Shown piece by piece: positions 1-64,000 of a DNA stretch of 64,000 nucleotides. The stretch is taken from positions 20,698-84,697 of the IMG/VR virus record IMGVR_UViG_3300020578_005808, one strand, 5' to 3'. Positions within the stretch are counted from its first letter, which is position 1. Each line of letters begins with the position of its first letter. The notes beneath the pieces were generated by a model. The model saw only the letters and a list, made by a program, of their open reading frames with translations. It searched no databases and had not been told where the DNA came from. A program made the translations under genes and the position numbers. This stretch comes from a virus. Taxonomy: Duplodnaviria; Caudoviricetes.

Positions 1-2
1 AA

Positions 3-509
3 AACAGTTTTGAAAGATTTATCTCTTTTGGATCCGGAGCAGAGCTATTAGCTTTAGATACGCCTTATGGAATAAGCAAAAGACTCATAGCTGATTCTAT
101 GAAGTTCAAGGATAAGTTTACTAATTTAAGAATATTTGGTTGCTTTGATCATAATGAATTAGACAATAGATTTATCAAAGGGAACATATTACGATATATA
201 AATAAAGAGCCAATACAAATATATGAAAACAAGAAAATGGACTTCTTCTTCATGGATGATTTGATTTCTTTAGTCAAATATTGTTTAGTTCACGACTCCC
301 CACCTAAAGAAATTAACTGCTCATATAAAGAAAAATATTCCCTGCATCAAATAGCCGAAATAATAAATCGTTTGGGCGCTCATAATGTTTCTATTTTTTC
401 AAATAATTTATCTGGCAAAGATTATATTGGCGAGTCCAATTTGCCGATTGAACACATTGGGCTGGAAAAAGGTATTAGATCTGTTTATAATAAATTAGTT
501 AATTCATAA
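3..509 (+). CDS. NAD-dependent epimerase/dehydratase (extended SDR), 5'-truncated by the window edge
   Basis: The frame is open from nt 3 and reads NSFERFISFGSGAE...TPYGISKRL, which supplies the SDR catalytic YxxxK. The ORF-track start at 99 is therefore internal. Confidence 0.8.
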   Translation, partial: NSFERFISFGSGAELLALDTPYGISKRLIADSMKFKDKFTNLRIFGCFDHNELDNRFIKGNILRYINKEPIQIYENKKMDFFFMDDLISLVKYCLVHDSPPKEINCSYKEKYSLHQIAEIINRLGAHNVSIFSNNLSGKDYIGESNLPIEHIGLEKGIRSVYNKLVNS

Positions 510-561
510 AAAAATATGTTTTCCGCAGATGTTTTCTGTAACGTTTAAATAAAATATAATT

Positions 562-1470
562 ATGATATTTGAAGCTTCAATGTTTTTTCAAGAGAATGAT
601 CTTTTAGAAATTAAATTAAACCAACACTGGGAATTTGTTGATAAATTTATAATTGTTGAAGCTGGAGAAACACACACAGGAATCAAAAAGAACTTTTTAT
701 TTAATCACCAAAGATTCAAGAAATACTCTGACAAAATAGTATATAAGTCTTTTAATTCTTTTCAAGAGATTTACGATTTGTATCCAAACATAATCTCTAA
801 ACATATTTATAAAACCGTAAGTTCGCAGCCTCATCTTAATTTAAATGACTGGATAAGAGACCATCTGCAAGCCGAATATTTGACTGTAGCTTTATTGGAG
901 CAGCAACCGAAAGATTCAGATATTGTTTTATTTACATGTCTAGATGAAGTATTAAATGAATACGCTTTCTCAGAGGCTAAAAATATTTTTTCAGAAAATA
1001 AAACCTATAACCTTTATTCTCATTTAGAAAAAAGATATATCACTAATTCTTGCGACTATGCTCCCGTATTTGGATTCGACTTAGATATGTATGTTTATAA
1101 ATTAAATCTATTTAGTAAGAAAACCCCAGTCGGCTGCATGACGCTGTTTTCTAATTTAAATAAAATTAAGCACACTGAACTTAGATATTTTTCTCTATCT
1201 ACCCATCATCCAATAGAAAACGCCGGATGGCACTTTACTTTTTTAGATGATACTAGAGGCGAAAAAGCTTTAAAAAAATATAAAAGCTGGGCGCACTCAA
1301 GAGACGGAGGGCATGATGTATCTTATTTTGATATTAATACTCCTTTAGAAGCGGAGCGAAGAGTGTTATCAGATTACAATACTCAAATGGTTCAAATATC
1401 TTCTAAAACTCACCCTGAATGGCTAATGAATAATCTATCCAAATATTCTAGCTATATTTATTCTACTTGA
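562..1470 (+). CDS. Glycosyltransferase family 17-like (MGAT3/GnT-III-like) protein
   Basis: N-terminal FFQENDLLEIKL...VDKFIIVEAGETHTG, central LDEV and C-terminal AGWHFTF motifs are typical of GT17-like proteins. Confidence 0.7.
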   Translation: MIFEASMFFQENDLLEIKLNQHWEFVDKFIIVEAGETHTGIKKNFLFNHQRFKKYSDKIVYKSFNSFQEIYDLYPNIISKHIYKTVSSQPHLNLNDWIRDHLQAEYLTVALLEQQPKDSDIVLFTCLDEVLNEYAFSEAKNIFSENKTYNLYSHLEKRYITNSCDYAPVFGFDLDMYVYKLNLFSKKTPVGCMTLFSNLNKIKHTELRYFSLSTHHPIENAGWHFTFLDDTRGEKALKKYKSWAHSRDGGHDVSYFDINTPLEAERRVLSDYNTQMVQISSKTHPEWLMNNLSKYSSYIYST

Positions 1471-1481
1471 ATATAATCAAT

Positions 1482-2543
1482 ATGAAAAAAATTCTTATCA
1501 CTGGTATTTTAGGTCAGGATGGAGCAAACATGGCTGAATATTTGCTCCAGAATACTGAGTATTTAATTTTTGGCATGATGCGAAGAAGTTCTAATCCTAA
1601 TTTTAAAAACTGCGAAAAGTTTTATAATAATTCCAGATTTCAATTCGTTTATGGAGATTTAACGGATAGCGTTAGCATCGATTCTCTTGTTTCAAATATC
1701 CAGCCAGATTATCTTATTAATTTTGGAGCCCAAAGTTTTGTGGGATGTAGTTGGGATATGCCTTTGCAAACTTTTGAGGTTAATGCTACTGGAGTTTTAA
1801 AATGCTTAGAAGCAATTAGAAAAAATAAACCAAGTTGTCGATTTTATTCAGCTGGATCATCGGAAGAGTTTGGGGATGTTTTAACTATACCTCAAGATAT
1901 TAATCATCCGCTACGACCAAGGAGTCCATATGGAGCTTCTAAAGCTGCTGCGAGAAGCATAGTAAAAGTATATAGAGAATCGTATGGTTTATATGCTGTA
2001 CATGGAATATTATTTAATCACGAAGGAACAAAACGAGGAGAAGAGTTTGTTACAAGAAAAATAACGAAAGGAGTAGCTAGAATAGTAAAATCTCTTAAAG
2101 AAAATACACCTTTTTCTCCAATCGAATTAGGAAATTTGGAGTCTAAAAGAGATTGGTCCGATAGTGAAGATTTTGTAGACGGAGTTTGGAAAATGCTTAA
2201 TCAAGAAAAGCCAAAAGACTTTGTTCTCTCAAGCAATGAAACTCATTCAATAAGAGAATTCGTTGAACTTGCTTTTAAATACGCAAACATTGAAGGAGCA
2301 TGGCACGGAAACGGAATAATGGAAGAATTCTCTTTATCGGGAGAAATGAAATCAATTTATAATTTTCAATCATCAATCCTAGTTAAAATAAATCCAAAAT
2401 TTTATAGACCAGCTGAAGTAGATTTATTAATTGGAGACTCAAATCCTGCAAGAGGAGAACTAGGATGGAGTCCAAAAGTATCATTTAATGAGCTAGTTAA
2501 AAAAATGGTTGAAAACGACATTCATCTCTTGACTAATGCTTAG
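1482..2543 (+). CDS. gmd: GDP-mannose 4,6-dehydratase
   Basis: ITGILGQDG Rossmann motif, AQSFV, SSEEFG, PRSPYGASK, GILFNHE, EFVTRKIT, LGNLESKRDW, FYRPAEVDLLIGD. Likely start is the ATG at 1482 (ORF track gives 1467). Confidence 0.95.
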   Translation: MKKILITGILGQDGANMAEYLLQNTEYLIFGMMRRSSNPNFKNCEKFYNNSRFQFVYGDLTDSVSIDSLVSNIQPDYLINFGAQSFVGCSWDMPLQTFEVNATGVLKCLEAIRKNKPSCRFYSAGSSEEFGDVLTIPQDINHPLRPRSPYGASKAAARSIVKVYRESYGLYAVHGILFNHEGTKRGEEFVTRKITKGVARIVKSLKENTPFSPIELGNLESKRDWSDSEDFVDGVWKMLNQEKPKDFVLSSNETHSIREFVELAFKYANIEGAWHGNGIMEEFSLSGEMKSIYNFQSSILVKINPKFYRPAEVDLLIGDSNPARGELGWSPKVSFNELVKKMVENDIHLLTNA

Positions 2544-2556
2544 GTCTATCAATACT
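2529..2556 (+). promoter_or_regulatory. Candidate sigma70-like promoter TTGACT-N16-AATACT
   Basis: TTGACT at 2529-2534 lies inside the gmd 3' end, 33 nt before the GTG at 2562. The same geometry recurs at 7776, 11746 and 15484. Confidence 0.55.
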
Positions 2557-2561
2557 TTAAC

Positions 2562-2912
2562 GTGCCAGAAGGCAAAAAGCCTAGAAAATTAAGCAATCAT
2601 CAAAAATTAATTATTGCATTTCTTGTAGATCATCAGAAATGTAATTGGGCTAATGAGATGAGGATAGCAAATAAACTCATCAAAGAGCATGGCTTTGAAT
2701 TTTTGATATCCCTAAAAGGCAGGACTAAATTAATATCTTTAGTTTGGTTTCTTGGCGAAAACGGTAAAAAGTTCCTAAACGATATTAAAAAATATCAATC
2801 TCTTTCTTTCAAAAAAGAAACTTACCAATTAGAAGAACAGCCTGTCGCCCCACCAGTCGAGATAGAAAAAAAGCCTAAAACAGTTCAAGAATTTTTAAAC
2901 CTATTTAAATAA
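2562..2912 (+). CDS. Hypothetical protein
   Basis: 116-aa ORF with a promoter-like element upstream and tight coupling to recA. No family recognised. Confidence 0.7.
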   Translation: MPEGKKPRKLSNHQKLIIAFLVDHQKCNWANEMRIANKLIKEHGFEFLISLKGRTKLISLVWFLGENGKKFLNDIKKYQSLSFKKETYQLEEQPVAPPVEIEKKPKTVQEFLNLFK

Positions 2913-2913
2913 T

Positions 2914-4026
2914 ATGGCAAGACCTAAAAAAGAATCTACCGAATCTACGGCAATCGAGTCTAAAAACAAACTTAAAGTTTTAGATGAAATTTTAAATCAA
3001 AACAAAGACTACCATTATGCTTTTGACAATAATATAGACTATGTCGTTAGCAGCGGCAGCCTTACTATGGACATAGAAATGGGCGGAGGCATTCACCCCG
3101 GAATTGTTCGATCCTCTGGAATCACAGAGGGAGGGAAAACAAGCAACGCTCTTTCTTTTGCGAAAAACTTTCAGATTCTTCATCCAGAAAAGGGTTGTGT
3201 GATATATGTAAAGTCAGAAGGAAGATTAAGCGAAGAAATGGTCAAGAGATCTGGAGTTGATACTGATCCAGAAAAATGGAGAGTTATTCCTACAAACGAT
3301 TATGAATTTGTTATTGATAAGATGAGAAGACTTATCAAAGATAACGACGACGGGAATATCTACTTCTTTATTTTAGACAGTTTAGATGCTTTAGTACCTC
3401 GCAATGATTTAGCAAAATCAGCAACTGAAGCTAATAAAACTGCAGGTGCAGCTTTGCTTACCGCAGATCTTTTAAGGAAGATGGCCGCTGCATTTTCAGC
3501 AAGAGGGCATATTTGTTTTATTATATCTCAAGTAAGATCTTCTATTAAGATAAATCCTTATGAGAAAGGAGATCCAAAAGTTACCAACGCAAGCGGTGGA
3601 AATGCAGCTCTTCATTATTCTGATTGGATTTTAGAGTTTCAGCAAAGGTGGAATAAAGATCTAATTTACGCTACGGCAAAACAGGATGGCAATCCTGTTG
3701 GTCATTGGTGCAAGGTTATCTTTAGGAAAACTCCAAATGAAAAATCAGGAAGAGAAATTCGATATCCTATTAAATATGGAAGAACGAATGGATCTAGTAT
3801 TTGGATAGAATACGAAGTTGTAGACCAATTATTGGCTTGGGAGTTCGCTCACGCTAAGGGAGCTTGGATTACTATAACTGACGAACTAATTAAAGAGTTG
3901 TCTGATAATGGTTTAGAAATGCCGAAGCAACATCAGGGAGAAGCAAATCTAAAAAACTTCCTCGAAGAAAATCAAACCATCACCAAATATCTCTTTAATA
4001 AGTTTATCAGTGTTTTAAAGAAATGA
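2914..4026 (+). CDS. recA: RecA/UvsX-like recombinase
   Basis: SSGSLTMDIEMGGG, Walker A variant GITEGGKTS, Walker B FILDSLDAL, FIISQVR, SGGNAALHYSD, GAW near the C-terminus. Confidence 0.93.
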   Translation: MARPKKESTESTAIESKNKLKVLDEILNQNKDYHYAFDNNIDYVVSSGSLTMDIEMGGGIHPGIVRSSGITEGGKTSNALSFAKNFQILHPEKGCVIYVKSEGRLSEEMVKRSGVDTDPEKWRVIPTNDYEFVIDKMRRLIKDNDDGNIYFFILDSLDALVPRNDLAKSATEANKTAGAALLTADLLRKMAAAFSARGHICFIISQVRSSIKINPYEKGDPKVTNASGGNAALHYSDWILEFQQRWNKDLIYATAKQDGNPVGHWCKVIFRKTPNEKSGREIRYPIKYGRTNGSSIWIEYEVVDQLLAWEFAHAKGAWITITDELIKELSDNGLEMPKQHQGEANLKNFLEENQTITKYLFNKFISVLKK

Positions 4027-4439
4027 AGCTATACAACATTTATGGAAAAGTTGTAAGTAAAAATGTCTCTGACTATTTAATAGAGTGGGAAGGGAAATCT
4101 AGATCTAAAATCCAATACAAAGTAAAACAATTTCTAAAACAATATTGGAAAAATCATATTGTTTATGAAGAGTTTCCTGTATTCGGCAGCAAGTTAAAAG
4201 TTGACATTTTAAATGCAACTCGCAAGATTGCTGTGGAAGTTCATGGTCCACAGCACTCTTCTTTCAATAAATTTTTCCATGGAGAATCTCGGCTTAATTA
4301 TTTAAAATCAATTAAAAGAGACGTAGCAAAAGAAAAGTGGCTTGTTTTAAATCAATTTACTCTGATTGAAATCTATCACGATGAAGTTGATAAAATAAGT
4401 GACAAAACGATCAAAGAGAGATATAATATTATTTTATAA
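4023..4439 (+). CDS. Vsr/DUF559-like PD-(D/E)XK endonuclease
   Basis: VYEEFPV...KVDIL...IAVEVHGPQH...RD..KEKW pattern. Confidence 0.7.
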   Translation: MKLYNIYGKVVSKNVSDYLIEWEGKSRSKIQYKVKQFLKQYWKNHIVYEEFPVFGSKLKVDILNATRKIAVEVHGPQHSSFNKFFHGESRLNYLKSIKRDVAKEKWLVLNQFTLIEIYHDEVDKISDKTIKERYNIIL

Positions 4440-5902
4440 TGGCTATTTATTCACTTCAGATTGAGAAGTATGTTTTATCAGGGATAATAAAGCATCAGGA
4501 TGTTTTCGGGGACATAGAAAGTTTTATCAATGAGAATGATTTTATTAATGATGTCCATTATACCGTGTTTTGTGTTTATAAGGACTGCTTTAATAAAGGG
4601 TCCTCTATAGATAAAATTCTAATTGCAGAAAAAGCTAAAAATTTAGGAATTACTTTTAAAGATCAATCGATTGATATTTTTAATTATATCAATAGCATTT
4701 GCTTAATACCAACAACTAAGCAAGGGCTAATTGAGGCCGCAAAAGAACTTCTTACTTTAAGAATAAGGAGAGAGCTTGAGGAAACTGGTGAAACTATAAA
4801 AAAATATGTAAATACCTGTTCCGATAAACCAATTCAAGACATCATATCCAACTGCGATAAGATATATAATGAAAAAATAACTCCATATGCTAAAGAAAAT
4901 AGCAAGCCGGAGGATATAGTTTCAAATATAATTGAAATAATTGAAGAAAGAGGAAACAATCCAGAACAGGAAACGGGATTAGTAACCCCATATGCTAATT
5001 TCAATAGATTATACGGCGGAATCCGACCCGGTAATATTTACGCTTGGGTAAGTCGCCCAAAACATGGAAAGTCTACAATATTAAACGATTTAGCTTTAAA
5101 AATTACATCTATTAATAAAGGGGTAAAAGCTTTAGTTCTTGATACTGAAATGTCTACTTTAGACATGAAGTTTCGCATAGCTTCTTCTCTCACTGGAATA
5201 CCCGTTTGGCATTTAGAAACCGGCAATTGGAAAAAGAATACCTCTTTATATAATAAATTCCAAGATAGCAAAACAAAAATTAAGGAATTACAAAATCAAG
5301 TAGATCATTTGCAAGTTTCTGGAAAACCTATTCAAGAAGTAGTTTCTATTATTAAGAGATGGTATTTTACTAAGGTTGGACGAGGCAATCCTTGTGTTAT
5401 AGTATATGATTACATTAAATTAACAGGGGAATCTGATAAAACAAAGCAAGAATATCAATTAATTGGTGAAAAAGTTAATGCTTTAAAAGAGCTTTGCTCG
5501 GAATTAAATATTCCTATTCTAACTGCTTGTCAATTAAACAGAAGCGCTGAAAGTGGTGTGGATGATAGTAGCGCGATTTCTCAATCTGATCGATTACAAT
5601 GGTTCGCTTCATTCGTGGGTATTTTTAGAAGAAAAACAGTAGAAGAAATTGCCGACGATGGAGAAGAATTTGGTTCTCATAAATTAATTCCACTCGCAAC
5701 GAGATTTCAAGGAAAAGATTCAGCAGGGCATCACGATCTAGTTAGAGTAAAAGAAGGAAAAAAAATTAAGTATATGCCTAACTACCTCAGCTTTAATATT
5801 TCAAGTTTTAATGTAGAAGAAAAGGGCACTCTTGAAGATATAATATCTGCAAAAGCTTTGCGACCCGACCTAGACGACTCTGGAGATGGTGAATTATTAT
5901 GA
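4439..5902 (+). CDS. dnaB: Replicative DNA helicase (DnaB family)
   Basis: Walker A SRPKHGKST, DTEM, VYDYIKL, CQLNR, SDRLQWFA. No intein. Confidence 0.92.
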   Translation: MAIYSLQIEKYVLSGIIKHQDVFGDIESFINENDFINDVHYTVFCVYKDCFNKGSSIDKILIAEKAKNLGITFKDQSIDIFNYINSICLIPTTKQGLIEAAKELLTLRIRRELEETGETIKKYVNTCSDKPIQDIISNCDKIYNEKITPYAKENSKPEDIVSNIIEIIEERGNNPEQETGLVTPYANFNRLYGGIRPGNIYAWVSRPKHGKSTILNDLALKITSINKGVKALVLDTEMSTLDMKFRIASSLTGIPVWHLETGNWKKNTSLYNKFQDSKTKIKELQNQVDHLQVSGKPIQEVVSIIKRWYFTKVGRGNPCVIVYDYIKLTGESDKTKQEYQLIGEKVNALKELCSELNIPILTACQLNRSAESGVDDSSAISQSDRLQWFASFVGIFRRKTVEEIADDGEEFGSHKLIPLATRFQGKDSAGHHDLVRVKEGKKIKYMPNYLSFNISSFNVEEKGTLEDIISAKALRPDLDDSGDGELL

Positions 5903-6831
5903 ATGACTGCGAATCGGTAAGAAAAATCTTACAAGATCTAGGATATATTTTAACAGATAATGGCAGAGAATTTAGAACAAAACCCCTATATAGGGATTCA
6001 GATAACGATAACGTTTTAAGGATTTGGAAGAATTCTGGTCAATGGGTAGACTTTAAAGAAAACAAGAGCGGATCGCTAGAAGAACTAGTTAAGTTAACCT
6101 TAAAGTTTCAAAGCATTGATGAGGCAAAAAATTGGATTTCATCACAAGGTGTTGTTTATCAAATAGAATCCTCAGGAAAACCAAAAGTAGTAACAAAGCA
6201 AGTTCAGATATTTGACAAATCATTATTGTTAAAACTGACAAAAAATGACGAGTATTGGAACCAAAGAGGCATTTCAAGTTCTACATTAAGTCCTTTTCAC
6301 GGAGGGCTAGCGACTACGGGAAAAATGTTTAACAGATATACTTTTCCTGTTTACGACAATAAAGATAACATAATAGGATTTTCAGGAAGAGACGTTTCTG
6401 AGAACTCTTCAAAAGAACGACCTAAATGGAAACACATCGGAGACAAGAAAGAATGGGTTTACCCGCTTAAAGTAAACTTAAATGATATTAAACTGCAGAA
6501 GAAAATAATTCTTGTTGAGAGTATAGGCGACATGCTAGCTCTTAGAGAAAACAAAATAAACAATACTATTGTTACATTCGGCTTAAACCTATCTGCTAAA
6601 ATAATATACAGCCTAATAGCTATTAATCCATCAAAAATTATTATAGCGTTTAATAATGACTCCGAAAATAATAGCGCTGGAAATGAAGCTGCTGAAACAG
6701 CAAAAGAAAAGCTGTTAAACTATTTTGATCCAAAACAAATAAGCATTAATTTACCAACCGAAGCAAAAGATTTTGGTGATTTAAATCTTCAAGATAATAA
6801 ACTAATCTTAAAATGGCTAGCAACAATTTAA
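5899..6831 (+). CDS. DNA primase (DnaG-like TOPRIM) with degenerate zinc-binding domain
   Basis: RYTFPV...IIGFSGR, PKWKH, ILVESIGDMLAL, AFNNDS...AG, KDFGD. Located between the helicase and the nuclease. Confidence 0.85.
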   Translation: MNDCESVRKILQDLGYILTDNGREFRTKPLYRDSDNDNVLRIWKNSGQWVDFKENKSGSLEELVKLTLKFQSIDEAKNWISSQGVVYQIESSGKPKVVTKQVQIFDKSLLLKLTKNDEYWNQRGISSSTLSPFHGGLATTGKMFNRYTFPVYDNKDNIIGFSGRDVSENSSKERPKWKHIGDKKEWVYPLKVNLNDIKLQKKIILVESIGDMLALRENKINNTIVTFGLNLSAKIIYSLIAINPSKIIIAFNNDSENNSAGNEAAETAKEKLLNYFDPKQISINLPTEAKDFGDLNLQDNKLILKWLATI

Positions 6832-7775
6832 AAACAAAAGAAAAAGTCAAGCTTAGTGCCAGCAAAATCAAGACGATAGAAGGATGCAGTTGGCTTTTCC
6901 ATTCTAAATACAATCTTAAGTATCCTGATATTTCTAACTCTGGAGCTTCTAGGGGTACAATATGTCATTTAATATTTGAGCTTCTTTTAAACGATAGGCA
7001 TAAAAAATATTTTACTGACTTATGCTCTGGTAAATCTGGAATTATAAAAAATCCAGCGATTCATCGATTAATCCTTAAAAATGCTAAAAAATTAAAAGTG
7101 GATGACGAAGAGAATTTGAATCTTATTTACGATATGATTCAAACAGGTCTTCAAAGTGACTTTTTTTGTTCCGGAGCGGTAGCAGTTTTGCCAGAAGAAG
7201 AGTTTTTAATTGAAGAAAATGATTATATAATCAATGGATTTATTGATAAGCTAGCCACCTATAAAGATGGTTCTTATAAAATCTTTGACTACAAAAGCAG
7301 TAAAGGAAAATTCTCTAAAGAGGAAATAGATTTCAACCTTCAAAATCTAATGTATTCTTTAGCTGTATTTAAAAACAAAAAGACCATCCCTGATGTTTCG
7401 TTCATTTTTCTTAAATTTAAGAAACAACCTATTCAAGAAGCCCCCAAGCCAACTGAAGAACAATTAAATGGTTTTAAAGAATACTTATCTTATGTAGCAG
7501 GATATATATCTAACTTCGATGAAAAATCTGCCGTTCAAAACTTAGCTGCTAAATCACCTAAGAAAAAATGGATGTGTGGCAGTGATGTCGAAGGAAAATG
7601 GATTTGTCCGTCTAGAAAGCCCGGCATATATTATATAGGAGTTGATAAAAACGAAAAATTTATCAGATCTTCTTTCAATAGAAATGAACTTTTAAGCGAC
7701 AATAGAATTGAACTTATAACAAAAATAGAATATAAAGGATGCCCATTTTGGAGAAAAGACGACCCAACTTTCTAG
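6813..7775 (+). CDS. PD-(D/E)XK RecB/Cas4-like exonuclease
   Basis: LSASKIK...GCSW, RGTICHLIFE, NGFIDKL, IFDYKSSK, QNLMYSLA and C-terminal cysteines. Confidence 0.82.
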   Translation: MASNNLKTKEKVKLSASKIKTIEGCSWLFHSKYNLKYPDISNSGASRGTICHLIFELLLNDRHKKYFTDLCSGKSGIIKNPAIHRLILKNAKKLKVDDEENLNLIYDMIQTGLQSDFFCSGAVAVLPEEEFLIEENDYIINGFIDKLATYKDGSYKIFDYKSSKGKFSKEEIDFNLQNLMYSLAVFKNKKTIPDVSFIFLKFKKQPIQEAPKPTEEQLNGFKEYLSYVAGYISNFDEKSAVQNLAAKSPKKKWMCGSDVEGKWICPSRKPGIYYIGVDKNEKFIRSSFNRNELLSDNRIELITKIEYKGCPFWRKDDPTF

Positions 7776-7804
7776 TTGACCTAAGAATTTTCCTAGCATA
7801 CATG
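7776..7804 (+). promoter_or_regulatory. Candidate sigma70-like promoter TTGACC-N17-TACATG
   Basis: TTGACC at 7776-7781, 33 nt before the ATG at 7809. The -10 match is weak. Confidence 0.45.
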
Positions 7805-7808
7805 ACTT

Positions 7809-8570
7809 ATGTTTTCGGCTGTACCGCTTTTTAAATCTCATTATAGTTTAGGCAAATCTATACTAACTCTTGCTAAAGTAAATTCTAGCGATGCTGATGA
7901 GCCTAGCTCTATTATTGATATAGCAAAAAAATTAAATCTAGAAAGTCTTTATTTAGTTGATGATTCTATTTCGGGATTTCTAGAAGCTTATAAATCTTGC
8001 GAGGAAGCAAAATTAAAACTAAGATTCGGACTGAGGATTACGGTTTGTGATGATATAAATAATAAGTCTCAGGAGTCTAAAGATAGAGAGCACAAAGTAA
8101 TAGTGTTTGCTAAAAACACTAAGGGATATTATTCTTTAGTAAAGATCTCGACGATAGCCTGCGCCGAAGGATTTTATTACTATCCTAGAATAGACTGCAA
8201 ACAACTAAAATCTTTATGGACTGAAGATTTATTGCTAGCAATTCCATTTTATGACTCATTTATCTATAAAAATAATTTAACTTATAGCATATGCGTTCCT
8301 GATTTTAGTTTCTGCAAGCCTACTTTCTTCATAGAAGATAATAATTTACCTTTTGATAATTTATTAAAACAGAAAGTTCAAGAGTATGCTGGGGCTGACA
8401 GCGAAATCTTTTCCTCACAATCAATTTATTATGAAAACAAAGAAGATTTTTTAGCATATTTAACTTTTAGATGTATTTCGGAAAGAACTACTTTAAGCAA
8501 ACCTAATTTAGAACACTGTTCCTCAAACGAATTTTGCGCGGAATCATTCAAAGACAAATATGGAAAATGA
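7809..8570 (+). CDS. Stand-alone PHP domain of DNA polymerase III alpha (metal ligands degenerate)
   Basis: FKSHYSLGKS, LVDDSISGF, LRFGLRI and HKVIVFAKNTKGYYSLVKI...FYYYPRID align by eye with the DnaE N-terminal PHP domain. Confidence 0.85.
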   Translation: MFSAVPLFKSHYSLGKSILTLAKVNSSDADEPSSIIDIAKKLNLESLYLVDDSISGFLEAYKSCEEAKLKLRFGLRITVCDDINNKSQESKDREHKVIVFAKNTKGYYSLVKISTIACAEGFYYYPRIDCKQLKSLWTEDLLLAIPFYDSFIYKNNLTYSICVPDFSFCKPTFFIEDNNLPFDNLLKQKVQEYAGADSEIFSSQSIYYENKEDFLAYLTFRCISERTTLSKPNLEHCSSNEFCAESFKDKYGK

Positions 8571-9198
8571 ATTACTAAGGTTTGATAAATCAAAAAAGCT
8601 AGTCTTTATTGATTGCGAGACGCTAAATCTTTGTCTTAATTTCTGCCAAAATCTTCCTTGGCAAATCGCCATGTTAAGCACGGTAGGCGGAAAAAAAATT
8701 GATGAGCGAGATTTCTTGATTAAATGGGATACTAATCTTAAAATATCAGACGATGCGCGAAGAATTACCAGATATCCCGAACAACTTATCCAAACGACTG
8801 GTAAGAAATTTGATGATATCTTTGATACTGTTAGGGATTGGCTCGACTCTTCTGACTATATTGTCGGTCATAATATTCTTGGTTTCGATTTGTATCTAAT
8901 AAAAGAAATGTATTTGCTTAAAGGTTTAAAAGTAAAACATTTGGTTGATAAAATTCTAGATACTAATTGCTTAGCAAAAGGCATTAAATATGGCATTCCA
9001 AAAATGCCAAAAGAAACAACTCTAGAATACCAGTATAAGTTGTTACATACTTATCGAAAAGGAATTAAAACAAATTTAACTGCATTAGGAAAAGATTATT
9101 CAATTGATCACGATTACGATAATCTTCATAATGCTATTGTTGATCTAGAATTAAATCTTAAAGTTTGGAATAAAATTAAATTTCAAGTAGAAATATGA
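8560..9198 (+). CDS. DEDDh 3'-5' exonuclease (DnaQ/epsilon-like)
   Basis: ExoI IDCET, ExoII GHNILGFD, ExoIII HNAIVD. Confidence 0.9.
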   Translation: MENELLRFDKSKKLVFIDCETLNLCLNFCQNLPWQIAMLSTVGGKKIDERDFLIKWDTNLKISDDARRITRYPEQLIQTTGKKFDDIFDTVRDWLDSSDYIVGHNILGFDLYLIKEMYLLKGLKVKHLVDKILDTNCLAKGIKYGIPKMPKETTLEYQYKLLHTYRKGIKTNLTALGKDYSIDHDYDNLHNAIVDLELNLKVWNKIKFQVEI

Positions 9199-11783
9199 AA
9201 GACTTTGATCTCAATTTTAATACGCTTGAGCTGCCTCTTTATGGAGTGAGATTGCCGGAATTCAACATAGAGAATCGCCTTAAGAATAAATATAATTTAC
9301 AAGATTCTGCCTCCAATTATGATTTTTTGATTCAAGTTTGCCGAGCTAATTTTAAAAAGCTTAATATTTCTAAAGAAGACTACTCTAAATATTCAGAAAG
9401 AGTAAAGTATGAATTGGAAACCATTAAAGAGCTTGGATTTCTTGACTATATTCTTTTGGTGTGGACTGTTATTAATTACTGCAACGAAAACTCTATTCCT
9501 GTCGGTCTTGGGCGTGGTTCTGCTGCTGGTAGCCTTATTTTGTATTTATTGGGAGTTACTAAGGTAGATCCAATTAAATACGAATTGTTCTTCGAGAGAT
9601 TTATATCTAAAATCCGTGCGAAAAAACAAATCGTTGATGGAATAACTTATCTTGATGGGTCTTTAATGTGCGATATTGACGTAGATATCTGCTACTATAA
9701 TCGACATAAAGTAATTAAATTTCTAGAACAACTATTTTCAGGCAGAACTTCTAAGATATTAACGCTAACCACATTAAGCAGCAAGCTCTTAATTAAAGAG
9801 TGCGGCAAAATAATAGAAGAAAAAGCTGAAACAGAAATGAACACTGTTAGCGGTTTAATTCCTAAAGTGTTCGGTCAGGTAAAAGATCTTAAAGAATCAT
9901 ACCAAGAAGTAAAAGAGCTTCAAGAATGGTGTGATTTAAACCCAAGGGTTTATAAAACAGCTTTAAAGCTAAGAAACTTAATTAAGAATAAGAGCGTTCA
10001 TGCATCTGGGATGATGCTTTCATACTATCCCATTGAACAAAGCTGTCCTACTGAACTTACTAGTGATAAGGAACAGGTCTCTAGTTATGATATGAATTGG
10101 GCTTCCATTTTTAATGTGAAGCTTGATTTGCTTGGTCTTAGAAGCGTTTCAATTGTTGATAGAGTTTGTTCTTTAGTTGGAATAAAAGTTAATGACATAG
10201 ATTTTAATGATTCTTTTATATACCAACAGCTTCAAGACCTTAAGACTCCTCACGGCATCTTCCAAATAGAAGCTGATACAAATTTTAAAGTTTGTAAAAA
10301 AGTTAAACCTAAGAATCTTGAAGAATTGAGCGGTGTATTAGCTTTGGCTCGCCCCGGAGCACTTGAGTTCGTAGATCAATATGCAAACTATACCAATAAC
10401 AATCATTATGAACCAATTCATCCGTTCTTTGATTCAGTCTTAAATTCTAGTGGTGGCGTAGCTCTTTATCAAGAGCAGTTGATGAAAATGTCTCATAAGA
10501 TTGGATTTACTCTTGATGAAGCAGAAGTATTGCGTAGAATCGTAGGCAAAAAGAAAGTAGAAGAAGTTAAAAAATGGCAAGAGAAAATTTCTGAAAAAAT
10601 AAAAGAAAATAACTTAGCCCCAGAGATAGGAGATATTTTATGGCGTATTCTTGAAAACTCAGCAAATTACTCGTTCAACAAATCCCATTCGATGAGCTAT
10701 GCTGCTCTTGCAGCTTGCACAATATATTTAAAGTTTAAATATCCAAAAGAATTCTTTTTAGCTCTTTTGGAAATGACTAAGCATGAACCAAATCCTCTAG
10801 AAGAAATATCTAAAATACAAAAAGAACTAAGGCATTTTGGAATTACTCTGCTAGGGCCTCACATTCTTAAATCTGAAACTGATTTTGCAATTCAAGGAAG
10901 TGATATAAGATTTGGTCTTTCTTCTATCAAAGGAATTTCAGAGAAAACGATGGAAAAGTTAAATCGTTTTAAGTCTGATCATTCAAATAAGTTCGAGGTA
11001 TTTGAAGCTGCGAAAGAAGTGGGGTTATCTATTGGAGTCGTTTCTGCTTTAATTCAGGCGGGAGCTTTGGATGGATTTTCTGCGTCGAGAAGCAGAGTTG
11101 TTTTAGAGGCTCAGTTATGGAATCTATTAACCGAAAAAGAAAAGGTTTTATGCAATCAATTCGGCCCAGATCACCAATATGATCTTGTTAAGTTGTTAAA
11201 ATTCTTATCTCAAGCGAAGAACGAAAACGGCAAACTCTTAATTAAAGAAAGTCGTTTTCAAACAATTAAAAAGAAATACGAACCTTATCTTCAAATTTAC
11301 CTTCAGAATAATAAATCTGAAAGTTTTGCTAATTGGTACTATGAAAATAAACTTCTAGGATATACCTACAACAAATCCTTAAAAGATATATTTTCTCCTA
11401 AAATAAATAAACTATCCACAACAGCGGAGATAAATAACTTGCCTAATAATGCTAATATTTTTTTAGTAGCAAAAGTATTAGAGGCTTCCCAATGGGTATC
11501 TAAAAATGAAAAGAAAACAAGAACATTTAAAATGCTAGTTAGTGATGAATTTGGCTCTGTTTCGGTATTAATGTTTAATGATAAAATCGATAATAATAAA
11601 TCAGCTAACAACGATACTCTACCAGATAAAGAAGATATTGTAATAATAAAAGGAAACAAAAAGGAAGATTGTATTTTTGCCGATACTATTGGTATTCAAA
11701 CACTTAAGATATATACAAAGCTATCCGAGTTGAAAGAAAAAATTCTTGACAATTCTGAAGAAAAAACCAATGATATAACATGA
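9195..11783 (+). CDS. dnaE: DNA polymerase III alpha catalytic core (palm/thumb/fingers, HhH, OB) lacking PHP
   Basis: GRGSAAGSL, CDIDVDI, VHASG, KLDLLGL, LARPG, YQEQLM, YSFNKSHS, IRFGLSSIKGI and a C-terminal OB fold. No intein. Confidence 0.95.
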   Translation: MKDFDLNFNTLELPLYGVRLPEFNIENRLKNKYNLQDSASNYDFLIQVCRANFKKLNISKEDYSKYSERVKYELETIKELGFLDYILLVWTVINYCNENSIPVGLGRGSAAGSLILYLLGVTKVDPIKYELFFERFISKIRAKKQIVDGITYLDGSLMCDIDVDICYYNRHKVIKFLEQLFSGRTSKILTLTTLSSKLLIKECGKIIEEKAETEMNTVSGLIPKVFGQVKDLKESYQEVKELQEWCDLNPRVYKTALKLRNLIKNKSVHASGMMLSYYPIEQSCPTELTSDKEQVSSYDMNWASIFNVKLDLLGLRSVSIVDRVCSLVGIKVNDIDFNDSFIYQQLQDLKTPHGIFQIEADTNFKVCKKVKPKNLEELSGVLALARPGALEFVDQYANYTNNNHYEPIHPFFDSVLNSSGGVALYQEQLMKMSHKIGFTLDEAEVLRRIVGKKKVEEVKKWQEKISEKIKENNLAPEIGDILWRILENSANYSFNKSHSMSYAALAACTIYLKFKYPKEFFLALLEMTKHEPNPLEEISKIQKELRHFGITLLGPHILKSETDFAIQGSDIRFGLSSIKGISEKTMEKLNRFKSDHSNKFEVFEAAKEVGLSIGVVSALIQAGALDGFSASRSRVVLEAQLWNLLTEKEKVLCNQFGPDHQYDLVKLLKFLSQAKNENGKLLIKESRFQTIKKKYEPYLQIYLQNNKSESFANWYYENKLLGYTYNKSLKDIFSPKINKLSTTAEINNLPNNANIFLVAKVLEASQWVSKNEKKTRTFKMLVSDEFGSVSVLMFNDKIDNNKSANNDTLPDKEDIVIIKGNKKEDCIFADTIGIQTLKIYTKLSELKEKILDNSEEKTNDIT
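11746..11774 (+). promoter_or_regulatory. Candidate sigma70-like promoter TTGACA-N17-AATGAT
   Basis: Perfect TTGACA at 11746-11751 inside the dnaE 3' end, 34 nt before the ATG at 11780. Confidence 0.6.
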
Positions 11784-12355
11784 TTCAATTCTATAAGCCG
11801 AATTCAAAAAATACTGGTAGCGGTTGTTCGTTTAATTTTTCAGCTAAAGATGAGTGTGTATTTGTTAACTTAATTAAACAGTCTAGTTGGGACGAGTCTA
11901 AGAAGCGAGGCTCTTTCGCTGGTAACTCTCAAAATCCCAAGATGTCGTGTTCAGTTAAGCTAAGCACAACTGAAGCTGGAGATATTATTTCCGCGATCAG
12001 AAGGAATTCTGAGTTTACTGGCTTTCACGATTCCCCTAAGCAAGTTACAAGAATTAAATTCTCTCCTTACAACAGGCCCAATAAGGATAACCCACAGCAG
12101 ACTGTTCAAGTAGGATTTTCTCTTTCTATTTCTAAGGAAAGTAAGGAAAATGCCCAAGATAAGACCTCGTTTTTAATGGGCTTCACTTTCGGCGAAGCTG
12201 TTAAACTCGAAGCTTATTTAAGCATGGTCTTAATTAAGACTTTTGAAAATGCGATTAAGAATCAAGAGTCTAAGGCTCCAGCTTCTTCTCAAAATGCGCC
12301 TAAAAAGGAAGACGCTCCTCCAAAGACCGAGTCTGCCGAAGACGATCTCTGGTGA
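11780..12355 (+). CDS. Putative ssDNA-binding protein (PC4/Whirly-like, acidic tail)
   Basis: Two beta-beta-beta-alpha-like halves ending SVKLSTTEAGDI and GFTFGEAVKL, a flexible linker and a terminal SAEDDLW. Lies directly after dnaE. Confidence 0.55.
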   Translation: MIQFYKPNSKNTGSGCSFNFSAKDECVFVNLIKQSSWDESKKRGSFAGNSQNPKMSCSVKLSTTEAGDIISAIRRNSEFTGFHDSPKQVTRIKFSPYNRPNKDNPQQTVQVGFSLSISKESKENAQDKTSFLMGFTFGEAVKLEAYLSMVLIKTFENAIKNQESKAPASSQNAPKKEDAPPKTESAEDDLW

Positions 12356-12373
12356 GTTAGATTTTTTTAAAAT

Positions 12374-12403
12374 AAAGCCTGCGAGAAATCGCGGGCTTTT
12401 TTT
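12374..12403 (+). terminator. Rho-independent terminator
   Basis: AAAGCCTGCGA-GAAA-TCGCGGGCTTT stem (one G-U pair, GNRA loop) running into a T tract. Confidence 0.88.
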
Positions 12404-12426
12404 GTGTATATAGATTCTATTTAATA

Positions 12427-12455
12427 TTGAAAATATCTCTATTTTAACAAATAAT
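12427..12455 (+). promoter_or_regulatory. Candidate promoter TTGAAA-N17-AATAAT
   Basis: Immediately after the terminator and upstream of the ATG at 12476. Confidence 0.4.
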
Positions 12456-12475
12456 AACACTACATAGGCAATCTA

Positions 12476-14347
12476 ATGTCAGAGCAAAGAAAGAAAAAAA
12501 TTGTATATCAAAGTGATTTTGCACTAAGCAAGACGGGTTTCGGCAGAAACACAAAAGCAATTTTGTCATATTTATTCAATACAGGTAAATATGAAATAAT
12601 TTCTATTGCTGGTGGATTATCTAAAGCGCACCCAGAATTAGAAAGAACTCCATGGAAAAGTATAGGAGTAGTTCCTTTATCAGGCCCAGAACTCGCTGAT
12701 TATAACAGCTCCGCTGAAAAAGCTCGATCTTATGCTTATGGAATTTTTGAAGCAGATAAGGTAATTAGAGAAGAAAAGCCTGATATTTTTATTGGAGTTC
12801 AAGATTTTTGGGGTGTTGATTTTGCAATTACTAAACCTTGGTTCAATAAAATAACCTCAGTAATTTGGACTACTTTAGATTCTTTACCAATTTTACCAAA
12901 TGCAGTAAAAGAAGCTCCAAAGATCAAAAATTATTGGGTATGGTCTAATTTCGCGGAAAAAGAATTACATAAACTTGGCCACACTCAAGTAAAAACAGTT
13001 CATGGCAGTATTGAAGTTGAACATTTTAAACCTTTAACCAAGGACGAAAGAGAGAAAATAAGAGAAAAAAATAACATTTCCGAAAGCGAATTTGTAATTG
13101 GATTTGTATTTCGCAATCAATTAAGAAAATCGGTTCCAAATTTACTTCAAGGATTTAAAATTTTTAAAGATCAAAATCCTCTTGTTTCTGCAAAACTTTT
13201 ACTTCATACAAATTGGCAAGAAGGCTGGAACATAGCCAAATTATGCGGAGAAGCAAATGTAAAATTAACAGATATTTTAACCACATACATTTGCAAGACT
13301 TGTAAAAGCTATGAAATAAAAAACTTTGAAGGTCCAGAAATAACTTGCCCATTTTGTAAAACAAAAAGTTCTTTTGTAACTACTGGAGTTACTAATGGAG
13401 TAAATGAAAAGCAACTAAATGAAATATATAATTGCATGGATGTTTACTGTCATCCGTTTACAAGCGGTGGGCAAGAAATACCAATTCAAGAAGCTAAGTT
13501 AGCCGGACTAATAACATTAGTTACTAATTATAGTTGTGGAGAAGAAATGTGCTGTGCAGAAGCTTGTTCTTTACCATTGTCTTGGAGCGAGTATAGAGAA
13601 TTCGGAACCGAATTCATCAAAGCTTCAACATGTCCTAAATCTATAGCTGAAAACTTGCAAAAAGTTTTCTCTATGCCAGAGCAAGAAAAACAAAAAATGG
13701 GCAAAAAAGCTCGCAAATGGGCAATAGAAAATTTCTCAGTAGAATCAATAGGAGCAAAAATTGAAGCCTTTATAGACTCGGCTCCTTTCGCAGAACATTC
13801 CGAGGAACCTCCTCCCAAACCCATTGTTGATCCTGACGTTGAAATTCCTGATATTCAAGATAAACTATTATGGGTTAAAACTTTATATGATAAAATTCTT
13901 GGTCGAAAAATGCCAGACGATGATGAGGGAGTAATTCATTGGATTCAAAAAATTGAATCCGGCATGTCAAAGCAAACAATTATATCCTATTTTAGATCTG
14001 TAGCCAAACAAGAAATTTCTAAATTTAAGCCCACTACATTCAAAGATATATTTGGAGAATCAGGAGCAGAAGATAGAATTTTAGTAATTATTAATTCAAG
14101 CAAAGACAACATATTTCTCGCAACGAAAATAATCAATAGTCTTAAACAAAAATATAACCAAAAGAAAATTTTTATTTATACAAATAAAGAAGGAGCAGAA
14201 ATATTTTTAGGTAACGATAATGTTTCTGATGTTTTAATTCAAGGCAAAGAATTTAAAAATCCAGATTTTATTAAAGAAAACTTTTATGAATGTTACTCTC
14301 TAGATGATTTTTCATTAAACAGCAACCATTTTTCGTTTTTAAAATGA
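12476..14347 (+). CDS. GT-B (GT4-like) glycosyltransferase with Zn-ribbon insert, DUF4214-like domain and GT9-like N-lobe at the C-terminus
   Basis: TGFGRN, EKPDIF, FVIGFVFRNQLRK, YNCMDVYCHP..SGGQEIPIQEA, CKTC-x14-CPFC, LYDKILGR...EGVIHW, RILVII...LKQKY. Confidence 0.8.
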   Translation: MSEQRKKKIVYQSDFALSKTGFGRNTKAILSYLFNTGKYEIISIAGGLSKAHPELERTPWKSIGVVPLSGPELADYNSSAEKARSYAYGIFEADKVIREEKPDIFIGVQDFWGVDFAITKPWFNKITSVIWTTLDSLPILPNAVKEAPKIKNYWVWSNFAEKELHKLGHTQVKTVHGSIEVEHFKPLTKDEREKIREKNNISESEFVIGFVFRNQLRKSVPNLLQGFKIFKDQNPLVSAKLLLHTNWQEGWNIAKLCGEANVKLTDILTTYICKTCKSYEIKNFEGPEITCPFCKTKSSFVTTGVTNGVNEKQLNEIYNCMDVYCHPFTSGGQEIPIQEAKLAGLITLVTNYSCGEEMCCAEACSLPLSWSEYREFGTEFIKASTCPKSIAENLQKVFSMPEQEKQKMGKKARKWAIENFSVESIGAKIEAFIDSAPFAEHSEEPPPKPIVDPDVEIPDIQDKLLWVKTLYDKILGRKMPDDDEGVIHWIQKIESGMSKQTIISYFRSVAKQEISKFKPTTFKDIFGESGAEDRILVIINSSKDNIFLATKIINSLKQKYNQKKIFIYTNKEGAEIFLGNDNVSDVLIQGKEFKNPDFIKENFYECYSLDDFSLNSNHFSFLK

Positions 14348-15504
14348 ATTTATTAAAATCTTTCGAAGCTACAAGTTTAGTCAAAGCAACTAGTGGATAT
14401 TTATATGAAAAATTCTACCCATTAGCTTTTCAAAAATATATTATAATAAACACTGATAATGAAGATCAGAATTCTAATTATTTATTTTGGAATCGAGTTG
14501 TTCAATTAATAACTCCCTATTTAGAAAAACAAGAAATAAATATAGTTGAATTCGCAGAAAGCAAAAAATTTAATTTTGATCATCTTATAATTGACAAGAC
14601 CGTTTCCTTAGCGGAAAAAACTTATTTAATAAAGAAGGCTAAATTTTTTTGCGGCAGCTCTAAATTTTATTCTTTAATCGCTTCAGAATACAATGTAGAC
14701 CAATGTGTGTTGAGATACGATTATGAAATAGATAATTTATTAGCCGAAAAAAATCAAATAATAGAATCTAGAGAAAAAAGGAAGGGATTTTTGAATCCAG
14801 TCGGGAACAATATTAACAATATACGACCAGAAGAAATTGCGGAGGTAATTATTAAAAGAGTATGCGGTGAAATAGAATTTAAATGTGATAAAACTCTATC
14901 TATCGGTAAAGTTTTTTCTATTCCAAGCATAGATTTAATTCCCGACTGCAACTTTAAAATATCTAATTCAAAAACCCCAAATGAAACAATTATTAGAATG
15001 GATTACTTCTTTTCTGAAGAAAATTTAGTAGCCCAACTAAACCATTATCCTTGTTCAATAGTAACGAACAAACCAATAAATAAAGATATATTAAACAGCG
15101 TTAAAAAAAGAATAAAAAAATTATACTTCAAAGTTGAGCAAAATTCAGATGCTTCTTTTCTCGATGACTTAGACTCACTTAATATAAACTACGATATAAT
15201 AACAAATTTAAAAGAAAAAGAACTTGAGAAAGAAAAAATTAAATATTTAGATTATAAAAAAATCAACAAGCTAAATTTAGTAGATCTAAGCTTCATTAAT
15301 GATATAGACAAAAGCAAAGTATACTTTAGAACAAATAAAATTTTAATTAAATCAGGCAATACATATGGTAGCAGATGGCATTTAAAAAATAATTTACCAA
15401 CTAAAGAAATAAGAAATGCAAACTTTTCCCTTCCTCCAGAAATAGATGATTCTTTTAGGGAGGAGGCTGATAATTTTTACTTCTTGACTTCTGAGGATCT
15501 GTAA
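14344..15504 (+). CDS. Hypothetical protein; N-terminal half resembles a degenerate GT9 C-lobe
   Basis: KYIIINT...YLFWNRVVQLI...LAEKTYLIKKAKFFCGSSKFYSLIA...NIRPEEIAEVI. Confidence 0.55.
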   Translation: MNLLKSFEATSLVKATSGYLYEKFYPLAFQKYIIINTDNEDQNSNYLFWNRVVQLITPYLEKQEINIVEFAESKKFNFDHLIIDKTVSLAEKTYLIKKAKFFCGSSKFYSLIASEYNVDQCVLRYDYEIDNLLAEKNQIIESREKRKGFLNPVGNNINNIRPEEIAEVIIKRVCGEIEFKCDKTLSIGKVFSIPSIDLIPDCNFKISNSKTPNETIIRMDYFFSEENLVAQLNHYPCSIVTNKPINKDILNSVKKRIKKLYFKVEQNSDASFLDDLDSLNINYDIITNLKEKELEKEKIKYLDYKKINKLNLVDLSFINDIDKSKVYFRTNKILIKSGNTYGSRWHLKNNLPTKEIRNANFSLPPEIDDSFREEADNFYFLTSEDL

Positions 15505-15511
15505 CCACAAT
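15484..15511 (+). promoter_or_regulatory. Candidate sigma70-like promoter TTGACT-N16-CACAAT
   Basis: TTGACT at 15484-15489 inside the upstream gene's 3' end, 34 nt before the ATG at 15518. Confidence 0.55.
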
Positions 15512-15517
15512 TAGCAG

Positions 15518-16225
15518 ATGAGTTCTACGCCTCCTAAAACTTTTTCAAGAAATGAGTATGGTTTACTAATCGATCCACCTATTCCTTATGTATTTAATGA
15601 AGATGGATCTGTAAATTGGCGAAAAATGATTCGTCCAGAATTTCTTGTGCCCAACAAGCAGAGAACGCAAGAAACAGATATTTCAAAACTAGAAGATAAA
15701 GATCTTCTTATTTTATTAGGTGGAATTAAGGAATTGGCTCAGATTAGAGGATTTACCCGAGTATGTTATGAAGTTCCTGAGGCTAGTTCAAATTATGTTA
15801 TCGCTACTTGTTATATCAAGTGGATTGCTAATTATGAAACAAATAATCAAGAAATATCATTTCAGTCTTTAGCTGACGCATCTCCAGATAATACTCAGAG
15901 CTTTGCTAGAAATTATTTGGCTGCTATAGCTGAAAATAGATCATTTGTTCGGTGCGTTCGAAACTTTCTTAAGATTAATATTGTAGGCCAAGATGAAATT
16001 GGAGCAAAAACTAATTTTGAAGAACTAACCCCCGAAAGCCCATTATCTCCAACAGCTGTTCTTTCTAACTTAATGAAAGAAAGAGGGATCTCTTTAGATG
16101 ACGTAAAAAAGAGACTTGTGAAAGATAAGTTTGAAAATGCTGATCAAATAACTACTTTAGCAGATATCCCAAAGCCTAAAATATTTGAACTTATAGACAG
16201 AATTAAGAAATCTGCAAGTAAGTAA
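15518..16225 (+). CDS. Putative single-strand annealing protein (Rad52/Sak-like fold)
   Basis: ILLGGIKELA...ATCYIKW...ADA...AIAENRSFVRCVRNFLKINIVGQDEI resembles the A-E-x-R-A-x-x-R-A-x-R...EE helix of Rad52-type annealases. Has a small C-terminal helical domain. Confidence 0.45.
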   Translation: MSSTPPKTFSRNEYGLLIDPPIPYVFNEDGSVNWRKMIRPEFLVPNKQRTQETDISKLEDKDLLILLGGIKELAQIRGFTRVCYEVPEASSNYVIATCYIKWIANYETNNQEISFQSLADASPDNTQSFARNYLAAIAENRSFVRCVRNFLKINIVGQDEIGAKTNFEELTPESPLSPTAVLSNLMKERGISLDDVKKRLVKDKFENADQITTLADIPKPKIFELIDRIKKSASK

Positions 16226-16489
16226 TTACCATTTCCCAGCGGGACAGCTTTCAAAATCTAATCGAACCTTTATTGAAACAAAGCACCCGCATAAATCACA
16301 TCTACCTATCCCTTTAGAAAAATTAGGGCACGTATTACAAATATTTAATCTCTGATCTGCATTAAGCGGGTCAGAGATTATTTTTTTTTCATGTTTTATA
16401 GTTGAAAAAGCTTTTTGGCTAGTAGAAGATATACTATTTTTCATCTTCAAACCTTCTTTAAAAAGGTTCTGGAAAAAATTCCCATTCAT
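16226..16489 (-). CDS. Small Cys-rich protein (DUF6171-like)
   Basis: RLNICNTCP...CDLCGCF...CPAGKW. Start is the ATG at 16489 (track gives TTG at 16498). Confidence 0.7.
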   Translation of the reverse strand: MNGNFFQNLFKEGLKMKNSISSTSQKAFSTIKHEKKIISDPLNADQRLNICNTCPNFSKGIGRCDLCGCFVSIKVRLDFESCPAGKW

Positions 16490-16490
16490 A

Positions 16491-19400
16491 TTAAACAACT
16501 AATATTATAGACGGATATAGATTAGAATATCTAAAATCTAAAGAAGTTGTAGAGGATGTTCCGCACGATTCACTACAAAAAACAGGAATACCATTAACTC
16601 TTCCGTTTGGTAAAGATAATGAAAAAGCATTTCCAGATGGAGATTCAGAAATAGTACCTTCCTTGAAAAATTGAAATTTACTTGTAGTAGAATATTTTGA
16701 AGATGGTATAGATGTTGTTGGAGGAACAGTTCTTGGATAAAGATCTCCGAAAACCCCGGGGCAAGCGATAAAAGAAACCCCATTTTCTTTAAATGGCTCA
16801 GTAAAAGTACAAGAGTAATTGTCTTTTCTATAGATACCAAAATATTTGTTAGTAAATTTTTTAATATAATCCATCGGGAAAGCTTTTTCCATCCATGGAT
16901 GAATCATTGCTGAAAATTTAATACTAGATCCATCTTCTGTAGATATAATATAAGTTCCAGCACCAGTGTCTAACTGAGAAGGTACATTTTGCGATTCTAA
17001 ATAAGATCTTCCAACGCTTCTACTTGCAGAAACAGAAAATCCAGAATTACTTGGTATAAAATAACTACTTTCAGAAGTATAAGATACCCTAACTCCTTCA
17101 GTGCTAAAGTCTAGCAGTTGATTTTTATTTGCAATATCATCGATTTGATAATACGAGTTACTAAAAGAAACATTGTTCACAGCCCAAACTGTTGGAAGTA
17201 TTAATCTTACTTCATTTAAACTATTTATTCCAATAGCCATTCTATTAAAAAAGCTTCCTGCCCGAGTAATCATATTAGGTAGCGTTCCATAAGCTGGAGA
17301 ACCATCAGATCTCATAGACAAAGGCATTAATGTAAACCATGGAGCAGTATATCTAGGATTATAAAGAAATACAGCTGGACTATTATCAGTATAAACATTT
17401 AAATAATTTAAAGCAAATGTTTGAGCTGTTTTAGGAACAGAAATATTATTACTATTGTTGACATCTGGAGCTGCGACATCCGTTGAAGAAAAAGAGCTAG
17501 TAATATCACTAGATAACTCAGAATCTTCTAATTCAGAAGCGCTGGCATCAGTTGTTTCAGTATATATTCTGACTTCATCTACAGGACTTAAAGTTTTTGC
17601 AACATATAGTTTAGAAATAGCAAACCAATCAGGATCAAGAATTTCAATCGAAGTGTCATTATTAGAACTAGCATTTTTATTTATATACGGATAAGAAGAT
17701 CTATCCGAATCCTCATCAGGAATATTAGCATTAGAATCAATAATATTATTTCTAGATAAATAATCTTGTAATATTTGAGATTGCTCAGAATTAAGAGCTG
17801 CATCATTACCTCCAACTTCACTTAGTAATTTACCGCCAAAAACAGATGCTTTTAAATTACTAAAAGAATTATTTACTGGAATAAGTACCTGTTTATTAAC
17901 ATTTAAATTAGTGCCAAAAATTTTATAAGAAGATTTAACAATTGGAGTTAAGTCAACGAAAAGTTGAGTTCTTTGATCTTGTTTAGTTTTAAATGTTGAG
18001 TAACCGTAACCCGGATCTATTACTTTAACACCTGAAATTTTTCCATATTCATTTAAGGTAATTTCCGCCTCTGCTTTCTTGCCATTTGGATCAAGATTTG
18101 GTTCTGGCATTGAAACTGATGGCGGTATTAAAAATACATCATCAGGTTTGAATGGTAACTCAACATAACTTATCGTACCAGATCTAACCGGATCTAAGTA
18201 AAATGCTTTGGCAGATGAACTAAGTTTATATAAAACCTTAGTAGTTTGAATTGATTCTCCGGATCCACTTGAGTCAAAATAATAATATTTAAAATTTGTT
18301 ATTTTATCAAAATACTTGAATCCTCTATCTGGGATCTGAATACCTCTCAAAGCTAAATCTCCGAAAGAAATAGCTACTGTATTATCATTTGTATTTCTAG
18401 AAGAAAAACTTATAAATTCATCATAGACAATATATTTCCATCTTGGCGGCAAAAGTAATTTAGAAAAGCTATAATCAACACTTCTATAAGGACTTACGCA
18501 GGTAACTTTATGACTTTCGATTACTATTTTTAAATTGTTAGTTTTATTGTCCTGAATAGTTATTTTATCAAAAAGAGATAAGTATCCAGTTTTATCAACC
18601 TCAGCCCTCGATAGTCTTAATGTAAATTTATTTTCAGAATCATTATAATTTGTAAGAGGACCAGAGAACTGAAGAGAAGTGTTTGATAAAATAGTTCTAT
18701 AAACAGAACCATCAAAATATTTTACGGAAACAGTTAATTCATTTGTAATTATATTAATTGAATTATTAAAAAATTTATAGTTTGGAAAATCATCTATTAT
18801 TTTCCAGAAAAGAATAACGTCAGACGTTTTTCCATCGGTTCCCTTTATAATATTAATACATGGTAAAATTTCAGAAACACAAGCTGGATAAAAATGACCT
18901 CTAAAATTATCAGAGGAAGAATTTAGCGGCGTTGCTTCGTAATAAAATCCTTCGAAAAAACCATCTCCAATATTTAATATATTTCCAAAAGATGAATAAA
19001 CTTTCCCTTTGAACTTATCAGTATCTAAAAAAGCGTGGTTAAAATTATTATCTTTGGAAGAAGTTATGTTATTAAATATAGATGTAGTGTCTTCAGCTTG
19101 ATAGTACGCCTCAGAAATAATAGCAGTTATCTCGTATTTTAACTGAGCTGGCTTTTGCTGAACAACTTCTAAAGAAGGACTAGAAGCATCTGGAGTTGTT
19201 ATACTGCTGGGATTAAGAGCATCGAAAAACAAAAATGTTTGCTTGCTATAAAATTCTCCAATCGAAGTTTTAATTTTTACTAAAAAGAATAAAGCAGAAC
19301 CTATATTAGGAACTGAAACTGATAGTTTACTAAAAACAATTTTATATCCAGTAACGTTATTTCCGCTATCTTTTATATCAAATAAAGAAGTTTGATCAAA

Positions 19401-19979
19401 GCTAAGTTTTATTGGAATCCAACTTAAAGTGTTTTCATTTTTATATAAAAGCTCAACCGAAGAAATAAGAGAAGAATTAAAATTTTCATCAGCAATTAAC
19501 AATATAGTTCCTTTTATTTGATTAAAAGTTCCGTCTTCTCTAGAAACGGAAAATCCATCTGTTTCATTAAAGATTTTTCCTACTGTTTGTGTATCAGAAT
19601 ACGCTCTTTTTACGTAAATAGGATCGGAAGAAAAAGAATCCCCAAAGTCATTAGATACAATCAAAGTTAATTTAGTTGCTAAAGTCCTATGAAAAACTAC
19701 TTCGTACCCTCTTGAAGATAAATTAGTTACATCTATAATCGGCAAAACCTCTTCAGTAATAAAGTAAACAATCTGTTGGTATCGAGGATCTATCGATCCT
19801 ACTTCAATTTTTAATTCAATTTTAGTAGCATTAGAGGCTTTCCATTTTATTACTGCCTTATCTAATAGCCCTAACTGATCTGCTGCCACATCAAAATAAA
19901 TACTGCCAGTTGGAGATCCTGAATTTCCAGCATCATTTCCATCTAACAACAGAGAAATAGTTCCTTGGGCTATAGGCAT
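16491..19979 (-). CDS. Large virion structural protein (tail/baseplate-associated)
   Basis: 1162 aa, Ser/Thr/Asn-rich, within the tail operon. Contains KISGVKVIDPGYGYS and FNRMAIGINSL motifs. Confidence 0.6.
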   Translation of the reverse strand: MPIAQGTISLLLDGNDAGNSGSPTGSIYFDVAADQLGLLDKAVIKWKASNATKIELKIEVGSIDPRYQQIVYFITEEVLPIIDVTNLSSRGYEVVFHRTLATKLTLIVSNDFGDSFSSDPIYVKRAYSDTQTVGKIFNETDGFSVSREDGTFNQIKGTILLIADENFNSSLISSVELLYKNENTLSWIPIKLSFDQTSLFDIKDSGNNVTGYKIVFSKLSVSVPNIGSALFFLVKIKTSIGEFYSKQTFLFFDALNPSSITTPDASSPSLEVVQQKPAQLKYEITAIISEAYYQAEDTTSIFNNITSSKDNNFNHAFLDTDKFKGKVYSSFGNILNIGDGFFEGFYYEATPLNSSSDNFRGHFYPACVSEILPCINIIKGTDGKTSDVILFWKIIDDFPNYKFFNNSINIITNELTVSVKYFDGSVYRTILSNTSLQFSGPLTNYNDSENKFTLRLSRAEVDKTGYLSLFDKITIQDNKTNNLKIVIESHKVTCVSPYRSVDYSFSKLLLPPRWKYIVYDEFISFSSRNTNDNTVAISFGDLALRGIQIPDRGFKYFDKITNFKYYYFDSSGSGESIQTTKVLYKLSSSAKAFYLDPVRSGTISYVELPFKPDDVFLIPPSVSMPEPNLDPNGKKAEAEITLNEYGKISGVKVIDPGYGYSTFKTKQDQRTQLFVDLTPIVKSSYKIFGTNLNVNKQVLIPVNNSFSNLKASVFGGKLLSEVGGNDAALNSEQSQILQDYLSRNNIIDSNANIPDEDSDRSSYPYINKNASSNNDTSIEILDPDWFAISKLYVAKTLSPVDEVRIYTETTDASASELEDSELSSDITSSFSSTDVAAPDVNNSNNISVPKTAQTFALNYLNVYTDNSPAVFLYNPRYTAPWFTLMPLSMRSDGSPAYGTLPNMITRAGSFFNRMAIGINSLNEVRLILPTVWAVNNVSFSNSYYQIDDIANKNQLLDFSTEGVRVSYTSESSYFIPSNSGFSVSASRSVGRSYLESQNVPSQLDTGAGTYIISTEDGSSIKFSAMIHPWMEKAFPMDYIKKFTNKYFGIYRKDNYSCTFTEPFKENGVSFIACPGVFGDLYPRTVPPTTSIPSSKYSTTSKFQFFKEGTISESPSGNAFSLSLPNGRVNGIPVFCSESCGTSSTTSLDFRYSNLYPSIILVV

Positions 19980-19981
19980 AA

Positions 19982-22696
19982 TTAATAAATAGGTGTATAG
20001 TTTACATTTATAGTAACATCATCCTCGTTAAAGTCAGAATCTGGAGAAATATTCAATGAGTATGTAAAATTATTAATCTTATTAAATGTTACACCTTTAA
20101 GCTCTTCATTAGGATTAAGATAAGATTCAAAAGAAAAGAAAAGCGCTTCTGGATCTAAAGAAATATACTTATAATAATCAGAGATATTAATTACCGAATC
20201 GTCAATTGCTTTTAATATTAAATGAGCGTAAATTGTTTCTTCTTTTTTGAAATTAGATATTTCAGTTGTTAAACTAGAATCACTATAAAATTTTACGATA
20301 GCTGGATTTTCCATAGAAAGCCTCAGTGGCAAAATATAAACAGAACTTGATGCACTAGCTGTTCTTATGGTTTCAATTCCAGAAGAAGCGTATAAACTTC
20401 TTGTTGTAACTTTTACAGAAAGACTTTTTGAATTAACTAAAGAAAAGTACTCAGTTGTTATCGTTGAAGAATTAGAGGAAGTCGAATAATCTAAAAGTTG
20501 AGTTGAAGAGTAAATGACATTAGATTGATCATTTATAATTTCAATTAAGACATCAGTAGAATTTGAATAATCAAAAGAAAAAGTTAAACTAATAGAGTCT
20601 AAATCACTATATTCTTTATTTAAAATTGAAACATTAGATACAGTTGGCGTAGTAGTTACATATTCTTTGAAATAAAATGGAAGAGTGAATTCTGTTCCAT
20701 CTGTTAAAATAGCAGTTAAATTTACTTTTTTATCACTACCTAAGCCGAGAAGTAAATCCTCTTTTGAAATTTCATAATAGTTGCCATCTGGTATTTCTAC
20801 AGAATCGTATTCACCAAAACGAAATTGTAAATTGCTCCCGTAAACATACTCTAATAAAAATCTAAAATTATCCGAACTAGATCTTAAAAAATAATAAACA
20901 TATGTTAATGGAGAACTCTGAGTAAAATCTGTTCCGGAAACAGCAGAATAAACATTACCTTCTAAATCATAAAAATTTCCTAATATCGCTCCTCTATAAA
21001 GTTTTAAAGAAAAGGAATCTATAGAAATTGACTTTTCTATTAATATTGAATCTGAAAAAGAAAAAACACTTGCTTCTAGCGAGTCAAACTCATAAAAATA
21101 ATTTCTTACTTCAACATGGAGAGTTCCATATTTACTAGCGGTACTAATATTAGTAATTTGATTAGTACCATCAATAGAATCTGTAATATTTACAGTAGTT
21201 GGAATTTCATTTTCAAAATAATAGATTAATTTAGTAGCATAGTTAGATATTACTTGTACTGTATCGTCAGATAATTTTTTTAAAGACAAGGTCGGAATTT
21301 TAACGGTTGGATTAAAATCAACCAAGTACTCTGTTGTATTAGTCCCATCAGTACCTTTAAATCTATATGTAAATATAAAACTCTGCTCAAAATAACTTGG
21401 ATCGAATCGATATGAAAAATAAAATGATAAATCTAAACTTTCATTCTCGTATTTTTGAGTAGTTGTTTGAAGAGATCCATTTCCTAAAAATGATTCTTCT
21501 GTTTCGTCGCTTTTTATGTATTTAAGGTATGTAAAATTATAAGCGTATACATTTAATGCATTAGATAAAATAGGTAAATCTTTATAAAGATACGCTGCCG
21601 AATCTATTACATTGTCAACTTTAAATAAAACTGCTTGAGCTGCACCGCCACATAATTGTTGATCCGCTACAATTTGAACTGGTCCACCATTATATTGGAT
21701 CATGATGTTTCCACCAAGATCGCAAGCCATTGTATCTAAAGGTAAACTAGAAAAACTATCATCAGTATTTATTTTGCCATCCTCATTAAGGCAAACAGTA
21801 GGCAATTCAACTGACAATTCTAATAAATCATCTTGCCCTATTGAACCAGTCTCAACAAAAGATCCATCAACAATTACGGAAAAAGGATAAAGCAACGTAA
21901 ATAAATATAAAGAAGACGCTGTTGAAAAAGATGTAGAATCTGCATCTGTAAAATCTTGCAGCACTTTATCCTCAGACAAAGAATCCCTAAAAACTAACAC
22001 AAAAGTAGAATAATAAAAACTATCACTTGAAAAATCATAATTTTTAGAAACAAAAATATAAACTTTACATTTTCTATAGGAAGAAAATATTTTTTCAGAC
22101 ACGTTTGGATAATCTAAATCTTCATAATCCCAAGGATATTGCAATTCATTAACCTTAGATAATGATATTTTATATTTATCTAAAAATATACCCTCGTATT
22201 CTCTAACTTCTGTATAAACATCATTAGATCTAGTATCATCAATAAAAGTATCAGAGTTTTGAACTCCAAAGTAAGCTGTATCTAAAGAGTCTATGCCGTT
22301 ATTATAAATTTTATAAGAGCCTATTAAATCAGATGTATTTAGTGTGCCATCATTATTTATAGAAAGACAATTTTTTTGACTCGGATTCTTATATTTGCAT
22401 AAAATAAATAAATTTGCTAAGCTAGAGTTAATTTCTTGAATCTCACTTCTGTAGGATTCATTATATTGCGCAGCGCTACTTAAACTAGAAGACTCTAAAA
22501 TTATATTATGATAAAAGTTACTTAATTCTGTTTTATTTGATAAACTAATAGAGTTATAGAATTCCCTATTAGTTATGTCTTTAATAAAAGCAGAACTTAT
22601 CTGAGTAGAAATATTAGTAGCTTGCTCTCCTATTGGTTTAATAGTTAAAGATTCAATGCAAGCGTTAATATTTAGATAAAATAACTGACTACTCAT
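19982..22696 (-). CDS. Putative virion structural protein, beta-rich and acidic
   Basis: 904 aa, translationally coupled within the tail operon. No family recognised. Confidence 0.55.
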   Translation of the reverse strand: MSSQLFYLNINACIESLTIKPIGEQATNISTQISSAFIKDITNREFYNSISLSNKTELSNFYHNIILESSSLSSAAQYNESYRSEIQEINSSLANLFILCKYKNPSQKNCLSINNDGTLNTSDLIGSYKIYNNGIDSLDTAYFGVQNSDTFIDDTRSNDVYTEVREYEGIFLDKYKISLSKVNELQYPWDYEDLDYPNVSEKIFSSYRKCKVYIFVSKNYDFSSDSFYYSTFVLVFRDSLSEDKVLQDFTDADSTSFSTASSLYLFTLLYPFSVIVDGSFVETGSIGQDDLLELSVELPTVCLNEDGKINTDDSFSSLPLDTMACDLGGNIMIQYNGGPVQIVADQQLCGGAAQAVLFKVDNVIDSAAYLYKDLPILSNALNVYAYNFTYLKYIKSDETEESFLGNGSLQTTTQKYENESLDLSFYFSYRFDPSYFEQSFIFTYRFKGTDGTNTTEYLVDFNPTVKIPTLSLKKLSDDTVQVISNYATKLIYYFENEIPTTVNITDSIDGTNQITNISTASKYGTLHVEVRNYFYEFDSLEASVFSFSDSILIEKSISIDSFSLKLYRGAILGNFYDLEGNVYSAVSGTDFTQSSPLTYVYYFLRSSSDNFRFLLEYVYGSNLQFRFGEYDSVEIPDGNYYEISKEDLLLGLGSDKKVNLTAILTDGTEFTLPFYFKEYVTTTPTVSNVSILNKEYSDLDSISLTFSFDYSNSTDVLIEIINDQSNVIYSSTQLLDYSTSSNSSTITTEYFSLVNSKSLSVKVTTRSLYASSGIETIRTASASSSVYILPLRLSMENPAIVKFYSDSSLTTEISNFKKEETIYAHLILKAIDDSVINISDYYKYISLDPEALFFSFESYLNPNEELKGVTFNKINNFTYSLNISPDSDFNEDDVTINVNYTPIY

Positions 22697-25600
22697 AATC
22701 TTGATTTAATATTTGAACTGCTGAATCATTGTTAAAATCTTCAACATTTAAAGTTGGCATTGAAGACATTTTTTCTAAAGAAATTGTAATATCAAAAGTT
22801 GATGTTTTTAATTGAGATGGTGTTTCTGTATCTATTTGCAATAGACTATTTCTTGGCAAAGAACCAAAAACAAAAGCTTTATCAGAATATAAATAATCGT
22901 CAACGTAATATTTATTAATTACACTACTCTTAAATTTATTTTTTTGAGATGGCGTTAATCCGTAATCGAATGCTGTAGTTATTTCTCCTGTGTCACTCAT
23001 TACTAATTTTTCCTGCAATGCTGAGTAAAAAGTATATCCATAATTTAAAATAGGAGATTTCAATATACCTTTTTTAAATGCACACTTAACAAAAGAAAGT
23101 TCTTTAGTTTCTCCATTTTCTTGGAAAGTAAGCTTCACTGTAGAGTCTGGGTAAATTGTTTGAATAGACCAAATATCTTTATTAAAGTTAGATTCTAACC
23201 AAAAAGCATTTTGACTATCAGGTATCCAACAAAGAGAAGCTACTTCTCCGTATTTCAAAGATAAAGAAGAGCCTATATTACTAAAAATAAAATCTTTAAA
23301 ACCGGCTAATTTATCAGAATTTTCAGTTTCAATAATAGTAAGATCAGCTAAACCCTCTTCGATTTGAGATTTGGGATCAGCGATAAAACCCTCCGGAATT
23401 TCTCTAACTACCTTAGAGACTCTAACATAATTTGGATAATCAATTTCGTACCAAAATGATTTTCCACCAATAAAAGATTGACCATTGTAATATGTCTTAC
23501 CCATGTAACGAACCGATCCAAAACTAATAGTAGAATCATTAATTTTATCGCCAAGAAAAAGATTATAAAATAAACCTTCGTTTATTTCAACCATGTATTC
23601 AGTTCCTTCTTTTATTCCGGGCAGCGTATAATAATTACTAGAAGGATCAAAGAATAAAAACTTGTAAATAGTTTCATGCCCAATTCCAAGCTCGTAGGCT
23701 AATATATTTTGCGGGCAATCGTTTGGAATTTCAGCTCCTTTATAATAGTTTTCAAAATTTAAAAATACAGTCTCAGTCTGATTGTTTTTAGAATATAATT
23801 TTAAATAAGATTGAGTTTGAACAAAATCAATATTAGAAACAGGTAAAATTTCTTGGTGTTGTTCGATCCCTAAAACAAGACTTACTTCCCTCTGAGTAGA
23901 AATTAAAGTCTTAGGATTAAATACAGCATAGCATTCATCTTTATTTTTAGCTTTCTTCAGATATCTAAAAGAAGAATTATTAATAACCAAAACTGTATTA
24001 TGGTATAAAGAAACATTATAATCAGGAGTTTTAACTAAAATATCGCTAGCTGTATTATTAACTAAAAATGTATTGTTAGAATAAGGGGTTAAAGAAACGG
24101 TACTTTCTTGATTCGTTATTATATAATGCCCATGAGATGTTAATTTATAAGTAGGTTTTAGCAAAGCTACAGGAGATGAATACCAATCTCTAGAACCAAA
24201 ATAAGATATAGTAGGAAAACTATATACAGACAAAGAATTTATAAAGTTAACTCCCGGAAGAAAATCTGGAGTTAAATTTGTTAAAAAGGAATGATTAAAA
24301 TAGCAAGACGCAAATTTTCCTGAATGTAATGTTAATAAAACATCTGAAGCTATGTTATCGTTTTCATTTTCAATAATAGATAAACTTCTAACATCAATAG
24401 TCTGGCAAGAATCAACGAAAAGAGAAATATTTTTATCTAAAAGGAAATTGGTATTCTTATTTCTATAAGAAATATAAAATTTACTTGTTTGATGAGATTC
24501 GCAATACTTAAATTTTAAAACTCCAGACTCTTTATATATTACAGCCAATCTTAAAGGATCTAAACTTAAAGAGTAAGTGGAGTCATCAAAATATATTTTT
24601 AAAATCCCTAAAGTATTATTAAAAAAGAAAAATGAATCATTTATAATGTCGCATCCAGTTAATCTTAATTCACATTGATCAAAAACATAACCATTTTGAT
24701 TTCTTATGGAAGATCCATAAATAAACAATTTAGAATTTGAATCATAAGTTTCTAAATCAAAAAGATTTAAAAAAGCATAATTTTGAGCACTTTCTATATC
24801 TACTGGTGACCATAATCCATCTTTAGCTTTTAATAAAGAAAAAAATCTTTGACTTCTAATGTCAGATTGATAGTAATTTAATTTTAAATAAGAATTTTCA
24901 GCTGGTTTCGGAAAAGAAACATTTGCAATACCAACAAGCTGATCAGATTTTGGAACTTGCAAAATTTCAGATTCAATAAAATTAGTGCTAGCATTATATA
25001 CTATTGGATTTATTGTAAAAGAAGATCCATTAAAAGAAACTCTATTAAAAGGAGCTGAAGAAGAAGATAGTTTTAAAACAGAAGAATTATTGAATATAAC
25101 AGATAGAGGATAATTGCAGGAGTTATAAACGTAAAAATTTTGAAATTGTTTATTTTCAAAACTATCCAAAGAAATCTTGAAAGTATTCAAGTTTGGCAAA
25201 TAAACAAATTCATTTCCGCTTGTTACATTAGAACAAGATTCTAAAGAAATTCCTTTTAAATTTTTAAGTTCAGCAAAGCAATTTTGAACTTTGGGAAGAG
25301 CGACCGTTTGTTTTTTCCACTCGTAATTAGCGCCATTTAAGTAAACGTAAAAAATGCAAACAGAATTTACCTCTGTTAAATTTGTATTTGTTGTCGTGTC
25401 TGAATAGTTGTATATTTGATTTGGTGAATTTGTATTATTTTTAACCAAATTAACAAAAACGAATTTCTTGTCTTCTAAAAGTTCACCTAAGGTAAAACGA
25501 TTTTCATTAACAGAAACAGAAGCTTTAAGATTAGGAAGATAAAAAGTAACGCATTCTCTATAAAAAGGAATTAATAATAAACCCCCTAAATCTTCAATAT

Positions 25601-28600
25601 TAATTTTTTGATATTTACCTTCGAAAAAAGAACCAATATCAACATGAGTTCTAGTAATAATATTTGGTTTTTTAGGTAAATCATTTGTTTTTCTTCTAGC
25701 AAACTCATTTCCCCAAACATGTTCTTTTAATAATATCGTTTGATCATTCGATTCACCCCCAGAAGAACATTTCAAATATAAATAAAAATCATTTAAAATG
25801 TATGAAATATTTTCAGAAATTTGTAAGTCAGGACCTTTTCTTCCAAAGCAAAATATAAATGGCTCACCTGAAGCTTCAGAATTAGTCTTGCTATCAATAG
25901 TTAAATCTTCGCCTAAATCAATAATTGAATAATTTAAATCGTCTAAATTAATAAAAGTTTTTTCAACTTTTTCTAGTGGCGTAAAAGCTTGAGTGATTGA
26001 ATCAGAAATTGATTGAGATGATTTAGAATAACCTTGATTTTGCCATAATGATTTAAAAATATGATTCTCTTCAATCTCAAAATTTTGATTTTCATACGCT
26101 ACACTTAAACCTCCTTCGATTGGTATTTCTCCGTCAGAAGCAGGATTATAATTAGCATAGTTCCAAGTTGATGCTGATACTGAAAGTGTTTTATTATCAT
26201 TAGGCTCTAGTGTAATAATTTTACCAGTAGATGAAATTAATTTTAAATCAATAGGTCTTGAACCAGAATTTAAAAATACAAATTTGCTAGCAATTCCATT
26301 GGCGTCAGGTAAAATTATTGAGTTAACATCTGTTGCGTAAGTAATTCGATAAAAATAAGAGTCTTCATTGTCAACATAATAATCTCTTGCTACTTCCTCT
26401 TTTGAAGAAGCAATAAAAAATTCTTCATTATTGTAAATAGGATTTGTTACTAAAGAATTATTTATAATTCTATTTTTACAAAGATCAACAGCTTCACTAG
26501 AAAGCCTTACTCGGTCATAAGAAAAATTAGCGCATAAATGACCAGCTTTTAATTCAGTAATAGTTTTTAATGCGTTATTTTGATTCTGCTCGTTAAATAT
26601 TTGAATATCTCCATCTGTCTTGTCGAAAATTATGGACCCATCTGGAGAAGTTCCTTGATCAAATTTAAAATCAAAACTGTCTCCTTTATCGAATACTGGT
26701 GTTTCTTTATTCTCATCAAAAGAAAGAAGTTGCAGGTTTCTAGGAGTGCTACAAATTACTTTTCCATTATAAGATCCTTCTCGATTATAAAAATCAGAAA
26801 CAGTTAAATTATTAAGCCCCGTATCTCTTATGTAAAAAACATCAAACTCATGAAAAGTTGAATCACTATCATAATAGCCAAAAACAGAAGAAGTTTTTTC
26901 TCCAAAAACACTATTCAAATTTATTTGATCAACTTCTAGACGAGCTAAAGTAGGAATTGTATCGGAAGAATTTTTTCTATAAAGTTTTAAAATCTTAGAG
27001 TTGCCTTTTATTAATTTATTTTCTAAAAGATCTTGATCTTGTTTAACTGCTATATTTTGAATTAAATTTGGCGCAAATCTGTTTTTATTAATTAAAAATG
27101 TTCCAGAGTCAGCAAAATTACTAGCGGCGGGAATTTCTAATTCAGTAGAACAAAATTTTAAATTTAATAAATTAATTCCAGATGCGCCAGTTAGATATAT
27201 AGAGGGATCAATGTTAAAAAATAAATGATTATAAGCTTCAGAAATTTCGACAATCGATGCTCTACCGCTACCTTTTTCTAAAACAACTCTAGCTATTTTA
27301 TTGTTAGCTAAAGAAAATACAGTTTGAGTTAAATTACGAGAAAACTCCAATGGAGTAGTTGATTTGTTGATAAAGTAAACAAAGGATGTAGATTTTAAAG
27401 CTGATTCAATATATCCCACATCTATTTTTGAAGAAGGAGTTTTTACGACAATTAACTGTTCTTTATCATCAGTTATTACAGTCGAAAAATCATTTGAAGG
27501 GAAAAGAATTTTTTCACTGATTACCCCCTTCGAATCTTTAGTTATTGTTAATTTAAAATCTTCCGATCCCCTAGGTAAAAAATATTCATTTGTCCCATTT
27601 TTAATTTTTAAATTTAAAGATCTATTAATTGAATCGTCTTTAAGAAAAAAGTATTCAACTGGTTGTTGATTAGAATTATCAGCTCCGAAATGAGAAATAA
27701 TAATTTCAGTATCATCTTTTAAAACAAAAATATTATTAGGTTCATTTTCAGTCCCTTTAAGAAAAACTTTTATTGAATCAAAATAATTTTTCTTATTTAC
27801 TGTTGGAGCTGCGGCAGACCCATCCCAAGAAACTAAGTTGAAAGAATCAGCATCTAGATCAACATCTCCATTAATAGACAAAGGCTCTTTAGAAAAATTA
27901 TAAATTCCAAGATTTGAATAAGATTTTGGTTTTAATTCTAATAAAGAATGATTAAAATTGACCAAGTCTTCATCAGAACTTATATAAGAAACTTGACATT
28001 CTACATTATTATAACTAGTGTTTTCGACAACCGTTGGATTATAAGATGAATTCCAGCCATTTGAAAAGTCGATCTTTTTAGTTTGATTAGCAGCGATACT
28101 AATCGAAGCTGAGTTATAGCTTATAGTTATTGAACTAGAACTATCATTAATAATTGTAGCGGTAAAAGTTTTTAAAACCCCTAGAGAAAAATCTCCGGGA
28201 TTAACACTTGCGTTCGCTGTTAAATATAAAAATCCACCATCTTCAACTTCAGCAGTTAAACTAGGCAAACTTGAAATTGCAGAAGTAGTTTTTGAAGGAT
28301 AATTTGCTACAACACCTACATAATTAGATGAGATTGATGTTGATCCCCCATTAACAGAATCAGATAAAGAACAACTACTTGCTCCCGTATTAGCAACGTA
28401 AAACTCTAAACCATCAAAAGCACTTGTAATAGAAGCAGATTTACCATCTGTAATAAAATAATAACCACTGTAATTAGAATTAATTGTAAAACCACTTTGT
28501 TTTGATTCTTTATTATCAAATTGTATTAATGAAGAATATGTAGCTCCAGCTAATAAATTATAACCGCTTTCGTAATTAGTATTTTGAATTGTATTAACTG

Positions 28601-31600
28601 TCATTGGAAGATCTGTTCCATCATTTCCAATGGGATTATTGTTAAACAATGCGGAAGCATTAACAGAAGCTTCTTGAGTAGTTGGCAACGCCCCTGAAAC
28701 TATAATATTATAATATCCAGAACCATTTACCGGAAAGTTAGCCAATCCTAAATCAAAATACTGTTGTTTAACATTTGGTATAACAAAAGAAGTGTTATTG
28801 TTAACCGTTTCTGTATTTAGCAATCGATAATTATTGCCACTATCTACTTGATAAATGTTAAAATATTTTGATTTATTATCCCAATTCCAATTTACTTGAA
28901 TGGGTAAAAAATTAACTTTTCGGATAATATCAACAGTTTCAAAAGGAGAATGAAGTTTTTCGTATTTAAAAACTCTAAATTCGTAATCACTATCATCTAG
29001 AAATCTTGAAAGATTAGTTCTAAAAGCTATTAAAGATAAATAATTTGGAGTTGAAGTATCTTTTAACTTGTAAGAATAAGGACTTAAAAAAGAAGAAACA
29101 GACCCAATGGTTCCATTTGTCAATTCTTCAGAATTAGGCATTTCAGACCAAGAGTTGTTAGTTTTCTTTTTGTATTGTAATTTATATTCCCACCCATCAT
29201 TTTGCTCTATCGAATAAGGAAATCCACTATCTCCTAAAATAACTAAATCTTTGACGTAAAAATTATACTTTACTTTAATTATTTTTAATCTTCTTGTTCT
29301 AGAAAAATTATTCACGCCGCCGACAATTAAATTTTCTTTAAATAAATTGCCATCGTCTTGAGTGAAATTTAAAATATAATCATTTTCTACCTCATAATTT
29401 GATTTAGCTTCTTTAATAACTAACGTATTATTTAAAACTCCATCAGCAAAACTATTTACATCGCCTCCCTTAAGAGGTGTTCCTTCGTAATTTTTAGAAG
29501 TTGTAGGGCCATTAGGCAAGTTCAGCAAAATTTCCCCTATTGATTTTTTATCCTCTGGAGCATCTTGGAAAAATCTAGGAACAGTTAATCCAAATGAATC
29601 ATTTGCACCATAATTATCATCATTAATAGGATTTTGTTTGTGAGTAAACCAGCTAGTAGACGAAATAGAAGGAATTGCTGAATAGTTGTATTTTTGTAAA
29701 TTAAAAAATACTTTTGATTCATCAACTAAATTATTACTACCATCAACAACTGAAGTATCAATTGCTCTGTATTCTACACCATTGACTGTTATTAAATAAG
29801 TTTTATGTCCAAGACCTTTTTTAATAAATTTTAAAACAGCTGCTTTACTTAGTGAAGTAGATGCAGTTTCAGCGTTTTTAACATTAGCTTTTACTAAAGT
29901 TAATAAATCTGTATTGAGAGTATATTCATATAAATGATAAGAATAATCTCTTTCATTTTGATCCGGTATAGAAATTGTATTATTTTGTAATCCATTCCAA
30001 GCAACAAAATCAGACAACCCATTATAAGAGAAAGCGCTTCCAGTTACATACTCCAATCGATACATTTGATTAGCATTAAGCTTTGTATCTGTAGAGTATA
30101 CTGTACCATAAGAATCTCCTGTTCCATATGTTAAAACGGAGTCTCCATTTGAGTTCGTTCTTGAAATAAAACTATCAAAAATTATGTTTTCCTGATAATC
30201 GTGAGACTTAAAGTAAAAAACACCCTTATCATCTCTTGCTGCAAAATCTTTATCAAAAACTTGAACTGCATATAATTTTTCCTGAGGAGTGTCAGATAAT
30301 TCAACATTAGCAAAAGAATTAAAACCTGTATCTAAAATATTATTTAATAAACCTATTTGATCTTTATCGTAACTTTCTACATAAATCTCTCTTTCTACAA
30401 AAACAATTGGTGTTTTTTCCCCTTGAGGATCTTGAGAAATAAAATCTCCAGAACCTTTACTTACTAAACCATAAGCATTTCCTAAAGCTTTAGATAAAGC
30501 AACTCGTCTTGCATTTACAGAATCAGTTGGGAAAATATCGCAAGATGAAATATAATTTTTTACATAATAATAATTTAAATTATCAGCCCATCGATCAGTA
30601 GTTATATAATTAGATTTAGTAATAACTCCATTTGCAGGAATTGCTGTATCAATTCCATTCAAGAAATATATCCCATCGATATAAGGCATGCTAGCGTAAA
30701 TAGCAGTATCCCCAACACACAGACCTGTTTTATTAATGTAAACACCACCGCAAGTAGAATTAACTATTGTTCTATAAAATTTATCATTATATTCGTCAAT
30801 ATAATAGCCAAGCTGGCCATAACCATCTCCATAATAAATATAATTAATATTACTATTATAAGAATTTAAAGGCAAAGCTATGTAATTTTCTCCAGAATTT
30901 AAATAGTTAGAGTAATAACTTTCTTCCACTGATTCTTTGGGCAATGGTAAAACAGGAAGAGTAAATTTTTCAATTATTCCCTGAGAATTAGAATTATTTA
31001 AATCTTGAATTTCCTTATCATCAACCCATCTTCTTGTTACATCATCAGAATTTAAAGACCCTAAGCTTGGATTTGAGAATGGATCATCTTGTAAAAGTTG
31101 ATTCATTAAATCTAATCTACTACTAACATCTTGCTTCAGATTTTTAACTAAATTACTTTCGTCGCCATAATCTACATTCGCCGCAGCTTCTTGAGCATAT
31201 TCCTCGCTGTAAATTAAATCATCAACATTGGCTAATTCTAAAAGTTGATTTGTATTTAATTTTGAATAAGGCAGAACTCGGGGGTAAACTCCTGAATCTG
31301 TTGTAACATGATATACTATTGCTGAAGATCCGTTTCCTGTGTCAACTCCTGTTAAAAGGTAACCTATAACATCTGCCTTTGAAGTAGCGTTGTATCTATC
31401 TAGGCTAAAAGATAATCTATAAATATCAGAAAAATTTCCTGTTGGCAATATTCTAAAATTAAACTCATCTTCGTTATCTTTAACGCTTCTAAATAATTCT
31501 ATTCCTGTAATTGTTGAATCATTAATTGGTCTTATTACAGATTGATTGTCTTCTAAATTATCAAAAACCCCTTTTGGAAAAACTAATTTATCTAAAGTAT

Positions 31601-32390
31601 TAAATTGATAAGAAACTCTAGAAGCAGCTACAGAAGAAACTTCATCTTGAAATTGAGAATAATCAATAAGTATTTTCCCATCTTCAGTAACCTCAGGAAT
31701 ATAATAAGATCCAAGGGGATTGCTTTTTCTACAAATTCGATATTTTATTCTTGTTCCATCTTCTATCGTTACGGAAGGTTCAAAAAGAGAAATATTTTGA
31801 ACCTCAGAATTATTTTCATCATCATATAAAAATTTATATCTTGTAGCGACCTCATTGGAATATCCAGAATATTGATAGTCATAATATCCATATTCTCTAT
31901 CAGTATTATTCGAATTTACTGAAATATTTGTTTGAATCCAATCTTCCCCTGACAAATTTAAAACTTCATAATCACCAACAATAGACTTGGTTAAACCAGT
32001 AATTTCTTGTTTTCTATATAATTTACCAGCGTTATCCATATCTGGCATTATAATTAATGGTTTATAACCACTTACAAAAGAAGTACTAATGTCTGCTGCT
32101 ATTTGTGTATCTGCGTAATTTTCAACTCCTTTAGTTCCTGAAGTTAGAAAAAATCTAGCGTCAGGATATTTCCCATCAAAATTGTAAAAAGAAAATACTT
32201 TTCCAGTTATTACATAATCAACAGTGGTGATGTCTTGTATTATTGGTCTTGGATAAATATATCCATTAGGAGAGGAGTTAAGATTATCAAAAACTGTAGC
32301 CCAAAGGCCAAAAACATATAAATCAAAATCAACATTAGGATCGTTTAAAATTCCAGTAACAAAAGACTTATTTTGATCTAAAACACTCAT
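22689..32390 (-). CDS. Giant (3233 aa) tail fibre/receptor-binding-like protein with degenerate beta-sandwich repeats
   Basis: Uninterrupted 9.7-kb ORF in the tail operon with recurring F-x-[FVI]-x-N-x-[ST]-x3-[LI] segments. Confidence 0.6.
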   Translation of the reverse strand: MSVLDQNKSFVTGILNDPNVDFDLYVFGLWATVFDNLNSSPNGYIYPRPIIQDITTVDYVITGKVFSFYNFDGKYPDARFFLTSGTKGVENYADTQIAADISTSFVSGYKPLIIMPDMDNAGKLYRKQEITGLTKSIVGDYEVLNLSGEDWIQTNISVNSNNTDREYGYYDYQYSGYSNEVATRYKFLYDDENNSEVQNISLFEPSVTIEDGTRIKYRICRKSNPLGSYYIPEVTEDGKILIDYSQFQDEVSSVAASRVSYQFNTLDKLVFPKGVFDNLEDNQSVIRPINDSTITGIELFRSVKDNEDEFNFRILPTGNFSDIYRLSFSLDRYNATSKADVIGYLLTGVDTGNGSSAIVYHVTTDSGVYPRVLPYSKLNTNQLLELANVDDLIYSEEYAQEAAANVDYGDESNLVKNLKQDVSSRLDLMNQLLQDDPFSNPSLGSLNSDDVTRRWVDDKEIQDLNNSNSQGIIEKFTLPVLPLPKESVEESYYSNYLNSGENYIALPLNSYNSNINYIYYGDGYGQLGYYIDEYNDKFYRTIVNSTCGGVYINKTGLCVGDTAIYASMPYIDGIYFLNGIDTAIPANGVITKSNYITTDRWADNLNYYYVKNYISSCDIFPTDSVNARRVALSKALGNAYGLVSKGSGDFISQDPQGEKTPIVFVEREIYVESYDKDQIGLLNNILDTGFNSFANVELSDTPQEKLYAVQVFDKDFAARDDKGVFYFKSHDYQENIIFDSFISRTNSNGDSVLTYGTGDSYGTVYSTDTKLNANQMYRLEYVTGSAFSYNGLSDFVAWNGLQNNTISIPDQNERDYSYHLYEYTLNTDLLTLVKANVKNAETASTSLSKAAVLKFIKKGLGHKTYLITVNGVEYRAIDTSVVDGSNNLVDESKVFFNLQKYNYSAIPSISSTSWFTHKQNPINDDNYGANDSFGLTVPRFFQDAPEDKKSIGEILLNLPNGPTTSKNYEGTPLKGGDVNSFADGVLNNTLVIKEAKSNYEVENDYILNFTQDDGNLFKENLIVGGVNNFSRTRRLKIIKVKYNFYVKDLVILGDSGFPYSIEQNDGWEYKLQYKKKTNNSWSEMPNSEELTNGTIGSVSSFLSPYSYKLKDTSTPNYLSLIAFRTNLSRFLDDSDYEFRVFKYEKLHSPFETVDIIRKVNFLPIQVNWNWDNKSKYFNIYQVDSGNNYRLLNTETVNNNTSFVIPNVKQQYFDLGLANFPVNGSGYYNIIVSGALPTTQEASVNASALFNNNPIGNDGTDLPMTVNTIQNTNYESGYNLLAGATYSSLIQFDNKESKQSGFTINSNYSGYYFITDGKSASITSAFDGLEFYVANTGASSCSLSDSVNGGSTSISSNYVGVVANYPSKTTSAISSLPSLTAEVEDGGFLYLTANASVNPGDFSLGVLKTFTATIINDSSSSITISYNSASISIAANQTKKIDFSNGWNSSYNPTVVENTSYNNVECQVSYISSDEDLVNFNHSLLELKPKSYSNLGIYNFSKEPLSINGDVDLDADSFNLVSWDGSAAAPTVNKKNYFDSIKVFLKGTENEPNNIFVLKDDTEIIISHFGADNSNQQPVEYFFLKDDSINRSLNLKIKNGTNEYFLPRGSEDFKLTITKDSKGVISEKILFPSNDFSTVITDDKEQLIVVKTPSSKIDVGYIESALKSTSFVYFINKSTTPLEFSRNLTQTVFSLANNKIARVVLEKGSGRASIVEISEAYNHLFFNIDPSIYLTGASGINLLNLKFCSTELEIPAASNFADSGTFLINKNRFAPNLIQNIAVKQDQDLLENKLIKGNSKILKLYRKNSSDTIPTLARLEVDQINLNSVFGEKTSSVFGYYDSDSTFHEFDVFYIRDTGLNNLTVSDFYNREGSYNGKVICSTPRNLQLLSFDENKETPVFDKGDSFDFKFDQGTSPDGSIIFDKTDGDIQIFNEQNQNNALKTITELKAGHLCANFSYDRVRLSSEAVDLCKNRIINNSLVTNPIYNNEEFFIASSKEEVARDYYVDNEDSYFYRITYATDVNSIILPDANGIASKFVFLNSGSRPIDLKLISSTGKIITLEPNDNKTLSVSASTWNYANYNPASDGEIPIEGGLSVAYENQNFEIEENHIFKSLWQNQGYSKSSQSISDSITQAFTPLEKVEKTFINLDDLNYSIIDLGEDLTIDSKTNSEASGEPFIFCFGRKGPDLQISENISYILNDFYLYLKCSSGGESNDQTILLKEHVWGNEFARRKTNDLPKKPNIITRTHVDIGSFFEGKYQKINIEDLGGLLLIPFYRECVTFYLPNLKASVSVNENRFTLGELLEDKKFVFVNLVKNNTNSPNQIYNYSDTTTNTNLTEVNSVCIFYVYLNGANYEWKKQTVALPKVQNCFAELKNLKGISLESCSNVTSGNEFVYLPNLNTFKISLDSFENKQFQNFYVYNSCNYPLSVIFNNSSVLKLSSSSAPFNRVSFNGSSFTINPIVYNASTNFIESEILQVPKSDQLVGIANVSFPKPAENSYLKLNYYQSDIRSQRFFSLLKAKDGLWSPVDIESAQNYAFLNLFDLETYDSNSKLFIYGSSIRNQNGYVFDQCELRLTGCDIINDSFFFFNNTLGILKIYFDDSTYSLSLDPLRLAVIYKESGVLKFKYCESHQTSKFYISYRNKNTNFLLDKNISLFVDSCQTIDVRSLSIIENENDNIASDVLLTLHSGKFASCYFNHSFLTNLTPDFLPGVNFINSLSVYSFPTISYFGSRDWYSSPVALLKPTYKLTSHGHYIITNQESTVSLTPYSNNTFLVNNTASDILVKTPDYNVSLYHNTVLVINNSSFRYLKKAKNKDECYAVFNPKTLISTQREVSLVLGIEQHQEILPVSNIDFVQTQSYLKLYSKNNQTETVFLNFENYYKGAEIPNDCPQNILAYELGIGHETIYKFLFFDPSSNYYTLPGIKEGTEYMVEINEGLFYNLFLGDKINDSTISFGSVRYMGKTYYNGQSFIGGKSFWYEIDYPNYVRVSKVVREIPEGFIADPKSQIEEGLADLTIIETENSDKLAGFKDFIFSNIGSSLSLKYGEVASLCWIPDSQNAFWLESNFNKDIWSIQTIYPDSTVKLTFQENGETKELSFVKCAFKKGILKSPILNYGYTFYSALQEKLVMSDTGEITTAFDYGLTPSQKNKFKSSVINKYYVDDYLYSDKAFVFGSLPRNSLLQIDTETPSQLKTSTFDITISLEKMSSMPTLNVEDFNNDSAVQILNQDYE

Positions 32391-32391
32391 G

Positions 32392-35300
32392 TTAATATTT
32401 TGATTCGAATTGAGCCCTTAAAACAGTTTGATGATCCGCTGGCATATCATAAACGCTACGCATCAAATCTTCAAATAAATAATCTCCCACGGCTGAATCA
32501 TACCCTCCGGGCAAATCCATACCAGTTAACCCTTCATTAATAATAGCAATCATTTGATCTGGAGATAATTCAGTATCTCTATTTATAAAGCCATTACACA
32601 TAGCTCTTAAATAGTATTCCATTTGATTATAATGATCCGAATACATTACTGTTTGAGGCGCAACCCTAGGAATAAGCTTGGTAAAATAAAATCTAGGATA
32701 GCAGCAGCCGAATGGTCTTTGCTTGCTCCAAAATTGATTATTATCTAAAGCAACATCTCCTATTATACCCCTAGGACAAGATCTTTTAGTAATTATATGT
32801 AAAATATAATCTATAACAGCAGACTCGTCACTCCTAAATTGAAACGCATTAGCTTTATTTATATAATCATTTAAATTTTCACTTACTTTACCACTAAATT
32901 GAGGCACTTGACCATTAATATCACTAGGACTTAATCTTGAATTTAACGTAACTTTAATAATTTCACAATTAGGGTCATAAGGATTTACTCTAACTGCAGA
33001 TTCTATATAATAAGGGGGAGTGTAGACTGGGCAGCTTAAAGCAAATCTTGGAGCGTAAAGAGGATCTGAATTTCCCGCTTTAGAAATATTAGTATTAGCA
33101 CTTTCAATATAAGTATAACCCGGCGGAGCTTCTACAACCAATGGAATATCGTTTGCTCTACTAGTAACATTAGCTAAATGTTTTTTTACATTTTTAGAAG
33201 TGAATCGATTATTTTCCAAAGCATCACTAGAGGTTAAACAACGACCATTTAAAGCGCCCATGATGTCACCATACATTTCTGGCTTCCAAGCGGAAGAATT
33301 AGACCAATGATATAAATTATAAGATAAAAACATGGTCCATTCGTTTGTTATATTACCATTAGCATATTGTTCGTGCTTTCCGTCAGGAGCAATTTTACTT
33401 TTCGGTTTATCAAACTGAGCGTTGTAAGAAGTAATTCCTTCTAATTCATAAACACCTATCGATGGCGAAGATGTGTATGAAACATAATAAAAATCACCAC
33501 CTAGGAATTTTTGACCGTGAACGTATTTCTTAACCTCTTTTTGAGCGCTTTTATATAAAATGAAATTGTTTGGATCTTTCGCCGAATCTAACACTATATA
33601 CCAATTACCTTTTATAATAGGAATAAATTGCTCAGTTTTAGAACCAATTATATTACGATTTCCAACTGGAGTAATAGATGGACCTAAACCTCTAAATATA
33701 TCCACACCAGTATTTTTCATCCCATAAGCAAATCTAGAAAAATATAAAACAGATTTGCCATTTTCAACTTCATAATCAACTAAATTTACCCTATCAGCTA
33801 ATTTAATAATACTTGATATAAATTTTCTAGTAGACTCATAAACAGGATTAGCGCTTACGAAAGCGTCATTTTGATATAATATAGAATCAGGTCTTAAAGT
33901 ATAAGCTACTCCAAATTTGTAATAATTGCTGAAAACTTTTTTACACATGTCCCCATTAAAATGACCTACGGGATCTAATGTTCCGATGTCTCTTCCTTGT
34001 CCCTCCGTAGTCGCCACTCTCATCATCACGTAAGCGTCTGCTACGGTAGGCTTCATTTCAAACACATGAGCTAATTTTAAAAAGATAGAAAATTGATTAA
34101 GTTGATAAGTCGGAGATCCACCGTTTATAGAATCAGAAATTAATTTTCCCACATTTAAAAAACCATCATTTTCTGAAGAGGTAGATCTAACCTTAAAAGT
34201 AACTTTACCCTTTACTGGATATTCAAAATAATAAATTTTGTTATATTGAAAAACTTGATATTGATTACTAGAAGCTGTAATTCCATTATTAATTGCTCCA
34301 GTTCTGTTATTTACAATATAACGAGACTCGTTACCAACAGAAATGCCAACATAAAATTTACCGTCAACATAAATATCAATCGATAATCCTTTTAATAATT
34401 CTGGACCTTCGGATAAAAAAGTAGAAGCAATATCGGAAGTCTGAATAAACAAAGCTGCCAAACAAAATTTGTTGTCAGATCCTTTGGGATTAGTATCAAA
34501 AATATAATTGTCTCCATTTTTAAACGTGAATCCATCATTTGGATTATCAGCTACAGCATTTATCGAATTTAAACATTTAACATAGTTAAAGCCAGTAGGG
34601 TTTTTTAATGGCGCGGACCAAACAAAACTTTGAGTTTCTGGAAATAATTCTGGATAGCCAATGTTATCATATTTAATTACATTGTTTCCAAGTTTATCTT
34701 TTTTTATTTGACCGTTTTGATCCAGTTCAAATTTGGGATTTGCATAATTAGGAGCCAAAATAAATTGTTTAGCAAAAAAAGTCTCATAATTAAATCCATG
34801 ATCTGTTACATTTGGAAATACTTTATTGTGTCGCGCCCTTTGATCTTCGGTTCCTCTGAAGTAGGATAAGTAATAAAACATTGCTTGATCCACTTGATCT
34901 TTAACTGCGTTTTTCTTTCTAAATACTCCTCCTTTTCCATTTACATCTGGAACGTAACTTGGAGCATATCTTCCCATTGAAGCAGTTTCCATTACAAAAC
35001 GTAAATGTTTTCTAGCAGCACCAGCGATCCCTAAAGAAAGTAACTGTAAAGTTTTTTCTTTTACTATTCCATTAGAATCAACATATTTATAATTAGGAAG
35101 AAAAGCGCAACATCCCCTTTGAATTTCAGAATCTTGCCAAACTTGATTTAATCTGGGATGCCCACTAGAAGTTTTCAGAACTCCTTCGGCAGCAGTTGTT
35201 TTAGGAAATTTTACCTCTAATCCTGTTAATCTAACTCCTTCCGACCAGTAACCGTGAATTCTTTCTTTTGTTTCGTCTGTAATTCCATTGACTTGTTTTA

Positions 35301-35640
35301 CTTTACTATTATTACCAAAAAGCCAAGCCATGAATGGGTTAGCTACATTTGCTCCCTGAGGTTCTCCTGCTGGAGCTTCAGGCCAACTAAATTTACCAAA
35401 CATCATTTTGGGCTCTAAATAAGCGTAAAACTTAAACCACTCATCTTGAGCTGGATAATTATCTCCATCTGGATTTCTCATACCCCTAAACATCGAGTAT
35501 GCGTAATAAAAAATTCTCCAAGCGCAATCTCCAACTCCAGAAAGAATTCTAGAATTAAAAGCGTCAGCCAAGCGATTATGATCTTTAGCGAGCGGCCTTG
35601 TTTTTTGAACAACTAAATTAGCATTAGTAATTTTAATCAT
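32392..35640 (-). CDS. Large virion structural protein
   Basis: 1082 aa, coupled to its neighbours. N-terminal HNRLADAFNSRILSG; shares a module with the 3233-aa protein. Confidence 0.55.
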   Translation of the reverse strand: MIKITNANLVVQKTRPLAKDHNRLADAFNSRILSGVGDCAWRIFYYAYSMFRGMRNPDGDNYPAQDEWFKFYAYLEPKMMFGKFSWPEAPAGEPQGANVANPFMAWLFGNNSKVKQVNGITDETKERIHGYWSEGVRLTGLEVKFPKTTAAEGVLKTSSGHPRLNQVWQDSEIQRGCCAFLPNYKYVDSNGIVKEKTLQLLSLGIAGAARKHLRFVMETASMGRYAPSYVPDVNGKGGVFRKKNAVKDQVDQAMFYYLSYFRGTEDQRARHNKVFPNVTDHGFNYETFFAKQFILAPNYANPKFELDQNGQIKKDKLGNNVIKYDNIGYPELFPETQSFVWSAPLKNPTGFNYVKCLNSINAVADNPNDGFTFKNGDNYIFDTNPKGSDNKFCLAALFIQTSDIASTFLSEGPELLKGLSIDIYVDGKFYVGISVGNESRYIVNNRTGAINNGITASSNQYQVFQYNKIYYFEYPVKGKVTFKVRSTSSENDGFLNVGKLISDSINGGSPTYQLNQFSIFLKLAHVFEMKPTVADAYVMMRVATTEGQGRDIGTLDPVGHFNGDMCKKVFSNYYKFGVAYTLRPDSILYQNDAFVSANPVYESTRKFISSIIKLADRVNLVDYEVENGKSVLYFSRFAYGMKNTGVDIFRGLGPSITPVGNRNIIGSKTEQFIPIIKGNWYIVLDSAKDPNNFILYKSAQKEVKKYVHGQKFLGGDFYYVSYTSSPSIGVYELEGITSYNAQFDKPKSKIAPDGKHEQYANGNITNEWTMFLSYNLYHWSNSSAWKPEMYGDIMGALNGRCLTSSDALENNRFTSKNVKKHLANVTSRANDIPLVVEAPPGYTYIESANTNISKAGNSDPLYAPRFALSCPVYTPPYYIESAVRVNPYDPNCEIIKVTLNSRLSPSDINGQVPQFSGKVSENLNDYINKANAFQFRSDESAVIDYILHIITKRSCPRGIIGDVALDNNQFWSKQRPFGCCYPRFYFTKLIPRVAPQTVMYSDHYNQMEYYLRAMCNGFINRDTELSPDQMIAIINEGLTGMDLPGGYDSAVGDYLFEDLMRSVYDMPADHQTVLRAQFESKY

Positions 35641-35641
35641 T

Positions 35642-36193
35642 TTAACTCCATACTCCTATGCCGCCTGATCCACCAGTTGATTCTCTAAATCTAGATCTCC
35701 CTTTGATATTTGTGTCTCTAAATACAAGAGTTTTATTTTTTGAGACTACGGGGCTTGAAACTCCATTTATAGTTTGGAGAGTTAAAATAGACTCATAAGA
35801 TGCTGAAGCTCTAATTTTTTCTCCATAACGATAAGGAGATGATAATTTACTTGGAGACATATTAATAAAGTCTTCAGGCATTTTTACGATACTAAATTTT
35901 AAACCTCTAGAAACAGCATTAGCTGTTTTAAAAGTATCTTTATTTAATAATACTGGAGTATTAACGCATAAAATTTTACCAGTGGCATAGTTAATAAAGT
36001 TATATCCAAATTCCCCAGAAGGATTATTTATTTGACTAGCAATTTTATTTTTTAAAGCAGTATATTCAACGGGGATAGAATCAAAACCGAAAGCACTTTG
36101 AGAACCATTAAAATTAAAAATATATAAATCTACATAACTAGATCTAAACGGAGAATTTTTAATAGGTTGAATTTGATTGGTTCTATTATTCAT
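35642..36193 (-). CDS. Hypothetical structural-module protein
   Basis: 183-aa ORF coupled to its neighbours, ending in GGSGGIGVWS. Confidence 0.6.
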   Translation of the reverse strand: MNNRTNQIQPIKNSPFRSSYVDLYIFNFNGSQSAFGFDSIPVEYTALKNKIASQINNPSGEFGYNFINYATGKILCVNTPVLLNKDTFKTANAVSRGLKFSIVKMPEDFINMSPSKLSSPYRYGEKIRASASYESILTLQTINGVSSPVVSKNKTLVFRDTNIKGRSRFRESTGGSGGIGVWS

Positions 36194-37863
36194 TATCGAA
36201 CTCCTGTTATATATTGATTTATTAAATTATTATCAATTCCGCTAATTGTTAATTTAGCTACCAACGGATTTATATCGTAAGTTGTATTGTAAGATACTTT
36301 TAAATTAATTGGAGAATCAAAATAAGAAAAATTATCAGATCTTAAATATCCGCTTACAGATGTATAATTATAAGATTTAAAGCTCCTATAATCACTATTA
36401 ATTCCAGTAAATAAATCATAACAACCAGTAAAAGATTTAGTATAACTCAAAAAGTCCGCATTTCCAGAAGCCAAAGTAGGAGTAGTATTATTAATTATAC
36501 CAGTACCCCCAGAAAAAATTATTGCTGGCGCAGATGTATATCCAGATCCAAAAAAAGTTAATTCAACAGAACTCACTTGATCGAAATCGCTTGTTGTCGT
36601 TCCTAAATAAGCAATACCGGCAGCTAAAGCATTGGGATTATAATAAAAAAACTGCCCTCCTCCAGTATTTGTTATGTCTAATACTGTTCCGCCCCTACCA
36701 GTTGAAACAGTAAACAGTTCTGGATCACCCGGAAAAGTAGTTTTGACATAATAAATAGTATTAGATTTTATTGGATTAGGCAAAGCTATCCCTGATTTAG
36801 CATAAAAAGAAATAGGATCTCCAGTTGCTAAATTAAAAGCAATACTATCTGATCTCACCAATCTTTCGTTAGAAATATCCAATATGCTAACTTTTTGATG
36901 ATCAAATCCACCGCTAAAAATTATCGTTGGCGTCGTTAAGTATCCATTGCCGCCACTAGCTACACTAACATTATAAACTAAACCATAATATCCCGTTTGA
37001 CCTGATACATAAGACAAGGATACAGAAATTGGTAATGAGGAAGGCTCCAATGAAGTATAATTTGTAGCATATGAATAGAAAAATTCATTTTCCGCAATCT
37101 TCACAGACCCTGTTTCTTCGGAAGGATTAATTATAGCATTAACCCAATCGTTAGATGGAGTTGTATTTTCTTCTGTTTGATTAAAATTAAAAATATAATC
37201 TAAAAACGGTTTTTCCACTCCCGTAATTAAAAAATCATTTTCGTAAACTCCAGCATTTGTATCTAATGTAAACGAAGTAATGAATTTATTAACTGCTGGA
37301 TCTTTTTGTTTTATTATTGTTTGACCGCTTGTATTGGTAGTTATATATCCAGTTGGCAAACTTAAAAACTCAAAAGAAGATAAATCCTCAAAAAAACCTG
37401 TGAAAACTTTGATTCCACTAATACTATTAGTTGTTAAATAACCAGTTATGTTTTGACCAGTTATAAAAGTGGAAGGCGAAGATAATTGCAAAGTTGGTTT
37501 TTCACTTTTAATTAATATTGAAGCATCGATAGAAACACCAGAAGGATCTATAAAAAAATTATCTACAAAAAAATTATCCTTCAATCCAGAATAAGTTACT
37601 ACTTCATTATTTATTGAATAGTCATAAGCTGATCCAGAAAAATTAGTAAATAAAGTGAATAAATCATTTGGAATGTATGAAGAAAAATATCGATTTTGAT
37701 TATCTAAAATTCTTCCACTAATAAAAGAAAATCCATATGTTTTTTCATTTCCACTGAAACCAATCCTTGCTGAACCAGTAACATTAGAAAATGATAAATC
37801 AAAAGATGCAGAAAATGCATTATTTCTCACCAAACCTCGATATTTCAGTCCGGAAACAATCAT
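36193..37863 (-). CDS. Tail/baseplate protein with two V-x-V-x2-[GS]G-x-GY-x3-P-x-I-x-FSGG repeats
   Basis: VSVASGGNGYLTTPTIIFSGG and VELTFFGSGYTSAPAIIFSGG flank a small beta domain (PISF...NTIYYVK). Confidence 0.6.
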   Translation of the reverse strand: MIVSGLKYRGLVRNNAFSASFDLSFSNVTGSARIGFSGNEKTYGFSFISGRILDNQNRYFSSYIPNDLFTLFTNFSGSAYDYSINNEVVTYSGLKDNFFVDNFFIDPSGVSIDASILIKSEKPTLQLSSPSTFITGQNITGYLTTNSISGIKVFTGFFEDLSSFEFLSLPTGYITTNTSGQTIIKQKDPAVNKFITSFTLDTNAGVYENDFLITGVEKPFLDYIFNFNQTEENTTPSNDWVNAIINPSEETGSVKIAENEFFYSYATNYTSLEPSSLPISVSLSYVSGQTGYYGLVYNVSVASGGNGYLTTPTIIFSGGFDHQKVSILDISNERLVRSDSIAFNLATGDPISFYAKSGIALPNPIKSNTIYYVKTTFPGDPELFTVSTGRGGTVLDITNTGGGQFFYYNPNALAAGIAYLGTTTSDFDQVSSVELTFFGSGYTSAPAIIFSGGTGIINNTTPTLASGNADFLSYTKSFTGCYDLFTGINSDYRSFKSYNYTSVSGYLRSDNFSYFDSPINLKVSYNTTYDINPLVAKLTISGIDNNLINQYITGVR

Positions 37864-40800
37864 TGGAAGTAATTTGTATTTAAAAGTTTGATATTAGGTT
37901 TATTTTTTCTTATTAAAGTTTCCAAATTCTCCATAGTTTTTGGATAACTTTCAAAAGAACAGTTTAAGGTTAAACCATTTTCAGCAAGATTTATTGTTAA
38001 CTTGGTAAGTCCTTTATCAACAGTTAAAAGTTTTTGTAATTCTTGTGGGATATCATTACAAAAAATATCAGCTGTAAATTTTACATTTGGTTGGGTCAAG
38101 GACTTAACGCTTGAATCATAATAAGCTTTCAAAGCAGAATGGAATCCGTTAAAGGTATTAAATTCGTAAGAAGGATTATCTCCATCGTAGCCTTGGTATT
38201 CTATGAAAACTGGATAATTTGCCACCTTAGACAAATCGACTGGAGCACTAATAAACGAAGGATTAGTTTCGTCACCAAATAATTCTCTTACATTTGGAGT
38301 AATATTATTAACTTCCAAAGCAACTGAAAAATTTTCATTATTTATAATTTTTAATAAATCATCTGCATTTTCTAAACCACCTAAGACATAATTCCTAAAC
38401 GGTAAAAAAACTTGGCTAGATGTTTTACTAATTAATCGAATTTTATATTTGTTTTGAGATGGAGCAACTATTGATTCATATTGAGAAGTAGTTTTAAATT
38501 TAGAATAAGTTACATTTCCGGGTGCTCTTAAACTTTGTACCAAGATAGATTGGTGTTTGGAAGGATCTACGAAAGCCTCTAAACTTAAATTACCATTCGC
38601 AGTGCTAGATCTAAAAATTTGACCTAAAACATAATTATCTAAAAAAGCAGAATTATTTCTTAATATTCGAACTTGAAAGCAAGAATATGGATTTGGACCT
38701 GAAGCAAAATCTATAGAATCATCATTTCCAGAATTAGTTTGAGATTGCTCACATGGTTTAATGCAGGTCTCATAAAGAAGAGTTTTATTGCAAGTTTTTT
38801 GATTTCTCGCAACGGTACTTTGAGCGCCAGAAGAATTAATTCTTAATATTTCAGAACATCTAGCATAAATACTATTTTGGACTTCTATTGGATTAGCTTG
38901 ATTCGCGTAAGACCTAAAACTAAAAATTTGTCTTCTTTGATTTACCCCTATCAAGGTACCAAATTTAAAGGAACCTAAAGCAACATTTTGTAAATTAATG
39001 GGTAAAACAGATTGTAAAAGACCAAGAGAAACTGGAGAAAGTTCTTTAAAAACAGGCGAATAAATTTCGCTCAGGTCAACGTTTTGAGGTGCTGCTGTAG
39101 TGTCTCCTGCGATTGAAATTTTTAAATTAGCAATGTCATTAATAAATTCTTGATAAACACCATAAGCAGCAGAAGATCTTTCGTAAAAAAATCTATATTT
39201 TCTAAGCGTATAAGAATTACCTTGCATTTGAGCGAAAGCATCTTTTGCTAAATTGCAAATATTATTAATGTTTGCTGCCGCATCTGCTAGAGTTCTATAC
39301 GCTTCAAAATATTGAGTAGTACCAGTAGAAAAAACAGCAGAAATAGAATTTAATAAATATCTAGCTTGTTTAAAAACATCTAAATTATAAAGTTGCCCAA
39401 CTAAAACTTTTTGAACTGGAGCTGAAGACGTTAATTCATATTTACCATAAAAATCTTCATTTCCATATTCTCCATCTTCGATTTGTAAAGGATCAGACCA
39501 ATAATATCTACCAATAAAATCTGCAATAAAAGATTCCATTGATAATACTGCTCTAGACAACTCATCATTATAAAACCCTAAGTGAACATTGTAATTGGGG
39601 GTAGCGTCGTCTTCTGAAAATAAATTTTGAGATTGAATTTCTAAAACTTGAGAAATAGCCTCTGTATAAAGTAAAGTATTATCATTTGATAACGCTACTT
39701 GAGATAAAGAAGGGTCTCCATAAAAAGGAATAAAACCTAAAGCCTCAAAAGCTCCAATACTATAATTATAAATTTCCCTTAATCTAGGAGAATGTTTTCC
39801 TAAAATAGCAGACGTAATAACTTGCTCATATGTTCTATAGGCTCCTGAAAAATCCCTTGTTGGAATTAAATCTTTAGGCTTACTACCAAAAAGTTGCGGA
39901 AATTGAGCGGCTAAATCAATATTATAAAAATCTATATTTCCCAAATCATTTTCGTAAACAATAGATTTTTCTTTAGCATCTTTGAAATAAAACGAAGAAT
40001 ATAATTTTAATTGCTGCTGAGAAATATCGTAAGAAAAATCTTGGGATCTTACAACAAAAGATGAGTTGTTTGTAGCTGACTCTAAATCTTCGAGTTCTAA
40101 TTTAGCGGATAAAACTGCTTCCTTAGATAAACTAGAAGATAAATCAATTCCCTTTAAAGTAAATGATGTAGAACTTGTTTTAGTAAAATCAACACAATAA
40201 CTAAAAGCATAATCTTCGCACCATTGATTTAATACTTGTTTTAAAGTGCCATGGTAAGATTTTTTTAATTTACCATTAGATTTATCTCTTAAACTATCAA
40301 AATTTATATCCGAAGATTTATTTGGATTAAAATTTGCAGGCTTTTCATTTTCTACAATTTTAATGCCTAATGATTTTACAGCTTTTAATAAAGAGTCGAA
40401 AGAGTAAGAAACTTCAGCAGGAGAGCATGGGGCATCTTTAAATTCTTCTTCTCCTAAAATGATTACAGCACCATATCCTTTAAAAATGGTTTTATTTGGG
40501 GAAGATGATGTTATCGTTATGTAATTAGTTCTAGCTTCGCTTGAAGAATTATCGTCTGAATTGATTTTAAAACTAGAAGCTAAGTTGGTCGAAATTTTTT
40601 CAAAAAACTTATCTTTTAAATTTTGATTAGAAAAATGTAAAGTTTGTTTTAAGTTGTCAAGAGTTACTGTTCCAGCAGCGCAAGTTGTACCTACTTGAGG
40701 GCATGAAATTTTAATACCGCTTACTAAAGCGTCCGCTTCGGATCTTTCATCTAGAGCAACCTGTTGTCCTAAAAGACCAACAAAAATTTTATCAAGTACA

Positions 40801-41324
40801 AAAGAGTTATCTTTTAGTGTTAGAGTTAAAATCTTCTGATCATTTTTTTTGCTTATTGAAAAGGAAGTAATTTTAAAATTCTTAAATTCATAACTTGGAG
40901 CGCCTATTTCATTATATATTCCAATATCATAAGAACAATTAACACCAATGTAATTAGGATCTATATTGAAATCTTTATCTGAGATTTTTGCTATTTCATT
41001 TTGAGTTCCTAGATATGTTCCAGCTCCTGCATTACCTAAATTGCCAACAAAATTTTGCGGAGCAGCTTTTTGAGAGGCGACTAAAGATTTTACTCTTTTA
41101 ATGTCTCTCTTTCTGTCCGAAATAGTATCCGAATTTCGTTTTACTTGATTTAAAGTTTTATTCAGCGCTAAGTTTAGTGTTAAAGTACTAGACTCTCCAT
41201 TATAACCAACATCCAAAGACATATTAAAAACATAACCATTAAATAATTTATTGGAAAGGTTTTCTATACTTGTCCCTATCCGTCTGGTTATATTTATCGA
41301 ACTGTTGTTTTTTACTGCTCCCAT
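37860..41324 (-). CDS. Putative tail hub/baseplate hub (gp27/Tal-like) protein
   Basis: Lies downstream of the TMP. LDVGYNGESSTLTLNLA and GTLKQVLNQWCEDYAFSYCVD resemble hub-protein motifs. Confidence 0.5.
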   Translation of the reverse strand: MGAVKNNSSINITRRIGTSIENLSNKLFNGYVFNMSLDVGYNGESSTLTLNLALNKTLNQVKRNSDTISDRKRDIKRVKSLVASQKAAPQNFVGNLGNAGAGTYLGTQNEIAKISDKDFNIDPNYIGVNCSYDIGIYNEIGAPSYEFKNFKITSFSISKKNDQKILTLTLKDNSFVLDKIFVGLLGQQVALDERSEADALVSGIKISCPQVGTTCAAGTVTLDNLKQTLHFSNQNLKDKFFEKISTNLASSFKINSDDNSSSEARTNYITITSSSPNKTIFKGYGAVIILGEEEFKDAPCSPAEVSYSFDSLLKAVKSLGIKIVENEKPANFNPNKSSDINFDSLRDKSNGKLKKSYHGTLKQVLNQWCEDYAFSYCVDFTKTSSTSFTLKGIDLSSSLSKEAVLSAKLELEDLESATNNSSFVVRSQDFSYDISQQQLKLYSSFYFKDAKEKSIVYENDLGNIDFYNIDLAAQFPQLFGSKPKDLIPTRDFSGAYRTYEQVITSAILGKHSPRLREIYNYSIGAFEALGFIPFYGDPSLSQVALSNDNTLLYTEAISQVLEIQSQNLFSEDDATPNYNVHLGFYNDELSRAVLSMESFIADFIGRYYWSDPLQIEDGEYGNEDFYGKYELTSSAPVQKVLVGQLYNLDVFKQARYLLNSISAVFSTGTTQYFEAYRTLADAAANINNICNLAKDAFAQMQGNSYTLRKYRFFYERSSAAYGVYQEFINDIANLKISIAGDTTAAPQNVDLSEIYSPVFKELSPVSLGLLQSVLPINLQNVALGSFKFGTLIGVNQRRQIFSFRSYANQANPIEVQNSIYARCSEILRINSSGAQSTVARNQKTCNKTLLYETCIKPCEQSQTNSGNDDSIDFASGPNPYSCFQVRILRNNSAFLDNYVLGQIFRSSTANGNLSLEAFVDPSKHQSILVQSLRAPGNVTYSKFKTTSQYESIVAPSQNKYKIRLISKTSSQVFLPFRNYVLGGLENADDLLKIINNENFSVALEVNNITPNVRELFGDETNPSFISAPVDLSKVANYPVFIEYQGYDGDNPSYEFNTFNGFHSALKAYYDSSVKSLTQPNVKFTADIFCNDIPQELQKLLTVDKGLTKLTINLAENGLTLNCSFESYPKTMENLETLIRKNKPNIKLLNTNYFQ

Positions 41325-41338
41325 ATGCCTTATTTGTA

Positions 41339-41345
41339 ATTACAC
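41339..41345 (-). promoter_or_regulatory. GTGTAAT candidate late-promoter motif
   Basis: About 14 nt upstream of the ATG at 41324, followed by AAGG. Overlaps the Val-stop (GTG TAA) of the upstream gene. Confidence 0.4.
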
Positions 41346-43130
41346 GTTAAAAAATCCCGTATCATTATTATAAATAATGTCTTGATAAGGCTCTAATGAA
41401 AATGTAGTATATTTTAAACTGAAATCTGAAAGTTTTTCATAATCGGCATATTTAACTTGCCTTAATCCATTGATCCATACCTGCTCGTCAAATAAAGGGG
41501 TAGAGGTTTCAAAATTATTATTATTGTAACCAGTATATCTAACTAAATTACTATTATGCTTTGGTAATAGAACTATATCTCCAGCGCAAAATCCACTAGG
41601 CGCTAACACCGCAAAAGATCCAGAAGGACTATAATCAACACCAGAAATCATTTTGATTCCATTTAAATAAATATCTCTATTATTAATAAAAGATAATGGT
41701 ATATTAATAAATCCATTTGTTTCATCAGAACTTGAAGCTCCAGTTATTGAACCCGAGCCTTGGATAAAATCATAGACAGCAATATCATCTCTATCAAAAA
41801 ACCCCTGAGAATCTAAAAAATTTCCAGACGGAACTAATTCTCCAGTATAAGAGTCGGAAAAAGCTGTAGTTAAAATCTGAGCTAATCCATTAACATAAAA
41901 GTTAATATTTTCTCCACTTCCAGTATTTAGTACAGAAAACTTAAGATTTGGATTAATAAAAGCTGCATTTAAATTTATATCATCACTATTTCTTCCAGAA
42001 AATGAGTAAACTTCCTTATATGAGTCATCAAAGTTGTTAAATGATAAAATTTTTGAATTACAAAAACTCATTATGTATTTGTAATCTGGTAATCCACTAG
42101 AAGCGGTAAGCGTCATTAACTCATAATCCCCAGTGACTATTCCAGTTAATTCTATTAATTGTTCGCCATATAAGTTTCCAGTTAATCCAGAGTAGCTGTA
42201 AATAGGAGTTGTTTGACCATTTATAGTTTCATAACCTTTTAAATACTGAGCGTATCCAGTAATTCCAGTCCTAATTAAAACATTTTCATACCTTACTCCG
42301 GTTACTACATTATAAGAATTTGTTAAACCTAAATAATTTTCTGAATTATAACCCGAACAAAAAAAAGCCTCCGAAAAAGTATTTCTTTCTGGAAAATCTA
42401 ATCCTTTATTAATAAATACAAATTGATCAACATAACCACTGAAATTTCTATAATCCAAACCAGAGGTTTCAAGACCTCCTATATAAAATTGGTAAGATGG
42501 GTTATAATCAATAAGTGAAAATTTATTTTCGATAGAAAAAGAATTTAAATCTTCATATTGATGAAGACCAATATATAAGTCAGAATCTATTTTAGAAATA
42601 GATGCTAAATTTTTATTATCTAATTCTTTATTTAAAGTAAAAATTCTTTTTCCAGAACTAGGCGTGTCGTATTCGTAGAATAATCTATTGCAACCATTAA
42701 TACCAAAAATAAATCCAGAAGTAGACGATACATTTTTCTTGCTTGAAATTAAAACTTTATTTTGATTAAAAAGCCCAGTTTCCAAATGCTTAAAAGCAAT
42801 ATACATTGTCCAATCTTCATCTGTCACGTCACCTAAAATTCTATATTTAGAAAAACCATTAAAATTTCCACTGACGATAGCTTTATTAATTGATGAAGAG
42901 TCTGTAATACTAAAAGCTGGGTGTCCTGTATCTATTATTTTTGTTCCGTCATACTGAACCGACGAATCTTGCTCTAAGTTATAGAATAAATATCCAGTAA
43001 CATTAGATCCAAGATCGATAGTTTTATATTCATTATCTACTGAAGTGTTTAAAAATGAATAATCAATAATTAAATTTTCTCTCGGTAAGAAAATTTCATT
43101 TAAAAAACCAGATTTTACAATATCATTCAT
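41340..43130 (-). CDS. Tail protein with LamG/concanavalin A-like domain
   Basis: DWTMYIAFK...VLISSK...GFIFGIN...FYIGG...FSGYVDQFVFINKGL is a LamG-like pattern. C-terminal YVNGL / YLNGI / WINGL repeats. Confidence 0.65.
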   Translation of the reverse strand: MNDIVKSGFLNEIFLPRENLIIDYSFLNTSVDNEYKTIDLGSNVTGYLFYNLEQDSSVQYDGTKIIDTGHPAFSITDSSSINKAIVSGNFNGFSKYRILGDVTDEDWTMYIAFKHLETGLFNQNKVLISSKKNVSSTSGFIFGINGCNRLFYEYDTPSSGKRIFTLNKELDNKNLASISKIDSDLYIGLHQYEDLNSFSIENKFSLIDYNPSYQFYIGGLETSGLDYRNFSGYVDQFVFINKGLDFPERNTFSEAFFCSGYNSENYLGLTNSYNVVTGVRYENVLIRTGITGYAQYLKGYETINGQTTPIYSYSGLTGNLYGEQLIELTGIVTGDYELMTLTASSGLPDYKYIMSFCNSKILSFNNFDDSYKEVYSFSGRNSDDINLNAAFINPNLKFSVLNTGSGENINFYVNGLAQILTTAFSDSYTGELVPSGNFLDSQGFFDRDDIAVYDFIQGSGSITGASSSDETNGFINIPLSFINNRDIYLNGIKMISGVDYSPSGSFAVLAPSGFCAGDIVLLPKHNSNLVRYTGYNNNNFETSTPLFDEQVWINGLRQVKYADYEKLSDFSLKYTTFSLEPYQDIIYNNDTGFFNV

Positions 43131-43134
43131 TATG

Positions 43135-44967
43135 TTAAGTTAAAAATTGATTAGCGGATTTAATTATTCTTCTTGAATTTTTCTCAGTATCATTTAATTC
43201 ATAAGAGTAAACTTTAGATAAACCAATTGTTGCTCCAAATTGATTAATAGTTAATGATGTTTTCGAGCTTGAGCTTTCAGTAGAAAAAACAGAAGCTTCT
43301 TCTTGCATGCTATTAGCTGTAGCTAAAACATTTGGAAAACTATTGTAAAAACTAGATGCAGTTTCCGGTTCTATTAAAGCTTTAGCGTTATTTATTAAAG
43401 TTTGTTCCGATTTTCCAGAGCCTGCAACTTTAACTTCAATAGTAACTTTTTCTCTTCTTTTAACATTCATATCCACTGCTAAATGCTTTATTGAATCGTT
43501 ACATGAAGAAGCGTAAGAGAAAAGAGTATTATACGGTTCGTAAACTATATTGTAATCGCTTAAGCCTAAGCCTAAAAATTTATCTTTATTATCAAAAGAA
43601 GCGTCTATAGAAATGGTGCCTATAATAGGATTACTATCAACTACTAAATTTAATGGATTTACATTAAGAGCAAAAGTCGGAGTTGATGTTCCTAAATATC
43701 CAGTATAGTAATCATTAACGAAATCAAACAATCGAGGCTCTGTTGCGCTAGATCCTCCTTTTAATAAAACTCCTAAATAAGCTAATGTATTTTCGTATCT
43801 ATTGGTAGACGAACCTCTACCTTTTATTTCCCCTTTAACTTGAACAGTGGTGATTTTTGTAAGTTCATTAACATCATGAATTATAGTTGCATCAAAATAG
43901 CATCCAGAAAAACAAAATTTACTATTAGAAGAATTGTAAAAATCTAAATTATCATAAGAAGCATTAAAATTAATTTTACGATTTTTTAAATCTTGAGAAA
44001 CAGAAAATCTTATAGGATCTTGACAAAAAGATAATCCATTAGGAGATCCATATTTTCCTGAAACAATAGCGTAAGGATTAAGACCAGATAATTGATTGAC
44101 TAAACCTGATAAAAGTAAATCTCCTGTAGCCCCAGTAACTCCAACTCTAATTTCTCCTTGAATATCCGCTGAAACAAAATCTTCACCAGCTCCCGAAGTT
44201 AAATTAGTAGAGTAAGATGTTAAATAATAATTATTAAAACTATAATTACTGGCTGACTCTACATCTCCAGTTATCATTTTAAATCGATATGTCTGATCTA
44301 TGGAATAGACTAAAGATAATCGATCTAAATTCTCTGAAATTTCAGTTAATACTGGAGTAAAAGATCCAGAATTCTGAAAACCAGAAATTTGATTTATAGA
44401 TAAAATGCTATTAATTCCAGTTCGATTAGCTACATAATTTTTAACATTATTTATTGCGTCATCGATTGTTGTAGTTACAAATCCTTTAGCTGAAATAGTC
44501 CTATTGATAATACCAACACCGTCTTCTCCTTCTGAAATAAATATTTCATCTCTTGGTTCTATAATTCCATATACTCCTGAGAAAAAACCGGTTAATCCAG
44601 ATGGATAAGATATAATTTCTATTGAATAATTAGCTCTTGAATTATAATCTCCTTCACTAAAAGCTACCGAATCAACAGAACAACCAGAAAAACTAAAAAC
44701 TTCACTATAATTATCTGCTCCATCAATGCTTTCTAAAATTTGTAAAGTTTTATATGAATCTGAAAATATTCCAACTAATCCTGTTTGCGCTGAATATAAA
44801 TTTGAAAAAGAACAACCAGTTATAGTTCCATTCAAAGTAATTTTATGAGTAAGACCCCATCTATCTCCATAGTTAAGAACCTCATCATTTAGAGAAACAT
44901 AAGGTGTTGGACCAGTGTTTTGAACTGGCACAACTTTTCCATTGTATCTTATTAAAATATCGGACAT
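43135..44967 (-). CDS. Putative distal tail protein (tube-like repeats)
   Basis: Position after the TMP; repeated KITLNGTI / RTISAKG / IQGEI / VKGEI beta modules. Confidence 0.45.
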   Translation of the reverse strand: MSDILIRYNGKVVPVQNTGPTPYVSLNDEVLNYGDRWGLTHKITLNGTITGCSFSNLYSAQTGLVGIFSDSYKTLQILESIDGADNYSEVFSFSGCSVDSVAFSEGDYNSRANYSIEIISYPSGLTGFFSGVYGIIEPRDEIFISEGEDGVGIINRTISAKGFVTTTIDDAINNVKNYVANRTGINSILSINQISGFQNSGSFTPVLTEISENLDRLSLVYSIDQTYRFKMITGDVESASNYSFNNYYLTSYSTNLTSGAGEDFVSADIQGEIRVGVTGATGDLLLSGLVNQLSGLNPYAIVSGKYGSPNGLSFCQDPIRFSVSQDLKNRKINFNASYDNLDFYNSSNSKFCFSGCYFDATIIHDVNELTKITTVQVKGEIKGRGSSTNRYENTLAYLGVLLKGGSSATEPRLFDFVNDYYTGYLGTSTPTFALNVNPLNLVVDSNPIIGTISIDASFDNKDKFLGLGLSDYNIVYEPYNTLFSYASSCNDSIKHLAVDMNVKRREKVTIEVKVAGSGKSEQTLINNAKALIEPETASSFYNSFPNVLATANSMQEEASVFSTESSSSKTSLTINQFGATIGLSKVYSYELNDTEKNSRRIIKSANQFLT

Positions 44968-44968
44968 A

Positions 44969-46837
44969 TTATATTTTCTCTCTTTCAGCTAAGAATTTAA
45001 ATGTTAAATCCGCAACTAAATTATAAGAACTATCAAAATTTAATCTAAAAGACTCTAGAAAATAAGTTAATTCTCCTTTTCTATATTTTACTCCTTGATT
45101 AAAAATTTTACTAAACGTATTAACAGCCAAGGGAGAAGCGCCAAATAAATATCCAGAACTTTTATCTAACATTTCAGTAGTCATTAAGGTTTTAATTTTT
45201 GGAAATACAATCCCTTGATTTTGATTAGCTGACGCACCAGCTCCTGAAAATAAAGTTTCTCTATTTATTTTCATAGCGATAGTAATATTCTTGGTGCCTT
45301 CTGTTAGTTGTCTTGTCTGATAAATGATTTCTTTAAAGTTTGGAACATTGACCGTTGAAAAACGATTCACAGGCATTTGATTCGTTTCGGTAATTATTAG
45401 TTCGCTTACCAAACCTCCTTCTGGTTGAAAAGTTGATGAATCAGAAAAAGATTTCGTATAAGAAATTTCCGCTCCGAATTTAAGATATTGAATTAAACAT
45501 CCAGTTTTTTTGCCTGCGTAGTTAGAACTCCCATCAACCATTTTTTTATAATATGGACTGATTACATTTATATCGGAAACACTTGGAGAATCTATAATGT
45601 TGGTTTTAAAGTCGTTTATTTTATCAAAGCTTTTGTTTTTATTTGTATAATATTTAACAGAACCTTGAATAGCTGCTTGTATTATCCCAACTTGATCTTT
45701 TGTTAAATTAACAACATAAGAATGAATTCTGGTAGAATTAGCAAAAGAAGAATTTGTAGTAAAAACAATTTCATAGCCAACCTCATTTTCAATTCCACTT
45801 AAATCTTTAGTTATCGATATTGGATTAGATTTGAGAGTGTCTAAAACATTATATTTAGGTATGTTATTTGCAAAACTAGGATAGTATGTAGAAAAATAAG
45901 AAGTGAAATAACTGTTACATCTTGTATAAGCAGAAGTTATATTTGATTCTAATTTTGAGATAGCATTTTGCCTAGCTACTTCTCTTGTTGAACCTTTTCC
46001 TTTAACTCTAGCTCTTTCTAAGATTTGTATTGTGCCATCTTCTAAATAAGAAATGTCATAAAGTAAAGTTTCAGAAGTGTTGGCGGAATTATCAGAAAAA
46101 ACAGTATAATTTTTTGAATATTGGAATTGGTAATTTATTAAATCAATTGTTTGATTTACAAGGGAAGATCCGTAATCAGAATTAGATACTTGAAAACTTG
46201 TAGAACTATATAAAGAACGAATACTAGATAAAGAATCTAATCCTTGAGCAAATAATTTATTAGCAATAGTATTAGCAAAAATAACAATTTCAGAAGATGA
46301 AATTTTATCTACATTATCAACTCCAAAAGAAACACTATGAGAAGCAATAAAATTACCCCCATCTTGGAAAGAAAAATTAAAATTTTCTGTGAAATTATTT
46401 AATTTATACCAAGAATCAGTAACAGAAGATATAGAGCTAGGTAAGTTCGCATTAGCATAAGATCCTGTTGAATCATCCTTTAATACTTCCATTGAAATAT
46501 TAAATTTGCTAAATCTTACAGCATTTTCATCAAAAGTAACAGAAGTAGGAAAAGAAAAACTTAAAAAGCGAACTTTTCCATAAGAAAATCCATTAATTTT
46601 TAAATCAACAAATTCTGTAGAATTTTCAAGCAAAGCTTTAACTTGTCTAAAATGTTCAGATACAGGTAAAGACGATTCCCTATTAGAAAAATATCCAACA
46701 ACCGATATGTTTTCTTTTCTTCTGTAATTAAAAGCTCCAGCCTTTTGGTTTTCTAAATTATAATTTAATAATGTTACTACTGCAAAATTAATTGCTGTAG
46801 ATCCAAAAGTTAGCATTGTTTCTGAAGAAAAAGCCAT
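44969..46837 (-). CDS. Putative distal tail protein
   Basis: First gene downstream of the TMP; repeated beta modules (ISVVGY, HSVSFG, ERARVKG, IQGSVKY). Confidence 0.45.
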   Translation of the reverse strand: MAFSSETMLTFGSTAINFAVVTLLNYNLENQKAGAFNYRRKENISVVGYFSNRESSLPVSEHFRQVKALLENSTEFVDLKINGFSYGKVRFLSFSFPTSVTFDENAVRFSKFNISMEVLKDDSTGSYANANLPSSISSVTDSWYKLNNFTENFNFSFQDGGNFIASHSVSFGVDNVDKISSSEIVIFANTIANKLFAQGLDSLSSIRSLYSSTSFQVSNSDYGSSLVNQTIDLINYQFQYSKNYTVFSDNSANTSETLLYDISYLEDGTIQILERARVKGKGSTREVARQNAISKLESNITSAYTRCNSYFTSYFSTYYPSFANNIPKYNVLDTLKSNPISITKDLSGIENEVGYEIVFTTNSSFANSTRIHSYVVNLTKDQVGIIQAAIQGSVKYYTNKNKSFDKINDFKTNIIDSPSVSDINVISPYYKKMVDGSSNYAGKKTGCLIQYLKFGAEISYTKSFSDSSTFQPEGGLVSELIITETNQMPVNRFSTVNVPNFKEIIYQTRQLTEGTKNITIAMKINRETLFSGAGASANQNQGIVFPKIKTLMTTEMLDKSSGYLFGASPLAVNTFSKIFNQGVKYRKGELTYFLESFRLNFDSSYNLVADLTFKFLAEREKI

Positions 46838-46842
46838 AATAA

Positions 46843-49800
46843 TTATACAGATTGTGGACCCATTTTTCTTGCAAATTGAGTTGGGAATTGATCTTGTAAA
46901 AATTCCATTACAGCATAAACTTTGTCCGATGTTGTTTGAATGGTTCTCTGATCATTGATATTTATAACATTAGAATTAGTAACTGAAGAACCAGCTTTTT
47001 CAAAGTAAGGCGCAAGTGCTTTTTGCATAGCTTCTCCAACGGCACCAGCAAACTGTTCTGGTGCAAAGTTAGGAACAAATCCTTTAGAAGCGTATCCTAA
47101 TTGAGCTTGTTGAGCCGGATTTAATATAGCATATTGTTCATTAGAATTTTTGGGTTTTGCTCCAAATAATCCCATTCTATTATAAACTTCAACTGCTGGT
47201 ACTTCTATTTCAGCGCTATTTTTAACAATGTTCTTATAATATTTAGAAGGCTGAGGAGTGGCGTTTCTGTAGCCAGAATAATCAGGACTATTTAGCACAT
47301 CTAATTTTTCTCTTGAAAATGCTGCTGCCATGCTAAAATTAGGAACAAAACCTGAAGATTTATTCTTTTTTCTTTTCCTTAATTCTGCTGGAGATATTTT
47401 TAGTTTTTTAGCTTCGTTAATTTCTGACTGAGTATAGTATACGCCTTGAATAAATTGACCTTCGATTCCAAAATTAGTTGCTGCAGCTTGCTTCCTTTCT
47501 GCTTGAGCTAACTTTGGCATTCCCATTCTTCTGTTTCCAAATTTAATACTTTCTACTGAAACTCCTTTATTATAAGCTTGTTGAATCTGATCGTTAGAAT
47601 AAAAACGGCCATTTATTGTTTGCCCATATGTTTGGGGGTTAATTATATTTTTATCAACAGCAGGTAAAGGAGGCAAACCTAAACCAGCGCGTACAAATCT
47701 ACCAGCCCCTTCCGTTTCAGGAATAATTTTTTCAACTGCGACCCCCCTATTGAATGCTTCTTGTCTTTGGGCTGCAGTTGCTCCCCGTAAACTCTCTGCT
47801 TCTCTAGCTGATCTTTCTCGAAATTCTTTTGTAGCTTCAGCAGTTTCTTGGGCTCTAGCAAATTCAGCTTTGCGTTTATTTAATAATTCTGGCTTTGTAA
47901 CTCCTTCTACATAAAAATCACTTTCTTTAGGATTAATTAATCTACGCTCAGACTCTGCTGTATTTTCTTTTTCTTTTTTATAAGCTTGGTAAGAATCGTA
48001 CAAGTCTTCATTACCTTTAAAATTCTCTCTAGTAAAAGCCCCAAAAATTCTTTCTTGAGATATTAAATAATTAGCCTTATCTCTTGAGGTGAATAATTGA
48101 TTCGTTTCTTCATTTTTAATTACTCCTTCAACTAATTTGCTTCTAGTATCTGATTCTTGTTGACGAAGTTCTTTTTGTTCTTCTGAATTTCTTTGATCGA
48201 TTTTTCTTAGCTCTTCTCGTTTCGCAGCGGCAGCAGCAGCAATTTCAGCTTGCTTAGCTTTTTCTTGTCTAGCAATTTCTTCTTGCTCAGCTCTTTTTCT
48301 TTGCTGTTCTTCGATATCTAATTTATCTTGCTCTAATTGCTCTTCAATTGTTAATTTGCCTGATGAGTTTTTAACAAAATTAGGAATAAATCCTTTAGAC
48401 ATATTTCCTAATCCTGCTTCTTTTTCTTCTAAAAGTTTTCTTTTGTATGCTAAATAAGCTTCTAGAGAAACTTTACCCTCTACGACATCTTGCTTACTAA
48501 TTCCTTCGCCTAAATCAGATTTTTTAGCCCTACGAGCGCGATCTGCCATTGTTGAACCTGCGTAAAGAAATGATTCTCCAAGCATGTTTCCAATGCCTAG
48601 TTTTTCTTCTAAGACATTACCTCCTCTATATCCATAGCTAGCGGCTAAATAAGCTTGACCAACTGGATTAAAAGCAAAAAGAGCGTCGAATCCTAATCCA
48701 GCAACACTTGAAGCAATATCAAAACTATTTCTATATTTTTTCCCAGTAACTGGATCTACCGATTGACGACCTAAAAAGATATCGCTAAAATCTTCTGCTA
48801 TTTGATTATTTTTTGATAACGCGATTTCTGAACCTAAACCCAAAAATGATGCGGCTGGTAAGATTTTACCACCGAGACTCATTCCCTTTTTAGTTAAAGA
48901 AGCAAGTAATAAAGAACCTTCAGCGGCTTTTAAACCAGCTAAGCCATAATTTTTTTCTTGAGCTTGTCTAACTGACTCTCCAATCGCGCCTAAACCACCC
49001 AAGGCAATAAGTGGCTTAGTTATTTTTCCAGCTACTCCAGAAGCAGCTCTAATAAGTTTTCCAGCTTTACCTGATAAAAACTTAGAAACTCCTCCGAAAG
49101 CTTTACCAGATAATTCAGACATTCTAGAGGTAACATTTGAATTTTTTATTCTAGATCCTATGTGTTTTATTGAATTTATTACTGAAGATTCTTTAATATT
49201 GATTTTAGGCGTTCCTATAGGAGATGGAGTTGATCCCGCTGGACTTTGGACGACTGGCAATTGAGGAGGACGAGACGAGAGAGATAAAGGATTTCTTGCG
49301 GGCGACTCAGGTGGAGCTACTCCTTCAGGTTTATTTCCTATAACATTTTTAACTAATTTACTTAAAACACCTTTTCCTATAAATCCGCTAGATCCTTCTG
49401 CATTTGTTGGATTAACTTCAAAAACAATTGTACTTACCCTACCTCTTCCTCCTGAATAAAATTCTTTTGGTTTAACTCCAGCTTCAATCGCAGCTTCTAA
49501 ACTAGTACCCCCAACATCGACACCAAAAAATGCATTTCTAATATTTTTTGTTCTGACTAACTCTCGAATATTTTCAAATGCTGTTGATTCTGCAGTTTTG
49601 CGAAATGATTCAGCCATTTTTACTGCTTGTGATTTTGATAATCCTGCTTTTCTATAGGCTTCAACAGATGGTTGAGAAGTTGGATCAAACCCAGTAGCTT
49701 TTAAAACTGTGCCTCCTTTAATTATTTTAATTTTACCGTCTTTATCTACCGCAACATGAACGCGCAATTCATTATAATAAGTCGGTACTTTATTTTGAAT

Positions 49801-52800
49801 GAAAAATCCGCTTCCAGTTCCTTTATTATATTTTTCTATTATAGATCTAGTATCTTTTGTTGTTAAGGCACCCCCTAATCCATAAACTCCTTTGCTTTGA
49901 TAATTAGCATTACCAAATGCAGTTTTGACAAGAACCGATCTTCCTTCGGAAAGTTCATTTATTTTATCCAATAAATTTTTAGGAGTCAATCGGCCATCTG
50001 ATTTTAATTTAGCTATGATTCGATCTATTTGTTTAGACCTTGCAACAGAAGGTAATTTCAACTCATCTAATTTAGAAACTTTGGGATCTTTTAATGATAA
50101 AATAGATTGACCACTTTGGAAGCCTCCTTTTAAAGTTGCCGTTGAAATCATTTTAGCGTCTTTTGGCAACTTACCTTCTGTAATGCCTCCTTCTTCAACA
50201 GATCCATCAGGATTTACTTTTCTATAAATATCATCTATATTGTCCCAAACATAAAGCTTACCTGCTTTAGCACTTAAAGCAGCTTGTTGAGCCTCATCTT
50301 TTCCAAAGGCCGCATAATTTGGTATAAAACCAGAAGCTTTCGATGCTATTGAATTATTTTCTAAGTTTAATCGACGTAAAACAGAAGATGGATCTTGCTC
50401 TAAAAAAGGATAATTATTTAATTTTTTACCTGTTTTTTTATCTGGATAACGCCAAATTGTTTTATTTTCTTTAAAAAATTTAGGTAAATCCGCTATAGGT
50501 ATTTCTCCTCTTATTGTTACTGGGGCGGTTGTGGCAGAAACCGCGCCCCTAACTGTATTTTTTAATCTACTACCAAAAGATCCGCTTGTTGTATCTTGAT
50601 TACTTATTGCGTATTGAGATCCCGTGGCAATATTTTGAGGAACTGGATCCATTTTCGATTTAAAATAATCAGCCAAACCTCCCTCTCCGGGATGAGGATC
50701 AAAATCCCAACGATCAAAAAACTTAAGCTTACCTCCTTCAAAGGAATATCCATAATTACTCATTACGTCATGTCTTCCTGCTGACGCTCCTTTAACTCCA
50801 CCAGAAGAAACAAAATCTAGTCTCGCTTGAACTGCATTTAAAACAGCTCTCCTAAATAAATTTTTACCTTCGTCTGTGTTTTGATTAAATCCTATTGACT
50901 TGTCTGGATTTTTTACATACCATTTCTGCCAATCTGTTTGAGGCTCTAAACCGAACATCCATCTATAAAGAGGCTCTCTAAATTCAGTTCGACCTTCCGA
51001 GGTGTAAGCTTTTTCCTGATATCTTTTTTGTAAACTTTTAGTTGGTTTATCTAAAACTACAGATGGAATTAGACCAATTTCATCCTGACCCATTTGTCCA
51101 GAAACTAAATCATAACCCTTGGAGGCTAAATCGTAACCCAAAGGAGTAGTTAAATTAGTTAAAAATCGACCAACAGTTTTACTAATCAACGGAATTTTTG
51201 CAGTTCCGGGCTCATAAATTTCTTCTGGTTCATTAGCAAAATTAGGAATAAAACCTTTAGAGGCTAATCCAATACTGGCTAAGCCATTAGGTTCATCTAT
51301 TGTATTTGTTACCGCTAACCCCATAGGGTTACGGCTTGAAATTAATTTTTCACTTTGATTAACTCTTATAGAATTAAATGGAACATATTGACTCTCTCTA
51401 GCTATAGCTTCTCTTAATGGATCGTAAAAACTTGGAATAAATCCACCACTTTTAGTAGTTGGCGCAGCGGCTGGAGGATTAGCTTGCTGAGCGTTCCCCA
51501 AGCCAAGAAAACTCATTACATCATTTATAATAACAGTAGAATTGAAAGCATCAATTTTACCATTAGTAAATTTAAAACTATCTCCCAAAGAACCTCGAAT
51601 TGCGTCGGTAATATTTTTTTGTAAGCTAGCTCTAAATTCTTCGTTTTTACGAGTTTCTGCTTCTACCTTGGGAAGATTTTCGGATTCAAGTTTTCTAAGA
51701 GATCTATCTTCTGCAAATTTAGCTCCTAATGAATCTAAACTATCTTTAACAACATCACCAAAGTATCTAATAGCTTCAGCTGGATCTTCTCCAGTTTGTA
51801 ATTCTGCGCCGACTTGTGTTTCTGCAATATTTCTTAAAGATAAAGTATCTGTTGCTTTAGTTCTTAAAATATTAGCTGTTCCTGCAAGACCTACAGATTG
51901 TAAAACACCTGCATCTCTAAATAAATCCTTTTGTAGGTCTCTTGTCCTAAGGGCTACTAATCTATCTGTGACTGATTTTAAATCAACTGATTTATCAATC
52001 ATTCCGGGATATTTCTCCTGAATAGATTTTAAAAGATTTGTTAGCCCAGAAACCTGAGACCTTTCTGAACCTAGCATTGACCCGAGCCTATATTGAAGAG
52101 CACCAGTTAAAGGAGCATTAATAGAAGCAATTCTTGAGGCTGCGTCTGTAGATGTTTTTATTCCCCCTGCAAAAGATAGTTTTTCTTGTATTTTAAGAAC
52201 TTTTAATTGAACTTCTTTGTTAATTTCTGCAATTTTAGAAATTTGCTCAAGTTGTTTTGTTTGGCGCTCGCTACTAATTGCTAATTCTTCTAAAGAATCT
52301 CTTTGTTTTTCATTGAGATTCTGATCCTTTGCCATTTCTCTAATGAGACTAGTTGTTTCATCAGATGGTTTTTCAATTTTACCTAAAGCTTCAGAAATAT
52401 TTCGTGGTAATTTTAAATCTTTATCTGTTGCTTTTAGATTAAGTAAGTTTTTAAAAGAAGAAGAAACCTCTAATGATTTTTTCATTTTATCGGCTTCTAC
52501 CCCAAAAGAAATTGCAGCTCTTGGTCCGAATTGAGAAGCGAAACTACTTAAATCATTTATTCCTTCTCCTAATGCTTGAGTTCTTACGGATCTTAATTCT
52601 CTAGCTCGATCTATTTCAGCTCTTTGTTTGATTTCGCTTCCCCTGATTTCACTTATTTTTTTATTTGCTTGCTTATTAACTTCTAAAAATTTAATTTCAC
52701 TATCTACAGATTGTAAAAAAAGTGGAAGTAATTTATCTTTAGTTGTTTTGTCAACCGTGTTAAAAAATTCTAGTAGATATTCTAGTTCAGATCCCTGAGC

Positions 52801-55800
52801 TATTTTTTCAAAATTTTCAGGTTTTAAATCTGCAGATGTAAATTTAAATAAATTTTCTCCAGCAGTAGAAATTAAACGTGAAAAAGATTTATTTAATTCT
52901 TCAGGCGTTCTAATTTCTCCTGATTTAAGCGCTACAAGTTCTTCTTTACCGGTTTGTTGTCGAGTAGCTTTTCTACGGGCATCTTCTATAATTTCAATTC
53001 TCTTTTCTAAATTAGGTTCTGAAGCTAATTTAGAGGATAATCCGGGGTTAGTTCTTGATAAATTCCTTACTAGTTCTGATTCTCTTTTTGAAAGTTTGAT
53101 TAATTGTTCTGGTGCTGTTGAGGCGTCTTTAAAAGCGGCATCTAATTTAGATAATGTATCAACTAATTCTTGGGTACCTTCAGTAACAGATTTGAACTCT
53201 CTTGCAGAAGCATCGATTTCTTTTTCTAATTTTCTTCTTTGTATATCTTGAGTAATTTGACCTGATGAAAGAAGATTCAATCCACCTTGAGCTAATCCAA
53301 CACCAATCGGAACACCGGCAGCGACAGCTCTTCTACTAAACGGCTGACCTTTAGATTGTTTTAAACCTCTTCTTGCTCCTAAAATTCCTCCTAATAGTGG
53401 GATTCCAACTTGAAGAGCAGTATTTACTTCTGGGCCGATTCTTTCATTTAAATATAATTCATTTAATATAGAGGTAACGCCTGCAAGACCGAATGTTTGT
53501 AAAAAAAAGCGTATGAAATCTTTTGATGCGCTTTCAGAATCTGGGGAAGCTTCTATAGTTTTTCTTGTAAATCTTCCTCTAGCGTCTCTTGGGAGACTAG
53601 GTCTTGCGAAATTGGGAACAATATCTTTAAGACCATTAGGTTCGTCTCTTTTATTTGTTACGGCAGTTGGATTTCCTTTGCCGTCGAAGTGAGCCATGAT
53701 TTGAGAGGCTGGTAAACCAGTCATCATTTTTTCTCTATTTATGGCATCTGATAAACCAGCAAAATTAGGAATGTATCCATTAGCTCTTGATATAGAAATA
53801 AGACTATCTGGTCCTAACTTAGAAACTCCCATTTCAGCAGCTTTTTTGAAAAAATCTCTTCTAGCTTTTGCTTTTTGTGGTACATTTAATAAAAATTCTA
53901 GATTTTCTAAACTAATCTTATTTGGATTATCATAGAAAAACTTTAAAATTCCTCTATTGAAATTTTGTCCTTTCGCATCTTTAGTACCCATTCTTCCGCC
54001 AATCCAAGTTGCAGCTTGGACACCTAAACCGCTAACACCTGCCCTAGCGCCTACGTTTCTAAAAGCTTGAGAAACCTTGTCATACTGCTCCCTGTTCATG
54101 CTGGGGGCATTTTTTACATTAAATTCTTTATTTAAAGCATCTCCTTGTGCTCTATAATCGACAGTAACATCTTGGCTGCCGAAAGGATCAAGCATGTTAT
54201 TTACGAATGCTTTTCTCTTATTGCCAGTAAGATTTTCTAAACCAACAAGTAGATTTGCAGCTTTAAGTCTATTTGCTCCATATGTTTGAGCTGTAACCGA
54301 TGCTATTTCTCTCTCGTCTAAAAATATTGGAGAGGCTATTGTTGAAAGTTTCTTCTGAGTAAATAGATTATATCTTAAAGCATCCAAAGCATTTCTCTCC
54401 AATGGATTTGCTGGAGAAAGAGCCGACATTACACTTGCAAATTTCTCAGGAGAAGTTCCTGATGCTTTAGAAAATACTTTAATTAAATTGTTATAATCCT
54501 CATAAGCTCTAGCAAAGTATTTTTGATTTTCAGGACTTAATTTTTCAAAGTTTTTTGCTATATTAGCCTCCATCTCTGCGGATGAAATGCTTGGGAATTT
54601 ATATTTATCTTTTTTAGCAAAATTAGGAACATATCCAGAAGCTAAAGGAGATCCTATTATATAATTACCAGTCTTCTTTTTGATATCAAAGTATTTAGAT
54701 ATTTCTTCTAAATATCCAGAAGCTGGCAAATTACGTTGATATCCTTTAGATGTCGGCGCGCCTATTCCAGACTTATTTCCCTCATAAATACCAAAGAAAG
54801 CAGATCCCTTTGGCTTGATTGATTTGCTAATAAATTTCAGCAAATCTTCTCTAGCTGGGCCTTCTTTTATTACATTCAGAACATTAGCTATAGTAGCAGA
54901 ATCTGCTGAACCGAAAAAATCTTTTAATGTTTCTTCGTTGAATTCTTTTGTTCTATTGTATGGATCATAAACTCTAGATTTAATTCTAAATTTTTTTGCT
55001 AGGAAATCAGTCCCTGTGTCATATTTTCCTCCTCCGATATCTATATTGCGAGGCCCTAATTGCCCTCCAAATTTTTTAAATAATCCTGGAACTTGATTTA
55101 ATGATGTTTCTGCGGAAGAAATTTCTTGAGAAAAATTCGGAATATATCCTTTAGACATTCTGGGGATGTCTTTCATTTTTCTATATCTAGGAATTATTGC
55201 AGTTTCTCCAGTTCCAGCGAAATTAGGAATCACGTCTTCTTCGCTGTTGACCATTACTGGTTGAGTTTTTCCTTTAATTGTCGCGTTTATTAATTTCGGA
55301 ACAGGATTTTTAGCTCCAAAATTTTTGGCTTGAGAGACTTCTTCGGCAGCCATCGATGTTGCAAAATTTGGAATATATCCACTTGCAGATCTCCTTGGTC
55401 TTCTAGTAGATCGCGCTGCTGGAAGTTGTGTTATATCCGTATACCCTCTAGTTCTTAAATCCGAAGCTAATACTCTAGATAAAGAAACTTGTCTTTGTAA
55501 TTCTAAATTAATTCTTTTAATTTCTTCAAAGACTTGTTTTCTTGCTCTAGCCTCATTGTACGTTGATGTAGCTGTATCTTTAGTTAATCCAGAAATTCTT
55601 TGCATAACTCCGCTAATTTGAGTCTGCAAGGCTAATCTTTCTCTTTCTTTTTCTCCAAATAGACTACCTCCTGTAACATATCTTCCAAGAGGATCTGTAA
55701 TTTCTTTAGCTTGAGTTTTTAAAGAGGCTCCTATAAACTTTATTAACTTAATTCCTAAGCCAGCCCCAATTGTTGCTAAAACCGGACCACCTGTATATAA

Positions 55801-57078
55801 GAAAAAGTTTCCTAAAGCATTGGAAAGGCCCTTAGTTATTTCTTGACCAGCGCCCTTAGCCATCGCTTGGCCAGCATTGATTCCAGCTTCTTCAAATTTT
55901 TCTGGAGATAATAATTTTAAACCAAATTGAATAGCGCTAGTGCCACCGGTAATTAATGGTCCAAATAAATTTTTACCAAGATCCGAACCTACTTGAGTAG
56001 CTATTGCTGCTGTTTGAGAAATTAAAGCGCTGTAACTTTTATTTAATTGCTCGTTCTTTTTTATTGCTTCATCAGTCGCCGAAATAGAAATCTTTAAAGA
56101 ATTAGAATAAATACTATTTGCGCTAGATAAGTCTCTTATAACAGCTTGTAATTGGTTAATTTGATAAACACCACCAAGTAATTCAGCTGTTCTAGATTTT
56201 TCAGCTTGACTTAAGTTTTTTGTTGCTTCTGAATAATTTTTTAAGATTTGAATACCATTAAGTAAAACTCCATTTTGATCTTCGACTACAACTCCTAATT
56301 GTCTTAATTGATCTAAAATTTCTGGTCTTCTTACTCTTGTAAAAATAGTTTTTAAAGCGTTACCGATAACAGCGCCACCACGACCAGTAATTTGCTGCGC
56401 TGTTGTAATCGTTGCAACTAGCTCGTCAAAAGATAGCCCGCTTTCTTCAGCCGAACTTCCTACGCGGGTTAAGGCTTCGCTAAGCTGAGCTGCACTAACC
56501 GCAAATCTAGAATCAACAGCAATAAGTTTACTTATAATTTCAGTACTACTAAGAGCTTCTTTATTAAATCCGTTAATTGCTGTTGTTATGCTATTAACTG
56601 ACTGAGCGTAATTTAATCCTGAAACCCTTGATAATACAAGAGCATCATTAGTTCTTTTGAGCGTTTCTTCTGTAGATAAGCCTTGCCTCGCAAATTCTTT
56701 AGCTGCTTCAGCGACATCCGAAAAATTAGTGGCAGTGGCTCTTGCTATATTAAATAAACTTTTACCGAATCTGTCTAAATTTTGCTGAGACTCTCCTAAG
56801 AAAGTGTTTAATTCTACTAATTGTTTATTAACTTCAATTGTAGATCTTGCGGCGGCAGAAATTGCTTTATTTACTGCTAAAATACCACCTGTAATCGCTC
56901 CGAATGCTGTAACGCGGGCAGCGGCAGCTTGTAAAGATTTTGAAAATTCCGCAGCGTCACTACTAATTCTTCCTAAAGGTTGAGAAATACCCCTATTGAG
57001 CTTTGATTTAAAAATATCAATGTCTCTATAAGCTCCTGCTGTATTTATCCTAAGATCTGCAACGATTGTAGTAGGCAT
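46843..57078 (-). CDS. Tail tape measure protein (TP901-type core) with embedded enzyme-like cassettes
   Basis: N-terminal core: VAEAAKEFARQGL...SVNSITTAINGF...LSEALTRVGSSAEESGLSFDELVATI...IGNALKTIFTR. Canonical position after the tube and chaperone genes. 3411 aa. Confidence 0.93.
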   Translation of the reverse strand: MPTTIVADLRINTAGAYRDIDIFKSKLNRGISQPLGRISSDAAEFSKSLQAAAARVTAFGAITGGILAVNKAISAAARSTIEVNKQLVELNTFLGESQQNLDRFGKSLFNIARATATNFSDVAEAAKEFARQGLSTEETLKRTNDALVLSRVSGLNYAQSVNSITTAINGFNKEALSSTEIISKLIAVDSRFAVSAAQLSEALTRVGSSAEESGLSFDELVATITTAQQITGRGGAVIGNALKTIFTRVRRPEILDQLRQLGVVVEDQNGVLLNGIQILKNYSEATKNLSQAEKSRTAELLGGVYQINQLQAVIRDLSSANSIYSNSLKISISATDEAIKKNEQLNKSYSALISQTAAIATQVGSDLGKNLFGPLITGGTSAIQFGLKLLSPEKFEEAGINAGQAMAKGAGQEITKGLSNALGNFFLYTGGPVLATIGAGLGIKLIKFIGASLKTQAKEITDPLGRYVTGGSLFGEKERERLALQTQISGVMQRISGLTKDTATSTYNEARARKQVFEEIKRINLELQRQVSLSRVLASDLRTRGYTDITQLPAARSTRRPRRSASGYIPNFATSMAAEEVSQAKNFGAKNPVPKLINATIKGKTQPVMVNSEEDVIPNFAGTGETAIIPRYRKMKDIPRMSKGYIPNFSQEISSAETSLNQVPGLFKKFGGQLGPRNIDIGGGKYDTGTDFLAKKFRIKSRVYDPYNRTKEFNEETLKDFFGSADSATIANVLNVIKEGPAREDLLKFISKSIKPKGSAFFGIYEGNKSGIGAPTSKGYQRNLPASGYLEEISKYFDIKKKTGNYIIGSPLASGYVPNFAKKDKYKFPSISSAEMEANIAKNFEKLSPENQKYFARAYEDYNNLIKVFSKASGTSPEKFASVMSALSPANPLERNALDALRYNLFTQKKLSTIASPIFLDEREIASVTAQTYGANRLKAANLLVGLENLTGNKRKAFVNNMLDPFGSQDVTVDYRAQGDALNKEFNVKNAPSMNREQYDKVSQAFRNVGARAGVSGLGVQAATWIGGRMGTKDAKGQNFNRGILKFFYDNPNKISLENLEFLLNVPQKAKARRDFFKKAAEMGVSKLGPDSLISISRANGYIPNFAGLSDAINREKMMTGLPASQIMAHFDGKGNPTAVTNKRDEPNGLKDIVPNFARPSLPRDARGRFTRKTIEASPDSESASKDFIRFFLQTFGLAGVTSILNELYLNERIGPEVNTALQVGIPLLGGILGARRGLKQSKGQPFSRRAVAAGVPIGVGLAQGGLNLLSSGQITQDIQRRKLEKEIDASAREFKSVTEGTQELVDTLSKLDAAFKDASTAPEQLIKLSKRESELVRNLSRTNPGLSSKLASEPNLEKRIEIIEDARRKATRQQTGKEELVALKSGEIRTPEELNKSFSRLISTAGENLFKFTSADLKPENFEKIAQGSELEYLLEFFNTVDKTTKDKLLPLFLQSVDSEIKFLEVNKQANKKISEIRGSEIKQRAEIDRARELRSVRTQALGEGINDLSSFASQFGPRAAISFGVEADKMKKSLEVSSSFKNLLNLKATDKDLKLPRNISEALGKIEKPSDETTSLIREMAKDQNLNEKQRDSLEELAISSERQTKQLEQISKIAEINKEVQLKVLKIQEKLSFAGGIKTSTDAASRIASINAPLTGALQYRLGSMLGSERSQVSGLTNLLKSIQEKYPGMIDKSVDLKSVTDRLVALRTRDLQKDLFRDAGVLQSVGLAGTANILRTKATDTLSLRNIAETQVGAELQTGEDPAEAIRYFGDVVKDSLDSLGAKFAEDRSLRKLESENLPKVEAETRKNEEFRASLQKNITDAIRGSLGDSFKFTNGKIDAFNSTVIINDVMSFLGLGNAQQANPPAAAPTTKSGGFIPSFYDPLREAIARESQYVPFNSIRVNQSEKLISSRNPMGLAVTNTIDEPNGLASIGLASKGFIPNFANEPEEIYEPGTAKIPLISKTVGRFLTNLTTPLGYDLASKGYDLVSGQMGQDEIGLIPSVVLDKPTKSLQKRYQEKAYTSEGRTEFREPLYRWMFGLEPQTDWQKWYVKNPDKSIGFNQNTDEGKNLFRRAVLNAVQARLDFVSSGGVKGASAGRHDVMSNYGYSFEGGKLKFFDRWDFDPHPGEGGLADYFKSKMDPVPQNIATGSQYAISNQDTTSGSFGSRLKNTVRGAVSATTAPVTIRGEIPIADLPKFFKENKTIWRYPDKKTGKKLNNYPFLEQDPSSVLRRLNLENNSIASKASGFIPNYAAFGKDEAQQAALSAKAGKLYVWDNIDDIYRKVNPDGSVEEGGITEGKLPKDAKMISTATLKGGFQSGQSILSLKDPKVSKLDELKLPSVARSKQIDRIIAKLKSDGRLTPKNLLDKINELSEGRSVLVKTAFGNANYQSKGVYGLGGALTTKDTRSIIEKYNKGTGSGFFIQNKVPTYYNELRVHVAVDKDGKIKIIKGGTVLKATGFDPTSQPSVEAYRKAGLSKSQAVKMAESFRKTAESTAFENIRELVRTKNIRNAFFGVDVGGTSLEAAIEAGVKPKEFYSGGRGRVSTIVFEVNPTNAEGSSGFIGKGVLSKLVKNVIGNKPEGVAPPESPARNPLSLSSRPPQLPVVQSPAGSTPSPIGTPKINIKESSVINSIKHIGSRIKNSNVTSRMSELSGKAFGGVSKFLSGKAGKLIRAASGVAGKITKPLIALGGLGAIGESVRQAQEKNYGLAGLKAAEGSLLLASLTKKGMSLGGKILPAASFLGLGSEIALSKNNQIAEDFSDIFLGRQSVDPVTGKKYRNSFDIASSVAGLGFDALFAFNPVGQAYLAASYGYRGGNVLEEKLGIGNMLGESFLYAGSTMADRARRAKKSDLGEGISKQDVVEGKVSLEAYLAYKRKLLEEKEAGLGNMSKGFIPNFVKNSSGKLTIEEQLEQDKLDIEEQQRKRAEQEEIARQEKAKQAEIAAAAAAKREELRKIDQRNSEEQKELRQQESDTRSKLVEGVIKNEETNQLFTSRDKANYLISQERIFGAFTRENFKGNEDLYDSYQAYKKEKENTAESERRLINPKESDFYVEGVTKPELLNKRKAEFARAQETAEATKEFRERSAREAESLRGATAAQRQEAFNRGVAVEKIIPETEGAGRFVRAGLGLPPLPAVDKNIINPQTYGQTINGRFYSNDQIQQAYNKGVSVESIKFGNRRMGMPKLAQAERKQAAATNFGIEGQFIQGVYYTQSEINEAKKLKISPAELRKRKKNKSSGFVPNFSMAAAFSREKLDVLNSPDYSGYRNATPQPSKYYKNIVKNSAEIEVPAVEVYNRMGLFGAKPKNSNEQYAILNPAQQAQLGYASKGFVPNFAPEQFAGAVGEAMQKALAPYFEKAGSSVTNSNVININDQRTIQTTSDKVYAVMEFLQDQFPTQFARKMGPQSV
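47063..55389 (-). repeat. Dispersed peptide repeat S-x-G-[FY]-[IV]-P-N-[FY], 12 copies (2 partial), inside the TMP
   Basis: Copies at about 55361-55389, 55217-55233 (VIPNFA), 55128-55155, 54617-54642, 53759-53784, 53606-53622 (IVPNFA), 51427-51450 (GFIPSF), 51236-51264, 50312-50337, 48374-48399, 47332-47358 and 47063-47091. The + strand core AAATTAGGAA recurs in several copies. Confidence 0.92.
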
Positions 57079-57100
57079 AATTGACCTTTAACCTTTATTT

Positions 57101-57107
57101 ATTACAC
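57101..57107 (-). promoter_or_regulatory. GTGTAAT candidate late-promoter motif
   Basis: In the short gap 22 nt upstream of the TMP ATG, followed by two AAGG elements. Confidence 0.45.
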
Positions 57108-58099
57108 TATATTCCATGCATTTTGAGGAAATCTTCTTTAGTTAATTTATTTCCTTTTTGTTTGGCTATATCTGATATTGCAATAGCACTTCCTCCAGCC
57201 ATTTTTTGTAATTCTTCGTGAGAGGCTCCAACATGACCTACACCTAAAGATTGTTCGTTTTGATTAACATCTTTTTCAGAAGCGACCATCTCGTACCATT
57301 CGATCATCTTATCAGGATCTTCTGCAACGTCTTCGGGGGGAGAAGACTGAGCCTTATTTTGCATTAAAGACTTAAAATACTTACATTGAGAAAAGAGATT
57401 GCTTTGGAAAATAGTTAAATCTTTAATATATTTACCATAAAAATAAAAAGCATTATCATTACAAAGATAAAATAAATTCATTAAAAAAGGACACGCTGAA
57501 ATTCTTTTAATTTCTGGGATAGAAAATTTTTTATAAAATGTATTTAATTGATGAATTAAGTTTACTAACTCATCATCTTCTAAAGCATTAAACTCGTCTG
57601 CGGAAAAAAATTTTTCTTTCAAATCTTGATCTTTATAAAAAGCTTGGGAGATAAAAAGTTCGTTATAGTTTTTCTCAACATATTCCTCAGCAGTAAAACC
57701 AATAAGTGTATTTTTTTCTCTTTCTATTTCTAAAAGTTTATTTTCTGCTGTTTGTATTTTCTTTTTTGTTTCAGTGATTTGTCTTTTTATGATTAAATTT
57801 TTTAATATTAAGTCAAGATCTGAAACTTCTTTTTTTAATCTTTCTATTTCTACTTCTTTTTCCCTATCCCAAATTTTTTCTTTTAGTAAAAATAAAATTT
57901 TATCTTCCCTTTGCTCCAGTCCTTTACTTAAAGCTTCCTTAAGGTAAATTTGTTTATTTTTAGAAAGAATTCCATTTTCAATTTCTGTAAAATGCTTAAT
58001 GAAAATAGGCTTTCCCGAGTAATTAAACTCAGAAAAGCCTAAACAAATTTCTCCGTATAAATTTTTTAAAAAATCTATTTTAGTCGAAGAATCAGACAC
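57107..58099 (-). CDS. Putative tail assembly chaperone
   Basis: Helical and charged, immediately upstream of the TMP. C-terminal FYGKYIKDLTIFQSNL resembles chaperone tails. Confidence 0.5.
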   Translation of the reverse strand: MSDSSTKIDFLKNLYGEICLGFSEFNYSGKPIFIKHFTEIENGILSKNKQIYLKEALSKGLEQREDKILFLLKEKIWDREKEVEIERLKKEVSDLDLILKNLIIKRQITETKKKIQTAENKLLEIEREKNTLIGFTAEEYVEKNYNELFISQAFYKDQDLKEKFFSADEFNALEDDELVNLIHQLNTFYKKFSIPEIKRISACPFLMNLFYLCNDNAFYFYGKYIKDLTIFQSNLFSQCKYFKSLMQNKAQSSPPEDVAEDPDKMIEWYEMVASEKDVNQNEQSLGVGHVGASHEELQKMAGGSAIAISDIAKQKGNKLTKEDFLKMHGI

Positions 58100-58109
58100 A
58101 ATATATATA

Positions 58110-58823
58110 TCAAGAAACTAACTCTTCCTTACTCACTCCTGAATTTAGCTGACCAATTAAAAAGGCTCCCTTCTCAACAGCGCTAACTAAAAATGAATCT
58201 TCAGAATCTTCTATTTGATTTAATTTTTCTAAACGCTGCTCGAAAGAACCGTCTCCAAAAAGACAAGATTCAGATCCTTCTTCTCCAGAATGCAAAAGAT
58301 GAAGAACATACCATAAATTCAAAAGATCAGAAGCTCTCTTTTCAGCTGTATTATCAAATAAAGAATTTTGAATACTTTCATATTCGTAAATTTTTTGCCT
58401 TAATACCTTATATTCATCATTTATATTAGTAATCTTAAGTTCCTTTTCAGCGTCAGACAGGGCTGTATCTTGCTTAATTTTTTCTGCCTCAACTTCTAAA
58501 AGGATAGCTCTTGAATAATTATCAGAATATTCCTTCTTCTCATCTTCAGATGCGGAAATCCCTTCCTTCTGAAACTTCTTAAGAAGAAAAGCCTTAGTTA
58601 TAAGACCTAATTTAATTCCTTCTGATACTTTTACAGAATAAAAAATTGATGAATCATCTTGTATTTTTCTTGTCGGCTTAAGAATAGCAAATCTTTGAGG
58701 AACATTCTTTTCTATCTCACGGGTAACTTGTATTTCATTACCAGCATCATCTTTTTCTGTTGTTGTTTCTTTTACCTTTTGAGCTTTATCAAGAGAAAAG
58801 GTATGTAGCCATTTTTCTTTCAT
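58110..58823 (-). CDS. Putative tail assembly chaperone
   Basis: Between the tube gene and the TMP; coiled-coil and acidic. Confidence 0.45.
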   Translation of the reverse strand: MKEKWLHTFSLDKAQKVKETTTEKDDAGNEIQVTREIEKNVPQRFAILKPTRKIQDDSSIFYSVKVSEGIKLGLITKAFLLKKFQKEGISASEDEKKEYSDNYSRAILLEVEAEKIKQDTALSDAEKELKITNINDEYKVLRQKIYEYESIQNSLFDNTAEKRASDLLNLWYVLHLLHSGEEGSESCLFGDGSFEQRLEKLNQIEDSEDSFLVSAVEKGAFLIGQLNSGVSKEELVS

Positions 58824-58824
58824 A

Positions 58825-59106
58825 TTATTTTAAAGTAATGTTTATAGACTTAAAAGTAGTATCTATGTTTCTGATCGCGTCATTTCCAGCGTCAAGAATC
58901 TTCTTTCTTATGTAATTATATTTATTAGCATCAAAATAATCAATATTTTTTACAAATTCCCCTGAGGTTTTTTCTTTAACTTTTTCTAATAAAGCTAAAT
59001 GATCTTTGTGTAAATCTTCTACCATTTCAAAATATTTTTTATATAATGAAATAATACCCCGATCCATTTGAAATTTTAAATACTCTTTTAATTTTAAGTC
59101 ATCCAT
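58825..59106 (-). CDS. Hypothetical protein
   Basis: Helical ORF (RKKILDAGND). Likely start is the ATG at 59106, with TATAAT about 10 nt upstream (track gives 59127). Confidence 0.6.
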   Translation of the reverse strand: MDDLKLKEYLKFQMDRGIISLYKKYFEMVEDLHKDHLALLEKVKEKTSGEFVKNIDYFDANKYNYIRKKILDAGNDAIRNIDTTFKSINITLK

Positions 59107-59147
59107 AAGCCTACATATTATAAACAATAATATTAAAAATATAAAAT

Positions 59148-59179
59148 AAAAAACCCCCCGCCTTTCAGCGGAGGGTTTT
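59148..59179 (-). terminator. Rho-independent terminator after the major tail gene
   Basis: Minus strand CCCTCCGCT-GAAA-GGCGGGGGG followed by TTTTTT. Confidence 0.88.
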
Positions 59180-59193
59180 ATTTAACTAATCAC

Positions 59194-60339
59194 TTAAGCG
59201 TGTTTCGTAAAGTGTAGTCCTGAATTTTTACCTATTTGAGCTGAAAATTCTAAGTCTACTGTCTTATTAGGACCGATTGAGGAAGTGATGTTTTGAGAAT
59301 CTAGTTTTGCACCCTTAAGAGTGACGTAAGAAGTCTTAGCTGTACAATTTCCACTAAGATATCCATTTATTGATAGCAAACCAGTGAATTTTGCTGAATC
59401 TCCACAAGCAGTTACGAAGTTGTAAAGCCTTTGAGAAGCAAGTTCTCCAACAATAGCATTTACACTCATGGTGCAATTAATTGGGAATGTAATTTCTCTT
59501 GCGAAAGCAAAAGTTTTACCAAGTTTTCTAATTGGTTCACGATTAATTGTCATTGCAACTGTAACACTTTGTATTTTAAGGTCAGCTTCAGAAAGACCTA
59601 TTACGGGAGCATTATCGGGCTCGGCGGAAGCGCTTGAAGGATCTTTAACTAATGTTAAGGTTATATCTCCGGGTCTAACAGCTGAAACTTCAGAGGCAGC
59701 ATTAAATAATCCGGCTCCTGATGGTAAAGTAACAACTAATCCGGGATCTACGCCATCATTAACGGCAGGATTAGGAACTTGTGAATTACTAATTCCTCCA
59801 GTGAATACTATATTTTGTCCCTCAAGTGCGCAACTTACGGTTGGAATAGCTCCGACAGAAGCTTCTAAAGACCAAGAGGTTAAGAAGCAGTTTCCGATAC
59901 CAATAATGCCATCGTAATTTGCTCCAGCGCCCATTGCTGTAGCTGTTGTATCATTAGCGTCAATGCCGGGATTACTTGTTAAAATATAAACATTCTTTTG
60001 ATCGTAATTTGCTCCGCTAGATATGATGTAATCTAACATGTGATCTGCGGCAGCTGATGTTCCTGTTACAGCGTCAACTCTAAGACCTAAATGGCTTTCG
60101 TTAAAACCAGTAGGTTCGAAATAATAAGACATATCAACTGAGACAGTTGGCTCTTGAATAATCAACCTGTCAATTGCAGCTAGTTCTCCAAATTGGTTAA
60201 TATCTTGGCGTTGGATACTAAAGTTGTAATTGCAGCTTTGAACTCTTCTTAAGCTGTGACTTGCGGCAGTTAACGTGGCCGTTCCTGTGGGTGCAGCAAA
60301 TACTGCATCGCTTTGGTAAATTACTCTATTTCTTGACAT
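59194..60339 (-). CDS. Major tail tube protein
   Basis: RVQSCNYNFSIQRQDINQFG, PTVSVDMSYY, SWSLEASVG...REPIRKLG...REITFP. Has its own terminator and lies upstream of the chaperones and TMP. Confidence 0.8.
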   Translation of the reverse strand: MSRNRVIYQSDAVFAAPTGTATLTAASHSLRRVQSCNYNFSIQRQDINQFGELAAIDRLIIQEPTVSVDMSYYFEPTGFNESHLGLRVDAVTGTSAAADHMLDYIISSGANYDQKNVYILTSNPGIDANDTTATAMGAGANYDGIIGIGNCFLTSWSLEASVGAIPTVSCALEGQNIVFTGGISNSQVPNPAVNDGVDPGLVVTLPSGAGLFNAASEVSAVRPGDITLTLVKDPSSASAEPDNAPVIGLSEADLKIQSVTVAMTINREPIRKLGKTFAFAREITFPINCTMSVNAIVGELASQRLYNFVTACGDSAKFTGLLSINGYLSGNCTAKTSYVTLKGAKLDSQNITSSIGPNKTVDLEFSAQIGKNSGLHFTKHA

Positions 60340-60367
60340 ATATATTCCTTATGTAGTTCTAAGTCTT

Positions 60368-60374
60368 TTTACAC
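60368..60374 (-). promoter_or_regulatory. GTGTAAA candidate late-promoter motif
   Basis: In the intergenic gap 28 nt upstream of the tube-gene ATG, followed by AAGGA. Confidence 0.45.
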
Positions 60375-60410
60375 TCAAAAAGGTGAGATTGGAATTAATT
60401 AAAAAAGTTT

Positions 60411-61259
60411 TTAGTAATCAGAATGGGGATTTCTTACGGCTTCAATATCAAAGTCAACAAAAGCTGAAAAAACATCTGGATTTAGATCTGTGTAGTCATC
60501 GGACATTATTCGTTTTACCTTTGTCGCATTAACATCAGCGATGTAAATAGGTTCCCCTGTAGCAACTCCAGTATAGTTATATTGATAACCTGTATAAGCG
60601 CTCATTGCGTTTAAACGCAAATCATTATTATTTATAGATCTAAAAAAATTATGAGAAGAATCTCTTAAAATTCCACAAGCCGCATCTAACGAAAATTGAG
60701 AATCAGACATTACAATAGTTCTAAAATAAACATTTGTCATATCTACCCCACCAAATGCAAAAGGTTCATTTTTGGAATTAATCATTGTAATAAATACAGC
60801 TGGATACGTTATTTCATTTATGTCAATACCACGGGGGGTTTGTGGGATTCTATTTTTATTTTCAATTTTAGTGTAAAATAAAATTCTATCTTCTGATTTA
60901 TCAGTCAAATAAACATTATAATCTTTAATTGCATAGTCTCCACTTATAGTTCTTCCGGTCTGCTCTGAAGAAAAAATAAGTTGGCCTTCGTAATGATTTA
61001 TTGCTACTAAACCGCTTTGACCGGGAACAATAAATGAGCCATCCAAATATACCCCAGTAAGTTGATTTACTCCAGAAATGGAAGCGTCATTAACGATCTG
61101 CTTGTATGGAGCAGCATATGTACAATATCCTGTATAAATACAAGAAATTGGATAAAATAAAGAACTTACATTTTTATAAGCTTCTCCCCTTTTCGTTATA
61201 GTATGATCTATGTATAACAAAAAGCTACTGGTTAATGTATTTTGATAATTTACTTTCAT
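60411..61259 (-). CDS. Putative tail terminator/completion protein
   Basis: Synteny neck-terminator-tube; YPAVFIT...PFAFGG...SQFSLDAACGILRD. Confidence 0.55.
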   Translation of the reverse strand: MKVNYQNTLTSSFLLYIDHTITKRGEAYKNVSSLFYPISCIYTGYCTYAAPYKQIVNDASISGVNQLTGVYLDGSFIVPGQSGLVAINHYEGQLIFSSEQTGRTISGDYAIKDYNVYLTDKSEDRILFYTKIENKNRIPQTPRGIDINEITYPAVFITMINSKNEPFAFGGVDMTNVYFRTIVMSDSQFSLDAACGILRDSSHNFFRSINNNDLRLNAMSAYTGYQYNYTGVATGEPIYIADVNATKVKRIMSDDYTDLNPDVFSAFVDFDIEAVRNPHSDY

Positions 61260-61909
61260 ATGCCTCTAATTTTATTTATGAACTCTTTCATCATTGCAGA
61301 AACATAAGGAACGGGACGATAAGAACTGAGTTGAGGTCTCTCAACGGAAGGATTTTTTATTGGCCCACTTACTTGAACGCCTCTTCCTGAAACACCTCTT
61401 GGATAATTTGCATATCTATTAAATGCGGAAATACCTTTTTCAATTCCTTTTACCCAATTCCTAGTTGATTCTTCCCTAACTACATCAGCAGAAGTATCAT
61501 CAAAATCATCTAAACTAGCGATAGAAAAAATAACTTTAACATTTTTTGTTTGTCGTCCGGAAGTGAATCTTCCCTTAATGTCTCTAGGGTAATCTTTTTT
61601 GATTGTTATTTCTTTTAAGGCTATTGATTTTTTTAAAACATCATAAGCTCCTTGTATTGGATCTTTTTCTTTAAAAAATCCTATAAAACCAAATAAATCT
61701 CCATACCCGCCGAGAGTGCCTGTTATATTTCCTAATTTTGGATTCGATATTTCTTGAGAAACTTCGTGATTTAAAAAATTATTCAAAAGTTCTTCTTTTT
61801 TCTTTCTAAAATCAGTCTGAACAATCTTTTGAATTTCTTTTTGAGTAGATTGAGCAGCTACAGCTTCTTCAACTAAATCTTGATTAAATTTAAAATTTAC
61901 TACATTCAT
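61256..61909 (-). CDS. Putative neck (HK97 gp10-like) protein
   Basis: Synteny; basic protein with WVKGIEKGISAF and an RDIKGRF motif. Confidence 0.5.
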   Translation of the reverse strand: MNVVNFKFNQDLVEEAVAAQSTQKEIQKIVQTDFRKKKEELLNNFLNHEVSQEISNPKLGNITGTLGGYGDLFGFIGFFKEKDPIQGAYDVLKKSIALKEITIKKDYPRDIKGRFTSGRQTKNVKVIFSIASLDDFDDTSADVVREESTRNWVKGIEKGISAFNRYANYPRGVSGRGVQVSGPIKNPSVERPQLSSYRPVPYVSAMMKEFINKIRGI

Positions 61910-62352
61910 TATCTAGCCCTCTCTAAATAATAAGTGTAGTAGTCTGGACTAATATATCTCCTTAAAGATTCTGAAGTTACGATTTTAAAAAATGCATCGC
62001 TAATAGAAATATTTATAGTAGGACCGTCATTCTCTATAAAATCATAAGCGTCTTGTTTTACCTTAATAGTAACATCACCCTTAGGTATAAAATTTCCTAC
62101 TTCTTTTAAATTATTTTGCTTTTGATCTTTATTAAAATTAACTAATGCTGAAAACACTCCAGTAACAGGAATAAAATTTAAATTTGATAAATCTACTCTT
62201 TCATTATAACCAAATATTTTAGGTTGGTTAATATCAAGAATTTGAATTCTAGCTTCTTTATATATTACAATATCTTGCTTGAATGTATCAAACAAGTCAT
62301 CTAATCCTTTTTTAAAAGATGTTTTTTGCGCGGCTGAAAGTAAAGAAGCCAT
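61909..62352 (-). CDS. Putative head closure/head-tail joining protein
   Basis: 147-aa beta-rich protein first in the neck cluster, ending YYTYYLERAR. Confidence 0.5.
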   Translation of the reverse strand: MASLLSAAQKTSFKKGLDDLFDTFKQDIVIYKEARIQILDINQPKIFGYNERVDLSNLNFIPVTGVFSALVNFNKDQKQNNLKEVGNFIPKGDVTIKVKQDAYDFIENDGPTINISISDAFFKIVTSESLRRYISPDYYTYYLERAR

Positions 62353-62359
62353 GCTATGT

Positions 62360-62366
62360 ATTACAC
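62360..62366 (-). promoter_or_regulatory. GTGTAAT candidate late-promoter motif
   Basis: 7 nt upstream of the ATG at 62352, in an intergenic gap. Confidence 0.45.
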
Positions 62367-62399
62367 TTTTTCTAAATTATAAATAGTAGAATTTATAAA

Positions 62400-63020
62400 T
62401 CAACTTAATACAGATAAAGAACATCCAGAGCTAATTACTTCCCCTAAAGAATTATAAACTCTAAGAGAGTAAACTCCTTGATCACTAGTTTGAATTCCAC
62501 TTAAAACTAAAGGAACAGAATTAGCCCCAGCGATGTCTGCTGAATCCTTCTTCCACTGATAATTTAAAGGTTGACCATTTACACTGCAGGTTATAATGCA
62601 ATTGTCACCAGTCAAAACTGCTATTTCAGAAGGTGGTTGAATATTGATTTGAGGAGGAATTACAGGAAAAGGTTGATCCTGCCATGGTAAAGGAGGTCTA
62701 ATTACAGGTGGAGTAACTTGATTTAAAATTTGGTTGATAGCTGCATTTTCAAAATTGTTTTTACTTTCTTCTCCAATTATATCAAACACCCAATTCAAAA
62801 CATCGCTTTCAGTCAAATCTTCGTAAGGAATGAAATTGCCTGAATTTACAGGTATAGATGTGCAAGAAAAAGTTCTCCCATAAAAAGGCCCACCGCTAAC
62901 GCCATTGTAATAAGTATCACAATCCCAATGAGCTGCAAACACATAATCTTTTTGACCGCTAAACTCTGGGTAGCATTCTAAAACATTAATTTTCCATTTT
63001 AATTGAATATCATCGCTCAT
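62400..63020 (-). CDS. DUF7936-like N-terminal domain fused to an I-set-like immunoglobulin domain
   Basis: WKINVLECYP...HW...FIPYEDLTESDVLNWV...PPLPW, then PQINIQP...GQPLNYQWKK...DQGVYSLRVYNSLGEVIS. Confidence 0.7.
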   Translation of the reverse strand: MSDDIQLKWKINVLECYPEFSGQKDYVFAAHWDCDTYYNGVSGGPFYGRTFSCTSIPVNSGNFIPYEDLTESDVLNWVFDIIGEESKNNFENAAINQILNQVTPPVIRPPLPWQDQPFPVIPPQINIQPPSEIAVLTGDNCIITCSVNGQPLNYQWKKDSADIAGANSVPLVLSGIQTSDQGVYSLRVYNSLGEVISSGCSLSVLS

Positions 63021-63033
63021 AAGGTCTAAATTC

Positions 63034-63040
63034 TTTACAC
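63034..63040 (-). promoter_or_regulatory. GTGTAAA candidate late-promoter motif
   Basis: Directly downstream of the terminator at 63069-63099 and 13 nt before the ATG at 63020. Confidence 0.5.
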
Positions 63041-63068
63041 TATTATAAATAAAAGAAGAAAAAAGACC

Positions 63069-63099
63069 AAAAAAAAAGGCTACGCCATGCAGCGTAGCC
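63069..63099 (-). terminator. Rho-independent terminator
   Basis: Minus strand GGCTACGCT-GCAT-GGCGTAGCC followed by 9 T. Confidence 0.88.
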
Positions 63100-63118
63100 C
63101 CATTTGCAAGGTTAAATA

Positions 63119-63328
63119 TTAAGTTGTTGGACTAAAAGCTTGTGGAGCTTGAAATTTTCCTTGAGAAGAAGGTTGATTATTCTTCATCAATTCCTCTTCT
63201 ATCTTTTTAGCTAAAAGAAAAGAAGCTTCAGCAGCTCTTAATCCTTGAGACTTTACAGCAAGATCAATCAATTGAATTAAAATCTGAGCTTCATTAACAG
63301 TAAAATTAATAGTGATCTTATTATCCAT
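63119..63328 (-). CDS. Small helical hypothetical protein
   Basis: 69 aa (LIDLAVKSQGL), flanked by a near-consensus promoter and a terminator. Confidence 0.7.
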   Translation of the reverse strand: MDNKITINFTVNEAQILIQLIDLAVKSQGLRAAEASFLLAKKIEEELMKNNQPSSQGKFQAPQAFSPTT

Positions 63329-63336
63329 ATTTCTTT

Positions 63337-63365
63337 ATTATAAAATTGTTAACTAAAAAAATCAA
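63337..63365 (-). promoter_or_regulatory. sigma70-like promoter TTGATT-N17-TATAAT
   Basis: -35 at 63365-63360 and -10 at 63342-63337. The ATG at 63328 is 8 nt downstream of the -10. Confidence 0.65.
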
Positions 63366-63367
63366 AA

Positions 63368-63955
63368 TTATTTCAAATCAAAATCCTTACCATGCAAGGC
63401 TGAATATTTTTTTAAAAATCTTAATTTGTTTTCTTCGCATGTTTTTTTTGCGTATTGGTTACTATTAACTAATTTTATAGAATTAGGCTCTGGGTCTTGA
63501 TCCATTGTGATAAAGTCTTGTAAACCATCTGACTTGATATCTTTACAAATATTATAGACGAAATCATAATCCTCCCAACCGTAGCATTTAAAATCTTCAT
63601 CCAATAAATAATTATCGTAAATTTTTTTAGACATAATCCAATTAGAACACCCTTCTGGTTTTTTATTTAATTCTATTTTATGCCCAAGGTACAACATCTC
63701 ATCATTTAGTTTGTTGAAACTAGGAAGACTTTTGATAGCGCAATCAATTCCGGCAAGCATAACTAACCAATCTGGTTTTAAAATACGCGCAGCTTTTATA
63801 CATTTATTTTTTAACTTTGCAATGCTAAAATCATAAGGAAAATTTTCACATAAATCAGAAGCGACAAAATAATTAAAATTACCAACAACTTTATGAAAAA
63901 AAGAAAATCTGTGACTTGATTGAGGAGTCATGAACGAAGAAATTAAAATTTTCAT
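63368..63955 (-). CDS. Putative GT-A (GT2/GT7C-like) glycosyltransferase-related protein
   Basis: LDEDFKCYGWEDYDF matches the (Y/W)G-x-ED-x-D motif of GT-A galactosyltransferase C-terminal domains. The DxD position is degenerate (GIDC). Confidence 0.5.
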   Translation of the reverse strand: MKILISSFMTPQSSHRFSFFHKVVGNFNYFVASDLCENFPYDFSIAKLKNKCIKAARILKPDWLVMLAGIDCAIKSLPSFNKLNDEMLYLGHKIELNKKPEGCSNWIMSKKIYDNYLLDEDFKCYGWEDYDFVYNICKDIKSDGLQDFITMDQDPEPNSIKLVNSNQYAKKTCEENKLRFLKKYSALHGKDFDLK

Positions 63956-64000
63956 AAAATTGAAAGTAAATTATTCTCATAATTTTTCAAACAAAATTTA

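Follow-up and report, generated by a model that had tools for sequence, protein, structure and literature searches.

The tape measure protein (TMP) encoded in the window, by which we mean the whole stretch of 64,000 nucleotides of viral DNA analysed here, belongs to a large uncultured TMP family in which one short peptide is the standard joint, the same peptide being present at every junction. The invariant scaffold of the protein, about 2400 of its 3411 aa, consists of four parts, namely an N-terminal TMP core, central and C-terminal segments that are both hydrophobic and helical and a C-terminal tip module, and it appears to be interrupted by cassettes, each joined through the same peptide, [SA]-x-G-x-[IV]-P-N-[FY]-[AS]. 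On balance, we lean towards the overall reading that this TMP doubles as a modular carrier of host-directed enzymes.

The assignment of the protein as a TMP, made in a preliminary description of this DNA, is borne out by a PF10145 match at aa 113–301 (profile search, E 8.3e-29) and by matches of the open reading frame to PHROG TMP families (best phrog_4211, 1.1e-51). The gene is the largest of the tail module and lies between chaperone-like genes and distal tail genes, in a gene order that is kept in relatives (381, 100, 237, 330, TMP, 622, 610, 596 and 1154 aa); its neighbours in the tail module have no family matches in Pfam or PHROG. For the three proteins encoded directly upstream, a PDB comparison likewise gave no match. 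The two larger ones (237 and 330 aa) are acidic (pI 5.0 and 5.4), have sequences that look helix-rich and are, judging by these features, probably tail assembly chaperones. The idea that they could be proteases was rejected, as they have no family or PDB match, are acidic and helix-rich-looking and are more chaperone-like. Lactococcus phage 949 and Bacillus phage Tsamsa have giant TMPs that are distant and lack a comparable repeated motif, and the genes in the corresponding place in these phages are unrelated to that of the 330-aa protein. The bearer of the TMP is probably an uncultured large phage with a long, non-contractile tail, the length of which this protein would be expected to set before leaving ahead of the DNA. 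At least 457 long proteins (1.9–6.0 kaa) in the protein collection match the TMP, nearly all of the 121 that were examined carry the motif, and no cultured relative exceeds 30% identity. The TMP gene, its upstream neighbours and the segments of the TMP, from the N- to the C-terminus, are as follows.

57107..59127, (-) strand: three genes of 100, 237 and 330 aa directly upstream of the TMP gene, conserved in at least 60 related loci
46843..57078, (-) strand: TMP gene, 3411 aa, zero Cys (ORF call; PF10145; PHROG TMP families)
55381..57078, (-) strand: N-terminal TMP core, scaffold family 0 (aa 1–566), motif-free, a single unit in 113 of 121 relatives
55363..55380, (-) strand: motif copy 1, GYIPNF, aa 567–572
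55150..55362, (-) strand: junction module of family 7, aa 573–643
55219..55236, (-) strand: motif copy 2, partial, DVIPNF, aa 615–620, inside the family 7 module
55132..55149, (-) strand: motif copy 3, GYIPNF, aa 644–649
54637..55131, (-) strand: cassette of family 21, aa 650–814, small class I SAM methyltransferase-like
54619..54636, (-) strand: motif copy 4, GYVPNF, aa 815–820 (pLDDT ~50–62)
53779..54618, (-) strand: cassette of family 11, aa 821–1100, DUF7178, predicted HhH-GPD DNA-glycosylase-like fold with a helical C-terminal extension
53761..53778, (-) strand: motif copy 5, GYIPNF, aa 1101–1106 (pLDDT <50)
53626..53760, (-) strand: junction module of family 1, first copy, aa 1107–1151, modelled as helix, hairpin, helix (pLDDT 75–86)
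53608..53625, (-) strand: motif copy 6, partial, DIVPNF, aa 1152–1157
51445..53607, (-) strand: central scaffold, family 2, aa 1158–1878, one unit in 63 relatives
51427..51444, (-) strand: motif copy 7, GFIPSF, aa 1879–1884
51256..51426, (-) strand: junction module of family 1, second copy, aa 1885–1941 (pLDDT 77–87)
51238..51255, (-) strand: motif copy 8, GFIPNF, aa 1942–1947 (pLDDT 31–48)
50332..51237, (-) strand: cassette of family 49, aa 1948–2249, no recognised fold
50314..50331, (-) strand: motif copy 9, GFIPNY, aa 2250–2255 (pLDDT <50)
49309..50313, (-) strand: predicted ATP-grasp domain, about aa 2256–2565, segment taken to 2590
48394..49308, (-) strand: Gly/Ala-rich hydrophobic region, aa 2591–2895, with no motif between it and the ATP-grasp domain
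48376..48393, (-) strand: motif copy 10, GFIPNF, aa 2896–2901
47353..48375, (-) strand: segment of family 50, aa 2902–3242, charged, helical
47335..47352, (-) strand: motif copy 11, GFVPNF, aa 3243–3248
47083..47334, (-) strand: junction module of family 4, aa 3249–3332, in 33 relatives
47065..47082, (-) strand: motif copy 12, GFVPNF, aa 3333–3338
46846..47064, (-) strand: C-terminal module of family 3, aa 3339–3411, with conserved C-terminal columns, in 42 relatives

All 12 motif copies listed in the preliminary description were found at the residues it gave in the 3411-aa open reading frame. They follow the consensus [SA]-x-G-[FY]-[IV]-P-N-[FY]-[AS] and comprise, by fit, nine strict copies of G[FY][IV]PN[FY], two partial ones (DVIPNF and DIVPNF) and one GFIPSF. 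From composition, the expected number is 3.8e-4 for the strict form and 0.16 for the [IV]P[NS][FY] core, compared with the 12 observed, and shuffling the TMP gave at most 3 copies in 2000 shuffles. The description was also right that the motif is missing from the N-terminal TMP core (0 copies in aa 1–566) and from the other genes of the window, where a six-frame search of the remaining sequence gave two isolated xPNF, neither with the G-x context, and that insert borders fall at the motif, which flanks aa 650–814, 821–1100, 1948–2249 and 2256–2895. Among the scaffold parts, the N-terminal core has hydrophobic stretches at aa 51–70 and 425–454, the central segment has a hydrophobic segment at aa 1252–1271 followed by a long helical region, and the counterpart of the Gly/Ala-rich region in a relative matches Gly-zipper_Omp. 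The family 1 junction module occurs in 111 copies in 105 relatives, with invariant R-E, N-P, N, D-E and G. PDB sequences and NCBIfam, with its Rhs core models, gave 0 matches to the junction module, and the C-terminal 177 aa of the TMP had chance matches only in the PDB. When the central scaffold was compared with IMG/VR as a single sequence, there was no match.

The same peptide is strongly conserved beyond the window. Over 763 copies in 121 relatives, P is kept in 100%, N in 96%, G in 85% and F/Y in 99%, and distant members keep G-x-[IVL]-P-N-F-A, with the residue after Gly free to change. A survey of 67 related loci, each with 10-kb flanks, showed the motif to be almost confined to the TMP open reading frame, the two exceptions being single copies in short opposite-strand frames within the TMP gene. 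Likewise, the motif DNA occurs in more than 118 IMG/VR stretches, and for 113 of the 118 examined it lies in TMP-family open reading frames. Each TMP carries between 1 and 13 copies, in proteins of 1.9 to 5.4 kaa; this number tracks the junctions and not the length, and long scaffold segments have no copies inside. AlphaFold2 placed the motif in low-pLDDT linkers between confidently modelled domains, although such low values could stem from a contact that is invisible to a monomer model. Regular contact of the motif with the rings of the tail tube was considered and rejected, as its spacing has no periodicity (Rayleigh R 0.29, null 95th percentile 0.42). The junction peptide is thus a feature of TMPs almost exclusively and falls outside their folded parts.

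What the joints separate are, in several cases, recognisable enzyme families. More than 400 free-standing proteins of 160–280 aa are homologous to the cassette at aa 650–814 (family 21) and align over 90–99% of it, and the motif is carried by 0 of 120 such homologues. Eighteen of 52 family members match PF13489 (best E 2.6e-11), 6 match PF08242, and a D-x-G-G-G is invariant; the window copy alone matches only PF08242, at an E of 0.07, which is below threshold, and the family profile has no match in the PDB. The family-level profile matches and the Gly-rich SAM loop mark family 21 as a predicted class I SAM-dependent methyltransferase family (dN/dS 0.07–0.15).

The adjacent cassette (family 11, aa 821–1100; dN/dS 0.06–0.10) matches PF23802 (E 2.5e-21) and has about 150 free-standing DUF7178 homologues of roughly 200 aa. 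Its AlphaFold2 model (pLDDT 82) aligned best with the 8-oxoG glycosylase Tm1821 (3n0u; VIA-align Z 10.2, 170 of 209 residues), and ranks 2–13 were held by OGG1, MagIII, MutY, EndoIII, NTHL1, AGOG and two queuine salvage (DUF2419) chains, while Foldseek returned probabilities up to 0.98 at an E of only ~0.1. The cassette is therefore modelled as a two-lobed helical HhH-GPD fold of the glycosylase-like kind. A Lys and an Asp within 'G.K..AF..N...P.....VTVD.HA' are nearly invariant in 111 sequences and may be candidates for the catalytic Asp that follows the HhH motif in this superfamily and for the Lys of its bifunctional members.

In a similar manner, aa 2256–2565 are predicted to adopt an ATP-grasp fold. 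The AlphaFold2 model of this segment has pLDDT values mostly between 75 and 97, ATP-grasp enzymes make up nearly all of the top Foldseek matches listed (PurK, RimK, Ddl, TTL and LysX; probability ~1, E down to 1.5e-4), the ESM Atlas gave viral RimK-like clusters at 0.93, with 10 of 10 matches in one clan, and stretches such as VKTAFG, ELRVHV, GVDVG and FEVNPT can be read in the sequence. This domain is present in 31 of the 121 relatives. Graspetide- or RimK-style action of the domain on the motif was rejected as a general explanation, since only these 31 of 121 motif-bearing TMPs carry it. The family 49 cassette is common to the relatives P0005 (53%) and P0073 (51%); it has no Pfam match and no ESM Atlas lead, and its AlphaFold2 model, built on a shallow alignment, is poor for that reason. 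In another relative, P0058, an ART-PolyVal cassette occupies aa 855–1049 (E 6.7e-25). The enzyme-like nature of the inserts, as initially proposed, is thus corroborated by the methyltransferase family, the HhH-GPD and ATP-grasp folds and the ART-PolyVal cassette of P0058.

Two window cassettes, the SAM methyltransferase-like one and the DUF7178 one, match whole, motif-less free-standing proteins. By sequence, the cassettes appear to be complete proteins, some of them recognisably captured from free-standing families, and their dN/dS values of 0.06–0.15 indicate that they are functional and under purifying selection. They also seem to share a cysteine constraint with the TMP that their free-standing relatives do not have: 120 of 121 TMPs are Cys-free, and the window TMP has zero Cys per 1000 aa, compared with 10–13 in free-standing cassette homologues and 2–16 in other tail proteins of the phage. 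Basic charge was discarded as an adaptation of the captured cassettes, given that the free-standing homologues are already basic and the shift is small.

As the preliminary description had anticipated, inter-motif segments vary among TMP homologues as whole units, with the motif and the linker modules staying fixed. The segments cluster end to end into families, and architectures differ by whole units and by their order (for example, families 9, 11, 22 in one and 9, 22, 11 in another). A motif is no more than 5 aa away for 26.5% of the ends of protein HSPs, compared with 2.5% at random, and ends of DNA blocks of at least 85% nucleotide identity lie within 20 nt of one in 41.6%, compared with 1.3% at random, which is about 30-fold. 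At all six junctions examined (6/6), near-identical sequence changed into unrelated sequence inside the motif DNA, which supports the earlier suggestion that this DNA acts as a recombination anchor. Cassettes are thus very probably exchanged, inserted, deleted and reordered among relatives as whole units, with the crossover inside the ~20 nt of peptide-coding DNA. High amino acid identity of cassettes is seen beside a TMP core identity of 40–54%; since cassette dS exceeds 1, this high identity may partly reflect stronger constraint and not recent transfer.

These crossovers raise the alternative that the motif is a recombination device only, based on microhomology or on a site-specific system, in which case the peptide would have no function of its own. 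Apart from the crossovers themselves, codon choice fits this explanation, as the Pro, Ile, Val and Gly codons are more uniform in the motif than across the rest of the gene. The motif over-uses CCT, ATT and GTT, with CCT making up 63% of Pro codons compared with 32% in the rest of the gene (p 1.5e-26). The DNA core named in the preliminary description, AAATTAGGAA on the + strand (TTCCTAATTT on the coding strand), is indeed the commonest form, but synonymous variants exist; similarly, the conservation at synonymous sites that it proposed to look for is there as codon bias (CCT, ATT, GTT), yet third positions still vary (CCA 28%, GGT 27%, AAC 21%, TTC 26%). Synonymous variants are common, and amino acid changes are limited to F/Y and I/V. 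Because codon positions 1 and 2 are essentially invariant while position 3 varies, selection acts on the peptide, and microhomology alone does not account for the motif: a DNA signal would not spare silent sites alone. Moreover, distant members keep G-x-[IVL]-P-N-F-A even though the residue after Gly varies freely, and no recombinase was seen adjoining the TMP gene. We hence consider a purely recombinational role very improbable; the junction peptide, by its codon pattern, is under purifying selection as a peptide.

If the peptide matters, so may its place in the life of the virion. From the membership of the cassettes in the TMP and the purge of cysteine we infer packaging into the virion and injection: it is rather probable that the cassettes remain part of the TMP in the virion, exit with it by way of the tail and do their work in the host cytoplasm, and the cassette enzymes would depend on SAM, ATP, NAD+ or DNA. 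The lumen of a tail tube is ~4 nm wide, and folded domains of 165–300 aa in three copies would not fit, so transit would have to be in an unfolded state; the strict absence of cysteine suggests that the cassettes do travel unfolded. At a guess that we put somewhat below even, the joint may be specifically recognised and cut once the TMP has been ejected, either by a protease dedicated to this task or by the protein itself with the help of the Asn, so that the cassettes come free. The alternative, to which we give a slightly lower chance, is that they might work while still attached to the TMP channel.

Cleavage at the motif, by a phage or host protease or by the protein itself at the conserved Asn, would make the TMP a true polyprotein, a possibility to which we give real but limited weight; it would fall into ~13 pieces after tail assembly or during ejection, yielding free enzymes and membrane-active scaffold segments. 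A short conserved repeat at the junctions of unrelated domains is the look of viral polyprotein sites, and here a near-invariant motif of 7–9 residues is present at every junction of unrelated domains, in linkers that are modelled as unstructured, between cassettes that are complete free-standing proteins normally working alone, whose order is free, and with selection on the peptide and not on the DNA only. By analogy only, its Asn-Phe bond recalls tetravirus capsid maturation, where the self-cleaved bond is Asn-Phe. However, no protease domain was recognised in the TMP or in the tail genes of the window, which does not reach the head module, and no peptidase families were found in P0001 and six relatives at E up to 0.05–0.1. 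A general phage protease that would process other virion proteins too is unlikely because the motif is exclusive to TMPs. A cut before G-[FY] or N-[FY] would also leave an aromatic residue at the new N-terminus, where bacteria read it as an N-degron, and the ruler has to remain intact through tail assembly. Finally, none of more than 180 family members has a gene that is naturally split at the motif; P0020, a candidate for natural fission there, was discarded since its start is the contig end.

That the ruler stays whole is the essence of another explanation, which strikes us as rather unlikely, in which neither the motif nor the small modules beside it are cut and both serve as structural elements. 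They might align the three TMP chains with one another, provide a hinge or offer a binding site for the tube, chaperones or tip, so that foreign domains could be spliced in without disturbing the ruler. The enzymes would then stay attached where the TMP channel opens into the cytoplasm and act on entering DNA or nearby targets, as has been suggested for P23-45 gp96. The exclusive occurrence of the motif in TMPs would fit, as would its constant position beside conserved modules of a helix, a hairpin and a helix with invariant polar residues, the conservation directly upstream of acidic, helix-rich-looking proteins of the kind that coats TMPs and, by analogy, P23-45 gp96, which has been proposed to act as a fusion. 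A structural element is harder to reconcile with a copy number that tracks junctions instead of protein length, with motif-free long scaffold segments, with the lack of spacing periodicity and with monomer models that give the motif no structure; in addition, ordinary interdomain linkers would have no need of such conservation. We also entertain, as an unlikely but specific variant of the processing-site idea, that the junction peptide and the small modules (invariant R-E, N-P, N and D-E-P-x-G-L) form a self-contained release system. The ejected TMP would be cut by itself or by a dedicated protease at up to a dozen sites into customisable free enzymes and channel-forming pieces, and the same peptide-coding DNA would be a universal splice point for enzyme trading.

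The closest analogue in logic is found in polymorphic toxins, in which a peptide (VENN in CdiA, PxxxxDPxGL in Rhs) marks the border between carrier and cassette and is the site where recombination swaps cassettes, and in Rhs proteins also the point of self-cleavage. As in these toxins, a conserved peptide stands between a constant carrier and variable cassettes; unlike them, with their one C-terminal toxin, bacterial secretion and other motifs, the TMP, a structural protein of a phage, holds a tandem array. Similarity between the 'N-x-x-D-E-P-x-G-L' in the junction module and the DPxGL of Rhs is superficial only, and HMM searches gave it no support. TMPs with an embedded cell-wall hydrolase, used at infection, include those of mycobacteriophage TM4 (Rpf-like motif) and T5 (pb2 peptidase). 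They likewise embed enzymatic segments in a TMP, but there the target is the envelope, each protein has one or two such segments and no shared motif delimits them, whereas the enzymes here are of the cytoplasmic type. In viral polyproteins and in the internal or ejection proteins processed by prohead proteases (T4 gp21, phiKZ gp175 sites), cleavage and a cognate protease have been demonstrated. Both groups share with the window TMP repeated short consensus sites between functional units of a virion-associated precursor, but tail assembly takes place apart from the prohead protease, and no protease was recognised in this TMP or among the tail genes of the window.

The statement in the preliminary description that no described system has such a grammar holds for the searchable literature, in which we found no relevant account of the motif or of a TMP as a polyvalent protein, polyprotein or enzyme array. 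The general idea is already known, from a TMP-fused enzyme (P23-45 gp96, PMC10770324) and from polyvalent proteins (PMC5512222). The latter, described by Iyer, Burroughs, Anand, de Souza and Aravind in 2017 in phages and conjugative elements, are giant proteins with unrelated counter-host enzymes (methyltransferases, ADP-ribosyltransferases (ARTs) and nucleases) and fast-varying architectures, and are predicted to enter with the DNA (PMC5512222). That work does not mention TMPs or a common delimiting peptide, and it assigns processing to peptidase domains, MPTase among them (PMC5512222). The window family similarly has several unrelated effector-type enzymes in shuffled architectures, and P0058 carries the ART-PolyVal domain defined there; it differs in that the carrier is a TMP, that a delimiting peptide is shared and that no peptidase was found, peptidases being frequent but not universal in polyvalent proteins. 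The gp96 protein of Thermus phage P23-45 is a 5002-aa TMP with an N-terminal virion RNA polymerase, an enzyme that virions contain and that works in the host cytoplasm at an early stage of infection, its passage through the tail channel having been proposed by the authors (PMC10770324). Both proteins hold a cytoplasm-type enzyme within the TMP polypeptide, with delivery in our case predicted, but gp96 has one fixed N-terminal enzyme, no array, no repeated junction motif and no exchange, and there is no sequence kinship between the two.

Delivery of the cassettes, if it takes place, would make the tail lumen of widespread uncultured phages a protein-injection route with an exchangeable payload. 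Across the family, this payload would range from predicted methyltransferases, ADP-ribosyltransferases and ATP-grasp ligases to glycosylase-like proteins and numerous unknown folds. Giant proteins can be divided into units simply by following the motif, which brings out roughly 50 cassette families and with them dozens of candidates for anti-host or anti-defence proteins that act early, most of them outside any known family. The family also offers a clear natural case of domain-level recombination at a fixed peptide-coding joint and poses a physical puzzle, as whole enzymes in a ruler protein would be stored in, and passed through, a 4-nm tube. The self-releasing reading, if true, would make these TMPs a phage counterpart of the Rhs and CDI toxin cassettes, in tandem arrays.

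The product of ORF 46843-57078 (minus strand, 3411 aa) is a tape measure protein (TMP): it matches PF10145 at residues 113-301 (E 8e-29) and the PHROG TMP families (best 1e-51), and its gene lies within a tail module whose gene order is kept in relatives. Among cultured phages no TMP relative above about 30% identity was found, the nearest being the giant TMPs of long-tailed siphoviruses, for example those of Lactococcus phage 949 and Bacillus phage Tsamsa. In the metagenomic protein collection at least 457 long proteins (1.9-6.0 kaa) matched the TMP at E up to 0.001, scoring being limited to the 2,608 candidates with the most shared words. The neighbouring genes are as follows.

57107-59127, minus strand: three genes adjoining the TMP gene on its upstream side (100, 237 and 330 aa), kept in at least 60 related loci
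22689-32390, minus strand: a second giant ORF, 3233 aa, no Pfam match
16491-46837, minus strand: eight ORFs of 556-1162 aa and one of 183 aa, no Pfam match
62400-63020, minus strand: 206-aa protein with DUF7936 and an Ig domain, position kept in relatives

The three upstream genes probably encode a novel family of tail assembly chaperones; the 237-aa and 330-aa proteins have acidic pI values (5.0 and 5.4), seem rich in helix by sequence and match no family or PDB entry, and the upstream genes show no sign of the usual chaperone frameshift arrangement. The tail module ORFs within 16491-46837 (minus strand) form a baseplate or fibre apparatus of very large size and of unknown families, and the DUF7936 protein may be a Hoc-like decoration or a tail tube Ig protein.

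A regular-expression scan of the TMP found, residue for residue, the 12 motif copies that the preliminary description had placed in it: nine strict G[FY][IV]PN[FY] copies, two partial ones (DVIPNF, DIVPNF) and one GFIPSF. The composition of the TMP predicts only 3.8e-4 strict copies, and 0.16 of the four-residue core, and 2000 shuffles gave at most three copies; the repetition is therefore real and far above chance. Its reported absence from the other genes of the window also held, the six-frame translation outside the TMP containing only two isolated xPNF matches, both without the Gly context. Nearly all 121 TMPs examined carry 1-12 copies, and the consensus of 763 copies is [SA]-x-G-[YF]-[IV]-P-N-[FY]-[AS], with P in 100%, N in 96%, G in 85% and an aromatic last position in 99%. 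More distant members have a non-aromatic residue after Gly and retain G-x-[IVL]-P-N-F-A; the 5469-aa TMP of one 208,933-bp IMG/VR contig (L035), for instance, has at least 11 joints of the form [SA]-x-G-x-[IVL]-P-N-F-A, in which S, D, R, K, Q or E replaces the aromatic, so that the invariant core is G-x-[IVL]-P-N-F-A. The 949 and Tsamsa TMPs have no motif of this kind. In 67 IMG/VR loci, each taken with its 10-kb flanks, the motif was almost confined to the TMP ORF, the two exceptions being single copies in short opposite-strand frames within the TMP gene. A degenerate 20-nt DNA pattern matched 118 IMG/VR stretches, 113 of them in TMP-family ORFs; two of the other five are multi-copy ORFs and probably divergent TMPs. 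The joint peptide is shown to be under strong purifying selection and almost exclusive to TMPs.

We then split the 121 TMPs at each motif copy and grouped the resulting segments by end-to-end similarity, which separated a variable array of cassettes (100-500 aa) from a fixed scaffold.

Scaffold part 1: N core, ~570 aa
Scaffold part 2: junction module, 45 aa
Scaffold part 3: central segment, ~775 aa
Scaffold part 4: junction module, 58 aa
Scaffold part 5: C-terminal segment, ~900 aa
Scaffold parts 6 and 7: modules of 83 aa and 73 aa

The inter-motif segments vary as units on this fixed scaffold, the behaviour that the preliminary description had singled out for checking: cassettes are gained, lost and reordered whole between relatives, as in the family orders 9-11-22 and 9-22-11. 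Pairwise protein alignments end within 5 residues of the motif in 26.5% of cases, compared with 2.5% for random points. Where genes share DNA blocks of 85% nucleotide identity or more, 41.6% of the internal block ends come within 20 nt of a motif (1.3% at random). At six junctions between closely related genes, near-identical DNA gives way to unrelated DNA inside the ~20-nt stretch encoding the motif. The motif is not used in every event, cassette family 24 being a fusion formed inside cassettes. A 465-aa cassette of one locus (L001, aa 628-1092, compared with loci L007 and L002) consists of another cassette's N-terminal half and DUF7178; therefore some recombination occurs inside cassettes, erasing a joint. 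Altogether, the TMP is shown to be a scaffold whose inserted complete proteins can be exchanged, the crossovers lying in the DNA of the joint.

All three enzyme-like inserts named in the preliminary description gained support. The cassette at aa 650-814 aligns at 90-99% coverage to over 400 free-standing proteins, 160-280 aa long, and 18 of 52 sampled family members match Methyltransf_23 (best E 2.6e-11); none of 120 free-standing members contains the motif, and the joint is therefore not part of this domain. Within the cultured/GenBank phage collection, the sole match to the non-core part of the TMP was LR745208.1 187358-187783, in the unannotated record of a 485-kb uncultured phage and 37% identical to the methyltransferase (MTase) cassette. 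The cassette at aa 821-1100 is DUF7178 (E 2.5e-21); about 150 relatives exist as free-standing proteins of roughly 200 aa, and the family has a nearly invariant Lys and Asp within 'G.K..AF..N...P.....VTVD.HA'. The AlphaFold2 model of the cassette (pLDDT 82) resembles HhH-GPD glycosylases, VIA-align giving Z 10.2 to Tm1821, followed by OGG1, MagIII, MutY and EndoIII, and Foldseek agreeing weakly. Residues 2256-2565 are predicted to adopt an ATP-grasp fold, a domain found in 31 of the 121 TMPs, which runs into the downstream hydrophobic region with no motif between; a further cassette (aa 1948-2249) gave no Pfam match and no ESM Atlas lead. Relatives carry ART-PolyVal, placed exactly between two motifs, and a T4 Y16D-like unit. 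Cassette dN/dS values of 0.06-0.15 indicate purifying selection.

What maintains the joint can be asked of its DNA and of its peptide. Silent variants are common at the motif (GGA/GGT, CCT/CCA/CCG, ATT/ATA, AAT/AAC) and amino-acid changes are confined to F/Y and I/V; because variation is thus tolerated at third positions alone, the motif is not purely a DNA-level signal. In 311 copies from 61 genes, one codon is over-used at the motif Pro, Ile, Val and Gly (for Pro, CCT 63% versus 32% in the rest of the gene, p 1.5e-26), whereas at Asn and Phe codon choice is the same as elsewhere in the gene. Repeated exchange via the joint, or mild microhomology selection, would give such a bias. The proposed microhomology anchor accordingly stands as regards crossovers and codon bias and falls as the sole reason for the motif, which is a signal both as peptide and as DNA, peptide first.

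In both AlphaFold2 models the motif copies lie outside the confident domains, between them and at pLDDT 30-62. Inter-motif spacing has no periodicity, and copy number tracks the number of junctions, not protein length. The small junction modules are modelled as helix, hairpin, helix (pLDDT 75-87), with invariant R-E, N-P, N, D-E and G. In the two that flank the central scaffold (53626-53760 and 51256-51426, minus strand), R-E, N-P, N and D-E-P-x-G-L are invariant in ~50 aa, and the last brings to mind the DPxGL border at which Rhs proteins cleave themselves; no HMM or PDB sequence support for this likeness was found. The conservation level of the joint calls for a specific partner or intrinsic chemistry. 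Our leading guess, a tentative one, is that it may be a processing site, although a protease was looked for in the TMP and the window's tail genes and none was found; nearly as likely, the cassettes would act while still tethered at the mouth of the channel, the arrangement suggested for P23-45 gp96.

CDI and Rhs systems have a conserved demarcation peptide, an idea common to them and the motif-fenced TMP array. The array also shares its logic with polyvalent proteins (PMC5512222), but tape measure proteins go unmentioned in that paper, which describes no shared joint. P23-45 gp96 is a demonstrated case of a TMP with a cytoplasmic enzyme (PMC10770324). Nothing in the searchable literature describes a TMP that holds a tandem array of shuffling, motif-fenced units, in keeping with the preliminary description, which knew of no system with this grammar.

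The giant TMPs lack cysteine entirely in 120 of 121 cases (P0001-P0121), cassettes included, compared with about 10 Cys per 1000 aa in free-standing MTase relatives, about 13 in free-standing DUF7178 relatives and 2-16 in this phage's other tail proteins. Cysteine is almost absent from the 949 and Tsamsa TMPs as well, and its absence is therefore a TMP property acquired by the captured enzymes, which are without the cysteines that their free-standing relatives keep. We infer that this loss adapts the enzymes to being stored in the tail and passing through it. That the enzymes require SAM, ATP, NAD+ or DNA points to action in a cytoplasm. As part of the TMP, the cassettes would be carried with it, and it is rather likely that they share its route into the host.

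Follow-up and report, generated by a model that had tools for sequence, protein, structure and literature searches.

Background

Tape measure proteins (TMPs) are the rulers of tail length and form membrane channels. To our knowledge, the enzymatic inserts and other functional modules described in them act on peptidoglycan of the cell wall or on membranes, and need no ATP. In TMPs with muralytic motifs, and in the TMP-derived CIS effector Sle1 (PMC13277306), a functional module is carried on the TMP scaffold and leaves the tail on firing. The polyvalent proteins that phages and conjugative elements encode are likewise giant polypeptides with several enzyme-like cassettes, presumed to accompany the DNA into the host (PMC5512222). 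In the same paper (Iyer et al. 2017), tape measure proteins are not mentioned, and ATP-grasp is mentioned for RNA ligases only.

The enzymes relevant to the present locus are the classical carboxylate-amine ligases of the ATP-grasp fold (DcsG, Ddl/VanA, BacD/YwfE, PurD, LysX/ArgX, RimK, TTL/TTLL). The R2K clade (Cdc123, R2K.2, R2K.3) is divergent and has the E-x-R motif, and phages as well as T6SS toxin loci harbour some of its members; the clade is without G-x-G in the strand 2-3 loop, where it has a second conserved Lys/Arg (PMC4431377). Phages also encode stand-alone RimK-like proteins (cyanophages S-RIM8 and S-RIM12, Pelagibacter phage Mosig, Yersinia phage YerA41 g112); these have genes of their own, of about 260-470 aa, and are recognisable by Pfam RimK or BLAST. 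We take g112 to be YerA41_066, a RimK-like ATP-grasp gene that is labelled "structural protein" in the later record MW570730.1. The g112 product is marked as identified by LC-MS/MS in purified particles (PMC7354516, Table 3). We found no paper describing an ATP-grasp domain in a tape measure protein.

Here we consider such a domain in a window of 64,000 nucleotides (the whole stretch of phage DNA that was analysed). The domain shares the fold of the classical ligases and, like the RimK-like proteins listed above, is phage-encoded, but it is fused to a TMP and escapes the recognition by Pfam or BLAST that those proteins permit.

Results

The first-pass annotation placed an ATP-grasp ligase domain, embedded in the tape measure protein, at 49381-50311. 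These coordinates are correct and correspond to aa 2256-2566 of a 3,411-aa ORF; the annotation left the strand of the ORF unstated, and it is the minus strand. The same ORF contains the PhageMin_Tail core (Table 1). The N-terminus matches PhageMin_Tail at 8e-29 (Pfam) and PHROG families of tape measure proteins with values as low as 1e-51, and related contigs keep the order of the tail-module genes; on these grounds we identify the ORF as the tail tape measure protein. Its core is 25-28% identical to the TMPs of Lactococcus 949-like and Bacillus phages (tblastn). No annotation was obtained for the flanking tail-module genes, among which no sheath or tube family was recognised.

The TMP carries several cassettes, namely DUF7178, the ATP-grasp domain and further, unassigned inserts (Pfam and BLASTP segment maps). 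The 292-aa cassette just upstream of the domain is absent from the complete relatives P0010, P0004 and P0008 and from the partial P0003, has no Pfam match, and gave nothing useful in the ESM Atlas. Polyvalent proteins are further marked by a processing peptidase and a head or portal association; in the TMP no processing metallopeptidase was recognised by Pfam, nor was a MuF/portal link recognised. Downstream of the domain, a GxxxG-dense stretch was found in 8/8 relatives examined, starting about 55-510 aa past it; the TMP of the window falls under the strict GxxxG count and has small-xxx-small motifs instead.

The motif G[FY][IV]P[NS][FY] occurs ten times in the window, always in the TMP frame (a six-frame scan gave no copy in the others). 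As claimed initially, the domain starts directly after a copy, the repeat GFIPNYA preceding it. Two distant relatives, P0006 and P0007, are devoid of the G[FY][IV]PN[FY] motif yet retain the domain at 41% and 38% identity, whereas their TMP cores are just 22-23% identical.

Table 1. Features of the tape measure protein and of its ATP-grasp domain (nucleotide positions in the window)
Feature	Residues (aa)	Position	Strand	Basis
Giant tail TMP, single 3,411-aa ORF		46843..57078	-	ORF list and translation
TMP core, PhageMin_Tail	113-301	56176..56742	-	Pfam, 101.3 bits (cut-off 33.2)
292-aa cassette just upstream of ATP-grasp domain	1951-2242	50353..51228	-	BLASTP segment maps
Repeat copy G-F-I-P-N-Y immediately before ATP-grasp domain		50314..50331	-	Motif scan
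ATP-grasp domain (fold core about 2264-2566)	2256-2575	49354..50313	-	AF2 model, Foldseek, VIA, BFVD
Short N-terminal subdomain, one helix and four strands	2259-2311	50146..50304	-	DSSP of AF2 model
VSKLDE	2334-2339			
VLVKTAFGNANYQSKGV	2382-2398			
Conserved Lys, end of RAGNYA strand 2, predicted ATP phosphate contact	K2385	49924..49926	-	14-member alignment
Flexible Gly-rich loop, G then [GS]-x-G-V-[YF]-G	2389-2400	49879..49914	-	Alignment, model
FFIQNKV	2425-2431			
Gln of F-F-x-Q, hinge strand, adenine side	Q2428	49795..49797	-	Invariant in 14 members
NELRVHV	2436-2442			
E-x-R	E2437-x-R2439	49762..49770	-	Invariant in 14 members; aligns with RimK D-I-R
Invariant family-specific Lys	K2460	49699..49701	-	14-member alignment
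FFGVDV	2517-2522			
Asp of F-G-V-D, predicted first Mg2+ ligand	D2521	49516..49518	-	Invariant in 14 members
IVFEVNPT	2551-2558			
E-x-N, predicted Mg2+-binding motif	E2554-V-N2556	49411..49419	-	Invariant in 14 members
Pro-rich linker, then Gly/Ala-rich glycine-zipper-like segment		48799..49332	-	Sequence

The AF2 model of the domain has pLDDT 74 and pTM 0.67, and a second model was built for a 32%-identical relative. Among the matches listed, both models hit ATP-grasp enzymes only (50/50 in each of three VIA-align searches), and all listed Foldseek PDB matches with E<=1e-3 are ATP-grasp enzymes. The best Z is 12.3 for the model of this protein and 10.1 for that of the relative. The highest values belong to SAOUHSC_02373 (12.3), DcsG (12.1, 11.0 and 10.1) and Ddl (11.9), with PurD, BacD, TTL and LysX at about 10-11 and Cdc123 at 9.9 and 8.1; the top BFVD matches are viral ATP-grasp, TTL and Cdc123 proteins. 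Thus the Foldseek comparison proposed in the first-pass annotation returned an ATP-grasp fold for the predicted structure, and on this point the claim survived its own test. The fold of both models is that of the superfamily, in which a RAGNYA central subdomain is combined with a protein-kinase/PIPK-like C-terminal one.

The sequence libraries are silent, as the domain has no match in Pfam, PHROGs or PDB sequences, and no ATP-grasp Pfam model matches at E<=5 in the 10 members tested. In the ESM Atlas, the closest clusters that bear a name are the phage RimK-like proteins, which were the template of the significant hhalign match (score 39.9, P 1.5e-4). This score is 1.7x the best control (reversed template 17.4, column-shuffled <=15.8, block-shuffled <=23.4), and the catalytic residues are in register.

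The six motifs listed in the first-pass annotation occur in the translation in the order given, and their assigned functions (strand-2 Lys, hinge Gln, E-x-R, Mg-binding Asp, E-x-N) are upheld by the sequence alignment and the models. According to DSSP, the conserved catalytic set is located on the strands where the published ATP-grasp template fixes it (PMC4431377). K2385 closes model strand 133-136 and corresponds to K141 of E. coli RimK in the alignment; Q2428 pairs there with the Q in "vQEyi", a motif of RimK and the phage proteins; E2437 and R2439 sit in strand 185-195. D2521, in the middle of strand 267-277, aligns with RimK G-V-D, and E2554-V-N2556, at the end of strand 299-308, with RimK E-V-N. 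The Gly-rich loop aligns with RimK G-x-G-V with a 3-residue insertion (hhalign), and all 14 members share G140, G148, V149 and G151. Both models show this loop as disordered, and pLDDT drops under 50 at model residues 139-146.

In the profile alignment, VSKLDE falls where the N-terminal subdomain ends and not at the ATP-binding "DK" lysine, although this detail is uncertain. At the template linker "DK", which supplies a positive charge between the pre-ATP-grasp and RAGNYA domains, hhalign opens a gap; the likely equivalent is D2352 and the next residue, which is R here and S, G, P or K in relatives, so the linker Lys appears unconserved. The R2K clade demonstrates that members of the superfamily can do without this Lys (PMC4431377), and the near-invariant K2336 or the invariant K2460 might replace it; from the alignment, K2460 is a candidate third phosphate contact. 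The N-terminal subdomain is probably a reduced pre-ATP-grasp domain, judging by the model. VIA alignments to PurD, BacD and TTL begin at model residues 22-25 and at about residue 1 of the matched chain.

Fourteen distinct relatives were found, all metagenomic and 32-65% identical. All 14 retain K2385, the G-x-G-V loop, Q2428, E2437-x-R2439, D2521 and E2554-x-N2556 unchanged, together with a G-x-x-G after E-x-N. All complete relatives contain the tape measure core, and the tail proteins that carry the domain are 2,100-3,700 aa long; no stand-alone version of the domain was found among the relatives searched for.

With the classical ligases (Z 10-12 over 170-235 aligned residues) the domain has in common the strand-2 Lys, the G-x-G-V loop, the hinge Gln, E-x-R, the Asp and E-x-N. 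It differs from them in a similarity below the reach of Pfam/HMMER, a reduced N-terminal subdomain, a Gly loop longer by three residues, an apparently unconserved linker Lys, an insert of about 27 residues separating the Asp strand from the E-x-N strand, and the additional invariant residues H2441, D2445 and K2460. Moreover, it was found solely inside tail proteins and never as a free enzyme.

The initial assignment to the RimK/glutathione-synthetase signature is therefore retained for the fold and not for RimK or GshB membership. No Pfam match was obtained in 10 members for the RimK family (PF08443 with RimK_N PF18030), to which a weak profile-profile link is nevertheless present; the structural Z-scores plateau over many ATP-grasp families, RimK structures (7.0-10.4) scoring no better than the others. 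The R2K clade is rejected as well, since G-x-G-V is invariant here and the preceding loop residue is K, L, Q or Y, with no second conserved Lys. We conclude that the domain is a new, very divergent ATP-grasp family separate from RimK, GshB and the R2K clade; by its E-x-R motif it belongs with the peptide/amide-bond ligases (PMC4431377). So far it is confined to giant TMPs of one lineage of uncultured large phages.

Discussion

A complete ligase-type domain in a TMP, as judged from its sequence and models, suggests that the tail brings a ready-made enzyme into the host. Our preferred reading, held tentatively and somewhat short of an even chance, is that this is a genuine, catalytically complete predicted ATP-grasp domain which is delivered with the TMP and ligates a host target. 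At infection the TMP would leave the tail, the downstream glycine-zipper-like segment would enter the membrane, and the ligase domain would refold at the cytoplasmic face, where ATP is present. There it would attach an amino acid or an amine to a carboxylate on a target in the host, in all likelihood a protein, ahead of all phage gene expression. Unlike the known TMP modules, a ligase that depends on ATP implies an action within a cytoplasm.

By analogy, delivery is plausible: the lambda TMP was labelled during injection by TurboID fused to the inner-membrane ManZ (PMC13190303), the glycine zippers that Tde1, an effector of the T6SS, has in common with TMPs mediate translocation (PMC10240207), and TMP-derived CIS effectors bear swappable functional domains (PMC13277306).

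Some points count against the delivery reading. Few TMP copies enter per infection, and three copies of a folded 35-kDa domain are unlikely to fit the lumen of the tail tube, so the domain would have to be kept unfolded. The linker Lys is apparently unconserved, the Gly loop is extended by three residues, and the pre-ATP-grasp subdomain is much reduced.

The alternative that survives best, although we consider it unlikely, is an active ligase that works in the producer cell, either ahead of tail assembly or in the course of it, on the TMP, another tail protein or a small molecule, its carriage in the TMP being incidental. ATP is certain there, the TMP copies made far exceed those delivered, and ATP-grasp enzymes acting on proteins or peptides are common (RimK, TTL, LysX, graspetide ligases) and are structural neighbours of the domain. 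The ten copies of a conserved peptide motif in the TMP could be its modification site; however, P0006 and P0007 keep the domain without G[FY][IV]PN[FY], and the motif is thus not an obligate substrate. Nor does this alternative explain why the domain is constantly fused to the TMP and has no separate gene.

It is also conceivable, but rather improbable in our opinion, that the domain binds ATP without ligase activity, as a folding ratchet or sensor pulling the TMP and DNA through the membrane, or as a structural spacer in the length ruler. Ejected globular inserts must refold, nucleotide-driven folding would supply direction, and the acceptor-binding pre-ATP-grasp subdomain is strongly reduced. 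Nevertheless, the invariance of the Mg ligands, the E-x-R Arg and the G-x-x-G after E-x-N exceeds the needs of nucleotide binding, and a spacer alone would not retain 31 invariant positions across members 32-65% identical.

A different chemistry on the same fold, that of a kinase or phosphotransferase, is less credible still. The structural matches do include ATP-grasp kinases (ITPK1 Z 8.3 and 7.5, PPIP5K2 7.6 and 7.0, rifampin phosphotransferase 6.8), but 2-4 Z units below the ligases; moreover, E-x-R is the mark of the peptide/amide-ligase assemblage (PMC4431377), which argues against a kinase. Finally, that an ordinary TMP filler resembles the motifs by chance is barely conceivable: despite the lack of Pfam, PHROG or PDB sequence matches, it is refuted, within the limits of predicted structures, by invariance in the 14 relatives, the shuffled-profile hhalign controls, the two independent models and four structure searches.

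It is tempting to carry the delivery reading further, although the extension is doubtful, and to regard the TMP as an enzyme-delivery polyprotein: the cassette would be stored unfolded, threaded via the glycine-zipper channel, refolded on ATP, and would tag a host protein (ribosomal, defence or envelope-biogenesis) within seconds of adsorption, cassettes being swapped at G[FY][IV]PN[FY] junctions. If true, this would be a post-translational takeover of the host needing no phage gene expression.

The intact predicted ATP-dependent ligase implies either that a part of the TMP refolds in the host cytoplasm or that the TMP is an enzyme of the producer cell. Because sequence libraries are blind to this family, comparable cargo in other tail proteins has probably been missed. 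The destination of the TMP after ejection becomes directly testable, and either outcome would alter the view of tape measure proteins as a class.

Results

Predicted fold and residue set

The segment of the tail tape measure protein (TMP) considered here was read in the first-pass annotation as an ATP-grasp ligase domain on the basis of six ordered motifs. All six were found in the TMP translation in that order (see the table), and the domain does start directly after a repeat copy (GFIPNY, 50314-50331), as had been noted. An AlphaFold2 model of the domain was built on the family alignment (pLDDT 74, pTM 0.67; mostly 80-97 in the core) and used in four structure searches. Foldseek, one of the checks proposed in the annotation, listed among its PDB matches with E<=1e-3 only ATP-grasp enzymes (acyl-CoA/pyruvate carboxylase BC domains, TTL, VanA, PurK, Ddl and DcsG). 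VIA-align, which is independent of Foldseek and covered 48,161 representative chains, returned ATP-grasp proteins in 50 of the 50 rows listed, including DcsG (Z 11.0, rmsd 3.2, 181 residues aligned), PurD (10.8), BacD (10.6), Cdc123 (9.9) and a RimK-domain protein (9.4). A second look at the top 1,000 Foldseek chains gave Z>=8 for 512 of them, the best being SAOUHSC_02373 (12.3), DcsG (12.1) and Ddl (11.9); the top BFVD matches are an ATP-grasp protein of a Cellulophaga phage together with TTL and Cdc123 proteins of giant viruses. A partly independent check is provided by the model of the most divergent family member, L004 (32% identical, pLDDT 69), for which all 50 listed rows are again ATP-grasp (DcsG Z 10.1, BacD 9.7).

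At the residue level, hhalign against the single RimK and DdlB sequences is too weak alone (E 0.044 and 0.21). The homologues of E. coli RimK are mostly about 90% identical among the 120 listed and were of no use as a profile; the template was made instead by aligning eight RimK-like genes from phages with E. coli RimK. The family alignment scored 39.9 locally against this template (P 1.5e-4), over the linker, the central RAGNYA subdomain and the E-x-R strand; the reversed template scored 17.4, and 20 shuffles of each kind reached at most 15.8 (columns) and 23.4 (blocks). The residue register in the table was read from the extended and global alignments. The aligned residues are the catalytic template positions of ATP-grasp enzymes listed by Burroughs et al. 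(PMC4431377), their locations in the model agree with the template, and they are invariant in 14 of 14 members, as are T2386, H2441, D2445, K2460, P2557 and two glycines after E-x-N. The domain differs from the template in four ways: no conserved lysine is apparent at the linker "DK", the Gly loop has three additional residues, only about 50 ordered residues remain of the N-terminal (pre-ATP-grasp) subdomain, and an insert of about 27 residues separates the Asp and E-x-N strands.

Features of the TMP, its ATP-grasp segment and the tail module (residues are those of the TMP unless stated)
Feature	Window position (strand)	Residues	Remarks
TMP ORF	46843-57078 (-)		3,411 aa, uninterrupted (ORF list, translation)
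PhageMin_Tail		113-301	TMP N-terminus; Pfam, 101 bits (cut-off 33.2)
DUF7178		830-1026	Pfam
G[FY][IV]P[NS][FY], copies 1-5	55363-55380, 55132-55149, 54619-54636, 53761-53778, 51427-51444 (-)
G[FY][IV]P[NS][FY], copies 6-10	51238-51255, 50314-50331, 48376-48393, 47335-47352, 47065-47082 (-)
Upstream cassette	50353-51228 (-)	1951-2242	292 aa; fills the interval between two motif copies and lies just before the domain
Predicted ATP-grasp domain	49381-50311 (-)	2256-2566
First hairpin of the domain	about 50191-50280 (-)	18-47 of the domain	G-K-L-Y-V-W-D ... Y-R-K-V-N-P-D-G-S
VSKLDE		2334-2339
VLVKTAFGNANYQSKGV		2382-2398
FFIQNKV		2425-2431
NELRVHV		2436-2442
FFGVDV		2517-2522
IVFEVNPT		2551-2558
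K2385		2385	aligns with RimK K141; model: end of strand 133-136
[GS]-x-G-V			aligns with RimK G-I-G-V motif; model: Gly loop disordered
Q2428		2428	aligns with Q of "vQEyi"
E2437-L-R2439 (E-x-R)		2437-2439	aligns with D-I-R; model: strand 185-195
D2521		2521	aligns with G-V-D; model: middle of strand 267-277
E2554-V-N2556 (E-x-N)		2554-2556	aligns with E-V-N; model: end of strand 299-308
Pro-rich linker, then Gly/Ala-rich segment	48799-49332 (-)		downstream of the domain
Second giant ORF	22689-32390 (-)		3,233 aa; downstream in the same tail module

Family size and placement

No relevant match to the domain was found in Pfam, PHROGs or PDB sequences (phmmer or hmmsearch); the sole library matches, Ppx-GppA (E 0.1), chalcone isomerase (0.6) and OprF (0.02), are noise. 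Nothing was found either by tblastn against 50,697 phage records or when viral and genome contigs were scanned with single-protein patterns. Searched exhaustively with HMMER, 1.84 billion cluster representatives yielded only nine true relatives, all within long proteins save one fragment of 167 aa; scanning of viral and metagenome contigs with alignments brings the family to 14 distinct sequences, 32-65% identical to the window domain. No stand-alone domain was found when proteins of 91-601 aa were searched with the profile; longer proteins gave further TMP fragments only. In the ESM Atlas, which we take as a lead only, the nearest neighbours of the domain are free-standing ATP-grasp proteins of phages, about 260 aa long and in part RimK-like.

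Several candidates were rejected. The weak HMMER matches P0011 and P0013-P0015 are NHL-repeat propeller proteins aligned to domain residues 18-47 only, and the weak matches P0016 and P0017 fall on this stretch as well; P0012 is a dockerin protein. The stretch is the first hairpin of the domain, which draws weak matches to several stretches of NHL-repeat beta-propellers, probably no more than a short-motif resemblance. The TMP of contig L009 appears as two genes (1,967 and 1,191 aa), which is an assembly artefact: it is interrupted by 10 N in a scaffold gap (L009:5889-5899).

As to the family, the ATP-grasp part of the original reading is upheld by the models and the residue alignment, while its assignment to RimK/glutathione synthetase is not: none of 10 members has a Pfam match, and RimK or GshB membership is therefore rejected. 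Membership of R2K, the Cdc123-like clade, is rejected because the G-x-G-V loop motif is retained and the second conserved loop lysine is absent. No ATP-grasp family stands out, the Z values forming a plateau of 10-12 over Ddl, DcsG, PurD, BacD, CPS, TTL, LysX and RimK.

The tape measure protein and its mosaicism

Fourteen PHROG tape-measure families also matched the TMP N-terminus, with values as low as 1e-51, and TMPs of Lactococcus 949-like and Bacillus phages are 25-28% identical to it (tblastn). Pfam and PHROGs recognised almost none of the genes around TMP and picked out no sheath or tube gene; on other contigs, the homologous genes are surrounded by genes of corresponding size in the same order. 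The phage is uncultured, with a G+C content of about 31%, and has no close relatives among the 50,697 phage records; IMG/VR contigs that point to its lineage span 58-175 kb, and the size of the related contigs from IMG/VR and metagenomes, up to 153-175 kb, marks these as large phages. Near the second giant ORF lie ORFs of 1,154, 1,082, 904 and 1,162 aa, and no Pfam family was found in those of its neighbours that were scanned.

In distant comparisons the domain is the best-kept part of TMP (41% identity in P0006 and 38% in P0007, against 22-23% for the TMP core). Compared with P0010 (L004), the flanks are 59-73% identical and the ATP-grasp region only 27-32%; the closest ATP-grasp region (65%) comes from a different phage, in a comparison that took in P0010 and L008. 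The upstream cassette is missing from the complete relatives P0010, P0004 and P0008 and the partial P0003, where the flanking modules are joined directly; Pfam does not match it, and the ESM Atlas gave no useful neighbour for it (taken there as 299 aa). The mosaic pattern of identities suggests cassette exchange within TMP.

The strict motif G[FY][IV]P[NS][FY] occurs ten times in the 64-kb window, always in the TMP frame and never in the other five; S/A-x usually stands before it and A/S after it. Its role could be that of a junction, a docking site or a site of cleavage. The relatives have 1-7 copies, but P0006 and P0007 are devoid of G[FY][IV]PN[FY]; hence, the domain does not depend on the motif. 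Downstream of the domain, a Gly/Ala-rich, GxxxG-dense (glycine-zipper-like) stretch starts after about 55-510 aa in 8 of the 8 relatives examined (P0002-P0008 and P0010), where it comes after a Pro-rich linker; the window TMP does not reach the strict GxxxG count, and small-xxx-small motifs are found there instead.

Discussion

The models and alignments show within TMP a predicted fold and a residue set, strongly constrained, that would be enough for ATP/Mg binding and acyl-phosphate chemistry. Considering that ATP is available only in the cytoplasm, the enzyme would act in either the newly infected or the producer cell. We tentatively favour the former, at slightly less than an even chance: the TMP-borne domain would be delivered to the newly infected cell, and the predicted ligase would act in its cytoplasm. 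TMPs are ejected ahead of the DNA, and the lambda TMP was the sole phage protein robustly labelled during injection by TurboID fused to the inner-membrane protein ManZ (PMC13190303); since this labelling needs ATP, we infer that the lambda TMP is exposed to the cytoplasm. Glycine zippers common to the T6SS effector Tde1 and TMPs are needed to translocate a fused enzyme into target cells (PMC10240207), a motif that the glycine-zipper-like stretch after the domain in the relatives resembles, and CIS effectors derived from TMPs bear exchangeable functional domains (PMC13277306). These three observations make delivery plausible.

The domain might instead act on tail proteins while still in the producer cell; we consider this clearly less probable than delivery. 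A ratchet, sensor or spacer that binds ATP but performs no ligation we regard as unlikely; kinase-type chemistry seems to us somewhat more doubtful still. The E-x-R assemblage consists almost entirely of ligases forming peptide-like bonds (PMC4431377), and the E-x-R motif places the predicted domain there. A chance likeness to ATP-grasp, set beside the hhalign controls, is very improbable. Given the E-x-R placement and the lack of a standout family, we assign the ligase-type ATP-grasp domain to a predicted family of its own, new and very divergent.

A weak precedent for virion-associated ATP-grasp proteins is g112 ("ribosomal protein modification protein") of Yersinia phage YerA41, detected in purified particles; many replication enzymes were detected there as well (PMC7354516), so contamination is possible. 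A RimK-like ATP-grasp gene of YerA41 is annotated as "structural protein", and the RimK-like proteins of YerA41 and Pelagibacter phage Mosig have in common about 150 additional C-terminal residues that neither RimK nor the cyanophage versions possess.

Full-text searches of the literature turned up no publication on a TMP with an ATP-grasp or amidoligase domain. The paper on polyvalent proteins never mentions tape measure proteins, and its ATP-grasp proteins are RNA ligases only (PMC5512222); a survey of jumbo phages treats the tape measure protein solely as a DNA conduit, with no tie to ATP-grasp. We believe that the ATP-grasp-in-TMP architecture is unpublished and that the window domain is a divergent instance of it. 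A known fold and the known modularity of TMPs are here newly combined, which has mechanistic implications.

Follow-up and report, generated by a model that had tools for sequence, protein, structure and literature searches.

The tape measure protein (TMP) encoded in the window, by which we mean the whole 64,000-nucleotide stretch of DNA from a large, uncultured phage analyzed here, carries an embedded DUF7178 cassette whose modelled structure is the two-lobe, all-helical fold shared by EndoIII, OGG, AlkA and MutY. On balance, we lean toward the view that this cassette represents a DUF7178 branch of the HhH-GPD superfamily, of the bifunctional glycosylase/AP-lyase type, that is carried in the virion and acts at the very start of infection. 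Since the predicted fold is combined with that fold's Lys and Asp residues and with strong purifying selection, it is probable that the tail of this phage houses an enzyme acting on DNA.

The 3411-aa protein that contains the cassette matched PF10145 (PhageMin_Tail) in Pfam (E 8.3e-29) together with 13 PHROG tape-measure families (best E 1.1e-51), and its gene is one of a series of large structural ORFs on the minus strand of the window. The N-terminal PhageMin_Tail domain is common to all 8 giant TMP relatives. Based on this N-terminal domain, its length and its place in the tail gene row, the 3411-aa protein is a tape measure protein. Each of the peptides quoted in a first-pass annotation of this DNA lies in the minus-strand frame of the same ORF. 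The span given there for the cassette (53785-54616) was correct as to location, while its upper bound was one base too high, the in-frame span being 53785-54615. The cassette corresponds to TMP residues 822-1098, a block of ~280 residues within the N-terminal third of the protein, and is bracketed by the motif copies GYVPNF (aa 815-820) and GYIPNF (aa 1101-1106). A regex scan found about 10-12 copies of this boundary motif (S-x-G-[FY]-[IV]-P-N-[FY]-[AS]) along the TMP (Table 1). A motif copy stops 9-10 residues ahead of the DUF7178 core in 7 of 10 related TMPs, and the spacing from the core to the next motif is 61-73 aa in all 10. The best explanation is that the cassette was built into the TMP as a single, motif-delimited unit. 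At the DNA level, the window had no match in the phage collection searched.

Table 1. Features of the TMP gene and its DUF7178 cassette (window coordinates).
Feature	Coordinates	Strand	Basis
TMP gene carrying the cassette, 3411 aa, single ORF	46843..57078	-	ORF, PF10145 and PHROG matches
PhageMin_Tail (TMP core) domain, N-terminal, aa 113-301	56176..56742	-	PF10145
Upstream boundary motif GYVPNF, aa 815-820	54619..54636	-	Regex scan
DUF7178 core, aa 830-1026, predicted all-helical, HhH-GPD-like	54001..54591	-	Pfam match, AF2 model
HhH-like element, segment aa 113-142: helix, loop LENLTGN, helix from K954	54190..54279	-	Model secondary structure, consensus L.G.K..AF..NI
K954 (segment K133), G-x-K Lys, candidate Schiff-base nucleophile	54217..54219	-	Invariant 124/124, codon verified
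D974 (segment D153), VTVD Asp, candidate catalytic Asp	54157..54159	-	Invariant 124/124, codon verified
~70-aa helical extension, aa 1027-1100	53779..54000	-	TMP-embedded copies only
Downstream boundary motif GYIPNF, aa 1101-1106	53761..53778	-	Regex scan

The first-pass annotation had named DUF7178 as the family that the cassette follows. This assignment was confirmed by Pfam, in which the cassette matched PF23802 (DUF7178) with an E of 2.5e-21 and 76.9 bits, compared to a gathering score of 27. The match spans aa 830-1026, equivalent to profile positions 9-187 of 193, and the cassette likewise matched phrog_3842 (E 3.8e-19). The motifs given there also hold in the family consensus (ALSP.N.W..N / G.K..AF..NI / VTVD.HA / QA.TW), in which five residues, namely the S of ALSP, the K of G.K, the F, the D of VTVD and the Q of QA.TW, are each unchanged across all 124 stand-alone homologues; all five are present in the window cassette. 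Judged at the level of sequence, the match between the cassette and DUF7178 is far beyond chance. Whereas stand-alone members of DUF7178/phrog_3842 are phage proteins of ~200 aa, the window copy is embedded in a TMP of 3411 aa. Searches of the cassette and two stand-alone homologues against NCBIfam and PADLOC returned nothing relevant, and Pfam found no partner domains in six multi-domain DUF7178 proteins (571-1072 aa) or in four shorter ones (288-323 aa). Two GenBank annotators name DUF7178 homologues 'N-glycosylase/DNA lyase', while our literature search found no paper naming DUF7178 or an activity for any DUF7178 protein.

The AlphaFold2 model of the cassette displayed a pLDDT of 84.7, with values >90 over most of segment aa 12-209. 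Among the matches listed, the closest structures to this model were three solved Ogg2 enzymes (SsOgg 3FHG, MjOgg 3KNT/3FHF (MjOgg-DNA) and TM1821 3N0U), with Z of 10.1-10.2 and rmsd of 3.8-4.0 over 170-174 of ~205 residues. These were followed by EndoIII-DNA complexes (Z 8.3-8.5) and OGG1 (Z 7.5). All of the best 50 matches, ranging from Z 10.2 to 6.2, were HhH-GPD enzymes, a Z of ~10 being under the level where all-helical folds become unambiguous. A second, independent search covering 48,161 chains likewise had only HhH-GPD-fold proteins in its top 20, two of them being queuine-salvage DUF2419 proteins. Foldseek against the PDB ranked AGOG/Ogg2 in the top 7 positions with a probability of 0.92-0.99 and weak E-values (0.07-0.4). 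The resemblance to HhH-GPD enzymes claimed in the first-pass annotation is thus supported by the Ogg2 and EndoIII-DNA structures and by the 50 matches listed, and the Foldseek and Pfam comparisons that it had proposed were run, placing Ogg2/AGOG on top and returning the DUF7178 match. The enzyme usually found in TMPs, a peptidoglycan hydrolase (lysozyme/SLT-like), was also considered and rejected, with no such fold among the matches listed.

We also compared sequences. With the DUF7178 family profile as query against PDB sequences, hmmsearch found MjOgg as the best match (E 0.012), followed by Pa-AGOG (E 0.18), while phmmer with the cassette alone found none at E up to 10; Ogg2 and AGOG were therefore reached in PDB sequences only by the family profile. 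Alignment of the DUF7178 profile with Ogg2 using hhalign gave a probability of 92.9% and an E of 3.8e-7, over the C-terminal 70 columns only. Secondary Pfam hits among 125 DUF7178 members were most frequently to Ogg-HhH and AGOG, and PF00730 was absent from the 25 families listed for these members. The window copy itself had no hit to PF00730 (at E up to 1), PF22175 or PF09171. Hits to PF22175 (Ogg-HhH) were weak and were found in 5 of the 125 members (best E 0.0094). The cassette was accordingly not filed as Ogg2. The ESM Atlas contributed unnamed viral clusters together with one weak lead (score 0.78), a viral cluster with Ogg-HhH carried by 17% of its members.

The model places helix 113-123, a loop, helix 132-142, the loop DPFGSQDVTV, D153 and helix 154-161 in that order, with K954 in the opening turn of helix 132-142. 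This is the arrangement of the HhH-GPD superfamily, in which the HhH element leads into a loop with Gly/Pro and then into a conserved Asp at the N-terminus of a helix. D974 aligned with the invariant D146 of Ogg2 (MjOgg D147) in both hmmsearch and hhalign; thus, the Asp that the first-pass annotation had proposed as catalytic, in its 'V-D' motif, coincides in the alignment with the invariant catalytic residue of Ogg2. The hhalign result put K954 one residue past the column of the invariant K128 of Ogg2. The hairpin of the cassette is degenerate, possessing a single Gly as opposed to the canonical G-h-G. K954 and D974 are both retained throughout the nine TMP copies, even at 43% identity. A Lys in the hairpin, which attacks C1' of the DNA-bound sugar (EndoIII K120, OGG1 K249), is the mark of a DNA glycosylase/lyase, and the invariant hairpin Lys of DUF7178, as the candidate counterpart, would point to the bifunctional glycosylase/lyase type.

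Ogg2 enzymes resemble the cassette in their similar size, in having no Fe-S cluster, in the aligned Asp, and in the placing of a Lys within a G-x-K hairpin. In contrast, identity between the two is only 7-15%, the register of the Lys is off by one, and the Ogg2 invariants F25, E39, F42, C43, R115 and others have no aligned counterpart in DUF7178. Since this holds for most of the Ogg2 invariants, specificity for 8-oxoG cannot be assumed. EndoIII/Nth and HhH-GPD (PF00730) proteins have the two-lobe helical fold and the HhH element in common with the cassette, and its Lys-Asp spacing of 20 residues compares to ~20 in the EndoIII/Nth type (18 for K120/D138 of E. coli EndoIII). The cassette differs from them in the absence of the Fe-S cluster loop and of a PF00730 hit, and in its single-Gly hairpin.

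In the family tree, eight TMP copies formed one clade inside a family of ~200-aa stand-alone proteins, on a long stem (length 0.92, SH-aLRT 100). No other part of these TMPs is as well conserved as the cassette, which is 82-91% identical between TMPs whose N-terminal cores are 40-67% identical. Likewise, dN/dS was 0.044-0.050 for the cassette core (at dS 0.78-0.83), compared to 0.15-0.43 for the TMP core, and the cassette is under strong purifying selection. Values of dS were about 0.8 in the cassette versus 1.3-1.7 in the flanks, which are saturated, and the lower dS of the cassette might reflect recent exchange between TMPs. All nine embedded copies bear the ~70-aa extension, which is absent from stand-alone homologues and exhibited a pLDDT of 50-73 and a dN/dS of 0.13-0.16. 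Positions W37, W72 and H155 are conserved, yet lie outside the curated PF23802 definition: they are W, W and H in 113, 112 and 109 of 124 homologues, respectively, and A, L and R in the window. Substitutions in the TMP clade comprise W37 to A, W72 to L, H155 to R or F, and W207 to G. Loss of the three Trp and the His in this clade could mean that its activity is changed or lost. The first-pass annotation had remarked neither on the invariant hairpin Lys nor on the lost His and Trp residues.

In podoviruses, stand-alone DUF7178 genes are among the first to be encountered from the leading end of the genome. DUF7178 is gene 3 of Lentibacter ICBM2, just after the terminal repeat, gene 5 of S-CBP2, and gp9 of 9515-10a, upstream of the RNA polymerase, and it occurs commonly in the earliest gene set of marine cyanophages and roseophages. 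These positions bear on the possibility that the cassette has no catalytic role and serves as a DNA-binding or structural module, which holds, pilots or exonuclease-shields the leading DNA end, or adds mass to the TMP. HhH elements bind DNA regardless of sequence, and the TMP clade lost the VD.H His and three Trp while gaining the 70-aa extension. The N-terminal part of the TMP would, by reference to T5, also be nearest to the DNA end (PMC10038345). However, K954 and D974 were kept in the nine TMP copies at a dN/dS of about 0.05, and the podovirus stand-alone members are, by position, early cytoplasmic products rather than virion parts, which argues that the ancestral role was not that of a tail-bound pilot. 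We regard such a non-catalytic role as improbable.

Alternatively, the cassette might be catalytic and act on something other than DNA, with a free nucleotide or nucleotide-derived molecule as the compound whose N-glycosidic bond is cleaved, such as a host immune signal, an NAD-derived compound or a modified nucleotide pool. Qng1/DUF2419 is an HhH-GPD-fold enzyme that acts on queuosine 5'-monophosphate, and its structures 7u07 and 7ugk were among the structural matches (Z 6.5). The remodelling of aromatic pocket residues in the TMP clade also speaks for this reading, and early or virion-delivered timing would suit counter-signalling enzymes, as proposed for polyvalent proteins (PMC7824862). 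Nevertheless, Ogg2 (Z 10.2) and EndoIII-DNA (Z 8.5) clearly beat DUF2419 as structural matches, and links at the sequence level lead to Ogg2 and AGOG only. The invariant hairpin Lys is, in addition, a mark of enzymes that act on DNA, and we consider a non-DNA substrate quite unlikely.

Returning to a virion-carried glycosylase/lyase, which we prefer, each virion would contain the domain in triplicate through the TMP in its tail, judging from the TMP trimers of T5 and 80-alpha. During infection the TMP would be expelled before the DNA, and the cassette, either whole or excised at the flanking G[FY][IV]PN[FY] motifs, would enter the cell with the leading DNA end. The HhH element may then grip the DNA backbone, with a base flipped into the cleft, where D974 and K954 would break the N-glycosidic bond, probably followed by Schiff-base strand nicking. 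Stand-alone members would have an equivalent function as products of immediate-early genes; the copy in the TMP would be made in advance and be independent of gene expression. We see two preferred candidates for the target: a host-specific or defence-imposed base modification, whose removal would serve host-DNA attack or counter-defence, or lesions in the incoming phage genome, which would be repaired on entry. What we infer in this scheme is that the cassette is catalytic, acts on DNA, reaches the cytoplasm and is cut out at the motifs. The first-pass annotation had itself put forward injection and the excision of modified bases as an inference, and they keep that standing here. As a counterpoint, a folded domain of ~200 aa in three copies is hard to accommodate in the lumen of the tail tube, and we know of no demonstrated case of passage to the cytoplasm for any TMP insert.

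Phage T5 offers a likeness in pb2, a TMP with an enzymatic domain set off by a proteolytic cut. The C-terminus of pb2 is at the tail tip, the TMPs of T5 and lambda both undergo proteolytic processing in tail morphogenesis, and the cleaved C-terminal fragment of the T5 TMP remains in the tail (PMC10038345). Whereas T5 has one cut and one C-terminal cell-wall (muralytic) enzyme, the window TMP has about 10-12 motif copies, and its cassette is DNA-enzyme-like, resides in the N-terminal third and would be released by putative cleavage at the motifs. The idea that the boundary motif is a T5-type cleavage site was only partly borne out, given the partial resemblance of the T5 cut (NSFVPR|A) to SGFVPNFA. 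Least likely of all is that the cassette is never cytoplasmic, being trimmed at tail assembly or staying in the periplasm or tail and kept for assembly or tail-length reasons: the processing of the T5 and lambda TMPs, the likeness of NSFVPR to the boundary motif and the poor suitability of globular inserts for a tail tube are in its favor, but a mere spacer would not retain a glycosylase-type Lys and Asp, the dN/dS of the cassette is three to nine times below that of the TMP core, neighbouring slots with other enzyme types (ART-PolyVal) follow a delivered-effector pattern, and the fragment cleaved from the T5 TMP actually stays in the tail (PMC10038345).

A broader proposal, which we put forward tentatively and think rather doubtful, is that DUF7178 constitutes an unrecognized class of immediate-early glycosylase/lyase, moved into the TMP by one lineage of large marine phages so as to arrive ahead of all phage gene expression, that excises a host-specific or defence-imposed base modification for offensive or counter-defensive ends, either nicking host DNA or stripping a mark from the incoming genome. 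If this is true, the TMP would be a vehicle for injecting multiple effectors, its exchangeable cassettes being freed at a repeated motif. The accepted roles of TMPs are to set tail length and to form a channel, at most with a cell-wall enzyme attached. Phage P1 delivers Dar proteins ahead of its genome, and polyvalent proteins are thought to do likewise; the presence of a strongly conserved DNA-repair-type domain in a TMP suggests that siphophage-type tails may deliver DNA-acting enzymes before the genome as well. DUF7178, a Pfam domain of unknown function, thereby gains a testable function and, were its substrate a modified base, would be the phage counterpart of bacterial anti-phage DNA glycosylases.

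Pfam recognized DUF7178 alone among the effector-type domains of the window TMP, in which a methyltransferase (MTase)-like cassette upstream of DUF7178 reached an E of only 0.072. A DNA MTase is located two genes from DUF7178 in phage 9515-10a. A steady DUF7178-methyltransferase pairing was not supported: the MTase-like cassette was present in 0 of 8 relatives, and S-CBP2, ICBM2 and S-CRES3 had no annotated MTase nearby. The MPTase peptidase domain was not found in the TMP. In a polyvalent protein, a single giant polypeptide combines enzyme-like domains that are unrelated to one another and that should accompany the DNA into the host (Iyer et al. 2017, PMC5512222), and the TMP would be comparable in these respects. 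Furthermore, ART-PolyVal, the defining polyvalent-protein domain, is found beside DUF7178 in a close relative (P0005), where it occupies the adjoining slot. In contrast to polyvalent proteins, the carrier here is the TMP itself, and its units are split by a short repeated motif; Iyer et al. mention neither tape measure proteins nor glycosylases (PMC5512222). An HhH-GPD-like fold recurs in BFVD in large phage proteins labelled polyvalent.

The cassette lies in a giant tape measure protein (TMP), between two copies of a short repeated motif. Every peptide quoted in the first-pass annotation was found in the TMP ORF, and the location proposed there stood, except that its upper bound (54616) overshot the in-frame end by one base. 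Assignment to DUF7178 was likewise correct: the cassette is a clear member of PF23802 (E 2.5e-21; 76.9 bits, gathering cutoff 27; match over profile positions 9-187 of 193); it also matched phrog_3842. An exhaustive HMMER survey of 1.84 billion cluster representatives yielded 168 proteins (E ≤ 1e-3). Eight are giant proteins (1237-4397 aa) in which DUF7178 is embedded, with 43-91% identity to the cassette, while the 142 further matches listed share 25-42% identity with it and measure ~140-320 aa, except for six multi-domain proteins of 571-1072 aa. Alignment of the cassette with 124 stand-alone members gave the consensus ALSP.N.W..N / G.K..AF..NI..P....VTVD.HA / QA.TW, in which S, K, F, D and Q never vary; the same residues are retained in 9/9 embedded copies. 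Ogg-HhH and AGOG were the commonest secondary Pfam matches among 125 family members, but these matches were weak, and two GenBank annotators have labelled DUF7178 homologues 'N-glycosylase/DNA lyase'. No paper in the literature library searched names DUF7178.

Coordinates of the TMP, its cassette and related features (positions in the window unless another sequence is named)
Feature	Residues or gene	Position	Strand	Remarks
TMP gene		46843..57078	minus	single unbroken ORF, 3411 codons
N-terminal tape measure domain	aa 113-301			PF10145, E 8.3e-29; PHROG TMP families, best E 1.1e-51
MTase-like insert, 165 aa	aa 650-814	54637-55131	minus	weak Pfam match Methyltransf_12, E 0.072
Flanking motif copies	GYVPNF aa 815-820; GYIPNF aa 1101-1106			cassette between them
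Cassette, in-frame	aa 822-1098	53785-54615	minus
Invariant Lys	K954 of TMP (K133 of segment)	54217-54219		G-x-K unit
Invariant Asp	D974 of TMP (D153 of segment)	54157-54159		hhalign onto Ogg2 D146
Helical extension, ~70 aa	aa 1027-1100	53779-54000	minus	NRGILKF.Y.NP.K..L.NL.FLL..., C-terminal to DUF7178 core
ART-PolyVal ADP-ribosyltransferase domain	P0005 (related giant TMP) aa 877-1037	L007:1487-8971	plus	PF18760, E 6.7e-25; directly upstream of DUF7178
Lentibacter phage ICBM2 DUF7178	gene 3	1.16 kb		just past terminal repeat
S-CBP2 DUF7178	gene 5	2.1 kb
Cyanophage 9515-10a DUF7178	gp9			upstream of RNA polymerase gene

An AlphaFold2 model of the cassette segment, built on the DUF7178 family alignment, was of high confidence (mean pLDDT 84.7, pTM 0.82) and all-helical, with most of the core (segment residues 12-209) at pLDDT >90. 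The best seven Foldseek matches in the PDB were AGOG and Ogg2 8-oxoguanine glycosylases (probability 0.92-0.99, with weak E-values of 0.07-0.4). A structure search of 48,161 chains, independent of Foldseek, ranked TM1821 (Ogg2) first (Z 9.9), and its best 20 matches all have the HhH-GPD fold, OGG1, MagIII, MutY, AGOG, ROS1, EndoIII, Mag1, MIG and NTHL1 among them. A second-look structural alignment gave SsOgg (Z 10.2), MjOgg-DNA (Z 10.2) and TM1821 (Z 10.1) over 170-174 residues at rmsd 3.8-4.0, followed by EndoIII-DNA complexes (Z 8.3-8.5); HhH-GPD enzymes filled 50/50 rows listed. A Z of ~10 is by itself not decisive for a helical protein; the predicted HhH-GPD fold is nonetheless secure, because the match list is uniform and coverage of the ~205-residue domain is near-complete. 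The resemblance to HhH-GPD enzymes noticed at first pass is thereby upheld.

The PDB sequences best matched by the DUF7178 family profile were MjOgg (E 0.012) and Pa-AGOG (E 0.18), in both of which IDRH aligned with VTVD.H. Comparison by hhalign with an Ogg2 profile (n = 36 sequences) gave a probability of 92.9% (E 3.8e-7) over 70 columns only, and placed the invariant DUF7178 Asp on the invariant D146 of Ogg2 (D147 of MjOgg), in agreement with the earlier nomination of this V-D Asp as catalytic. G-Y-K is the Ogg2 equivalent of the DUF7178 G-x-K, the two lysines falling one column apart in hhalign, and the model places K954 in the opening turn of helix 2 of a helix-loop-helix. A Lys at this position, with an Asp ~20 residues on at a helix N-terminus, is the hallmark of bifunctional HhH-GPD glycosylase/lyases; established pairs are K120/D138 of EndoIII and K249/D268 of OGG1. 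Judged by alignment and model, K954 and D974 are a candidate catalytic pair of this type. That the cassette is instead a non-catalytic binder of DNA ends is unlikely, though it ranks first among the alternatives. Next, by a small margin, comes a Qng1-like N-glycoside hydrolase acting on something other than DNA, also unlikely, in favor of which two of the best 20 among the 48,161 chains are queuine-salvage DUF2419 entries.

The cassette is probably an enzyme of DNA glycosylase type that is delivered along with the TMP. Such a virion-carried, bifunctional-type DNA glycosylase/lyase would encounter DNA at the very start of infection, when its target might be a host-specific or defence-imposed base modification, for attack or counter-defence, or else damage in the incoming genome, for repair. 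In podovirus genomes, stand-alone DUF7178 genes are located at the leading end, among other small genes; by analogy with T7, this end would be the first DNA to enter and be expressed, and a TMP-borne copy would shift the same activity earlier still. The DUF7178-like fold also recurs in large multi-domain phage proteins whose UniProt labels include ART-PolyVal-like, large polyvalent protein associated, GNAT, SleB and helicase. Polyvalent proteins were described as DNA-co-injected by Iyer et al. 2017 (PMC5512222), a paper that mentions neither tape measures nor glycosylases. That the cassette never reaches the cytoplasm is likewise unlikely, and marginally the least probable alternative. Beyond the cassette region, at TMP aa 1180-1290 (window ~53400-53650, minus) and aa 2690-2860, are hydrophobic stretches rich in Gly and Ala, of the glycine-zipper type, which are likely membrane-inserting parts of the TMP; the relative P0005 has a weak Gly-zipper_Omp match.

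About ten strict matches to G[YF][IV]P[NS][FY] in TMP aa 567-3338 split the protein into units, with [AS]-[GSK] before each copy and A or S after. The consensus over 62 copies from 10 related TMPs was [AS]-x-G-[YF]-[IV]-P-N-F-[AS]. A copy ends 9-10 residues ahead of the DUF7178 core in 7/10 related TMPs, and the next lies 61-73 residues past it in 10/10, two of these being on ~128 kb IMG/VR contigs. Directly upstream of DUF7178 is a slot that varies among TMPs, with other lengths elsewhere. Since P0005 carries the ART-PolyVal domain in the same slot that here holds the MTase-like insert (which has a counterpart in 0/8 related TMPs), TMP cassettes are exchangeable. The T5 tape measure (pb2) is cleaved after R1127 (PMC10038345). 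Its cut site, between NSFVPR and AEGG, shows only partial likeness to the motif (SGFVPNFA), so we advance proteolytic cleavage at the TMP motif as a hypothesis.

Cassette identity between TMPs was 82-91%, compared to only 40-67% for the N-terminal cores of the same proteins. Against the two relatives with DNA compared, dN/dS of the cassette core was 0.044-0.050 (dS 0.78-0.83), vs 0.15-0.43 for the TMP core, where dS was saturated at 1.4-1.7. The low cassette values indicate strong purifying selection; more recent exchange between TMPs may also contribute to the lower cassette dS. A quick maximum-likelihood tree nested the eight TMP copies among stand-alones as one clade (SH-aLRT 100) with a long stem (0.92), which fits a single capture into the TMP followed by change. 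Stand-alones have W37 in 113/124, W72 in 112/124, H155 in 109/124 and W207 in 72/124; in the TMP clade the four residues are A, L, R (one copy has F) and G, respectively. The ~70-aa extension is conserved in TMP-embedded copies and present in no stand-alone; its model confidence was low and its best structural match (Z 4.3) not clear, and it could act as an adaptor during packing or release. We read the TMP-clade changes, from sequence comparison, as an altered substrate pocket or altered partners rather than decay, with loss of the original DUF7178 activity as a less likely alternative.

The HhH-GPD fold family is already known, and DUF7178 is catalogued without an assigned function; what is new is that a tape measure protein uses DUF7178 as a conserved cassette bounded by motifs. 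L009 and L010, uncultured viral genomes of ~128 kb from IMG/VR, encode TMPs of 2755 and 3469 aa whose cassettes are 88% identical. At 31% GC, the window carries on one strand a replication module (UvsX-like recombinase, DnaB-like helicase, primase and DNA polymerase) and on the other the structural genes. Of ten structural-module proteins encoded on either side of the TMP (57107-62352 and 43135-46837, minus), nine had no PHROG match at E up to 1e-3, and a 6.9-kb structural stretch had no DNA-level match among the phage records searched; the tail module of this lineage is essentially undescribed. Another giant ORF (3233 aa; 22689-32390, minus) also lies in the tail-gene row, adjoined by ORFs of 904-1162 aa.
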